From positions 46,624,001-46,688,000 of the forward strand of contig OZ024746.1 of assembly GCA_964016885.1 (NCBI GenBank): 64,000 nucleotides of DNA. Reading direction: 5' to 3'. This document shows, piece after piece, positions 1 through 64,000 of this stretch (position 1 is the stretch's first letter; each line of letters begins with the position of its first letter). Both the position numbers and the translations under genes were made by a program. The notes beneath the pieces were generated by a model, which had not been told where the DNA came from, did not search any database, and saw only the letters and a list, made by a program, of their open reading frames with translations. This stretch comes from Eledone cirrhosa (lineage: Eukaryota).

Positions 1-327
1 TTTATACAACCTACCACCTTTCACACCCTTTTGAATTCCAGCTTCTACGGCCCACTATCTTTCACACACACACACTCACATACATACACACATACACATA
101 TACACACACAGTTACACACACATATATATTTACAAACACATATTTTACGGCTTTCACACGCTAGCGCACCCTATTGATTTAACCCAATTGGTCATTAGCT
201 TTTGCCACAGCCTATCACGCGCACTCGCATTCTTTCCCTAGTTTGAATTTTCCCCATAACGGCATTCCTATGTTTTAACGACAATACAACTTTCTCCGGC
301 TTAGCCTGTTCCCCCGCTTTTGGAACT

Positions 328-364
328 TTCCCCCGTTGATGGGCGTGAGCCCGAAATATTGGAA
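328..364 (+). ncRNA. Degenerate minimal hammerhead ribozyme motif in a probable PLE pseudo-LTR remnant (1-549)
   Basis: TTCC-c-CCGTTGA-T-GGGC-GTGA-GCCC-GAAA-TATT-GGAA. Stem II is perfect and GAAA is intact, but the core has 2 mismatches to CTGATGA. The island ends at a (TA)n tract. Confidence 0.4.
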
Positions 365-549
365 TTAAATCTCCACTACGGTAACCCTTCTACCTTTGTT
401 TTGTTTTCCTTTTTCGTTTCTCTCAATTTTCACTTTTCTCTTATTTCTCACTCACTTCCTACCTCGAGATTTCCCAATGCATTGTTGTGGCTTTCTAAAC
501 TACATATTTTACATATTTCACAATGCTTCAAGCAAACTTTAACACCCTC

Positions 550-1324
<775 letters not shown>

Positions 1325-1932
1325 GTCAGGTCACCACTTGGTGCTACTGGTAACATGTATCCCAGTACAACCTGTCTCATGGTCGGGTCGTTGGCGACTA
1401 AACTGGCAACCCCACCAAGGTTTCTTGGTGAGGAGGGTGACTTTGGACATCCTGCAGGACTAAAAACAAAACCTGTCAAAGGGCAAAGGAGCTCTTAAGA
1501 GTCAATGGCCATCCAAAATCACCGGAGAGATGTCCCCTTAGCCTTTGTCATGGCAGAATTCTAGGAGAAGGATAACTCTGATATAACACCTGCAACCCTG
1601 ATGGTATCCAATGATGTTGACTTGTTCTTCTTTTTGGTAAATATCATCTTGGTTAAGAGAGTGGGACTGGCTTTGTGCAGTGCCTTTGCTCACTATAAAA
1701 GCTTCACGGCACAGGCATTGCTTTATATCTGGAGATCTCTCTGCACTTGTCGTCACATGGTACCATGGGCCCAGCACTATGTGTCAATAATTGTCACAAG
1801 TGTAGTGTTTGTACCAGGGTTTTCAAGTCGCTGGCTGGACTAAAAAGTCACACTCGTTCAGCGCATCGGTAGGGGTTCTCCTACATGGATATAAAGTAGT
1901 GGCCATACTCGAAAACGAGTTGGCAGCCACCA
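1325..1932 (+). mobile_element. ~600 bp non-autonomous interspersed repeat (family C, RTE-like 5'UTR appearance) in (TA)n
   Basis: Near-identical reverse-complement partial copy at 61045-61440 and a diverged copy at 50426-51030. The two full copies end GCAGCCAYCA. Orientation is not certain. Confidence 0.75.
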
Positions 1933-1948
1933 TATATATATATATATA

Positions 1949-1986
<38 letters not shown>

Positions 1987-2106
1987 TATATATATATATA
2001 AATAGTATATATATTTATATAGTGTATATATATATATAGTATATATATATATATATATATATATAGTATATGTATATATATATAGTATATGTATATATAT
2101 ATATAG

Positions 2107-2145
<39 letters not shown>

Positions 2146-2200
2146 TATATATATATAGTATATATATATATATATATAGTATATATATATATATATATAG

Positions 2201-2234
<34 letters not shown>

Positions 2235-2263
2235 TATTTATAGTATATATTTATATATATATA

Positions 2264-2318
<55 letters not shown>

Positions 2319-2346
2319 GTATATATATATATATATATAGTATATT

Positions 2347-2378
<32 letters not shown>

Positions 2379-2425
2379 GTATATATATATATATATAGTA
2401 TAGTATATATATATATACATATATA

Positions 2426-2477
<52 letters not shown>

Positions 2478-2527
2478 TATATATATATATATATACTATA
2501 TAATATATATATATTATACTATATATA

Positions 2528-2577
<50 letters not shown>

Positions 2578-2823
2578 TATATATATATATATATATACTA
2601 TACATACATATATATATATACTATACATATATATATATATACTATATATATACTATATATATATATATACTATACATATATATATATATACCATATATAT
2701 ATTGTATATACTATATATATATACTATAGATATACTATATATATATATACTATATATATATATATACTATGTATATATATATACTATATATATATATATA
2801 GTATAATATAAATAAATATATAA

Positions 2824-3030
2824 AGGACGATCGACTTTCGTCAAATCGGACCGAGGGAACAATGTTTCCGTTGGTCTTTCCAATTGCTAATACTATCTAT
2901 CGGTCACAACTACAGGTAGAAGGAGCAACGTGAAATAAAGTGTCTTGCTCAAGAACATAACGCATCGCCTGGTCCAGGAATCGAACTCACAACCTTACGA
3001 TTGCGAATCCAATTCTCTAACCACTCAGCC
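2824..3030 (-). mobile_element. tRNA-derived SINE, family B
   Basis: Reverse complement has A box (GGCTGAGTGG) and B box (GTTCGATTCC), then TTCTTGAGCAAGACACT. Matches 3180-3394 and 31125-31342. Confidence 0.85.
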
Positions 3031-3179
3031 ATATATATATAGTATATATATATATAGTATATATATATATATTATATATAGTTTATATATATATATATAT
3101 AGTATATATATATATATATTATATATATATAGTATATATATATATATATAATTATACTATATATATATATAAATATAGT

Positions 3180-3394
3180 GAAGGCGTGTAGCTGAGTGGT
3201 TAGAGAATTGGATTCGCAATCGTAAGGTTGTGAGTTCGAATCCTGGACCAGGCGATGCGTTATGTCCTTGAGCAAGACACTTTATTTCACGTTGCTCCTT
3301 CTACCTGGAGTTGCGACCGATAGATAGTATTAGCAATTGGAAAGACCAACGGAAACATTTTTCCCTCGGTCCGATTTGACGAAAGTCTATCGTT
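3180..3394 (+). mobile_element. tRNA-derived SINE, family B
   Basis: TAGCTGAGTGG A box, GTTCGAATCC B box, TGTCCTTGAGCAAGACACT (V-domain-like). Head-to-head with the 2824 copy. Confidence 0.87.
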
Positions 3395-3879
3395 CAAAAA
3401 TATATATATACTATATATATATAGTATATATATATATATATATAGTATATATATATATAGATATAGTATATATATATATAGTATATATATATATAGATAT
3501 AGATATATATATATAAATATACTATATATATATATAAATATAGTATATATATATAGTATATATATATATATATAGTATATATATATATATATATATATAG
3601 TATATATATATATATAGTATATATATAGTATATATATATATATAGTATATATATAGTATATATATATATAGTATATATATATAGTATATATATATATAGT
3701 ATATATATATATATAGTATATATATATATAGTATATATATATAAATAGTATATATATATATATATATATACATATATAATATATATATATATATATAGTA
3801 TATATATATATATATATATACATATATAGTATATATATATATATATATAGTATATATATATATATATATATATATACAG

Positions 3880-3910
<31 letters not shown>

Positions 3911-3990
3911 TATATATATATATATACTATATAAATATATATACTATATATATATATACTATATATATATACTATATATATATATATATA

Positions 3991-4032
<42 letters not shown>

Positions 4033-4618
4033 TATACTATACATACATATATATATATATACTATACATATATATATATATATATACTATACATATATAT
4101 ATATATATACTACATATATATATACTATATATATATATATACTATAGATATACTATATATATATATACTATATATATATATACTATATATATATATATAC
4201 TATATATATATATATAGTATATATATAGTATATATATATATAGTATATATATATATATATATATATTGTATATAGTTTATATATATATATATATAGTATA
4301 TATATATATATATAGTATATATATATATAAATATACTATATATATATATAAATATAGTATATATATATATATATACTATATATATATATATATATATATA
4401 TAGTATATATATATATAGTATATATATATATATATAGTATATATATATAGTATATATATATATATATAGTATATATATATATATGTATAGTGTATATATA
4501 TATATATATATAAATATAGTATATATATATATATATATATAGTATATATATATACTATATATATATAGTATATATATATATATAGTATATATATATATAG
4601 TATATATATATATATATA

Positions 4619-4653
<35 letters not shown>

Positions 4654-4817
4654 TAGTATATATATATATACTATATATATATATATATATAGTATATATA
4701 TATATAGTATATATATATATATAGTATATATATATACTATATATATATAGTATATATATATAGTATATATATATATATATATAGTATATATATATATATA
4801 TATAGTATATATATATA

Positions 4818-4881
<64 letters not shown>

Positions 4882-5029
4882 ATATATATATTAGAAAGTG
4901 AGGTTTTTTTTACAAATTGAAAAATAACGTAAGGTGTCCTACACGAGTGAAAGTATATAGAAAAAGAGATGAAATCGAAAATGCAACTGGAGTCTTATTT
5001 TTTTTTAAAATATATATATTTATTTGGTT

Positions 5030-5067
5030 CCTTTACCGGTTTTGCAGTTCTTCTGCTTTTCAAAAGG
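5030..5067 (-). ncRNA. Inactivated minimal hammerhead ribozyme of the PLE pseudo-LTR
   Basis: Reverse complement: CCTT-TTGAAAA-GCAG-AAGAA-CTGC-AAAA-CCGG-TA-AAGG followed by AATAAA. All three stems are intact, while the core has 3 transitions relative to CTGAAGA/GAAA. Confidence 0.6.
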
Positions 5068-6232
5068 TGAGTTGAGATGGAGGGTCTGTGGTTTTTCTCA
5101 CATCTGGTTGGTCTCTGAATGTTACTTGTTTTATATGGAAAAAGTGGCTCGAAATGCCAGGTTTTTCGAGAAGTAATTTGATGGGTTTGTCAATAATTAT
5201 AATAAATTTCGCGCCAGTTCGCGTTACAATAGTTCTATCAAATAAGAGGGGGGGGGGGGGTTGTCAAAGGTTGTTTTTTTTCATATATGACTGTTTGAAT
5301 TTCTTTTTACTTGAAAAAAGGGGCTCAAGAAGGCTTTTTTTTGGTTGGTTATAAATGAAATTATGGCTGTCACGTGAACAAGTTTTCATTAAATTGTCGT
5401 GCCCTTATTTGGAAATCCATTCTGTAGCCTTTTTAGAGAATTTTATGATAAGTGAAAGATAATGGTCAAGAGAAAGGGATGGGAGAATTGTTCTGGTTCA
5501 GTGAATATGGTTAGTTCGCTGGGGTGTCAGAATTCAGTTTTCTATTAAATATAGAAAGTAAAGATATATATGTTTATTTGTGTGCTTGTGTGTGTGTGCG
5601 TGTGTGTGTGGGTGTGTGTGTGTGTTGTGTGTGTGTGTGTTTTAATTTCTTTACTTTAAAAAAAGGTGGCTCATGAAGGCTTTTTTTAATAAACGTGATT
5701 TGATTGGTTATAAATGAAATTATGGCTGTCACGTGAACAAGTTTTTCATTACATTTTCGCGCCCTTATTTGGAAATCTATTCTATAGCCTTTATAGAGAA
5801 TGTTAGGACAAGGGAAAGATAGTGGTCAAGAGAAAAGGGATTGGGAGAATTGTTCTGGTTCAGTGAATATGGTAGTTCGCTGGGGTGTCAGAGTTCAGAT
5901 TTTCTATTGAAGTAAAGATATGTATGTTTATTTGTGTGCTTGTGTGTGTGTGTGTGTGTTCGTATTGGGAGATGATTCTATTAGTAGAAATGGGGGAGGG
6001 AGTTGTGTGTGTGTGTGTGTGTGTGTGTGTATGGGTGTTATGTGTGTGTGCGAGTATGTTAAGATGAAGAGAATATATATTTTGTGTGTGTGTATATGTG
6101 TGTAGGAAAGTGGTTCTATTAGTAGAAATGGGGAGGGAGTTGTGGGTGTGGGGGTTGTTATGTGTGTGTATGGGTGTTATGTGTGTGGGAGTATGGTTAG
6201 CATGTTAAGATGAAGGGAATATATATATATAT

Positions 6233-6273
<41 letters not shown>

Positions 6274-6390
6274 GAAAATGATTCCTTTAGTAGGAATATT
6301 TTTGAATGAACATATTTTCCTTACTTATTCGTATTTGTTCTGTTGTATTGTCAGTGCAAACGTATGTTAAGGTTTATTTAGTTCTGGTTT

Positions 6391-6957
6391 TTATTTTCTA
6401 AAGTAGGTGTTATGTGTGTGTGTGTGTGTCATATTATGGTGTTGACATAATGTATAATTAACCATATTTAATGCTGATCTATATTTTTGAATAAACATAT
6501 TTTCCTTATTTATTCGTATTTGTTCTGTTGTATTGTTAGCGCAAAGGTAAAATGGGACGACTTGGAATTTGGGTGTCTTATTACTGGCGCAAATGTCTAG
6601 ATGTGCACTTAGTGGTATCTGTCTCGTGGTTGGATCTCGTAATTGTTGGCGATGAACTTTAATTCTGTTTCTGAGTGTGAGTTTAGTTTGTCCTATATAA
6701 TCTTCATTGCATCCTTTACATTTAATGGCATAAAGTAGATTTTTTGATGAGCAAGTGAAGTGATTTTTTACAGTAAAATTTTGTCCTGATTTAAATGTAT
6801 ACGTGTTGCCTTCAATGAGGTGAGTGCAGGTTCCACAATTAGAGCGACCACATTTTTTGATACTTGGTTGTGGGTTTGTGGTAGGTAATTTGGCATTGGT
6901 GAGTAATGTTTTCAGTGATTTTGGTTGTCTTTTGCTTTTGATTATTGTGTGTTTCAA
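6391..6957 (-). pseudogene. PLE GIY-YIG endonuclease domain with Cys-rich linker
   Basis: CGRSNCGTC...FTCSSKNLLYAIKCKGCNEDYIGQT...RIKVH...KENMFI...LN. Frameshifted relative to the RT ORF. Confidence 0.9.
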
Positions 6958-8722
6958 GGGTTTTTTTCATTCTTGGGGTTTGTTTTAGTAGTGGGATGTT
7001 CTTGTGAATAGTGGTGTAAGCTTCCGCATTTCTTGGGTTGTCTTGAGATATATGATAGAATATTGGACGTACCTTGAATTTGTTTCTGTTTCCGTAATTC
7101 ATCAATGCCTATTGCTTTAGCCCTTTCTATTCCATTATTTATTAGTAATAGTGGGTACTCTCTCTCGAGTAGAATTTCCTTTAATTCTTGAAGTCTTTTA
7201 TTTCGCGTTTCATAATTGGAGACAATTGTGCAAATTCTTCTTGCTAGGTTAAAAGGAATGTTCGTCTTCGTGTGCTTTGGATGGTTGGAGGTGAATAGCA
7301 GATATTGTTTGGAATCTGTTGGTTTGTAGTGTATGTCAGTTTCGATATTTATGTCTTTTTTTAAGATTAAGATGTCCAGAAATGGGAGTTGATCTTCGCT
7401 GTATTCCATTGTGAATTGGATGTGGTTATTGATGCCGTTTATTAAGTTTTTGAAATCCTTCAGTTGGTCGAGTGTGTGGGACCAAAGAATGAGGCAATCA
7501 TCCAAGTAGCGTTTCCAATTCTCTGATAAATATTTGTGGAAGTTCAATCCGTATTTTGATTTGGACTGTTCATATATCTGGACTTCTAAGTATGCCATGA
7601 CTAAGTGGGCATAAGTTGGAGCGGCTTTTGTACCCATCGCAGTCCCCGATATTTGCTTGTAAGTACTGCCATCGAAATCAAAATAGTTGTTCTGTAAGAT
7701 GAATTTTAATCCCTCGGTGATGAAGCTTTTTTCTATTCTGTCAGGTATCTCATTGGGATATTTCTCTAGCCAGAATCCTATTGCTTCTAGTCCGTATTGG
7801 TGTGGGATCGTTGTGTAGAGATTCACTACATCGAAAGACACAATAATAGTGTCGTTGTTGACATGTTTGGGGAGGTGGTTTAAGAGGTTCAGATCGTCTC
7901 TTACAAGGCTTGGTATGTGTTTCAGAATTGGTTTCAGTAGTATGTCTATAAAGTTGCTCAGTCTGTGTGTTTCACATTGTGGGCCCGCTACAATTGGTCT
8001 TAATTTAAGGTCTGTGGGGTATTGTGTGTTCACGCAGGCTGAGGTGGATTGTTTACAGGCATCGTTGATTATTTTACACTTGTGGATCTTCGGAAGTCCT
8101 CAAGGTTGCTGGTTTTGTATTCAACATTTTTTAAATAATCGCGTTCCTTTTAAGTTAGGTCTTCCTGGTATCGATAAATCAGTGTGTTTAATCTGGTCAT
8201 TATTTTTGATTGCTGGTAGTTTTTTACTCTTTCATAGTAATTAGTATTTTGTAAGAGAGAGAACATAGAATGTTTATATTTTTCAGCCTCCATAATGACA
8301 ACAGTACTTCCCTTGTCCGCTTCCTTAATTATAATGTCCGTATTGTTTTTTAGTTCATGGATAATCTCCCATTCCCTTCGACTCGTGTTGGGTTTGGGTT
8401 TAGGTTGCGGTAGTTCATGGTATGGGAAGGTAGCTATGTGGTCACAAAATTTGTCCAGAACTCTGTTTCTACCTTTTGTTGGGTTGTAGCTGCTTTTATT
8501 CCGTACAATTGATTCGTCGTTATTCTCCTTGTCAAAGAATTCCTCTGTGAGACATAATTTTCTACAGAAGTGTGAGATATCGTCATTTATCTCATTGGGG
8601 TTAGAGTATTGTGGTGTTGGTGTGAATTTCAGTCCTTTGGAGAGAAATTTTACTTGTTGGGCTGAGAGGTTTGTATTTGAAAGGTTAATTATTTTCGGTT
8701 TTTCAAAATGGGTTTGTGCCAC
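6954..8722 (-). pseudogene. PLE reverse transcriptase (frameshifted)
   Basis: IINLS...LSKGLKFTPTP, IIKEADKGSTVVIM, GLPKIHK, LRPIVAG, SFDVVNLYT, GTAMGTKAAPTYA, RYLDD, LPFLDILI, HYKPTD. Frameshifts near 8040-8150 and 7000-7050. Confidence 0.93.
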
Positions 8723-9423
8723 CGGGTGTCGTGAGTCCTGTAGCCTTGGTCTAAAAAATGATTTTTCTGGAATGTTTTTTCAATGGTATTATTATATCTA
8801 ATGGTATTTCCCCTGTTGTTGTGTGGTCTTGTATAGAGGTTTCGGACGTATTGAGGTTCGGTTTGTTGATAGTCCGGGTTGTAGATTTTGTTCCTTTGTG
8901 TGGGTTGGGATCTACGGTTTGGGAACAGGCTCTGTGTGGGCAGGGGTCTACGGTTTTGGAATAGGTTTTGTGTGGGTTGTGATCTGCGGATCAGGTCCTG
9001 CCTTGTGTTCGGGGATCTTTGGTTTTTGTTAGTAGGGTTATAGTTTTGTCTATGGTTTCTGGGATTATCGTTATGGTTTTGCTGGGCGTATGTTGGACGT
9101 TTTGTTACTTTTTTTGTCATTTGTTGTGCATGTGGTGTGTGAGTTTTAGTTTGTTTTAAAAATGGGTTACCTGTATGTTGTTCATTTTTGAAGTCCATTT
9201 CGTAGTTGTTGAACCAGGTGGCGTTTTTTTCCCATCGCTGGAGGGATGTTAGTTCTTCATCCTCACAGTTTTCTTTCCAAAGTTTTAGGGGGTTTTTGTA
9301 GAGTAGGCCTTCAGAGTGCTTTGAAATTTCTGTGTCCATCTGTTGGTCGAGTGACTTGAATTTTTCTTCGTTGGAGTTGGCTCTTAATCGCAACAGTTCT
9401 ATTTCTGTTTTAAATTTTTCCAA
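8689..9423 (-). CDS. PLE upstream ORF (coiled-coil plus Q/N/R/P-rich), overlapping the RT frame in -1
   Basis: 244-aa open frame directly 5' of the RT. Ends shortly after CAT TTT TTA GAC. Confidence 0.55.
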   Translation of the reverse strand: MEKFKTEIELLRLRANSNEEKFKSLDQQMDTEISKHSEGLLYKNPLKLWKENCEDEELTSLQRWEKNATWFNNYEMDFKNEQHTGNPFLKQTKTHTPHAQQMTKKVTKRPTYAQQNHNDNPRNHRQNYNPTNKNQRSPNTRQDLIRRSQPTQNLFQNRRPLPTQSLFPNRRSQPTQRNKIYNPDYQQTEPQYVRNLYTRPHNNRGNTIRYNNTIEKTFQKNHFLDQGYRTHDTRWHKPILKNRK

Positions 9424-10136
9424 CGCCAGATTTTCCCTAAGTCTTTATTGGTTTTCTGGTTCATTCGGGATGGGTTTTATTTGGAGTTTTTTTGGGAGGA
9501 TGATTGGGGTAGAGTTTAGCCACTTTTCAGTATATATATATATATAGTATATATATATAGTATATATATATATAGTATATATATATATAGTATATATATA
9601 TAGTATATATATATATAGTATATATATATATATAGTATATATATATAGTATATATATATATAGTATATATATATATAGTATATATATTCAGTATATATAT
9701 ATATAGTATATATATATAGTATATATATATATAGTATATATATATATAGTATATATATATAGTATATATATATATATAATATATATATATAGAGTATATA
9801 TATATAGTATATATATATATATAATATATATATATAGAGTATATATATATAGTATATATATATATATAATATATATATATAGAGTATATATATATAGTAT
9901 ATATATATATATAATATATATATATATAGTATATATATATATAATATATATATATAGTATATATATATATATAATATATATATATAGTATATATATATAT
10001 AATATATATATATAGTATATATATATATAATATATATATATAGTATATATATATATATAATATATATATAGTATATATATATATATAATATATATATATA
10101 GTATATATATATATAATATATATATATAGTATATAT

Positions 10137-10168
<32 letters not shown>

Positions 10169-10225
10169 ATATATATATATATATAATATATATATATATA
10201 TAATATATATATATATATAATATAT

Positions 10226-10263
<38 letters not shown>

Positions 10264-10541
10264 GTATATATATATATATATATAGTATATATATATATAT
10301 ATATATATATAGTATATATATATATATATATATATAGTATATATATATATATATATATAGTATATATATATATATATATAGTATATATATATATAGTATA
10401 TATATATATATAATATATATATATATATAATATATATAGTATATATATATATATATATAGTATATATATATATATATATAGTATATATATATATATATAT
10501 AGTATATATATATATATAATATATATATATATAATATATAT

Positions 10542-10579
<38 letters not shown>

Positions 10580-10686
10580 GTATATATATATATAGTATAT
10601 ATATATAGTATATATATATAGTATATATATATATAGTATATATATATATATATAATATATATATATATAATATATATATATAGTAT

Positions 10687-10743
<57 letters not shown>

Positions 10744-10853
10744 TATATATATATGTATAGTATATATATATATAGTATATATATATAGTATATATATATA
10801 TATTATATATATATATAGTATATATATATATATAATATATATATATAGTATAT

Positions 10854-10900
<47 letters not shown>

Positions 10901-10948
10901 TATATATATATAGTATATATATATATAGTATATATATATATAGTATAT

Positions 10949-10993
<45 letters not shown>

Positions 10994-11065
10994 TATATAT
11001 ATATAGTATATATATATATAGTATATATATATGTAGTATATATATATATAGTATATATATATATA

Positions 11066-11099
<34 letters not shown>

Positions 11100-11158
11100 T
11101 ATATATATAGTATATATATATAGTATATATATATATAGTATATATATATATATAATAT

Positions 11159-11217
<59 letters not shown>

Positions 11218-11240
11218 ATATATATATATATATATAGTAT

Positions 11241-11353
<113 letters not shown>

Positions 11354-11493
11354 TAATATATATATATATATAATATATATAATATATATATATATATATA
11401 TAATATATATATATATAGTATATATATATATAATATATATATAAATATATTATATATATATATATATATAATATATATATAAATATATAATAT

Positions 11494-11527
<34 letters not shown>

Positions 11528-11540
11528 GTATATATAGTAT

Positions 11541-11573
<33 letters not shown>

Positions 11574-11632
11574 GTATATAGTATATAGTATATATATAAT
11601 ATATATATATATGTATATAGTATATATAGTAT

Positions 11633-11698
<66 letters not shown>

Positions 11699-11737
11699 TA
11701 TATATATATAATATATATATATATATATAATATATAT

Positions 11738-11782
<45 letters not shown>

Positions 11783-11875
11783 TATATATATATAATATAT
11801 ATATATATATAGTATATATAGTATATATATATATATATATAATATATATAATATATATATATGTATATAATATAT

Positions 11876-11932
<57 letters not shown>

Positions 11933-11997
11933 TATATATATATATAGTATATATATATATAATATATATATATGTATATAATATATATATATATATA

Positions 11998-12047
<50 letters not shown>

Positions 12048-12082
12048 TATATTTATATATAGTATATATATATATATATATA

Positions 12083-12118
<36 letters not shown>

Positions 12119-12174
12119 TATATATATATATATAGTATATATATATATATATATATACTATATATATATATATA

Positions 12175-12214
<40 letters not shown>

Positions 12215-12636
12215 TATATATATATATATATATATATAGTATATATATATAGTATATATATATATAGTATATATATATAGTATATATATATATAGTATAT
12301 ATATAGTATATATATATATAGTATATATATATATAGTATATATATATATAGTATATATATATATATAGTATATATATATATAGTATATATATATATATAT
12401 AGTATATATATATATATAATATATATATATAGAGTATATATATATAGTATATATATATATATAATATATATATATATAGTATATATATATATAATATATA
12501 TATATAGTATATATATATATATAATATATATATATAGTATATATATATATATAATATATATATATAGTATATATATATATATAATATATATATATAGTAT
12601 ATATATATATATAATATATATATATAGTATATATAT

Positions 12637-12668
<32 letters not shown>

Positions 12669-12721
12669 ATATATATATATATATAATATATATATATATA
12701 TAATATATATATATATATATA

Positions 12722-12803
<82 letters not shown>

Positions 12804-13118
12804 TATATATATATATATATAGTATATATATATATATATATAGTATATATATATATATATATAGTATATATATATATATATATAGTATATATATATATAT
12901 ATAGTATATATATATATATAATATATATATATATATATAATATATATATATATATAATATATATATATATATAGTATATATATATATAGTATATATATAT
13001 AGTATATATATATAGTATATATATATATAGTATATATATATATATATAATATATATATATATAATATATATATATAGTATATATATATATAATATATATA
13101 TATATATATAATATATAT

Positions 13119-13150
<32 letters not shown>

Positions 13151-13385
13151 GTATATATATATATAGTATATATATATAGTATATATATATATATTATATA
13201 TATATATAATATATATATATAGTATATATATATATAATATATATATATATATAATATATATATATATATATAATATATATATATATATATAGTATATATA
13301 TATATAGTATATATATATAGTATATATATATATATTATATATATATATAGTATATATATATATATAATATATATATATAGTATAT

Positions 13386-13430
<45 letters not shown>

Positions 13431-13478
13431 TATATATATATAGTATATATATATATAGTATATATATATATAGTATAT

Positions 13479-13522
<44 letters not shown>

Positions 13523-13582
13523 GTATATATATATATAGTATATATATATATAGTATATATATATATAGTATATATATATATA

Positions 13583-13618
<36 letters not shown>

Positions 13619-13707
13619 TATATATATATAGTATATATATATAGTATATATATATAGTATATATATATATATATATAATATATATATATAGTATATATAT
13701 ATATATA

Positions 13708-13747
<40 letters not shown>

Positions 13748-13809
13748 TATATATATATAGTATATTATATAGTATATATATATATAGTATATATATATAT
13801 ATAATATAT

Positions 13810-13843
<34 letters not shown>

Positions 13844-13862
13844 ATATATATATATATATATA

Positions 13863-13906
<44 letters not shown>

Positions 13907-13918
13907 TATATATATATA

Positions 13919-13973
<55 letters not shown>

Positions 13974-14113
13974 TAATATATATATATATATAATATATAT
14001 AATATATATATATATATAATATATATATATAGTATATATATATATAATATATATATAAATATATTATATATATATATATATATATAATATATATATAAAT
14101 ATATAATATATAT

Positions 14114-14149
<36 letters not shown>

Positions 14150-14164
14150 GTATATATAGTATAT

Positions 14165-14206
<42 letters not shown>

Positions 14207-14279
14207 GTATATATAGTATATATATAATATATATATATATGTATATAGTATATATAGTATATATATATATAATATATAT

Positions 14280-14311
<32 letters not shown>

Positions 14312-14338
14312 ATATATATATATATATATAATATATAT

Positions 14339-14393
<55 letters not shown>

Positions 14394-14481
14394 GTATATA
14401 TAGTATATATATATATAATATATATATATATATATAGTATATATAGTATATATATATATAATATATATATGTATATAATAT

Positions 14482-14550
<69 letters not shown>

Positions 14551-14619
14551 TATATATATATATAGTATATATATATATAGTATATATATATAATATATAT
14601 ATATGTATATAATATATAT

Positions 14620-14672
<53 letters not shown>

Positions 14673-14778
14673 TATATATATATATAGTATATATATATAT
14701 ATATATAGTATATATATATATATATATATATATATACTATATATATATATATAGTATATATATATATATATACTATAT

Positions 14779-14829
<51 letters not shown>

Positions 14830-14849
14830 TATATATATATATATATATA

Positions 14850-14920
<71 letters not shown>

Positions 14921-14922
<2 letters not shown>

Positions 14923-15139
14923 TGTTATACTTGGGGTGGGTCATATTTGTGTAATATTGCCAGAAGTAGTAACAGAACACACTGACTGTTTGGTTGGTTT
15001 TCGCTTCTCGCTGTCTTTTATATCTAACTTAATCGGTCCTCAATGTCGACATTGACTGACCGACTGTCAAAAATAATACAGATACAATTCGACACACGAT
15101 TTCATATAAAAAACCTCGCTAAACTAATTCAACGCCGCT
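14921..15139. repeat. Short interspersed island, family D (copies at 17381-17599 and a diverged copy at 23341-23535)
   Basis: Identical copy at +2460. Diverged third copy. Always flanked by (TA)n. Confidence 0.8.
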
Positions 15140-15167
15140 ATATATATATATATATAAATATATAGTA

Positions 15168-15216
<49 letters not shown>

Positions 15217-15267
15217 TATATAGTATAATATATATATATATAATATATATATATATGTATATAATAT

Positions 15268-15310
<43 letters not shown>

Positions 15311-15495
15311 TATATATATATATAGTATATATATATATATAGTATATATATATATATAGTATATATATATATATATATTTAGTATATGTATATATATTAT
15401 ATATATATATATATAATATATATATAGTATATGTATATATATAATATATATATATATATATAATATATATATATAGTATATATATATATATATAA

Positions 15496-15532
<37 letters not shown>

Positions 15533-15558
15533 CATATATATATATATATATATAGTAT

Positions 15559-15662
<104 letters not shown>

Positions 15663-15696
15663 TATATATAATATATATATATAGGATATATATATG

Positions 15697-15775
<79 letters not shown>

Positions 15776-15811
15776 GTATATATATATATAGTATATATAT
15801 ATATAGTATAT

Positions 15812-15918
15812 AGGAACCAGTAAGACCCCGACGGCTAATTACCCACTCTAATACCCCAAGTATTGAGTACTTTGGTGCGTTATGGTCCACCTGGTTCCTT
15901 ACCACATTTCCTTCGTTA
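15812..15918. repeat. Short structured island, family E (copy at 18292-18398)
   Basis: Identical duplicate. Bounded by GGAACCAG...CTGGTTCC inverted repeat. Confidence 0.7.
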
Positions 15919-15957
15919 TATATATTATATTATATATATATATATCGTATATATATA

Positions 15958-16001
<44 letters not shown>

Positions 16002-16282
16002 GGTATATATATATATATATAGTTTATATATATATAGAGTATTATATATATATNNNNNNNNNNNNNNNNNNNNNNNNNNNNNNNNNNNNNNNNNNNNNNN
16101 NNNNNNNNNNNNNNNNNNNNNNNNNNNNNNNNNNNNNNNNNNNNNNNNNNNNNNNNNNNNNNNNNNNNNNNNNNNNNNNNNNNNNNNNNNNNNNNNNNNN
16201 NNNNNNNNNNNNNNNNNNNNNNNNNNNNNNNNNNNNNNNNNNNNNNNNNNNNNGTATATATATATAGTATATATATATATAG

Positions 16283-16452
<170 letters not shown>

Positions 16453-16482
16453 TATATAATATATATAATATATATATATATA

Positions 16483-16518
<36 letters not shown>

Positions 16519-16595
16519 GTATATATATATAATATATATATAATATATTATATATATATATATATATATAATATATATATAAATATATAATATAT

Positions 16596-16631
<36 letters not shown>

Positions 16632-16646
16632 GTATATATAGTATAT

Positions 16647-16688
<42 letters not shown>

Positions 16689-16760
16689 GTATATATAGTA
16701 TATATATATATATATATATATGTATATAGTATATATAGTATATATATATATAATATATAT

Positions 16761-16817
<57 letters not shown>

Positions 16818-16818
16818 T

Positions 16819-16873
<55 letters not shown>

Positions 16874-16948
16874 GTATATATAGTATATATATATATAATA
16901 TATATATATATATAGTATATATTAGTATATATATATATAATATATATA

Positions 16949-17019
<71 letters not shown>

Positions 17020-17084
17020 ATATAGTATATATATATATATAGTATATATATATATAGTATATATATATATAATATATATATATG

Positions 17085-17150
<66 letters not shown>

Positions 17151-17183
17151 TATATATATATATAGTATATATATATATATATA

Positions 17184-17217
<34 letters not shown>

Positions 17218-17229
17218 TATATATATATA

Positions 17230-17299
<70 letters not shown>

Positions 17300-17346
17300 T
17301 ATATATATATATATATATAGTATATATATATATATATATATATATA

Positions 17347-17382
<36 letters not shown>

Positions 17383-17627
17383 TGTTATACTTGGGGTGGG
17401 TCATATTTGTGTAATATTGCCAGAAGTAGTAACAGAACACACTGACTGTTTGGTTGGTTTTCGCTTCTCGCTGTCTTTTATATCTAACTTAATCGGTCCT
17501 CAATGTCGACATTGACTGACCGACTGTCAAAAATAATACAGATACAATTCGACACACGATTTCATATAAAAAACCTCGCTAAACTAATTCAACGCCGCTA
17601 TATATATATATATATAAATATATAGTA

Positions 17628-17688
<61 letters not shown>

Positions 17689-17740
17689 TATATAGTATAT
17701 ATATATATATATATAATATATATATATATGTATATAATAT

Positions 17741-17773
<33 letters not shown>

Positions 17774-17963
17774 TATATATAGTATATATATATATATAGT
17801 ATATATATATATAGTATATATATATATATAGTATATATATATATATATATTTAGTATATGTATATATATTATATATATATATATATATAATATATATATA
17901 GTATATGTATATATATAATATATATATATATATAATATATATATATAGTATATATATATATAA

Positions 17964-18000
<37 letters not shown>

Positions 18001-18026
18001 CATATATATATATATATATATAGTAT

Positions 18027-18121
<95 letters not shown>

Positions 18122-18172
18122 TATATATATATAATATATATATATATATAATATATATAGGATATATATATG

Positions 18173-18226
<54 letters not shown>

Positions 18227-18437
18227 TAATATTATATATATATATATATATATAGTATATATATATATAGTATATATATATATAGTATATAGGAACCAGT
18301 AAGACCCCGACGGCTAATTACCCACTCTAATACCCCAAGTATTGAGTACTTTGGTGCGTTATGGTCCACCTGGTTCCTTACCACATTTCCTTCGTTATAT
18401 ATATTATATATATATATATATATATCGTATATATATA

Positions 18438-18479
<42 letters not shown>

Positions 18480-18535
18480 GGTATATATATATATATATAG
18501 TTTATATATATATAGAGTATATATATATATATATA

Positions 18536-18588
<53 letters not shown>

Positions 18589-18619
18589 ATCAAAAGATGG
18601 TTAAAGGAGTTCCATGTAT

Positions 18620-18684
18620 TTTATTATGCGCACTTCAAAAACAAACATCATCATGCAATAATATTTGTGTTTTCATCAGATAAA
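18620..18684 (-). ncRNA. Type I hammerhead ribozyme (GAAA>GAAG variant)
   Basis: Reverse complement: TTTAT-CTGATGA-long stem II-GAAG-TGCGCA-TA-ATAAA. Confidence 0.75.
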
Positions 18685-19894
18685 ACAGGAGAACATGATA
18701 TGAAGGCTAAAAAACACTTGTGGATAGTGCAGTTTTAAATCAACATATGAAAAGTAGTTTTAGATTGATGTGTGATATTGGGAAAAATATTTTATTTAGA
18801 GAGGAGGGGTGGAAAGGATGAAAAAGGGGAGCAGATGAGAGTGAAGGTGGAGAGGGAGAGATGTGTGATAGAGAGAAAGAGATAGTTTTTATAACTGAGA
18901 GAAGATATATTGTTTTACATAGAGAGGTTGAAAACCGTTGGAAGATAATGTATAAATTAAAAGAATTTGAAAATTAACGAAGGGAAAAATATGTACGAGG
19001 AATAAATATTTTATTTAGAGAAGGGGGGGGTGGAAAGGATGAAAAAAGGGGAGGAGATGAGAGTGAAGGTGGAGAGGGAGAGATGGGTGATAGAGAGAAA
19101 GAGATAGTTTTTATAACTGAGAAAAGATATGTTGTTTTACATAGAGAGGTTGAGAACCGTTGGAAGATAATGTATAAATTAAAAGAATTTGAAAATTAAC
19201 GAAGGGAAAGAGAGGGAGTTGATATGTATTGAGATTGAAAAGTTTGAATATAGAGAGAAAAAATAATAATTGCGGATGAATATTCTAACGTCAAAAAGGT
19301 GTATGTTTATAAGTATCATGGCAATTTCAAAATTAACGAAGAGAAAAAATATTAAGGTTTGTGTGTTGAAGGATTTGAGAAAAGTAATGTGAAGTTAAAG
19401 TTTGTATATTGAAGGAATTGATATGTGCGAAGAAAGAGTTAATATGTATTAAAATTATTAAGGTTTGTGTATTAGATGATTTGAGAAAAATAATGTGAAG
19501 TTAAGGTTTTTATATTGAAGGAATTGATAATTTGTGCGAAGAAAGAGTTAATATGTATTAAGAATGAGTTAGTTGATGGAAAGAAGAAAATATATTATTA
19601 AGGATGAATATTCTAGCATCAAAAGGAGAGGGAGTTAATGTATTGAGATTAAAAAGTTTGATGATGGAGAGAAAAAATAATAATAATTGCGGATGAATAT
19701 TCTAACGTCAAAAAAACAAATGTATATGTTATGAAGGATTTTACAAGGTGAAGATAGAATGAGGGTAATGAGTAAACAAGTATTATTGAGTGTATAATGC
19801 CCTTTGAAGTAAGGTAGGAAGATGGGTATATTTTAAAGAGGTGTATGTATATGTGCCTTTGAGAAAAGATTCTAAATTGATAAAGAATTGAATA

Positions 19895-20180
19895 TTAGCT
19901 GTATACTCTGTGAAAAGTCCTATGGAATTTATGCAGGCAGATAGAAAACAAATATATACGTCTATTTATTATAGAATCTAGATTAGAGATAATGGTAAAT
20001 TTTTCATTTAGGCAGAGATTACAGATTTTAGATAGAGAGCTGTTCAAGTATGAGGACGCAGAAGAAACCTTCTTCCAAAAGATGGTATATTTAATGTTTT
20101 TGTCTTTCAAGGACCATATGAGTTCTGAGAGAGCCGTGTTGGTTCTTTTAAGTTTGTATTTAAAAGATGAATGATGATTA
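19895..20180 (-). pseudogene. C-terminal part of a PLE GIY-YIG endonuclease
   Basis: HHSSFKY...TALSELIWSLKD...IFWK...CNLCLNEKFTI...INRR...CLH. Same motif set as 24741, 32515 and 53031. Confidence 0.8.
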
Positions 20181-20951
20181 ATACATATTAACTCTTTCTT
20201 CGCACATATTATCAATTCCTTCAATATACAAACTTTAACTTCACATTATTTTTCTCAAATCCTTCAACACACAAACCTTAATATTTTTTTCTCTTCGTTA
20301 ATTTTGAAATTGCCATAATACTTATAAACATACACCTTTTTGACGTTAGAATATTCATCCGCAATTATTATTTTTTCTCTCTATCTTCAAACTTTTCAAT
20401 CTCAATACATATCAACTCCCTCTCTTTCCCTTCGTTAATTTTCAAATTCTTTTAATTTATACATTATCTTCCAACGGTTCTCAACCTCTCTATGTAAAAC
20501 AACATATCTTTTCTAAGTTATAAAAACTATCTCTTTCTCTCTATCACCCATCTCTCCCGCTCCACCTTCACTCTCATCTCCTCCCCTTTTTTCATCATTT
20601 CCACCCCCCCTCTCTAAATAAAATATTTTTTCCTCGTACATATTTTTCCCTTCGTTAATTTTCAAATTCTTTTAATTTATACATTATCTTCCAACGGTTT
20701 TGAACCTCTCTATGTAAAACAATATATCTTCCCTCAGTTATAAAAACTATCTCTTTCTCTCTATCACCCATCTCTCCCTCTCCACCTTCACTCTCATCTC
20801 CTCCACTTTTTTCATTCTTTCCACCCACCCCCCTCTCTAAATAAAATATTTTTCCCAATATCACACATCAATCTAAAACTACTTTTCATATGTTGATTTA
20901 CAACTGCACTATCCACAAGTGTTTTTTAGACTTCATATCATGTTCTCCTGT

Positions 20952-21016
20952 TTTATCTGATGAAAACACAAATATTATTGCATGATGATGTTTGTTTTTG
21001 AAATGCGCATGATAAA
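20952..21016 (+). ncRNA. Type I hammerhead ribozyme (non-cleavable ATG triplet in this copy)
   Basis: TTTAT-CTGATGA-AAACACAAATATTATT...GATGTTTGTTTTT-GAAA-TGCGCA-TG-ATAAA. Confidence 0.75.
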
Positions 21017-21145
21017 ATACATGGAACTCCTTTAACCATCTTTTGATCTTATATATTATGTATACTCCAGTCCTACAAACTGTAGAATGCTTATTATCCG
21101 ATATCTGCATTGCTTTATTGTACTACAATAAAACTCACCTCCTAC

Positions 21146-23346
<2,201 letters not shown>

Positions 23347-23647
23347 ATATTTGGGGAGTGTCATATTTGCGTAATATTGCCAGAATTAATAACAGAACAC
23401 ACTCACTGTTTGGTTGGTTTTCGCTTCTCGCTGTCTTTTATATATATATATCTGCGATCTAACTTACTCGGTCCTCAATGTTGCCATTGACTGACCGGCG
23501 GTCAAAAATAATACAGATACAATATAGACAAACACATATATATATAGTTTACATAATTTACATATATATATATATATATAGTATATATATATATATATAT
23601 ATACTATATATATATATATACTTTATATATATATATATATACTATAT

Positions 23648-23700
23648 GTGCCCCAGCATGGCCTCAGCCGGATGGCAGAAACAGGTAAAAGAGTAAAAGA
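23648..23700 (+). mobile_element. Isolated 3' tail of the CR1-group LINE
   Basis: CCCCAGCATGGCCTCAGCCGGATGGCAGAAACAGGTAAAAGAGTAAAAGA matches 60883-60932. Confidence 0.85.
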
Positions 23701-23774
23701 TTATAGTATATATATATAGTATATATAGTATATATATATACACATAGTATATATATATATATATACTATATATA

Positions 23775-24169
23775 ATGAAATGACAGGAGGCTGGATTTGT
23801 GTAAATCCTTGAAAGGTTTATTATACTATGATCATTTCAATGACCGGGTTCCGTATGAATCCGGTGATATCATCAGGTATTCGAAATATAATACGTGAAT
23901 GTAATAGATGAAATCCATGGGGCTGAAAATCGAGGATCCGAGGGCGACCGCTATCTTGCACCCTCTATCTTAGCCTCTATCTAAGGCTCACAGTGTGCTA
24001 CTACCGGTCAGATAAAGGAAAACAGAAAGGGATGGGAATATAAGTTACAAGACAAAAGAAAGGAAGAAAGGAAGGAGAGAGAAGAAGGGGAAGGAAGAAG
24101 AGGAGAAGCCAGGGTTAATGTCAGCTATAAGAATAAAGACAGAAAGAGGAGGAAAGGTCGGTATTACAG
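23775..24169 (-). mobile_element. PLE pseudo-LTR fragment
   Basis: Minus strand reads pyrimidine-rich tract, then HHR, AATAAA, a short tail and (TA)n. Confidence 0.65.
23823..23880 (-). ncRNA. Type I hammerhead ribozyme
   Basis: Reverse complement: ATAC-CTGATGA-TATCACCGGATTC-ATACG-GAACCCGGTCATT-GAAA-TGATCA-TA-GTAT-AATAAA. Palindromic stem III. Confidence 0.75.
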
Positions 24170-24629
24170 TATATATATATATATAAATATATAGTATATA
24201 TATATAAATATATATAGTATATATATATATATAGTATATATATATATAGTATATATATATAGTATATATATATATAGTATATATATATATAGTATATATA
24301 TATATAGTATATATATATATATATATTATATATATATATAGTATATATATATATAGTATATATATATATATAGTATATATATATATATATATTATATATA
24401 TATATATAGTATATATATAGTATATATATATAGTATATATATACTATATATATATATATATAGTATATATATAGTATATATATATATATAGTATATATAT
24501 ATATATATAGTATATATATATATATAGTATATATATATATATATAGTATATATATATATATATATAGTATATATATATATATATATATATATACTATATA
24601 TATATATATACTATATATATATATACTAT

Positions 24630-24667
<38 letters not shown>

Positions 24668-24740
24668 CTATATATATATATATACTATATATATATATAC
24701 TATATATATATATACTTATATATATATACTATATATATAT

Positions 24741-25583
24741 AAGAACTTCCCACCCAACCATAGGTATAGAAATATTCTCAATAGGAACAATATAAAAATA
24801 TCCTTCTCTACTACTCCTAACCTAGCAGACATCATAGGAACAACGAACCACAGTAAGATCACCAAGACACAGCACCTCGACACAGACGCACCTACACCTG
24901 ACAATAACTATATCGGCCTTAACAACTCCCTGGCAGCATCCAATAGTGTTGGCAACGGCATCCGCATCCGCAACCAGAATAACCGCGAAATGACTGGGGA
25001 ACATGGAGAACATGACGTGCGGAATAACAATCGCACCACCCCGCGTGCTGTGGGTTGTAATTGTGCTAACGACAGCTGCGGTAGCGTAGGTAACAACGTA
25101 GGCAGCAACAATGATAGCCTTACCGTGGGAAATAGACGGAACCGCGACAGAAATTGCAACTGCCGCGACAGAGGACGCTGCCCCCTTAGAGGATACTGCT
25201 TGACTGATAGGGTTATATATAGATGCACTATTACTAGCCACAATAGCGTTAAACATTATATAGGGGCCACCTCCGGCCCGTTCAAAATTAGGTTTCGAAC
25301 ACATCTCCACTCTTTCACAAATAGAAAACTAAGGCACTCCACTTCGCTCGCGGACTACATCACATCACTAAAGGACTTAAACATCAGCTACTCCACGCAC
25401 TGGGAGATTGTCGGCAGGGCTGCACCGTACAACTTCAAGAGGAAATGCGATATTTGCCTCATGGAGCTCTACCACATCATAATTGCACCCCACGAGCTCA
25501 TCAACAGCAGAGATGAAACAGCGATAAGTTGTACACATCGCTTAAAAATATCCTTCTTCAGATGGGTTAAGGATGAAGAGTGA
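24741..25583 (+). pseudogene. 5'-truncated PLE ORF: linker plus complete GIY-YIG endonuclease
   Basis: Frame is open from the TA junction: KNFPPNHRYRNILNRNNIKISFS...CNCRDRGRCPLRGYC...VIY...YIGATSGPFKIRFRTH...WEI...CDICLME...INSRDE...CTH. Confidence 0.88.
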
Positions 25584-25789
25584 AACAGTACACTAGATCT
25601 CCCAGCAACAAGTCTTAACACCCCGGCGGGCAGGCGCTGCAAAATAAAAGCCAGGAAACAATCCTTGCATACCAGACCCAGCCTCAGACAAACGGATGCG
25701 GCAAAAAAAAAAAAAAAATTGGCCGGGAAGGACTGCCCTAACACCGGCCAGAGTTACCTTCCTTGACCTGCTGCAAAATCAAAACAAGA

Positions 25790-25952
25790 TATATATATAT
25801 ATATAGTATATATATATATATATAGTATATATATATAGTATATATATATATATATAGTATATATATATAGTATATATATATAGTATATATATATATATAT
25901 AGTATATATATATATATATAGTATATATATATAGTATATAGTATATATATAT

Positions 25953-25992
<40 letters not shown>

Positions 25993-25993
25993 G

Positions 25994-26024
<31 letters not shown>

Positions 26025-26114
26025 TATATATATAGTATATATATATATATATATAGTATATATATATATATATATATAGTATATATATATAGTATATATA
26101 TAGTATATATATAT

Positions 26115-26154
<40 letters not shown>

Positions 26155-26155
26155 G

Positions 26156-26186
<31 letters not shown>

Positions 26187-26291
26187 TATATATATATATA
26201 TATATATATAGTATATATATATATAGTATATATATATATAGTATATATATATATAGTATATATATATATATATATAGTATATATATATATA

Positions 26292-26329
<38 letters not shown>

Positions 26330-26381
26330 TATATATATATATATATATATATAGTATATATATATATATATATATATATAG

Positions 26382-26412
<31 letters not shown>

Positions 26413-26496
26413 TATATATATATATAGTATATATATATATATAGTATATATATATATATATAGTATATATATATATATATAGTATATATATATATA

Positions 26497-26537
<41 letters not shown>

Positions 26538-26583
26538 TATATATATATAGTATATATATATATATATAGTATATATATATATA

Positions 26584-26617
<34 letters not shown>

Positions 26618-27150
26618 TATATATATAGTATATATATATAGTATATATATATAGTATATATATATATATAGTATATATATATATATAGTATATATATATA
26701 TATAGTATATATATATAGTATATATATATATATAGTATATATATCTATATATATATATATATATAGTATATATATCTATATATATATATATATATATAGT
26801 ATATATATCTATATATATATATATATAGTATATATATCTATATATAGTATATATATCTATATAGTATATATATATATATATATATATCTATATAGTATAT
26901 ATATATATATATATATATAGTATATATATCTATATAGTATATATATATATATATCTATATAGTATATATATATATCTATATAGTATATATATATATCTAT
27001 ATAGTATATATATAGTATATATATATATAGTATATATATATATATATATATAGTATATATATATATATATATAGATAGTATATATATATAGTATATATAT
27101 ATATAGTATATATATATAGTATATATATATAGTATATATAAATATATATA

Positions 27151-27196
<46 letters not shown>

Positions 27197-27226
27197 TATA
27201 TATATATACTGTATATATATATATAG

Positions 27227-27257
<31 letters not shown>

Positions 27258-27474
27258 TATATATATATATATATAGTATATATATATATAGTATATATAT
27301 ATATAGTATATATAGTACATATATATATAGTATATATATAGTATATATATATATATAGTGTATATATATATATATAGTATATATATATATATATATATAT
27401 AGTATATATATATATATATATAGTATATATATATATAGTTTATATATATATAGTATATATATATATATATATTC

Positions 27475-27525
<51 letters not shown>

Positions 27526-27603
27526 CTATATATATTTATATATATATATATATACTATATATATATATACTATATATATATATATTTATACTATATATAT
27601 ATA

Positions 27604-27647
<44 letters not shown>

Positions 27648-27654
27648 ATATATA
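25790..27654. repeat. (TA)n-derived microsatellite
   Basis: Direct reading. Confidence 0.97.
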
Positions 27655-29247
27655 CAGTGCCCCGCAAAAGTTTACAACACATTAGGAAAAGTGTGGTTTT
27701 AGGTATTTTAAATAAAGTTAGGGTAATGAAAATTTAACTACTGATAGAACATATAATGAGTCATTTAATGATACAATCATATTTTAAAATAAATAACAAG
27801 GAAATAACTCATTAAGAAAAATCAATATTTTTATAAGGCAAAAGTTTACAACACATTTATTAATTCATCTCTTAATATTTCGTAGCGTAACCTTTGTTGC
27901 TAATTATAGCCTGTAGGCGTTTGGAGTAGCCTCCTACAAACTTCTTGCATGTTTCTTGGCTAATATTTTTCCATTCTTCACAACAAATTTTCTTTAGTTC
28001 CGGGATATTTTGCGGTTTCCTTTTTTTTAATTCTGAGTTTCAGTTCTCTCCACAAATTTTCGATCGGGTTAAGATCTGGAGACTGACTTGGCCATTTTAG
28101 AACATTTATTCCATTTGTACTTAACCAAGATTGTGTTAGCTTTGCAGTATGTTTTGGATCGTTATCTTGTTGAAAAAACCAACCTGGCTTTAAGCTGAGA
28201 GAATGTGCACTTTGATGTAAATTCCTTTGCAAAATACCTCTATAATAAGCGCCACCCATTCTTCCTTCTATTATTTCAATATTTCCTACACCTGTGGCAC
28301 TAAAGCAACCCCAGACCATGACTGATCCACCTCCAAATTTTACAGTTGGAATAGTATTCTTCGGCGAATATTCAGGACTTTACTTTCTCCAGACATTTGC
28401 CACAGCATTTCGACCAAAAAGTTCAATTTTTGTTTCGTCCGACTAAAGTACGTCTTCCCAAAATGACGCAGGTTTGATGAGATCATTTTCAAAGTTTAAT
28501 CGACGAAGAACGTGTTTCCTCGTAAGAAGTGGTGTTTTCCTTGGAGACCTCGAGAAGATATTATATCGACGAAGTGAACGACTAATTGTATCTGTGCTCA
28601 CTTTTACTCCACTTTCTTCTAGGTCATCCTGAAGATTTTAAAGAGTACACTGGGGTTCGTTGCCAAACCTTTCTCATCAATAACCGAGCTGCATGTTCCG
28701 TTATCTTTCTAGGACGACCAGAACTAATTAGAGGACGATGGTATGATGAGATTTCCAGTGACGAATTATAGTACCAACTGAACTCAATGGCACATTTAAC
28801 TGACAAGATATCTTTCTATAACCAACACCATTTGTATGAAGGTCTACAATGCTTTTACAGAGGTCTTGATCAATCAGTTTATTTTTCCCCATATTGTCAA
28901 TGTTTACAGGATGGTTGTCAGACAAATAATGACGTAATGTTTTTAATAGTCCTTAGAAGTTACCTTAAACCTAATCTAGAACATTCTTCTACTGAATTTT
29001 AAATCTAAAAATTTAAGAATTTTCTTGAAAAAAAGCGATAAATATAAAATGTGTTGTAAACTTTTGCGTTATAAAAATATTGATTTTTCTTGATGAGTAA
29101 TTTCCTTGTTATTAAAAAAAAAGTATGATTGTATCATTAAATACCTCATTATATGTTCTATCAGTAGTTAAATTTTCATTACCCTAACTTTATTAAGAAT
29201 ACCTAAAACCGCATTTTTCCTAATGTGTTGTAAACTTTTGCAGGGCA

Positions 29248-29250
<3 letters not shown>
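27655..29250 (-). mobile_element. Tc1-family DNA transposon (IR/DR type), decayed
   Basis: CAGTGCCC...GGGCACTG ends, ~200 bp TIRs each with two copies of CAAAAGTTTACAACACATT, TA flanks. Confidence 0.95.
27872..28892 (-). pseudogene. Tc1 DDE transposase, frameshifted
   Basis: MGKNK...GYRKIS...[54 protein letters not shown]. Confidence 0.93.
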
Positions 29251-29315
<65 letters not shown>

Positions 29316-29727
29316 TATATATATATAGTATATATAGAGTATATATATATATATATAGTATATATATATATAGTATATATATATAGTATATATATATATA
29401 TATATAGTATATATATATATAGTATATATATATAGTATATATATATAGTATATATATATAGTATATATATATAGTATATATATATAGTATATATATATAT
29501 AGTATATATATATAGTATATATATATATATATATAGTATATATATATAGTATATATATATAGAGTATATATATATAGTATATATATATAGTATATATATA
29601 TATAGTATATATATATAGTATATATATATAGTATATATATATAGTATATATATATAGTATATATATATAGTATATATATATAGTATATATATATAGTATA
29701 TATATATAGTATATATATATATAGATA

Positions 29728-29769
<42 letters not shown>

Positions 29770-29800
29770 TATATATATATAGATAGTATATATATAGATA

Positions 29801-29844
<44 letters not shown>

Positions 29845-29960
29845 TATATATATATATAGTATATATATATATATATAGTATATATATATATATATATATA
29901 GTATATATATATATATATATAGTATATATATATATATAGTATATATATATATATATATAG

Positions 29961-30026
<66 letters not shown>

Positions 30027-31344
30027 TATATATATATATATATACTATATATATATATAGTATATATATATATATACTATATATATATATAGTATATATA
30101 TATATATATATACTATATATATATATACTATACATATATATATATATATACTATATATGTAGTATATATATATATATATAGTACATATATATATATATAT
30201 ATAGTATATATATATATAGTATATATATATATAGTATATATATATATATATAGTATATATATATAAATATAGTATATATATATAGTATATATATATATAT
30301 ATAGTATATATATATATATATATATAGTATATATATATAGTATATATATATATAGTATATATATATATATATACTATATATATATATATATATATATAGT
30401 ATATATATATATACTATATATATATATATATACTATATATATATATACTATATATATATATATACTCTATATATATATATACTCTATATATATATATACT
30501 ATATATATACTATATATATATATATACTATATATATATATATACTATATATATATATACTATATATATATATATACTATATATATATATATACTATATAT
30601 ATATATATACTATATATATATACTATATATATATACTATATATATATAGTATATATATATATATATATACTATATATATATACTATACATATATAGTATA
30701 TATATATATATATATACTATATATATATACTATACATATATATATATATATAGTATATATGTAGTATATATATATATATATAGTACATATATATATATAT
30801 ATATAGTATATATATATATAGTATATATATATATATAGTATATATATATAAATATAGTATATATATATATATATATATGTATAGTATATATATATATACT
30901 ATATATATATATATATACTATATATATATATACTATATATATACTCTATATATATATATACTATATATATATATATACTATATATATATATATATACTAT
31001 ATATATATATACTATATATATATATATATATACTATATATATATATATATATACTATATATATATACTATATATATATACTATATATATATAGTATATAT
31101 ATATATATATATAGTATATATATAGGAACGATCGGCTTTCGTGAAATCGGACCGAGGGAACAATGTTTCCGTTGGTCTTTCCAATTGCTAATACTATCTA
31201 TCGGTCGCAACTCCAGGTAGAAGGAGCAACGTGAAATAAAGTGTCTTGCTCAAGGACATAACGCATCGCCTGGTCCAGGAATCGAACTCACAACCTTACG
31301 ATTGCGAATCCAATTCTCTAACCACTCAGCCACACGCCTTCACA

Positions 31345-31382
<38 letters not shown>

Positions 31383-31466
31383 TATATATATATATTTATA
31401 TATATATAGTATATATATATATATACTATATATATATAGTATATATATATATATATGTATATATAT

Positions 31467-31509
<43 letters not shown>

Positions 31510-31548
31510 GGTATATATATATATGGTATATATATATATGTATATATA

Positions 31549-31619
<71 letters not shown>

Positions 31620-31736
31620 TGTATATATATATATATATATATAGTATGTATATATATATATAGTATATATATATATATATAGTATATATATATATATAGT
31701 ATATATATATATATATAGTATATATATATATATATA

Positions 31737-31800
<64 letters not shown>
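29251..31800. repeat. (TA)n-derived microsatellite with an embedded SINE
   Basis: Direct reading. Confidence 0.97.
31125..31342 (-). mobile_element. tRNA-derived SINE, family B
   Basis: Full-length match to 3180-3394. Confidence 0.87.
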
Positions 31801-31802
<2 letters not shown>

Positions 31803-31806
<4 letters not shown>

Positions 31807-33212
31807 TAAAACAGAAACACAGGTAAGCATTAAGAGAAGGATTTTATCCAGGTATTGACGACCGTTTCATTGGTAAGTGCAACCTTATATTGCTATACTG
31901 CAAATAGCAGCCATTCAATTATAATTGTTGTTCACAGTCCAAATATTCAAATAGTGAGTAAGTTACTCTTGAAATAATTCTTAATATATAGAGAAAAACA
32001 TATATTTGGAATTGTATTTACTAGTATAGAGAGAGAGGAACCAGAAGGTGAGGGGACAAACGGAATAGTATAGAGAGAGAGAAAGGGGGAAGAGGTAGGA
32101 AGTAGAGTGACAAACTGAGATGGGGGAGGGGTAGAGGTGGAAGGATTCTTTGGTCTGTTTTGATAGCTGACTTCATGTCGTGGAATGTAGTGAGTTAAAG
32201 AGAATTAAATTGATCATAGTGGGAGGGGTGGATAGAGAGGGAGAGAGAGGGGGCTATAAAGGGAATAATATATATATATAAAAATAAAGATAAAGATAAT
32301 GACAAAAATAAAAGCAAAGAAGGGGGTGAGAAAGAAGAAAAGAAAAGATAGCCAAGAAGGGGAGAGAAGGAAGGAAGAAATCGAAGAAATAGAAGAGGAA
32401 TGAGGGAGAAGAGGGGGATATATGTATTGGTTTTGTGGGTAATTAAAAGGGTTTAGATACAACAAGAGGGTATAAAGTCTAAGTATATGCAGTTTGTCAG
32501 TTGGTAGTAAGAGGTTAAGGGTTCGATTTGTAGTGCGAAAACTTCTCTTTGAGTCTATGGTTACAATAAATTGATCTTTCGATTTTATTGTTGAGTAACT
32601 TATTCTTCGAACTCAAGATGTGGAACAGCTCAAGGTCGCATAATCGACAGCTTCTCATACCACTCCGATATGGGGGCGCGTTCGATAATTTTTTCCACTT
32701 CAGGGTGTATTGATGGTTACTTTCCCTCAGTTGCCAAGTCTTGTTTACAAAAGTAGTTACATAACTATGCTGGGAATGTTTCATTGCATAACGGTGTGTA
32801 TGCCAACGGGCTTTAAATGTATTCTCAGTCGCTCCGAGTAATGCCATTTCTGGTTATCTGATTCCACTGTGCATTGGTAAACCAGGTTAGACTGCATACA
32901 TTCATTATGTAATGGACAGGTTTCAGGTAGGTGGCAGTTACAATTCTTGTCATGGGCAACTTTGGCATTATTGGTGGGCTGCGATGCCTGTACAAGTGGG
33001 TTACGTTTTGTTTGCCTATTAGCGGGTGGTTGTGTATTAGATATAATACCTGGATAAAATCCTTCTCTTAATGCTTACCTGTGTTTTCTCTTTTATACTT
33101 TATACTCCAAGATTGAACGGAATTCTTACAAACTTGTGGAGTTACGTTGAAACCATCCATGAAACTGCTTTTCTTAACCAAGAACTGGATCACAATAAGC
33201 AATTTTTTGCTT
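31803..33212 (-). mobile_element. 5'-truncated PLE with a short inverted pseudo-LTR segment
   Basis: GIY-YIG remnant at 32515-32950. 31803-31856 is repeated inverted at 33045-33098. Degenerate HHR at 31853-31953. Confidence 0.82.
32515..32950 (-). pseudogene. PLE GIY-YIG endonuclease, frameshifted
   Basis: CNCHLPETCPLHNEC...LVY...HY/GATENTFKARWHTH...TWQLRE...CRLCDLELFHI...LNNKIE...CNH. Confidence 0.85.
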
Positions 33213-34594
33213 CTCTCTCTCTATATATATATATATATATGAAAGTATAGAAATTGTTGTGAGCGTGAAGCCAACAGTATTTCATAATATATACGTGACT
33301 ATAACGTCAAAATGGATAAATAGTTAACGTAAGATGTGGGAAAATAATTCAAACTCAATTTTAAAAAAATCAAGACAGATTTATCCATAGAATTTTGTGA
33401 AATCCAGAGAAAAATCAATAGAGCCTTAACTCAGAATAAAATAAAGTCTAAATGCTCATCCTTCAATTTTGAAAAACTACAAATGCTCTGTATAGTCTTA
33501 AAAAGACTATTTCGCGAAACTTTCAGTTTGAATTTCGTGTAACTTTAAAAATATTCTAAAAATTAAATAATGCACGGGAACTATTTCAAAGTTGTATCCT
33601 TCTAACGCAAAACAAAGTAACCATTATTAACATTTTAATTAAATGTTCTTTCTATTGTAGATTTAAGTCATTTCTAAATATATTTAAGGTGCACAAGATA
33701 GAGTAGAGTTTTAATTACTTCCTCAAACTATTACTAACAATTTCATATTTAAAAAGAATCTAGTTTTCATGTTGAATTTAGAAATGGGAATAACAAGATC
33801 AGAAACTCATGAATACATAATGGATTTCAACAATTGTCATTTTCCATTTCGAAGACATACATTATATATTTATACAGAACAATATTACATTCATAAGTAC
33901 AAGCATAACGAAATTTATAGGATATGTGTACTCATGTAACAATTTTTAAATGCTGCAAAACTATCAATATATCCATATGTAAATACATTGTTTATATGCA
34001 AATGTAAAACTGAAAACGTATACTATTGGATGCTTGAGAGTAAACATGAAACCGACTTTCAAATATATTGGATTACTGATTTTTTTCTACTAGGCCAATT
34101 TCTATCAAGAAGGCTATAGACCAGAATGAACATTAATATATACTTCTTACAAACAGATACCCACGAACGTTAATGCGCATAAGAACAGACGGACGCATAT
34201 ACACATACAAGGAGGAGAAAGACTAAAAATATTTCTAATATATATTATGCAAAAACCAGTTTCTCGTATGTAGGGAGTAACACTTGTAAAAAGCTTACAC
34301 GCGATTAAACAATTATCAAGAAATCTTAAAAGAAAAACTATGGGTATGAGATTAAGTACGCGAAGGTGTCTCAAATACTCCAGAATAAAACTATTGAAAT
34401 AAAATAAAGAGTAACGGTATAATAATAACCAGGATACAGGCCCAGCCATAAAATATTGATGAGAAAGAATACATGTATGCATGTTAGCAATAGAATATGG
34501 TCATGTCACCAGTGGCATAGCTATAGAAAAATTCATGGGGCACAATCATTCCCCTTGAGGACATTCTTTTAATGTGATGCTTTTTAAATAATGT

Positions 34595-34770
34595 AAGACC
34601 TGCCAACCTCTAAAAACCTCAACGGGGACTACCATGAAAAAAGTTGCTCCCAAAATGGGGAGACTTTACATAATGAAAGCATTACTCATTTTCACAAGAG
34701 AAGACATCTCTCACTCACCCCAAAGTGGGTGGAAGATCTCCACGTCGGGAGGGGAGAGTTAACAGGTCTG
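34595..34770. mobile_element. MITE-like element
   Basis: Imperfect TIRs AGACCTGCCAAC-TCT / AGAGTTAACAGGTCT, flanked on both sides by TAATGT. Confidence 0.55.
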
Positions 34771-36109
34771 TAATGTTTCAAATCATTAGTTTCCTTGTGA
34801 AAAAAAAATCGAATCTCCGTACATTTTATCGGTATTTTTCAAAATATTTATCACAAGACATTCGAAGAAGATTTATTTGACGAAACTCTTAGTGTTTTGA
34901 ATTATGTTATAAGTGTCTTGCTATGCGTTGATGGCTGCTGGTATCTGAAAAGCAAAGCAAACAGTTATAACAAACTAATTCCTGGCACTGAACGATCACT
35001 TTGTGTTTTATCATATTCATATCACATGTGAAATTAATGAATAGAGAATGTCATTATGTATAATATAGTTAATGAAATATTTAGCGTAATAAAAGAGAGA
35101 TGAATGTACGTTTACGCATCTAGTTTATTCATAACCAAAATTTAAGAACATACCAATAATAATTTTCTCGAATGATAATATACTATCATATTATTGTCAC
35201 GCGCTGATAATATCTCTTATTGCATTAACAAACATTATTTCTCAGTAATGCACTGGGTAATTGCTGGCCTTGTGCCTAAAGTAGAAACAATCATTTCTCC
35301 CTGCACATCATATATATCACAAACAGCTCATAAAGCACCTGCTGAGAATATACAATCGTATAGTAGTGGATTATTTTCTAATATATATTGCAAAGATGTG
35401 ATTAATTTGCTTCTCATTTTCTTGTGTTAGTGTTATGTTATATCTATTGTGTTGTTTTCCTGATAAGGAATGCTATGGAGGAAAACAGAAAGAAGAATAA
35501 GAAATTATTTGGGAGAGACAGAAAGATGATGAAAATAATTGCAAATCTAGGAAGGGAATCATCAGAATATCAGACGCTTACTAATCATTTGGCAAGTACA
35601 TGGTGTTTGCTGCATCAGAGATGGAATTGTACATGACTTGAAACCATCTAATGTCTTCCTATTACCTACTTGCACCCTAAGGAATGATGCATGTTAGGGT
35701 GTCGAGAATTTGATATTCAATACTGTTCAAATTCTTGATCGACATTTGAGTTCTGTTTATTCTAAACTCGCTATTAACTAATACAGTTTCGCAATGATCC
35801 TTTAACTGACTCTAGCTTATAGAATCGTACCACTGTTCTAAAATAAACGTTGATGCAGTGTTTGGTTTAACTTGGCTCTGCATTGAAAGAACGTTGGTTA
35901 ATAAGTGACTATTAATATGCATGCATGGTCCCGTAATTCCTCAGGGTTTTCCAGGGGTACCGTATTGAAATAAGGCGTTTCTAGGGCATTTCTTTAAACA
36001 CCTGGTGGTGACCATCTCCTCTCCAGATGTGAATACAGATTGTTTCCTGAGACGTATTGAGAAAGTGAGAGAAGGAAAATGAGAAAGAAATATAGAGGAA
36101 GAATTGATC

Positions 36110-36255
36110 CAGTACTAGACTGGTACTTTTTTATCGACCTTGAATAGATGAAGGCAAATGTAACCTCGCCGTGATTTGAACTCAGAGAATAGAGCGCCTA
36201 AACGAATACCACAAAGCACTCTCTGACGTTTTAACGACTATCTATTCGCTACCTT
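36110..36255 (-). mobile_element. Old SINE family A copy
   Basis: CTGGTACTTTTTTATCGACC...GATGAAGGCAA...ACCTCG...ATTTGAACTCAG, diverged. Confidence 0.6.
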
Positions 36256-37335
36256 CGACTTATAATATAGTGACTGATAATTTTACTAGAATAAGGTTTT
36301 AATAAAAGGGAATACTTTAGTTTCTGAATACATAGTTCATAGTACACGTTACATTTTCTGGATACGTTTAAAATATAAAATGTTCGTCTAACACACGTTT
36401 TGTTTCATTGCGTTTGGGTTTTACATACAAAATAAGTTATGTACTTCCTTTAAATTTTTTCTCCCTTCTGCTTTCATTTTAAATACAAAACTAAAGTAGT
36501 TAATGAATTTTTTTTTTAAATGCTTGGTACGTGTCTGGACAGCTTCTTTCGTTCTCGCTAATCTGTAACTTTAAAACCTGGCTACTCCTCTCATAGCCAT
36601 ATCTATCTATTTATATACACACACATCGTATGCAATCATTGATAATTGTTTATCTTTTTTATCGAACTCATACATCAGTTCCAATTAATTTCATTTCTCG
36701 TCCGAAGATCGTTAACAAGAGACTTGAATAGAAATCTATCAAGCTTTTCAGCTTAAATAAAAATAAATATTTAATTTTACTTTCATTATTGAGCACTATT
36801 TTCTGCATCTTGTTACCGTTTTAAAGAACGTTTTTATGCAGTAAGGACCCAAGGTTAGCTCTCCTGACATTCTATTTCACATATCATTGCATAAGCATCT
36901 GCATGTTGTATGGAATCTTGTATTCTCCATGAAACTTCCGATAGTGACACCAAATTTAATTTAATATATATCGAATAATATTGTCTAAATTAATCTTCTC
37001 GTATCAACAATCTTCTGACCTCAATTATCTATTTAGAGTTTTAAATCTTTCCACATAGTTTAAACGGTTGCGATTTAACGCTGACATTATCAAATGATCT
37101 TTCTATAAATCTTATCAAATGTAACTGGCATATTCAATTCTATAAGAATTCCTTACTTTTGGTGAATGTTTTAAAAGACGTAATCTATAATATTTAGTAC
37201 ATATCTTATGTGTCTTATTCCACATTTTCGAGAAGGGCAGATTCGAAAGAGAGTTCAGACGTCTCGATCATTAGTGTACCAGAAAACCAAGTCACCGGTT
37301 TATATACGGTTACTGTTGGTAGGTATTATTGTTTA

Positions 37336-37520
37336 GGCGGTGGATTGGCAGTATCGGTAGAGAGTCGGACGCCATGCTTTCCAGCATAGTTACGTCCCTT
37401 TACGATCTGAGTTCAAATCCCGCCGAGGTTGACTTTGTCTTTCATCCTTACGGGGTCGATAAAATAAAGTACCAGTAATGCAGTGGGTAATTGCTGGCCT
37501 TGTGCCTAAAGTAGAAACAA
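37336..37520 (+). mobile_element. tRNA-derived SINE family A (Deu/Nin-like central domain)
   Basis: TGGCAGTATCGG A box, GAGTTCAAATCC B box, CTTTCATCCTTACGGGGTCGATAAAATAAAGTACCAG core. 12-bp TSD ATTATTGTTTAG. Confidence 0.9.
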
Positions 37521-38448
37521 TTATTGTTTAGCCCAAGCTTAGTTGTGATTAAGGATCAAACGTTCCATTTTTCAAATATTTAGAACAATGTTATCGAATG
37601 TATTTTGGAAGATATAAGCGTGATTTGGCTACTATTTTTAGCTATTCAAGTAACTACGCATAGGCTTTTTCTTCTCTTTTTATCTTCAGAGTTTTATCTT
37701 CCTCAAATATTGGAAATAATCACTTGTCTTACTGGTTCATGATGAGTAAGAAAACATATCAATAGCAAAATACGTTTTCTAGCAGTACTGATATAAATTG
37801 TATTGATCGTTCGAGCAATGAAAGATGAAATTATCCTGGGAAAGATGTCAATTTCGAAAATCGAAACTAAATGCTGCATAAGACGGAAAACCGTTCTGCT
37901 CCAATGTTTCGAATACATCGATGTCCTTTTAGGGAATTCATACTGATGGTGAGAAGGAGGTTTAGATTGTGTGATGATCGTGAATGTTAGTGTCATAGAC
38001 ACCATGAAACAGTGGCAACCGCCATTGATAATTCAGCTGGTATTTGCTCTGGTATTTGCTTATTATATCTGTGTATAAAAGTTTATTATCCCCTGTGCTG
38101 TTTTTCAGTTTATGCAGTTAATTATTGATTTTATGTTATTTATTTATCCACAAGGTCATGCATGCATAAGGAAGGAATATACTTATTGATGTTGTGTTTA
38201 CTCACAAGATCACACATGTATAGAAAAGGCATATAGTCATTGATCGCTTATTTACTTAGAAGGTCACACATGGGCAAGAAAGTAGAATAGGCATTTATAT
38301 CGAGTCAGCAGATTACTGACACTTATGTTATCAGCACTTACAAAAATCGTTCCGTGGGATTTTAGCATAGCCTAGAATATAGTAACTACTATAAAGCATG
38401 CACTGAATCAACGTTCTGACTTCTATCTCTATTGAGCACACTACTGTA

Positions 38449-38750
38449 AAGAGATGTAGCTAAGTGGTGAGGCTATTCAGTTCACGATCGTAAGATTGAT
38501 TTCTGGCGTCACATTGTGTCCTTGAGGAAGACACTTTATTTCGAGTTACTCCAGTCCACTCATCCAGCAAAAACGAGTTGTACCTGTAATTCAAAAGGCC
38601 AGTTATGTCACATTCTGTGTCACACTGAATACATGTTAAGGGTACGCATGTCTGGGAAATGTTCAGTCACTTGCAGGTTAATTTCTCGAGCAGGCGATTC
38701 TGTTGGGTATATTAACTGGAACACTCATCGTCGAAACCGACGGAGTACTT
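38449..38750 (+). mobile_element. Older SINE sharing the family B head but with a different tail
   Basis: TAGCTAAGTGG...GATCGTAAG...TGTGTCCTTGAGGAAGACACTTTATTTC, then divergent sequence. Confidence 0.65.
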
Positions 38751-39643
38751 CTACCTACTTACTAGGACGATTAGAATTTAAAAAGACTGTTATCTACAAT
38801 CATGTAACGATGAAATGCTGTACCAAGGGAAATGTCAATGTAGTTATTCTACCTGCTAGAATTAGCAGCTCATCTTTCCCTCCAATCACATCTTACTGCA
38901 TTAAGAAAGAAAGGACACACTGAATAGTGTAGTCCTTGACATACATAATACAAAGTCTAAACACTGGTGCTAAACAACATTTGATCTGGAAGTTTCACTC
39001 AGCATAACAACATTAAAAGTTTTTGTATATTTTAACGATATTTAGCAGGAAGAATATTGAAAATAAAAAACAACACATAATTAAATCTATTACATTATCT
39101 AGATTGATATTTCTGAAAAAACTTTACTTTTTCTGTATGTGAATTGGTGGATGTTGGATCTAATGATTTCAGTCAATGCATTATATAAAGAGATATACAC
39201 AGTCTTGGCTTCCTGGGGCATATGCCTGTCCCGAAAAGAAAATGAGCGCATATATCATTATAATAAAGGACATGATTATTTGACAGCACCTTTGTGATAT
39301 CGGATTTCTCTGGAAAGAGGTAATGTGTGCATGTACTAGCAGCAGGGAATATCAGCGAAATAGGAGGGAAAAAGAGAGCTTATTTCTCTTAAATTTCTTT
39401 CTTTCTTCTTTCTCTCACACAAACTCCTGACGAACCATATATCAATCTAGATCATGAGAGCAAACAATGTATATATGAATATATACATATATACAAACAA
39501 CACACACACGTGCGCATATATATATATATATATATTGTTTGCTTCTAATAACAGAAAAGTCAACTAATAACTAAATGGCCATCTACTACTCACTATCTAT
39601 CATCTCTCTCTATGTATGTATGTATTTATTAAAATATTATTAT

Positions 39644-39735
<92 letters not shown>

Positions 39736-39936
39736 ATAGTCGGCGATACTGGGACCGCGAAGACAACAAATCAATCAAAGAGGTACTCGATACATAGAAT
39801 GATGTAGAATGGGTATAATATTAAATGTAGAGGATCTACTGCAAGAAGAGGTAACTACGCATATATATATAGAGGATATATATAGAGGATCTACTGTAAG
39901 AAGAGGTAATAACGCATATATATATATAGAGAGAGA

Positions 39937-40044
39937 AATATTAAAACAATGAAATTAAACAAAAAAACGGTTAATTCATAGTAAAACTCATTATTTTACT
40001 ATGAATTAACCGTTTTTTGTTAAATTTCATTGTTTTAATATTTT
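39937..40044. repeat. ~50 bp near-perfect inverted repeat (foldback)
   Basis: AAATATTAAAACAATGAAATT...CATAGTAAAA / TTTTACTATG...CATTGTTTTAATATTT. Confidence 0.85.
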
Positions 40045-43000
40045 TATTTTTGACTCTGTATCGTTGACTTTGAATTATATCGTTGAAAATTTTGAATTTT
40101 AAACTTTGCTTCACGACATCTACATACAGATCACATTGAGTTCTTCATACGGTTTAGACCCTACTATTGATTGGTAGATTTATCTGTGTATATATATATG
40201 TGTGAGGATGGTGTGTGCGTGTGTGTGTATATATGTGTATGTGTGTGCGTATGTATTTCCCTCAACCTATTTCATTTGCACTGTATATAGGAAGAAATAT
40301 AATCGATAATCCCCGGGAAGAAGTAAAGAATTTCAATTTCTTGGCTAACATTCTTAAAGAGTATTTCTCGGAAGTGCTCTTTTCACTTTATATTTATTTT
40401 TAGTCCTGCAAGTGACAAAAGGGAGAAGCATATATGTAAAGGAAACCTATAAACGTTTGAAATTACTTTAACCTTTAAGCTAATGCCATTTTATATATTA
40501 ATCGATCTGAGATGCATGAAGAATAAGATTTCCTATTCTCTTGTATAACAGATCACTTTAAGCATTTATACAGCTGTTGGGTTTAGGAGAATAATACAAA
40601 ACTCACTTTCTTCCCCTCTCACTCATTCACACTCACATACACGTACACACACACACCTATATATACGATATTTTGTGTCATTTTTGCTTTTTATCATACA
40701 TCAGATATCATAAACAATATTCAAGAAGCTGCCTTTTATACTTTATACTTTACTCATAATGTTACTCATTTTATCGACTTTATAGTATTAGAATCACAAA
40801 TATGAGGCGATGAAATATGCTATCGTCAGCCATATAAACTTGATTTACCAAGGGCGTCTAAAAAATGTATCCACGTTACAACTTTCCATCTCAATCCTCC
40901 ACAGAATTGTCAGCTTTCCTATAGAGATGGGTGGGATATGTTATAGCCCGAGTCAGCTTGTTTCAAAAGAGATCTACCATAAAACTGAAAGCATTTCACC
41001 CATGACCGTAGTAGTTTTGTAAATCTAAGATAATATTATCCAAAGCTTCATTTTTTAATTTTGTAGGTTAAGATCCAAAGTATGTGGCCATTTTAAACAG
41101 TGGCAGTAATCACATAATAATCAATCTACAGTAGTTATAATAGACAAATATTGGATGTTCTGTCTGTAACGGTAACGTGATATATTCATCATCCTGGTTT
41201 CATTTCTCTGATTTCGTTTCGTCGTTCTAGAGCAGTGGTTCCAAATCCTCTAATTCGTTACGCCCGTGACTCATTTTAGCAAATCGATAATTTTCTACGA
41301 CTCTTCCTTTATATTGAAATAAATATAATAATAAAATCATCACAACTGGAATATATTTGAGGGCAAATATGGATTTCTCATTGAGGTACAAGGTCAGCGA
41401 ATTTGAGAGAAATGCAAACATGATTAAATCAACTCTAATACTTAACTGATACTTTATCTTATCGGCCACAGGTTGAACTTGAAGGGATTTGAACTCAATG
41501 TAGAAAAACAAAAATATGACATTTTATATCACACCCTACCAGTTTAGCCTAATCACTACAATGTCTTGGACGTATGCATTACATGCTACTTACTGTATTA
41601 CAGTATTACATTGACTTATTTGACATTTCCTAATCATCTTTTACGGGAGGATAAAATAAAATAAGCAGCATTCAAATACTAGAGATCGATTTAATCGATT
41701 TTACCTAACCCCAAAACGCCTTGGTTAAAAATCTATTATATTACTAGTAGGAATGATTATAAAATTTAACTATATCCCGTGTGCAAAGTTGTTAGTTACT
41801 AAACTGTATTTCCATGTGAAATTACTACGAAAATACACTACATTAAATTTAAACAAGACTGAAATGCCTGTAATTGTATTAACGCAATTAAAATATGTTC
41901 TGTATACCAGAGCAACGCAAACGCTACCAATGAGGAAGTCTTCACCTGATACCTCGACTTACAAGAAATAACACTTTGTCACCTTAAACAAGAAAAGAAG
42001 GAGTTAATATAACATTAGATATCCCTAAAAATATGGGATGTCATGGTTGGAAAACATTTTGATAATACTTCTTGATTACGATTACCTTGCGATTAAAATC
42101 AACAACGACCTCAAAATAAAATTGTTATTAGGAGATAAAAATCCATCCAACGCATGTGTTCAGTGAAGTTGAGAAGTATGAGAGACAGGAGTTAACGATC
42201 TGCATTTCAAATTTGTTAATATAATTGGTACTCAGGCACTCGTTTGGCGATATCTCCATGTAAAAATCGTTAAGTATGAAGTACATGAGAAATATATTAA
42301 AATGAGGATTTCTTTGTAGAGAGTGCAAAGTCAAGACACTGACCTGATAGTAATGTCAATGACGATGAAATGATGAACGGAAAAATAGAGCTATTGGAAT
42401 ACAGAATATGAGAATTGAGGCATAGCTAAATACATTTAGTTCGATACACTTACCTTGTATGTTTTCGCAAAGTATACAATAATCCCATTCTCGACGGCGA
42501 CCGGTGCAAAGTGAAAGTAGCCGGAACAGTTACGGTATATCCTTGAAATTTGAATCCAGTGTGAAATGGTTACTGGTCAGAGACATCAGCCGTTTAAGAA
42601 GCGGTTGTCATTAAATATATTAAACGTAATGTGGTGCAAATAGGTGTAAGGTTATGTAAGGCGGTGGTTAGGTTAAATGCCGGATAAATAAACAATTATT
42701 TTAATTTCTTCAACACCAAAATAGTTGTACATAACAAATAACTTCCAAAACAATTCGTTTATTTAGAAGGAGTGACTGATAAGATTTAAACGACGATAAC
42801 AAGTGTAACAAAGGCCACTTCTAGAGAAGTAAACCGCGATGAAAATACAGCTTGTCTCATAGTAAATAGTAGCTCATGCGACGACCATCAGTTTAATTAG
42901 ATGACCTCGGCGTCGGGAACACCAGTGGCTTTGAAGACTATCGACTATTAATTCGACAATGGGTTGGCATAACTGCTCCAGTTAGCGGAGAAATCTGTGA

Positions 43001-43253
43001 GTCTGCAGGTGTGGCAAGCCGCATATAGCCATTAGTAAAATGCCCCACCTTTGAATGAGGGATGACATAAGAAGAAGACTGGCATCTGATTAAGCGCAGA
43101 AAGTCTGAAATGGTATTAGCGAATAGGATTTTCGTTCTCGGTGAAGTGATAAATGAAAAACATTTAAATAATTGGAGGGGAATATTCTTTAAAACTTTAA
43201 AATTATTTATTATAAAAGAATGTTTAATAAACTAGAAAGATATTAATATTAAT

Positions 43254-43431
43254 TGTTTCTACTTTAGGCACAAGGCCAGCAATTATCCAGTGCATTACTG
43301 GTACTTTATTTTATCGACCCCGTAAGGATGAAAGGCAAAGTCAACCTCGGCGGGATTTGAACTCAGATCGTAAAGGGACATAACTATGCTGGAAAGCATG
43401 GCGTCCGACCCTCTACCGATACTGCCAATCC
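43254..43431 (-). mobile_element. SINE family A
   Basis: Near-identical to the 37336 copy. TSD AATATTAAT. Confidence 0.9.
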
Positions 43432-44057
43432 AATATTAATGAGAGAAATACTCCTTCAGTAAAAATTAGGTGCTCTAGAGGGTGTCATGTGTCTCAATGA
43501 AAATATCAAATAGTTCTTTAAAGTAGGATACAATTTCCTTTTGTTAAGGGCAAAGGTTTCTAGGTGCTAACATGCTAAAGAAATCCAATATCACTGATTC
43601 AATTAAGGTTACGTTCAATGTATTTGCCGATTCCGATTTTTTTGTGATGTTCAAAATTTTAAAATCCCGTTGAAATACACTTCTTTATAATGTCTATACA
43701 TGACAACAATATGACAGTACTTGCTACTTCATTCTTTTATTTTGAAGCTTATAATATAGTTAAACACTTGAATAATTTTGTATTCTTCATCATAGCAGCT
43801 GTCATTATCAACGATTTATTGTGAACAAATTTTGTATTGTTAGCTTTCAAATTATTCGTGACAATTCTATTATTAATAATAGCTTTAAATGTTGACATTT
43901 TGAAAACACGCTTCTAGCAATAAAGTGGATTTAGAAATGTTGGAGCAATTTCCTCTACAATATCAAACCTTCAACACATTTTATGGTGGCGCAATTATCA
44001 ATTGGGTGCGTGTTGTATGGAATTACATTCAACATTACAGAATGAATATTGTTACTA

Positions 44058-44250
44058 GACCGGTGGATTTGTAGTATCGGTAGGCCGTCGGACACCATGC
44101 TTTTGTCTGAGTTCAAATCCGCCGAGATTAGCTTTGCCGTTCATCCTTACGGGTTCCATAAAATAAAGAACCAATAATGCGCTAGGGTCGATTGAATCGA
44201 CTTTCCCCTCCCCTAAAATTGTTGGCATTGTGCCTAAATCCAAAACCATT
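44058..44250 (+). mobile_element. Older, longer SINE family A variant
   Basis: GAGTTCAAATCCGCCGAG...TTCATCCTTACGGG...TGTGCCTAAA, with an extra internal segment. Confidence 0.75.
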
Positions 44251-45142
44251 ATTGCAACTAAAAATATTGCGCTTAATTTTTATCTGATGGGGGTGTTATG
44301 AGGCATTAAGTTACCCTCTCCATGGTCACTCAATTTGTTAGAAAAAATTAGTACATCTCTTTTATATCATATCCCAACGTTTAAAGAAATATAATCATAA
44401 ATAGAACGCTTTTGATAGTATGTCTGTTCGTTCATGTTCAATTAACAGCCACAGCATATCCAAGGCTATATAGAAAATCTCATGAACAAAACTAATTACT
44501 TTGCTCCAGCATGGCCGTAGTTGCGATGTTTGAAGGATACTAAAAGGCAGAAGTAAAATAATTTACTGTACCATTGCAAGTGAGGTGTCATTAAGATGTT
44601 GCATTGCTTTACAACTCAATTTACCTTACTCTATATGTTTACTGCTGACATTTAGCCTCATGTCTGTCTTGATTGGTGTAATGCTTCTTTGGAGCATTTC
44701 AGTCGTGACCACCCCATCCATGTTTTCCGTAAGACGTATTGTTTAAAATATAGACTTGGACTATTTTTTATACAATATAACATCTTAAAAAACACTATAA
44801 AGTGTGATTCGTGGAAGATTTAATCGATATCTCTAGGTTGTTCAGCTTTCAGGAAGAGGGCTTGTATTCGTTTGGGCTGTAAGCAATGACGGCACTAAGA
44901 AATCTATTAAAGTTTCCTGCAAGCGTGAATACAAAACAACCATTGATATATCTCAGAGAGGAAAAAGTCCCACTACTCTATTTTGAACTGTATACACTAC
45001 ATGGATACAAACGCATCAGTTGTACACATTTGAAAACTCGCCATTGTTACAGGATCATGAAAGAAAGGATATCTTATCTTCTGTTATGTGCAGAAATAAT
45101 CTTGAATCAAGGATTTTAAAAATGATTAGTTGAAACCATAAA

Positions 45143-45292
45143 GGCAGAATCATTGGCAGAATCATTAGTGCATCGGAGAAAAATGTTTACGCTATTCGTT
45201 TCGGCCCATTACGTTTAGATTTCTAATCTCACCGAGTTCAATATTGCCTTTCGTTCTTCCGGGGTCGATAAAATACAGTAGCTGTCAAGTAC
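45143..45292 (+). mobile_element. Diverged SINE family A relative
   Basis: TGCCTTTCGTTCTTCCGGGGTCGATAAAATA core. Confidence 0.55.
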
Positions 45293-48006
45293 ACTTCACA
45301 CACAAAGAATGCATCCTTTTATCTAAAATACAAACCTATATTGGGACCATAATGTAGCTTTTATATTCAGATATGAATGCTAAGAAAATAGGTTTTAATT
45401 TATCCCTGGAAATGTTGTCTGTCATAGAAATTTGTCATTATTATCAGTTTTCTGAGTGATGGAAACTAAATGATGTAAAATTAAATTTATTTTCAGAGAG
45501 GCAATGATACACTCTAAATTAACATAACTAAAATATCCAGATTTGTTGTATAAACTTGCTATGTAGCTTCATTATATCTTTATATATACCTTTGTTTCAA
45601 GTCACTGGACTACAGCTATGTGAAGGCACCACTTTCAAGGGCTTTGAGATGAATATTATGACCTAGGTAATTATTTCAGTACCAGCTTCATCACGTTATG
45701 AGGCATCAAGAAACAATATTTACAATACATGTTCCTACTCACATTTTTTCTAGCAAATTCCATTTAGCAGTCAAACCGTGGCTATAGAAAAAAGGTTTTT
45801 CCAAGTTCCCTTGCTGGTGTATTGAACTCAAAACCTCATAATTACTATGCACACGTTTTGACTGCATAGCTAATATATCGAGCTCAGTATAAAAAATCCC
45901 AAATATTTAGATTTAATTGGGATACGATCTGCTAACGTCTCGTCTAATTGTCCCTTACCTTCTCCGCTAAGTTTAGCTGTTAAGTTGTCTTTAAATTTAA
46001 AGGTATTTTACAGAACGGAATTCAAATGCCAGAATAATTCAATCGAATCATTTGCATAATTTAAAAACAAATCTAAAGGAAATAATTAAAATGTAACAAT
46101 GACATGCATTTAAATATTTTATGTGACTATGGATCGAACGAGACATGCCAAAATATCTCAGATAAAAAAGTAAACGAAAATGTTAAAAGTAATGGTTAGC
46201 GACCATAGCCCTGCGTACAATGTTTTCCTTAGTTGACTTTATTTTAATTTAGTTATGCAAATTACTACTGACCAAAAATCTTTCTAACTCCATTTCTAGA
46301 AGTAAAACTCTTTGTCGACTGATCAAGCAGGCTCAAATTTGATGATGCTTCACTGACAATGTATATCGTTATCATGTTGCCTGGTAACAATGATCTGATT
46401 TCCCCATAATCTTGTAAATTAATTTTGTGAAATTAATTTTTAATTTGTTGACATTATTTCTCCTTTTTTGTGACAGTCACTAACAATTACTGCTAAATTT
46501 TAATTTTCCTTCTTGAAATAAGAGAGAAATTCCAATTAATTTTGGCTATCTTTGCGCAAGTTATTTAATATCTCTCGCATTGCCTGAATATTTTGTATAG
46601 AAGCTCACTTCTGTCTTGCTTATTCCTACGACTGGCATTTGGGATACTCTCCATATTTTTAAACAATATCACCTTGTGCGAGTACTCGGAGTCCTTTCCG
46701 GCATTTTAAATATCCTTGATTTCATAAAAGCGTTTTTTTTTGTAGACGCATTAATACTAAAACGTTGTTGTTTATGTTCCTGTGTGTGAAAACGAAAGAG
46801 AGCATGAGAGATAGAGGGAGAGAGAGAGAGTTATTGTGTTTGTGCATGTAAGCGTTTTAGAAAATAACTAAAAATAGAACCAACATATTACGAATGAACA
46901 TTCAATGAAAACAGATAAAATGCCAACTCTTTAGGAATGCTAGAAATGAGATTGCTCTAGTCGGTAGGGTAACCTATTAATGTTCTTGCGAAGCAACTGA
47001 AATCTCCCATGTTCAAAACACCTACTTGCAAATAAATACGAGAGTTAAGGATGCATTTGATGGTAAATAACGGGAAGAGTGTAATGTAACGAATATTTAG
47101 TTTTCTTTTTGAAAGCATCAACAGTAAATTTGAAGAAAAGATGTTATTTACAATAAACAGCGACAAAATAAAAATAGAAAACCGGTACTAACATTTTTGA
47201 AAAACGAAACTACCTCAACAATTGAAACACAACTTGAGACTTTCATTTCTGAGTTTTCATGACATTTAATGCTGGTGGATGGGATAAATTAAATTTTAAG
47301 TTGATTTTTATCAGAAATTCGTCAAATCTTTGCTGAATGAAGGACAGAGAGAAGAAATAGAAAAACGGCAAGGGAGAAATTAATTTTAAATATATAAATA
47401 AAATTGGAAGATTGCAGAGAATAAATGAATTCATTCGTGTAGTAGAAAATAAGCCCCAGCAAATAAGACAAGTTTTTCTGCAAAATTTAAAATAAGAGTA
47501 AACAGAATCATTTAAAAAATAGTCGTTTACTATAAAATGGACAAAATAATTGATTTAGGAAATATTTATCTCAGCGTTTAATGTTTGTACTTTATACTGA
47601 AGGCAATGAATATCCTTCGAGTTTTATTTATTTAATATATATTACAATGTCAATGTTCTTATTATGTTAGTTGCTTGCTTTTAATGTTATAAATTATTAT
47701 TTTCGTTGTTTGTGCAAGTTATAGAAAGGTTTGTTCAGTGGTTATTATATTTAATCATTAATTTGCAGTAACTTACATTTAGTTGATATAGTTATGATTA
47801 TTGCGACGAATGATTATATTGGTGCTTTTATTATATTTCTTTTTCTGCATAGTGCCATACATGTACATATACACATCAGTTAATTTATCTGTCTAAATAT
47901 CTATCTATGTCTGAGTGCGAAAAGTAAAGGAAAAAAACAACAAGGGAACGATACAGTAAAATGAAGGCATATATGTTTAAAGCTTGATAGAGTAGAAAAA
48001 GTGTCA

Positions 48007-48034
48007 TAACGTTTGAGACGTAGTCCTTCATCAA
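48007..48034 (-). ncRNA. Degenerate minimal hammerhead motif
   Basis: Reverse complement: TTGATGA-A-GGAC-TAC-GTCT-CAAAC-GTT-A. Core mutated at two positions. Confidence 0.4.
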
Positions 48035-48174
48035 AAGATAGAATGATAGATAGAAGAAGGAACAGAAAGATAGAGCAGAGTACGTAGTGGAAGAAATGAA
48101 AAAAAATTATACTAAGTACATGTGTATTAAGTCAGCCATTTTGGGGGATAATGCTTGTATATCTTTGTTAACTT

Positions 48175-48229
<55 letters not shown>

Positions 48230-48342
48230 CATTTGTGTGTACACGTGCTTGTGGCAATGCTATATGTGTGTATGAAGGTCTTATGTGCGACGGACCTTGT
48301 CCAAGATAGTGTTGCTGTTGGAAGTGTAGAGGTAATATATAT

Positions 48343-48976
48343 GTAAGTATGTATATATGTATACGTACATACATATATGTATACAGACGTACAGTAGTAT
48401 GTATATATATACATACATGCACACATATATGTACGTCTGTATACATATATGTATGTACGTATACATACATACTTACATTTAAGTAAGTGCTGTACTAAGA
48501 GTGAGAAATGAAATATCGTTTCATTCTATTCCATTTATTGTTTTCGGTGTGCCCGTCCGACTGAACTCACTCGATATGCAAATTAGGCTGCTCAGCCGTT
48601 AATATGCATAAGGAAAGTATATACTTTCAGACGTTCAACCATCTGGCAGAAAGGTATACGATGCTGACGATAGCTAATAAGCTTGAAACTAGTACATCGT
48701 TCCTGTGTCAGTGTTGAAGAAAAAGGTGACGTGGTTGCCTAAACACTGTACGGCGTAATTCGGGCAGTTTGTTTGTTCACAAACAAACAAACCGAGCATT
48801 ATAATAAATGTTCGGTAAACCGATACGTGCATATATATATATGTGTGCATGTGTGTATATATATACATACTACTGTACGTCTGTTTACATATTTGTACGT
48901 ACGTATACATACTTACATTTAAGTAAGTGCCGTACTAAGAGTGAGAAATGAAATTTCGTTTCATTCTATTCCATTT

Positions 48977-48977
<1 letters not shown>
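48343..48977 (+). mobile_element. Retrozyme-like repeat family R2 (440 bp period, >1 unit, short inverted 5' piece)
   Basis: AAGTAAGTGC recurs at 48481 and 48921. HHR at 48659-48699. No coding capacity. Confidence 0.8.
48659..48699 (+). ncRNA. Type I hammerhead ribozyme (R2)
   Basis: CGATG-CTGACGA-TAGCT-AATA-AGCTT-GAAAC-TA-GTA-CATCG. Stem I extends through CTGGCA..AGG / CCT..TGTCAG. Confidence 0.88.
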
Positions 48978-49062
<85 letters not shown>

Positions 49063-49069
49063 GTATATA

Positions 49070-49118
<49 letters not shown>

Positions 49119-49163
49119 GTATATATATATATGTATATATATACATATATATATATATATATG

Positions 49164-49287
<124 letters not shown>

Positions 49288-49368
49288 ATATAGAGTTATT
49301 AACTCATATAGATACCCTGCAATTAACAAGCTTAAGCTATAAATACTGAGCATTATAATATTAAAAGC

Positions 49369-49550
49369 GGTGGATTGGCAGTATCAGTAGAGGGTCGGAT
49401 GCCATGCCTTCCAGCATAGTTACGCCCCTTTACGATCTGAGTTCAAATCCCGCCGAGGTTGACTTTGCCTTTCATCCTTACGGGGTCGATAAAATAAAGT
49501 ACCAGTAATGTACTGGGCAATTGCTGGCCTTGTGCCTAAAGTAGAAACAA
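49369..49550 (+). mobile_element. SINE family A
   Basis: Near-identical to the 37336 copy. TSD TTATAATATTAAAAGC at 49353-49368 and 49551-49566. Confidence 0.92.
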
Positions 49551-49864
49551 TTATAATATTAAAAGCAAGCAATAATAAGAATATTGATATTGTATGTATA
49601 TTCAATAAATAAAACTCGAGGATATTCATTGCCTTCAGTATAAAGTACGAACATTAAACGCTGAGATAAATATTTCCCAAATCAATGAGTTAATAACTCT
49701 ATATTTTATTTGTATTTCGGCTCCTTATCTGTTGAGCTTATAAAAATGAGTGTAAATAGGCTATTATTTCTATCATAACGACTCGCACTGCATATGACTT
49801 TCAACGCACGAGGTGTAAACTTTAGTGAGTTAATCGTTATGGATGTAATGTAACATTTAGTCTT

Positions 49865-49934
49865 ACCGCTGACGAAATGCCTACGGATTACTTGTTACAA
49901 ACATGATTCATTCAGGGCGAAATCTTTAGTCGGT
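49865..49934 (+). ncRNA. Possible degenerate hammerhead motif
   Basis: ACCG-CTGACGA-aat-GCC...GGC-GAAA-TCTTTA-GTC-GGT. Stem registers are imperfect. Confidence 0.35.
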
Positions 49935-50084
49935 CCGGGAGATGAAATGGTTATTGATATGGTATGTATGAGAAATCTTGTAACATCCCATATGATTCAG
50001 GTTGAATGATATATAACATTTGTGGTGTAATCTACCCTCGTAATTTTAGACATGGGTTTACTGTGTTTACTTCTACACATATTA

Positions 50085-50369
<285 letters not shown>

Positions 50370-50425
50370 CATATATATATGTATATATATATGTATATAT
50401 ATATGTATATATGTATATATATGTA

Positions 50426-51030
50426 TGTCGAGTCACTCTTGAGTGCTACTGGTAACATGTAACCCAGTACAACCTGTCGGCGACTAGACCTGCAACCCCA
50501 CCAAGTTTACTTGGTGTGGAGGGTGACTTTGCACACCCTGCAGGACAAAAAACAAAACCTAACAAAGGGCTGAAGAACTTATAAGGGGCAACGGCCATCC
50601 AAAAGTGTGTAAATATGTATATACACATGTACATATCTATGTATATGTGTATATACATGGATGCATGTGTATGTATATGCGCGGGGACATAGAAATAGTC
50701 GGGCTGGACACCGGATCGCGCGGTTAAACCACTGGGAGTAAAGGACCCCTAGCCTTTCTCAGGGCATTCTTCTAGGAGAAGGCAACTCAGGAAACTGGGA
50801 TAACTCCGATATAAAACCTGCGGCTCATTAGTTACCGATTATGTTGATCTTTGCTTCTTTTCGGGTTATAGCTACTGTCGCTCAGAGAGTGGGATTGGCT
50901 CAGTGCACAGTCTTTCTTCACTTTAAAAAATATCTTCACGCACAGGCATTGCAAGATAGAATTAATTAATAATTATTAATAATGGTATATCGTGCAATAG
51001 CCATATTCGATAACGAGGGGGCAGCCATCA
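50426..51030 (+). mobile_element. Diverged family C element
   Basis: GTGCTACTGGTAACATGTAACCCAGTACAACCTGTC..., CTAGGAGAAGG, GCACAGGCATTGC and terminal GCAGCCATCA are shared with 1325-1932. Confidence 0.7.
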
Positions 51031-51075
51031 TCACACACACACACACATATATATAAATTTCGTTTCATTTTTTCC

Positions 51076-51130
<55 letters not shown>

Positions 51131-51142
51131 GCTATATACACA

Positions 51143-51198
<56 letters not shown>

Positions 51199-51365
51199 TG
51201 TGTATATGCGTGTGTATTCTTTTTGAATTTGCCACGGACGTAGAGACAGTGATTTTCTCAATGGCTAGGATTTCAGTCCACGCTTCGCTATTTCCTCTCC
51301 ACTGAATTATTTTTTTAATAAGTTTCCAGAGTCCTCGCTATGCCTGGAAACTTACATGAAAAGAG

Positions 51366-51447
51366 ACTTTCCTGACGACGGAATGCTTATCAATATGTTC
51401 TTCGGAAAATATATTTACTCCATTCCAGAAACTAATTAGTTGGAAGT
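51366..51447 (+). ncRNA. Type I hammerhead ribozyme in a solo island (51215-51648)
   Basis: ACTTTC-CTGACGA-C-GGAATG...CATTCC-A-GAAAC-TAATTA-GTT-GGAAGT. Palindromic stem III. Confidence 0.85.
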
Positions 51448-51645
51448 GATATTTTAGTATTTAGTATTATATATTTAGTCAATTTTATAATTTTTTTATA
51501 ATTTTATAATTTTCTTATCTTACGTCTCTCATATTATTGTTCTGCAACCCCATGCATTGAACCACAACGTTACTAAGACAAAACCTATATATTTGCTAGC
51601 ATTGATATGCATCTGTATGTATATAAATGTTACTAGATATAAATT

Positions 51646-51719
<74 letters not shown>

Positions 51720-51722
<3 letters not shown>

Positions 51723-52222
51723 AACAGAAAAAATGAAACGAAATTTCATTTCCCACTTTTAGTACGGCTGTTACTTAAATATAAGTATGTACACATACAT
51801 ACATATATGTATACAGACGTACAGTAGTATGTATATATATATACATGCACACACATATATATGTACGTATGGATTCACCGAACACTTATTATAATGCTCG
51901 GTGTGTTTGTAAACAAACATCCCGTATTAAGCTGTAGTGTCTAGTAACCATCGTTGCTCGTTTGTTCAACACTGACAAAGGAACGCTGTACTAGTTTCAC
52001 GCTTATTAGCTATCGTCAGCAACGTATACCTTTCTGCCAGATTGGTGAACGTATATACTTACCTCATGCATATTAACGGCTGAGTAGCCCAATTTGCATA
52101 TCGAGTGGGTTAATCGGCCGGGTGCACCGAAAACGATAAACGGAAAAAATGAAACGAAATTTCATTTCCTGCTCTTAGTACGGCTGTTACTTAAATATAA
52201 GTATGTACACATACATACATAT
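51720..52222 (-). mobile_element. Retrozyme-like R2 copy (416 bp period variant)
   Basis: Reverse complement of the 48481 unit. HHR at 51984-52024. Confidence 0.8.
51984..52024 (-). ncRNA. Type I hammerhead ribozyme (R2)
   Basis: Reverse complement: CGTTG-CTGACGA-TAGCTAATAAGCGT-GAAAC-TA-GTA-CAGCG. Confidence 0.85.
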
Positions 52223-52226
52223 AGGT

Positions 52227-52833
52227 ATAAGCTTGAAACTAGTATAGCGTTCCTTTGTCAGTCTTGAACAAACGAGCAACAATGGTTGCGAGAGACTACA
52301 GCTTAATACGGGATGTTTGTTTACAAACACACCGAGCATTATAATAAATGTTCTGTGAATCCATACGTACATATATATATATGTGTGCATGTATGTATAT
52401 ATATATACATACTACTGTACGTCTGTATACATATATGTATGTACCTATACATACATACTTACATTAAGTAAGTGCTGTACTAAGAGTGAGAAATGAAATT
52501 TCGTTTCATTCTATTCCATTTATCGTTTTCGGTGTGCCCGGCCGACTGAACTCACTCGATATGCAAATTAGGCTGCTCAGCCGTTAATATGCATAAGGAA
52601 AGTATACACTTTCAGACGTTCAACCATCTGGCAGGAAGGTATACGTTGCTGACGATAGCTAATAAGCTTGAAACTAGTACAGCGTTCCTTTGTCAGTGTT
52701 GAACAAACGAGCAACAATGGTTGCTAGACACTACGGCTTAATACGGGATGTTTGTTTACAAACACACCGAGCATTATAATAAATGTTCGGTGAATCCATA
52801 CGTACATATATATATATATATGTGTGCATGTAT
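52227..52833 (+). mobile_element. Retrozyme-like R2 copy (435 bp period), inverted relative to the adjacent copy
   Basis: Starts inside an HHR (AAGCTTGAAACTAGTA at ~52229), with a full HHR at 52644. Confidence 0.8.
52644..52684 (+). ncRNA. Type I hammerhead ribozyme (R2)
   Basis: CGTTG-CTGACGA-TAGCT-AATA-AGCTT-GAAAC-TA-GTA-CAGCG, with extension CTGGCAGGAAGG / CCTTTGTCAG. Confidence 0.88.
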
Positions 52834-52926
52834 GAATATATATCTACACACTACTGCCGAATGCTCTGAATCAGTTATAAACATCTATATTTGTTGGATT
52901 TCCAACAAATTAAATATCTTTTCTAC

Positions 52927-53004
<78 letters not shown>

Positions 53005-53006
<2 letters not shown>

Positions 53007-53649
53007 ACGGCAACATCGTTTAAATCTCGATTGTATAGGCATTCTTACTCAATAAAACACCAGAGCCAAAGAAATGTAACAACTTTAGCAGAAAAAGCTT
53101 GGACGCTCAGGGATAGCGATCAAAAGTTTACCCTAAAATGGGAGAAATTAGCTAAAACCCAAAGCTTTTCCAGGAGCCAAAATTTCTGCAAATTGTGTAA
53201 TCTTGAGATTTATTACATAATCACACACAAGAAGAAACTGCTGAATAACAGAATTGAACGAACATTATTCTGCCGTCACAGAACTAAAACCCTTTTTTCC
53301 CACTACAAGCCGAATATTACATAAAAGAAGGACATCCCCCAACTATATAAACCTTAATCTAGTTAGAAAAATATAAAAACAATCTCTTCTCAACATATAT
53401 TAATAACCTTAAATTACCACACTAATAATGGAAAGATATGCTGATGAGAATAGGTGCAAATATGCGATAATGAATGTGTCTAAAAACGTCCATAAGTATG
53501 TATATATATGTGAAAATGTATATAAATAAGTAAATATATATATATGTTTGATGTGTATAGTTAGATGTAAGTTTATTCATGTATTAAAGTGCTTATATAT
53601 ATATATGTATATGTATATGTATATGTATGTGTGTATGTATATATATATA

Positions 53650-53737
<88 letters not shown>

Positions 53738-54484
53738 TGTGTATATATATGTATGTATATGTATATGTATGTATATATGTGTATATAGATGTGTATGTAT
53801 GTGTATGTGTGTACACATGGACTAGAGTAAGTATGTATATATGTGTGTGTCTATACGTGTGTATATAAAGATAAGTTGAGTATGAAAATGTATACACATG
53901 AGCGCGTAAGTATGTACATGAATACATGTGTGTATATATATGTGTATGCATGTGTATATATATGTAAGTATGAATATGTGAATTGTGAGTATATGTATTT
54001 TGTAGAGGTGTGCAAATATATTTGTGTGTGAATGCGTGGGTGAAAGGATACGTACACTTGAAAGAAAAATTTAAGTCTGAATGTTAATTAAGTGCAAACA
54101 CAAAACCAACCACGCATATCTTTACTATCTCTAATCCTTCTATAGATTTAGAAAAATAACCAATAATATATTCTATAAAAAATGTCAAAACAACAGATGG
54201 GAATCTAATTACTCACTGCCACCAAGAATTCTCACTGCTATCGAAAAACCACTCCTTCAATTATTCTTCTAACAACTTCACCCCTCCCTCCTAATATTCT
54301 CTATAAAAACTAAATAGGTCCTCAGTAATATTATTCTGATGAAATGACAGTAAATAATAACATTGAAATATTGAATGTCTGCATAACTAAAAGTTTGTAG
54401 ATAGCAGCTGTTTTAGGTTATGTAACTGTTATAGAAACACGTGTCAATAAATTCCTTTCAACTAAACTGTATCCATTCAAATCT

Positions 54485-54488
<4 letters not shown>
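53005..54488 (+). mobile_element. 5'-truncated PLE 3' end (endonuclease fragment, 3' UTR, HHR)
   Basis: ORF 53031-53324 HSYSIKH...TTLAEKAWTLRD...LKWEK...CKLCNLEIYYI...LNNRIE...CRH. HHR at 54331. TA flanks. Confidence 0.82.
54331..54450 (+). ncRNA. Type I hammerhead ribozyme with greatly extended stem II
   Basis: TTATT-CTGATGA-A-ATGACAG...CTGTTAT-A-GAAAC-ACGT-GTC-AATAA. Confidence 0.85.
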
Positions 54489-54545
<57 letters not shown>

Positions 54546-54759
54546 TTAAAAATGTACATCCACATATGTATACTGAAATACTAGTATGCATATGAATACA
54601 CACACGTATACATATGTAGATGTACCAAGTTTTTCAGTGGTCACTTTACTGTGAGTGTCCAGCTATTCTGTATGTAAACACACAGACAAACCGGTTTTTA
54701 GAGTCATACTGGTTTTTGAGGAAACACCTTTCCTCTATTCTCCAGAAAGCCAGACAAGG

Positions 54760-54804
54760 AATATTGAACTAGTTTCGTTGTTGTTATAACTCATCAGCAA
54801 TATT
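54760..54804 (-). ncRNA. Type I hammerhead ribozyme (R3 copy 1)
   Basis: Reverse complement: AATATTG-CTGATGA-GTTATAACAACAAC-GAAAC-TA-GTT-CAATATT. Long distal helix ATTCTCCAGAAAG / CTTTCTGGAGAAT. Confidence 0.87.
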
Positions 54805-55225
54805 TACCTATCTTCCGGCCTTTCTGGAGAATCGTAAAAGCACATATCGTTATATGCTTTTTCTATGAAAATTAGTAGTGGGCAGACTAATTTGCATAGA
54901 GTGTGAGTACGTACCGGTTCAACGGAGACGATAAAAACAAATAACGAAACGAAATTAAATTTCGTTTCGTTTGTAACTCACTTTTGTATGACTGACGCTT
55001 AAACAATTAAGTTAAAAATGTACATCCACATATGTATACTGAAATACTAGTATGCATATGAATACACACACGTATACATATGTAGATGTACCAAGTTTTT
55101 CACTGGTCACTTTACTGTGAGTGTCCAGCTATTCTGTATGTAAACACACAGACAGACCGGTTTTTAGAGTCATACTGGTTTTTGAGGAAACACCTTTCCT
55201 CTATTCTCCAGAAAGCCAGTAAAGG

Positions 55226-55270
55226 AATATTGAACTAGTTTCGTTGTTGTTACAACTCATCAGCAATATT
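55226..55270 (-). ncRNA. Type I hammerhead ribozyme (R3 copy 2)
   Basis: Reverse complement: AATATTG-CTGATGA-GTTG-TAACAA-CAAC-GAAAC-TA-GTT-CAATATT. Confidence 0.9.
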
Positions 55271-55694
55271 TACCTATCTTCCGGCCTTTCTGGAGAATCG
55301 TAAAAGCACATATCGTTATATGCTTTTTCTATGAAAATTAGTAGTGGGCAGACTAATTTGCATAGAGTGTGAGTACGTACAAACGAAACGAAATTTAATT
55401 TCGTTTCGTTATTTGTTTTTATCGTCTCCGTTGAACCGGTACGTACTCACACTCTATGCAAATTAGTCTGCCCACTACTAATTTTCATAGAAAAAGCATA
55501 TAATGATATGTGCTTTTACGATTCACATATATATATATACATCTATATATATACATATATATACACATATATATATATATATATACATATCTATATACAT
55601 ATATATATATATATACATATCTATATACATATATATATATATATATATACATATCTATATACATATATATATATATATATACATATATATATAC

Positions 55695-55727
<33 letters not shown>

Positions 55728-55770
55728 CATATATATATACATACATATATATATATACGTATATATATAC

Positions 55771-55801
<31 letters not shown>

Positions 55802-55860
55802 CATATATATATACATATATATATACATACATATATATATATATATACATATATATATAC

Positions 55861-55909
<49 letters not shown>

Positions 55910-55946
55910 TATATACATATATATATATACATATATATATAGATAG

Positions 55947-56015
<69 letters not shown>

Positions 56016-56687
56016 CTTGGCACTTGTTGGTATAAGACGTGAATTGTCGTCTCTCCAGATTTGAAATTTAATATTTTAAATCGACAGTAATCGGATTTAT
56101 GTATGGTTTTAATTCTTCAGAGGACAAGGAAAACATACAAAAAAGATAAGTTTTTGTGCTTTGACGCAATTATTTTGAAGTATATTTTACATATATTACC
56201 GTTTTGAACATGTTTATTTTCACTGTATGATTCCTTCATAGGAGACAACACACACACGTGCTTTCTATTTTTCTTGTCTGCCATACAGAGCATTTTGGTT
56301 TAACTTAAGCAGATCTTGTATTAATTTTGATTTTTCTGAGTAACATAATTTAATTTGATATAATCTTGTTTGATTTGGTATAATCTTATCTGTATTTGAC
56401 CCGATTTCGTTGTTTCTTGTATGATATGCTGATATTACAATAACTTCGTATATTTGTAAACAAACATTTACATTCAGCTTATATATACAACTTACATCGT
56501 GTTTCTATATCTCTATGTTTCCGGTTTCTTCCATTCATTAATTTAAATTTAAAAATTTATTTTTATATTTGTGAACTGCTGTTGCTCACGCTGTCTCTAT
56601 CTCTCTCCTTCCTTCCTCTCTCTCTCTCTCTCCCTCTCTCTCTCTCTCGATCAACGAGCTCTCTTTCTCCCTCTCTCTAGATCAACG

Positions 56688-56752
<65 letters not shown>

Positions 56753-56958
56753 CTCTCTCTCCCTCTGACCTTCTCCCCCACTCTTCCCGCTATCTCTCTC
56801 GTTCCCCTCTTCTGTCTCCCCCTTTTCTTTTCTTTTCTTCTGTTTCTCTTTCTTTTTCTCGCTGGAGTTATATCTCTATCTCCCTCCCTCACTCTGTCCC
56901 TCTCTAACCTCTACCCTACACTTCACACTGTCTCTCTCTTTCTCCTCTCCACAGCGAA

Positions 56959-57899
56959 ATGGACTGCATGCAGGAAAAATGTGAAATCAGGAGTCAACGA
57001 AACTGGTCAAAGATGGAACTAGCGGTTTTGATCAAGGGGTGGACCATGGCTGATGGGTCTCCACCAAGCAAAAAGATGGCGGAGAACCTGAAGAGCCATG
57101 GGTTTCTGAGGACCCTGGCACAGATAGCGAGAAAGAGAATAGAAATTGAGAAGGCGTATGTCCTCATAGCGCCTCATATGGCGATGCTAAGCCGTGTCCT
57201 CAGGGAGGAGAAAACCGAAGGGAGGGATGAGGAGAAGGAGAGGGAAAAGGAAGAGGAAAAAGAAAAGGAGGAGAGCACAAGCACGGACCTGAAAGAAAAT
57301 GATATACCCTCCGCCACAGGCAGGGAGGGCAGGCCGGGCAACCAACAAGCTAAGGGCAAAGGTGAAAAGCGAAATCACCTTCCGAAGGAGAACCAAGCGC
57401 AGAGGGACCAGTGGACAACTGTTCAAAGAAAGAACAGAAAGCACTAAGACACTGGGAGCAAAAAACACCAAGTAATGTGCAAGTCTTTCAAGAACGGGAC
57501 ATGCTGGCATAGAGAGACAGGGATGGGATGCAGATTCGCCCACCCTAGGTCTCAAACGAACTATGCCCATCATACTCGCGCAACATGCCCCAGCCAAAGC
57601 CGAAATAAGCCGCTCCAGAAGTATGCTGATGTCGCGGGTGCTGCACCAACAAGGAGAAGGTACGCACATGCCGACGAGATACAGATGGCAGCAGCAGATC
57701 AGAAAATTTTTTAGTGATGGCAGAGAAGATTGTGGGACAGCTGACCTGGCTGCATCGTCTCCAGAGCCAGGGTCATCCACACCAGCACTCGAGACCACCG
57801 CAGTTAAGGGACCCAGAGTGGCCGCCGCTGACACCAGACCAGGTGTCATACCGACAGCCATTACTGGCACCCCAAAAGTCACACCAGTGCTGCTGCTGA
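56959..57899 (+). pseudogene. LINE ORF1 (Myb/SANT-like N-terminus, CCCH finger), with one stop and one probable indel
   Basis: WSKMELAVLIKGW...GFLRTLAQIARK. In-frame TAA at 57445. CKSFKNGTCWHRETGMGCRFAHP, KYADVA. Confidence 0.6.
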
Positions 57900-60859
57900 A
57901 TGTCAGGGGCCTGGTGAAACTCAGCAACATGAGTAAAATTTCCTACCTGGGAAACTTAGCCATAAGCAATCAAGCACTATGCATGGCACTAACCGAAACG
58001 CACCTGACAAGCAGTATAGCAGATGCAGAAATACATATACCGAAATATACTGTATTTCGTTCGGACAGGAAGGAGAGAACTCATGGTGGGGTTGCTCTGT
58101 ATATCCGTGAAGATGTCACACCAATTGTACTGTTGACACATTCAAACTCAGTCTGTGACACACTGATAATACATATGAAGCAACTACAGACGGTAATATG
58201 TGTCACATATCGGCGGCCCGATGCCCCCAGTCATGAGGGTAAATTTGAGGATAGCCTAAGTAGGATAGAAGAGGTCCTTGACAAACTGGACCAGGGTCTC
58301 AACATCCTACTGCTGGGAGACTTCAACCTACCAAAGGTCAAATGGCCTGAGGGCCACCTCCTCCCTGGAATGACGTCAATAGAACAGAGACAGACGGAAT
58401 CCCTGCTGGCCCTCACACACAGGCTGTTCATGGAGCAAGCAATACTCCTCCCAACAAGAGGTGAAAATGTCCTGGACCTCTGTTTTACAAACAACGAAGT
58501 GCTCATCCACAATGTAAAGGTGACACCAACAATTCTCTCGGATCATAACTTAGTAGAGCTAATGACATGTGGTCCAAGAGAACCAACAGAGACAAAACCA
58601 CCAAGAAGCTCAGGGACGCTATCCAACCTTAACTTCTACAAGGCTAACTGGAAAAAGATTAAGAGTGAAATCCGGAAGCAAACATGGAGTGAAAACATCG
58701 CCACACAAGACACTAACACACAATTTCAACACTTCATGACAACGATACACACCATATGCAAAAAGTGTGTCCCGGAGAAAGAGGCAAACAGACACAAAAA
58801 TCTTATTCCCAGAGATAGGAAAATCCTTATGAGACGTAGAACTAAACTCTCAAACCAGTTGAATAGTCAACAAAACCAAAACAAGAAGGAATCCTATTTG
58901 AAACGTGTACTACTTGACACCGAGATTGCACTCAAACTTTCACATGAGAATGAGAGGTCAAAGAAAGAGAACAGGGCCATAGAAAACATTAAAACAAACC
59001 CTAAGGCCTTCTTTAAATTTGCAAAAGAAACTGCCTCAGTACACTGCAAGATTGGACCACTCTTCCACACGGACGGTTCATTAACCGAAAATCCCCAAGA
59101 GATATGTGAAATACTGAACGAACAGTACAAAAGTGTCTTCACATGTCCACTGAGGCACATGCAAATAACGAAGCCAGAGGAGTTCTTTGATGCCACAACA
59201 CTACATCAAGAAATGGCAACCATCAACCACATAGACATAACGGAGGAGGATGTGGTGTACGCCATTGATGAAATTAGAACAGACTCGGCTGCTGGATCTG
59301 ATGGATTCCCAGCAGTTCTCCTAAAAATATGTAAGCGGGCCTTAGCAACTCCACTGAAGATGCTCTTCAGAAGCTCTTTGGCTAGCGGTGTACTACCCAG
59401 GGAGCTGAAAGAAGACACAATATGCCCTATCCATAAAGGAGGTAGTAGAGCGGAGGCCAAGAACTATAGGCCAGTCTCCCTGACGTCGCATATCAGTAAG
59501 GTCATGGAGCGAGTCGTCAGAAAGAAACTAATCACTTTCCTCGAAGAAAATGACCGCCTGACTAGCACGCAACATGGCTTCCGCCCAGGAAGAAGCTGCC
59601 TTACACAGCTGCTACATCACTACGACTGGGTACTGAGACAACTACTAGACAGCTCACATGTAGACGTGATATATCTTGACTTTGCGAAGGCCTTTGACAA
59701 GGTCGACCACGGAATGATATGTCTCAAACTACACGGACTCGGCATAACTGGAAAAGTAGGTGAGTGGCTGCATGGCTTCCTAGGGGACAGAAGCCAGGCA
59801 GTCGCAGCAAATGGGGCCCTCTCGAGGGAAACACCGATAACAAGTGGGGTGCCCCAGGGGACAGTCCTGGGACCACTACTGTTTTTGGTGGCTCTCTCGG
59901 ACATGCCCTCTGTGGTGCATGCAACAACATCCCTCACTAGCTATGCTGATGACACTAAGGTAGCACAGGCAATCAAAAACCCGGCTGACGCTGCCCTCTT
60001 ACAGCAGGATCTGGATGCCATATACAGATGGGCGGAAGAAAACAACATGCAGTTTAATGCTGGCAAATTCCAAGCCCTACAATACAAACCTGCAAACACA
60101 AACACAAATATAGCGGAACACAGCTACACAGGAGCAGGAGGGACCGATATCCCCGTGTCAAAATCGATACGAGACCTGGGCATAGACATGAGCGATGATG
60201 CATCTTTTTCTTCACACATCATGAAGGTGGCGACAACGTCTAGACGATTCGCTGGCTGGATCTTGAGGACTTTCCTTACAAGAGATCGAGACACCATGTT
60301 GACACTGTGGAGGACTTTTGTCCTAAGCCGCCTGGACTACTGCTCCCAGCTGTGGTCACCCCATAGTGTCAAACTAACCACGGAGCTTGAGGCAATCCAG
60401 CGAAGCTACACCAAGAGGATTGCCAAGATGAGGGAGACAAGCTACTGGGAGAGGCTAAAGGAACTGAACCTCTACTCCTTGGAGCGAAGACGGGAGAGAT
60501 ACGCAGTGATCTACATGTGGAAAATCCTGGAGGGACTAGCACCAAACTTTGGCATTGGGAGCTGGACCAACCGTCGAACAGGACGTCACAGTGTGGTGCC
60601 AAAGGTCCCGCCTTCCACATCTAGAATAAGGAGCAGGTATTGCAATAGCCTGGGATTCAAGGGCCCTCAACTCTTCAACAGGCTGCCGAAGCATCTGCGA
60701 GACTTGCATGACGTGGAGGTGGATGTCTTTAAGAAACATCTCGACACCTTGTTATCCAGGATCCAGGATGAGCCCACAGCAAGACACGAGGGAAACCTAA
60801 GGGCAGCAGCAACAAACTCCCTCCTACACCAGTGGCCAACCTATACAGGCTGGAGATAA
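57563..60859 (+). CDS. LINE ORF2: apurinic-like endonuclease plus reverse transcriptase (true start uncertain)
   Basis: LNVRGL, ALTETHL, RSDR..GGVALY, LLGDFN, LDLCF, SDH; [59 protein letters not shown]. No stops over 1098 codons. Confidence 0.95.
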
Positions 60860-60964
60860 AATATGTAGCAACAAGGGCGGTACCCCAGCATGGCCTCAGC
60901 CGGATGGCTGAAACAGGTAAAAGAGTAAAAGAGTATACATATATATATATATACATATATATAC

Positions 60965-61006
<42 letters not shown>

Positions 61007-61044
61007 ATATATATACATATATATATATATACATATATATATAT

Positions 61045-61440
61045 GTTTTCGAGTATGGCCACTACTTTATATCCATGTAGGAGAACGCCTACCGGTGCGC
61101 TGAACGAGTGTGACTTTTTAGTCCAGCCAGCGTATTAAAAACTCTGGTACAAACACTACACTTGTGACAATTATTGACACATAGTGCTGGGCCCATGGAA
61201 CCATGTGAGCACAAGTGCAGAGAGATCTCCAGATATAAAGCAATGCCTGTGCCGTGAAGCTTTTATAGTGAGCAAAGGCACTGCACAAAGCCAGTCCCAC
61301 TCTCTTAACCAAGATGACATTTACCAAAAAGAAGAACAAGTCAACATCATTGGATACCATCAGGGTTGCAGGTGTTATATCAGAGTTTTCCTTCTCCTAG
61401 AATTCTGCCTTGACAAAGGCTAAGGGGTCATCTCTCCCGA
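61045..61440 (-). mobile_element. Partial family C element
   Basis: Near-identical reverse complement of ~1525-1916. Confidence 0.8.
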
Positions 61441-63337
<1,897 letters not shown>

Positions 63338-63437
63338 AATATAGACATAGAATATTCGAAAATATTCTGTATGTTTATAATAAACATTTTGAAGACCTAA
63401 TCGCTATAGAATAGAATACGTCACGTATTACAATTAG

Positions 63438-63526
63438 ATTCTCGATAAAAGCAAGGGAAGTAATCTACGCGTTTCATTCTCGTTAGAAATCATCAGGACT
63501 ACATATCCAGTGCTTTTATCGAGAAT
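63438..63526 (-). ncRNA. Extended type I hammerhead ribozyme (R1 copy 1)
   Basis: Reverse complement: ATTCTCGATAAAAGCA-CTGGATAT-GTAGTC-CTGATGA-TTTCT-AACG-AGAAT-GAAAC-GC-GTA-GATTAC-TTCCCT-TGCTTTTATCGAGAAT. Confidence 0.9.
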
Positions 63527-63747
63527 GACACAGCTAGAGACTTATAGAATACTTAGCTGTGTACAGGAACTGGTTTGAAAGAGCGGTTGCCGGTCCGGCA
63601 GAAATTAGAAATTGGAATAAATGCTCTGAAATAGCGATATATATGTGAATATAGACATAGAATATTCGAAAATATTCTGTATGTTTATAATAAACATTTT
63701 GAAGACCTAATCGCTATAGAATAGAATACGTCACGTATTACAATTAG

Positions 63748-63836
63748 ATTCTCGATAAAAGCAAGGGAAGTAATCTACGCGTTTCATTCTCGTTAGAAGT
63801 CATCAGGACTACATATCCAGTGCTTTTATCGAGAAT
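63748..63836 (-). ncRNA. Extended type I hammerhead ribozyme (R1 copy 2)
   Basis: Same as copy 1 except CTGATGA-CTTCT. Confidence 0.9.
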
Positions 63837-64000
63837 GACACAGCTAGAGACTTATAGAATACTTAGCTGTGTACAGGAACTGGTTTGAAAGAGCGGTTGC
63901 CGGTCCGGCAGAAATTAGAAATTGGAATAAATGCTCTGAAATAGCGATATATATGTGAATATAGACATAGAATATTCGAAAATATTCTGTATGTTTATAA

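Follow-up and report, generated by a model that had tools for sequence, protein, structure and literature searches.

Results

Ribozyme-bearing repeats and neighbouring elements

The window analyzed in the current work (a DNA stretch of 64 kb) is AT-rich, microsatellite-laden and of eukaryote type, and contains several hammerhead motifs. A pattern scan for a type I hammerhead core associated with a stem I of 6-7 pairs retrieved three R2, two R3 and two R4 units, whose monomers measure 435, 466 and 310 nt with a GC content of 0.37, 0.35 and 0.35, respectively. R2 is present as an insertion of ~1.25 units (R2a, 48430..48977, + strand), as a 27-nt stub within a microsatellite (51055..51081, +; consisting of the 3' half of hairpin H1 and the linker described below), and as two arms joined head to head, namely R2b (~1.17 units, 51720..52229, - strand) and R2c (~1.45 units with a period of 435, 52227..52856, +), the latter holding the block under study. 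These two arms (51720-52856) are ~90% identical and come from different R2 subfamilies, which suggests either that two RNA templates were primed on opposite strands or that two insertions occurred at one site. R3 forms a tandem of ~1.8 units of 466 nt that are 98.7% alike (54541..55380, -), accompanied by an inverted arm (55378..55527, +) which carries the block and the octamer and ends before the ribozyme. R4 (63343..64000, -), a third candidate retrozyme used here for comparison, is composed of 310-nt units that are 99.7% alike, and possesses a hammerhead without the octamer. The stretch 51215-51655, located between two R2 ends, is unique and includes a hammerhead-core-like motif at 51372 without a clear stem I. 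Following the R2c arm, a 70-nt piece (52857-52927) ends in (TA)n ~16 nt past a 9-pair hairpin; it has no match to R2, R3 or R4, and may derive from a different element whose 3' end was attached through template switching.

The hammerhead of R2c (52643..52685, +; core at 52649, predicted cut after 52679) has a 6-pair stem I, a weak stem II and a stem III of one pair within a palindrome, and given this last feature the ribozyme is likely to be dimeric; stem III corresponds to a short palindrome in R2, R3 and R4 units alike. In a comparison with Rfam, R3 copies matched HH9 below the gathering score (E values of 1.9e-5 and 2e-4), R2 copies had no match among the 150 of 212 matches listed, and no family reached its gathering score anywhere in the 64-kb window; miRNA matches, all below gathering and mostly placed on microsatellite hairpins, were rejected. 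The RNA circles predicted from the R2, R3 and R4 monomers are strongly self-paired (z of -5.6, -13.9 and -4.1, respectively; 40 shuffles each).

R2 and R3 monomers can be aligned end to end (z=16), with 66% identity per R2 position compared to 57% in shuffles, and they have in common the hammerhead (score 25; 0 of 300 shuffles) and a long TA hairpin (2 of 300 shuffles). Based on this alignment of the whole unit, R2 and R3 represent subfamilies of a single putative non-LTR retrozyme. The family is large and shared across studies, parts of it being present in 20 sequencing runs from 16 studies; contig pieces were examined from four of 23 runs (9,058 from X1, 17 from X6, two from X13 and none from X20). 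R4 ends ~19 nt after an 8-pair hairpin with a UUCG loop, a spacing equal to that of the R2 ends after their TTCG, which is retained as a curiosity only, the R4 end being ambiguous by several bases. The R4 hairpin aligns weakly to a different part of R2 (score 28; 1 of 200 shuffles).

Among the neighbouring elements, a frameshifted Penelope-type element (6391-9444, -) encodes RVT_1 and C-terminal GIY-YIG domains (RT and GIY-YIG near 6391-8779), and a Penelope-like insertion (18586-21050), both ends of which stop at the same base before TA, is framed by an 875-nt inverted repeat; this insertion also displays internal repeats of ~220 nt and a hammerhead-like motif near its end (18679, -). A solo pLTR-like piece (23770-24160, -), with a hammerhead core at 23876 and a palindromic stem III, ends in (TA)n. 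Three related endonuclease-like remnants (24741-25583, +; 32515-33074, -; 53004-53556, +) are 28-31% alike with common Cys/His positions and gave no GIY-YIG match in Pfam; the last of these carries a decayed hammerhead-like motif near 53440. The window also holds an open endonuclease-RT (LINE-type) reading frame of 1127 aa, stop to stop (57476-60859, +), a SINE-like 215-nt repeat (2816-3029, 3181-3395 and 31116-31340) that twice forms inverted pairs within TA microsatellite, tail to tail or overlapping, and a dispersed 190-nt repeat (37337-37524, 43243-43432 and 49367-49554; copies 95-97% alike), which we take to resemble octopus SINEs.

One conserved island among several

The initial annotation had drawn attention to an 86-nt block of R2c (52495..52580) with a perfect octamer shared with R3. 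Both strings quoted for this block are present, in R2 at 52497-52576 and in R3 from ~54955 (-) and ~55397 (+), as are the four octamers then listed (48576, 52092(-), 52561 and 54890(-)), all of which are located in R2 or R3, where two further occurrences were found (55356(-) and 55456(+)). Ten octamers occur in the window against 3.68 expected, a number reached by one of 100 shuffles; six are in R2/R3 and the other four outside any hammerhead unit, and the excess is a reflection of the copy number of one ancestral site rather than of independent gains. The distance of 80-95 nt reported between octamer and ribozyme, taken here from the octamer end to the hammerhead core, holds for four copies (80, 80, 92 and 92 nt) and fails for one (72 nt), the 55456 copy stopping before its ribozyme.

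The rest of the units had been described as different, which applies to part of their length only. As indicated above, the monomers align end to end and share the hammerhead and the TA hairpin, whereas five of nine segments remain at background: no local R2/R3 similarity was found in four of the nine (52245-52320, 52321-52362, 52456-52483 and 52596-52636), and that of the segment encompassing the linker and hairpin H2, taken alone, is not significant (48 of 300 shuffles). Hairpin H1 and the octamer hairpin H3 score 27 and 30 (each 0 of 300 shuffles), next to 25 for the hammerhead. As a whole, the 86 nt are identical at 59 positions (69%), close to the unit average. Considering that three strong islands (H1, H3 and the hammerhead) and the TA hairpin stand above five background segments, the block, although conserved in sequence as strongly as the ribozyme, is one of the conserved islands that R2 and R3, as subfamilies of a single element, have in common.

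These values bear on the possibility that the block is simply a less-diverged and functionless part of the common ancestor, with an octamer present by chance. Such a history would agree with the end-to-end homology of R2 and R3 and with an identity of 69% in a unit averaging 66%; it is at odds with the scores of H1 and H3, which are as high as that of the catalytic hammerhead, and with the pair-keeping changes in H0 and H1 and the coincident R2 3' ends described below, and we consider it very improbable.

Variation within the family was followed in the 9,058 contig pieces of run X1, in which 27 of 255 positions carry a variant at 8% or more. The octamer is without a variant at this level, yet 104 of 248 8-nt windows (42%) are equally invariant, and the longest run devoid of such variants (52477-52510, 34 nt) holds H1. 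Between R2 and R3, the octamer is inside the longest exact match (12 nt), conservation extends 12 nt past it, and 18 of 20 nt of the 3' flank are kept. The prediction that a conservation profile across copies would show the octamer to be more conserved than its flanks is therefore largely not borne out within the family. The octamer is intact in two of the three contigs from other organisms that reach the site, while the third (organism C) begins within the octamer, its loose letters (depth 6) pointing to a loss of 4 nt. A dip in X1 depth at 52510-52554 was discarded as evidence, pieces being clipped there by local indels and dense variants.

The octamer as a candidate promoter element

The octamer could act as a DNA element, in which case a POU factor, perhaps bound also to the inverted near-copy downstream, would drive internal transcription of the unit. 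The sequence is perfect in all six R2/R3 copies covering the site, the chance of an octamer occurring in a unit being ~0.03 and that of keeping eight given bases 0.02-0.06, and its position in the longest exact match, its lack of X1 variants, its persistence in two other-organism contigs and the fixed state of the octamer arm of H3, next to a partner arm that varies, are all in keeping with such a role. The promoter of newt satellite 2 reportedly contains both an octamer and a PSE. A precedent is offered by the snRNA promoter of this satellite, as presented in the part of PMC2220036 considered here, which cites Coats 1994.

Against this role, an exact match of 12 nt is to be expected at some place in the unit in 28-60% of cases, many 8-nt windows are as invariant as the octamer, the H1 run is far longer, conservation goes on for 12 nt beyond the octamer, organism C may have lost 4 nt of it, R4 is without it, and seven of its eight bases are predicted to be paired in RNA. 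In mammalian U6/7SK promoters the octamer occupies a position around -200 to -244, with the PSE around -47 to -67 (PMC3958870). By this spacing, a PSE would be placed ~135-185 nt downstream of the octamer (52696-52746, with a tandem twin in 52245-52320); in that zone R2 and R3 resemble each other no more than shuffles do (190 of 300), a family-specific PSE being possible. Sea urchin U6 relies on an E-box instead (10.1101/2023.01.09.523328). The sense strands of R2, R3 and R4 contain no combination of Pol III A and B box patterns. Internal transcription from the octamer, which is compatible with the start module proposed below, is thus possible but rather unlikely in our assessment.

A predicted RNA module common to R2 and R3

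Each folded independently, the R2 copies (z of -2.45, -2.36 and -1.05) and R3 (z of -5.54) adopt a similar layout, the block being predicted to form the same RNA module in both subfamilies, with an outer helix, two hairpins around a U-rich linker and the octamer hairpin; this layout is kept in the predicted circular folds. The outer helix H0 (52484..52557, +; 52484-52490 pairing with 52551-52557), whose 3' arm is the ACTCAC of the quoted block, closes a predicted three-way junction. All seven H0 pairs form in R2a and R2c, six of the seven in R3 and only five in the internal R2b copy. An A-U to G-C change in H0 is obtained when the 5' arm of the 3'-end copy of R2b is paired with the R2b 3' arm of the same insertion, so that this pair-keeping change depends on combining arms from two copies of one insertion. 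In hairpin H1 (52490..52510, +), the change from R2 to R3 is from U-A to C-G in an outer register or from U.G to C-G in an inner one, and in either register the A/G difference within the first quoted motif is matched by an upstream T/C change. The pyrimidine-rich, single-stranded linker (52511..52524, +) belongs to the longest unpaired run of the predicted circle (17 nt), and is followed by H2 (52525..52550, +), a GC-rich hairpin which is predicted in both R2 and R3, is sequence-variable and contains many variants in X1.

Hairpin H3 (52560..52595, +) has the octamer (52561-52568) as 5' arm and an inverted octamer with one mismatch as 3' arm. Ten of its 11 pairs form in all six copies, the hairpin z is -2.5 in R2 and -5.8 in R3, and the seven octamer bases predicted to be paired are so with p at least 0.87 in the R2 and R3 circles. 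The X1 variants 52589T and 52591T (26% of depth each) equal the R3 state; variable sites in H3 number zero in the octamer arm versus two in the partner arm, a difference that is not significant, and no two-sided change was seen among the octamer's own pairs in the R2/R3 copies. Application of RNAalifold to four copies returned an unfavourable covariation term (+1.44) with a two-sided change in only two of 45 pairs, a poor outcome which arises because MAFFT misplaces the insertion of R3. We propose that its role as 5' arm of H3 in a start module is the main reason why the octamer has been conserved.

Coincident ends of R2 insertions

The insertions comprise 1-2 units, end in TA/CA microsatellite, and contain inversions at 52227 and 55378. 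The 3' ends of R2a, of the stub and of R2b (48977, 51081 and 51720), that is, three of the four R2 ends in the window, fall on the same linker base, after which the sequence continues as TA/CA microsatellite ((CA)n(TA)n for R2a and (TA)n for R2b). These coincident ends have three different flanks and come from two subfamilies, and in combination with the circular fold they place a putative RT start between positions 52522 and 52523 of R2c. The junctions have a 2-3 nt TA overlap with the target. The fourth R2 end (52856) is located away from this site, and the R2-equivalent site is used by neither of the two R3 ends in the window, the 3' end of the R3 tandem entering (TA)n 76 nt upstream of it; no pair of R2/R3 end sites is 30-40 nt apart. 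By hand calculation, the chance that three of four R2 ends agree is ~2e-4 on a 435-nt circle, or ~0.012 if priming is restricted to the 18 unpaired TA steps of R2.

Sequencing runs were also inspected for loose ends, none of which was found at 52522 among 13 of the 184 listed, nor was a place where many molecules end; because the scan skipped repeats, junctions into (TA)n may be missing from this listing. Loose ends at 52460-52464 (X6 and X13), which resemble the R3 end, were rejected, as a plain microsatellite of the window matches the 38-mer concerned equally well.

The hairpins might serve only to fold and stabilise the RNA circle, or to help the ribozyme fold, in which case an RT would prime passively, without specific recognition, at whichever U-rich TA step is most exposed. 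Whole monomers are indeed strongly self-paired in prediction, the R2 start is within the longest unpaired run, and R3 ends elsewhere, near other hairpins. On the other hand, R2 offers 17 other unpaired TA steps, none of which is used by any of the four R2 ends, and H1 and H3 keep sequence beyond pairing, whereas other helices of the circle are without remaining local similarity. We regard such passive priming as unlikely.

Discussion

The R2, R3 and R4 repeats fit the description of non-LTR retrozymes, as far as covered by the portion of Cervera & de la Pena 2020 (PMC7229834) drawn on here, with a Penelope-type insertion structure (Craig 2021, likewise used in part). The units are low in GC, occur in tandems or partial tandems and have a size around the ~150-450 nt known for such elements, R3 (466 nt) being slightly above 450 and inside the range of 51-972 nt given in the part used of a 2026 preprint (Li, Clavereau & Pollet 2026, 10.64898/2026.07.22.740005). 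With the animal elements in the parts of these two publications used for comparison, the units (310-466 nt, 35-37% GC) share the presence of one type I hammerhead each, partial tandems, a predicted circle that is highly self-paired and Penelope-like elements alongside; the short palindromic stem III resembles that of amphibian retrozymes acting as dimers. Self-cleavage and circular RNA would be expected for R2, R3 and R4 by analogy with these other retrozymes. R2 and R3 differ in being dispersed as 1-2-mers with inverted arms, animal non-LTR retrozymes forming long arrays, and neither a fixed start of RT, nor a conserved module for it, nor an octamer is described in the portions of PMC7229834 and 10.64898/2026.07.22.740005 consulted. 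The latter preprint, in the sections concerned, links retrozymes to pLTRs by homology, and no such homology was found in this window. No paper on the block or on the R2/R3 family was found, PMC10886601 and PMC6962438 containing nothing on the family in the parts covered; subscription literature, Repbase/Dfam and supplements were mostly outside this search, so that the families may be catalogued there. A metagenome scan for the octamer together with a hammerhead core gave at least 119 loci, none of 119 having both hammerhead stems and none being R2/R3-like by BLAST, and these were dismissed as chance matches; a viral scan with a degenerate octamer-flank pattern gave no match.

Considering the coincident R2 ends, the exposed site, the fold common to R2 and R3, the pair-keeping changes in H0 and H1, and the invariance of H1, we favour the reading that the block is an RNA module which would direct a borrowed Penelope-type RT to a fixed internal site for the start of copying, and hold it to be somewhat probable. 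That the block may be an RT-recognition signal had been one option of the initial annotation; it gains support from three of four R2 ends at one base, in the longest unpaired stretch of a fold predicted for both subfamilies, and loses some from the R3 ends, neither of which is there. The one R2 end located elsewhere and the RNAalifold term also count against it. The insertions have the inverted arms and TA targets of Penelope elements (Craig 2021, in the part compared); a microsatellite target and a partial tandem flanked 5' by an inverted copy, as seen here, are expected of Penelope-mobilised insertion. The window also holds the Penelope-type element with RT and GIY-YIG domains and further Penelope-like ends at TTA|TA. 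Five pLTR/UTR-like stretches of the window yielded no autonomous partner carrying a comparable block (top score 53, versus 52 and 47 for TA-rich controls), and a likeness between R2 and the Penelope remnant at 53320-53580, on the 3' side of the latter, was set aside as no better than TA-rich controls.

According to the proposed mechanism, the unit would be transcribed, cut by the hammerhead and circularised, as in other retrozymes. Next, a Penelope protein would bind both the junction formed by H0, H1 and H2 and hairpin H3 downstream of it. This putative helper would nick a TA microsatellite, and the nick would prime on the U-rich linker by means of the 2-3 nt TA microhomology. Copying would then continue past one full turn of the unit, and a second, inverted arm would often be added, yielding the partial tandems and head-to-head insertions, layouts which are observed here.

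By analogy, the coincident R2 ends match the internal RT start described for a Penelope-like element of the anole, Poseidon PAc of Anolis, in the part available of Frangieh 2024 (PMC11167929). There, RT starts internally in a stem-loop at ORF positions 111-118, RNA is required to +172, that is, ~55-60 nt beyond the start, and genomic 3' ends mark the internal starts; in R2, ~55-60 nt past the start spans H2, H0 and the octamer arm. Also in common with PAc, as far as that text is used here, are AT-rich targets, the extension of both strands, which fits the head-to-head R2/R3 arms, and, for three of the four R2 ends, a constant internal position in the RNA close to a stem-loop. PAc differs in being autonomous, with a start in an AC-rich stem-loop inside an ORF, R2 and R3 being non-coding with a start in a U-rich linker; its two start sites are 30-40 nt apart, compared to 76 nt between R2 and R3 ends, and it starts without homology to the cut target DNA, while R2 ends have the 2-3 nt TA overlap (PMC11167929, same part). 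Newt satellite 2 resembles R2 and R3 in that it carries a hammerhead, has a short stem III and reportedly includes an octamer in its unit; unlike this satellite, R2 and R3 are without a common sequence in the PSE zone, have an invertebrate-type host and carry the octamer in a predicted hairpin.

R2 and R3 belong to a known type of element, and their value is that of a testable handle on retrozyme copying. The mechanism of retrozymes remains to be elucidated according to 10.64898/2026.07.22.740005, and how non-LTR retrozymes are recognised and copied is open according to the parts cited of that preprint and of PMC7229834; a fixed start site within a module of two subfamilies represents a small, concrete substrate on which the model of Penelope hijacking may be tested, and the start module could reveal which RNA features are recognised by a telomerase-related RT. 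Should the octamer also drive transcription, the family would be a second, independent ribozyme repeat with its own Oct-based promoter. A bolder and, in our estimate, improbable extension is that animal retrozymes bear a dedicated, structurally conserved landing pad for the Penelope RT, which would set the point on the RNA circle where copying begins, and that here the same 110 nt double as a DNA promoter by way of the octamer in one hairpin arm; if true, R2 would combine promoter, ribozyme and RT origin in a minimal replicon of 435 nt.

Follow-up and report, generated by a model that had tools for sequence, protein, structure and literature searches.

What kind of element is a short repeat that carries hammerhead ribozyme motifs and hardly any coding capacity, and how could it have entered a TA microsatellite? 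This question is raised by a 983-bp insert, here called R3 (35% GC), which occupies positions 54542–55524 inside (TA)n within a 64,000-nt stretch of TA-rich animal genome DNA, the window analysed throughout. The original prediction had proposed a non-coding RNA copied by a Penelope-like element (PLE) reverse transcriptase (RT), and with longest Met-initiated ORFs of only 19 aa (sense) and 50 aa (antisense) and recurrent internal joins to (TA)n, this is also the reading that we favor: R3 is most probably a protein-free type I hammerhead retrozyme inserted into (TA)n by a borrowed PLE endonuclease and RT (probability roughly 0.8). R3 has a high copy number, recurrent internal ends joined to TA and an inverted head. 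Its parts are arranged as follows (window coordinates).

54488–54541, no strand: (TA)27 target microsatellite, left flank
54542–55007, minus strand: full 466-bp R3 unit, with the RNA-sense 3′ end of this copy at 54542 (ACTTA/TATA)
54737–54832, minus strand: downstream type I hammerhead, with its cut predicted between 54767 and 54766
54767–55232, minus strand: predicted cut-to-cut 466-nt monomer, 35% GC, 66% paired, z = −11.2
54931–54936, minus strand: main RNA-sense 3′ end of other R3 copies, TTTTA then (TA)n
54943–54971, minus strand: perfect 13-bp hairpin, 12 nt upstream of the main insertion end
55008–55380, minus strand: partial second R3 unit, 373 bp, 5 differences from the first
55203–55298, minus strand: upstream type I hammerhead, with a perfect 5-bp stem II and its cut predicted between 55233 and 55232
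55369–55380, no strand: inversion junction with 3-bp microhomology, in an imperfect inverted repeat (partner arm 54973–54981)
55381–55524, plus strand: inverted 5′ segment, 144 bp, ending 4 nt into the hammerhead distal helix
55525–56013, no strand: TA/CA microsatellite, right flank

The head-to-tail part of the insert spans 1.8 units (839 nt, 54542–55380), and its period of 466 is evident from the comparison of 54542–54914 with 55008–55380 (5 differences in 373 bp). As predicted, the orientation flips at 55380 for about 145 bp: positions 55381–55524 are the reverse complement of 54829–54972 with a single difference in 144, a CpG-type change at 55504. The whole insert does lie within TA repeats, with pure (TA)27 on the left and 489 bp of TA with CA interruptions on the right. 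No ORF for RT plus GIY-YIG, the mark of an autonomous PLE, is present in 54542–55524. No tRNA gene was found in the 64-kb window, and Pol III boxes in R3 were matched only with one mismatch, for which reason we do not propose a promoter.

On the minus strand, two CTGATGA cores begin at 55263 and 54797, exactly 466 bp apart, and the 7-bp stem I (AATATTG/CAATATT), the GTT cleavage triplet and the perfect 13-bp distal helix (55286–55298 with 55203–55215) named in the original prediction were all recovered, together with a bulged 3-bp extension in both hammerheads. The description of these hammerheads as canonical holds for the core and for stems I and II in general; it does not extend to stem III, which is no more than the palindrome ACTAGT, 2 bp that enclose a 2-nt loop, or to stem II of the downstream copy (54737–54832), which contains one mismatch. 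A strict hammerhead descriptor matched twice in R3 and never in 2000 dinucleotide shuffles. The best Rfam ribozyme match was Hammerhead_HH9 (RF02275; 33.6 and 30.5 bits, E 2.3e-6 and 2.4e-5), which shares with R3 the type I topology and an extended, bulged stem I, whereas stem III is 5 nt shorter in R3; the HH9 gathering score of 52 is not reached, so the R3 hammerheads are not HH9 members. At gathering threshold, Rfam gave 0 matches across the window, and miRNA/sRNA matches at E-value level were rejected as hairpins only. The R3 monomer is predicted to fold far better than chance (z = −11.2; 0 of 100 shuffles as good), with 66% of its positions paired as a circle; stem III does not form in the lowest-energy folds. 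Palindromic stem III is described in the available text of PMC6765202 as typical of PLE hammerheads, which likely cleave as dimers, and the R3 hammerhead appears to be of this dimer type. In the experiments described in the preprint text (bioRxiv 10.64898/2026.07.22.740005), nine retrozyme dimers from Xenopus yielded only one that cleaved in vitro, so activity of the R3 ribozyme cannot be assumed; with an intact core and a minimal stem III, its self-cleavage is predicted only.

The original prediction had also counted R3 as a third repeat family of the window. The 466-bp repeat is real; unrelated to its neighbors it is not. R3 aligns end to end with the R1 repeat at 48335–48977 (292 of 426 positions identical, 68.5%; score 353 versus 161 ± 11.5 in 200 shuffles) and, judged by this alignment, is a colinear diverged sister of R1. 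Within the hammerhead, 8 of 22 pairs are changed on both sides (a count over 5 sequences of 2 families, not a probability) around an almost invariant core, and these compensatory changes demonstrate that the predicted structure has been conserved between R3 and R1. A hairpin related to that at 54943–54971 is found at the homologous place in R1. More distantly, R3 aligns with a 310-bp hammerhead repeat at 63326–64000 (score 67 versus 23–33 for reversed and complemented controls).

Several of these relatives have features of their own. The R1 copy at 48335–48977 has a 440-bp period, one hammerhead with a GTA triplet, an inverted head that ends near the site homologous to the end of the R3 copy, and a 3′ end made of the hairpin plus TTTA followed by (CA)n(TA)n. 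A 27-bp R1-type terminal fragment, from hairpin arm to TTTA, lies in microsatellite at 51054–51080, and at 51720–52856 two R1 subtypes, about 89% alike, stand head to head with a 3-bp microhomology joint at 52227–52229 and about 70 bp of unassigned sequence before (TA)n. The tandem 310-bp repeat carries minus-strand hammerheads with palindromic stem III, a GTA triplet and a distal helix related to that of R3, and runs off the window. Another TA-inserted non-coding repeat (50426–51040, with related pieces near 1393–1494) gave no hammerhead in our scans, and matches to it were rejected as TA-rich only.

To place the copy in the window among others, one R3 period (54800–55265) was compared with four public sequencing runs (X1, X4, X5 and X23). 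The unit is present in 20 of 24 public runs listed, and none of the 24 is an RNA run containing R3; the runs that contain it bear 17 organism labels in all, and presence in them is no evidence of host range, since library carry-over suffices to explain the low-depth runs and is not separable from real presence there. Contigs with the unit numbered 1,169 in X1, 39 in X5 and 1 in X4 (counts not convertible to copy number), and its depth in X1 was very high; X23, with R3 in 0 of 12,836,656 raw reads, counts as no test. Searches of JGI metagenomes gave 0 matches to the R3 hammerhead pattern and 0 to a degenerate R1/R3 pattern, and 33 core-pattern matches in IMG/VR were rejected as chance, since their stem I never exceeded 2 bp and BLAST matched none of them to R3.

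Among the nine loose ends listed (33 further ones are unlisted), four are (TA)n junctions. Within this list, (TA)n joins R3 before 54931 in 12 X1 contigs and 1 X5 contig, before 55000 in 4 contigs and behind 55218 in 1. The main site, 54931–54936, is internal in the copy of the window, where it lies 12 nt past the perfect hairpin and 302 nt from the predicted ribozyme cut, and we infer that it is a reverse-transcription start site. It aligns with the microsatellite boundary of three of the five R1 pieces (48977, 51080 and 51721), a position that was fixed before the R3 junctions in the runs were examined, and all compared 3′ ends of R3 and R1 read TTA then microsatellite. The copy in the window ends at 54542 (equivalent to 55008), 225 nt beyond the predicted hammerhead cut, 77 nt from 54931 and 8 nt from the site at 55000. 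Against a strictly fixed site stand the R3 ends at 54542 and 55524 and two of the five R1 pieces; also to be counted against PLE mobilization are the spacing of the recurrent R3 sites (69 nt, longer than the 30–40-bp PLE tail) and target-site duplications that are unreadable inside TA.

These junctions bear on the possibility that R3 is a satellite spread at the DNA level, by unequal crossover or extrachromosomal circles, with the hammerhead as a dead relic. The very high depth in X1, a hammerhead activity that is only predicted and the local tandem amplification discussed in the text of bioRxiv 10.64898/2026.07.22.740005 would suit such a history. We nevertheless consider it highly improbable, given TA-joined ends that recur at homologous positions across two families only 68.5% identical and compensatory changes around an almost invariant core. 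Copies confined to satellite blocks, lacking TA-targeted insertions, were looked for as the outcome that would speak against the original prediction, and this is not what was found: other R3 copies join (TA)n.

Could R3 instead be the pseudo-LTR of an autonomous PLE, and the locus a 5′-truncated stack of its terminal repeats? PLE insertions are mostly 5′-truncated, the R3 hammerhead is of the palindromic-stem-III type reported for PLEs (PMC6765202, available text), and 24 of 57 Xenopus retrozyme families are homologous to 22 TEs, 21 of them PLEs, according to the preprint text (bioRxiv 10.64898/2026.07.22.740005). Yet the R3 units abut head to tail without an ORF, the single X4 contig closes on itself, no non-TA continuation shared by many contigs occurs among the nine loose ends listed, and R3 has no link to the six PLE flank regions tested in the window; we therefore regard this origin, as opposed to an independent non-autonomous family, as unlikely.

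PLE remnants are present in the window, which counts for PLE mobilization of R3. A frameshifted RT + GIY-YIG PLE with a Neptune-type zinc finger lies at 6391–9444 (minus strand); its best relative is 80% identical, and its named mollusc relatives (mussels and oysters) are 53–58% identical, which makes a mollusc the probable host. Endonuclease-like remnants with Hydra-type motifs were observed at 24642–25583 (plus), 32515–32853 (minus), 53004–53324 (plus) and 19895–20245 (minus); none of the four has a Pfam match, and their motifs (CxCX5C in one, CxxC and CxH) appear to resemble those of the Hydra clade, which targets TA according to the available text of PMC8557442. Partial hammerhead-like cores follow three of the four (near 25582, 31870 and 53440), and at 18619–21017 inverted 220-bp tandem repeats surround a GIY-YIG remnant between (TA)n flanks, a PLE-like inverted terminal structure. 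No sequence link of R3 or R1 to PLEs was found in the six PLE flank regions tested in the window, and an apparent similarity between R1 and sequence on the 3′ side of the GIY-YIG remnant at 53004–53324 (score 78) was rejected as low complexity (reversed and complemented controls, 66–69). The window further contains an apparently young LINE, with a 1127-aa stop-free EN+RT frame at 57476–60859 (plus), and exact duplicated blocks (14925–15908 versus 17385–18387) with an N gap near 16.0–16.3 kb, a possible assembly duplication.

The long EN+RT frame at 57476–60859 makes a LINE a candidate for mobilizing R3 in place of a PLE, and the inverted head has a counterpart in L1 twin priming, which is known to produce inversions with 1–4-bp microhomology. 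Against this, the R3 ends are internal to the tandem RNA (225–302 nt from the ribozyme cut), R3 has neither poly(A) nor a common LINE tail, a masked self-comparison gave no R3–LINE match, and there is an 86-bp overlap between the inverted piece and the direct one. Mobilization by a LINE thus seems very unlikely, and a PLE is the enzyme source that we prefer.

We also weighed whether the inverted head could be artefactual, a product of assembly or of fold-back in the library, as might be suspected from the N gap near 16 kb, the exact duplicated blocks of the window and an inversion joint that is listed in none of the compared runs (contigs drop rare forms). The mirror, however, ends after just 144 bp, bears its own CpG-type change at 55504 and then gives way to a different microsatellite, and two R1 loci in the window are likewise head to head; we therefore attach almost no credence to an artefact.

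The strand switch itself falls at 3 bp of microhomology inside an imperfect inverted repeat that belongs to the unit. Ranked by duplex energy against all 4,682 pairs that have 3-bp microhomology, this junction is in the top 194 (4%), which is modest support. Together with a stop 4 nt into the distal helix, it would fit a cDNA that folded back on the preceding unit and stalled when it reached the helix. At the R1 locus 51720–52856, however, the two joined pieces are about 89% alike and the second arm, at 630 bp, is too long for self fold-back, so two templates were used there. A PLE is described as extending both target strands, with internal RT starts at two sites (PMC11167929, available text), and extension of this kind could yield both the R3 locus and the R1 locus.

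The sequence of the units offers a further view of the template. Their five differences are departures from the R3 family majority: at three of these positions, nearly all X1 and X5 sequence has the letter of the first unit, and no variant is listed for the other two. The differences therefore appear to be specific to this locus. At 8 sites that are polymorphic in the family, both units have the same allele (P ~0.03 if the sites are independent, higher with linkage). This likeness fits a single template and about 0.7% of subsequent ageing, and does so equally for a circle and a homogeneous array. X4, under another organism label, yielded one 496-nt contig of period 466 and depth 4.5 that closes on itself and carries two letters rare or absent in X1; it is either a circle, a uniform DNA array or carry-over, and contigs cannot show RNA.

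Under the preferred reading, R3 tandem copies would be transcribed, and paired hammerheads would cut as dimers to release 466-nt monomers, possibly circularised. A PLE protein would then nick (TA)n and prime cDNA at the internal UUA just 3′ of the hairpin, rather than at the ribozyme cut, and RT would copy past two cut sites for 839 nt (1.8 units), which would need a circle or an uncut multimer. We lean slightly towards a circle; as hammerhead cleavage is dispensable for an Anolis PLE, with unprocessed RNA as its main substrate (PMC11167929, available text), a linear template is possible too. Finally, the cDNA end may switch strand at the unit's inverted repeat to generate the 144-bp inverted head, either because it folds back on the preceding unit or because it encounters another cDNA whose synthesis was primed from the opposite strand of the target. 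A bolder scheme, in which R3, R1 and the 310-bp repeat would be an old viroid-like clan of circular RNAs that cross between hosts, use hairpin plus UUA as the start signal for a Hydra-clade PLE RT and insert by rolling-circle target-primed copying, is unlikely; if it were true, the self-closing, single-haplotype X4 contig would be such a circle.

The elements closest to R3 are the animal non-LTR retrozymes (Cervera & de la Pena 2020, PMC7229834), described in the available text as non-coding tandem units with one type I hammerhead, GC below 45%, high self-pairing and PLEs in the same genome, for which PLEs have been proposed as mobilisers. R3 combines at least two consecutive type I hammerheads with low GC, a non-coding, self-paired sequence and many copies, and on these sequence features it is an animal non-LTR retrozyme as defined in PMC7229834. 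Its 466-bp unit lies just above the 150–450 bp given there and within the 51–972 bp given in the text of bioRxiv 10.64898/2026.07.22.740005, and its short stem III resembles that of amphibian retrozymes, unlike most invertebrate ones. PLE copying of hammerhead RNA is the published model for these elements (PMC7229834; bioRxiv 10.64898/2026.07.22.740005, as far as the available texts go), and a PLE origin is the title claim of the latter (Li, Clavereau & Pollet 2026).

In its insertion features, R3 also resembles EN+ PLEs (Hydra, Neptune and Poseidon; PMC8557442 and PMC11167929, available text), with which it shares a partial tandem, an inverted 5′ copy, a (TA)n target, a palindromic-stem-III hammerhead and internal start sites away from the ribozyme cut, whereas it lacks an ORF, spaces its sites by 69 nt rather than within a 30–40-bp tail and has no partner link found. 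Partial tandems, inverted 5′ copies, tails and a (TA)n bias are all reported for PLEs in the available text of PMC8557442, which agrees with the earlier statement that a partial tandem with an inverted 5′ segment is typical of their insertions; R3 has both, along with recurrent internal ends at an AT-rich target. Non-autonomous elements of Chlamys such as MRC1 (PMC8557442, available text) are likewise non-coding PLE passengers with head-to-tail insertions, but they come from algae, their 3′ ends are the same as those of their autonomous partners, and most of their clade lacks hammerheads. No paper devoted to an R3-like octopus or cephalopod family was found in the open-access literature searched. 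The text of bioRxiv 10.64898/2026.07.22.740005, supplements aside, contains no analysis of internal ends, TA targeting or inverted heads, and the terms 'inverted', 'microsatellite' and 'target site' are absent from the main text of PMC7229834.

R3 thus adds a member to the animal retrozymes and is no new class of element. For animal retrozymes, the mobilising enzyme and its use of circles are still argued from co-occurrence and pseudo-LTR similarity; R3 contributes evidence at the level of junctions, namely a putative start site that two sister families have in common, a TA target and inverted heads. It also documents, in a natural setting, the formation of PLE-type inversions, and it supplies an exactly defined substrate on which to test a PLE protein in vitro.
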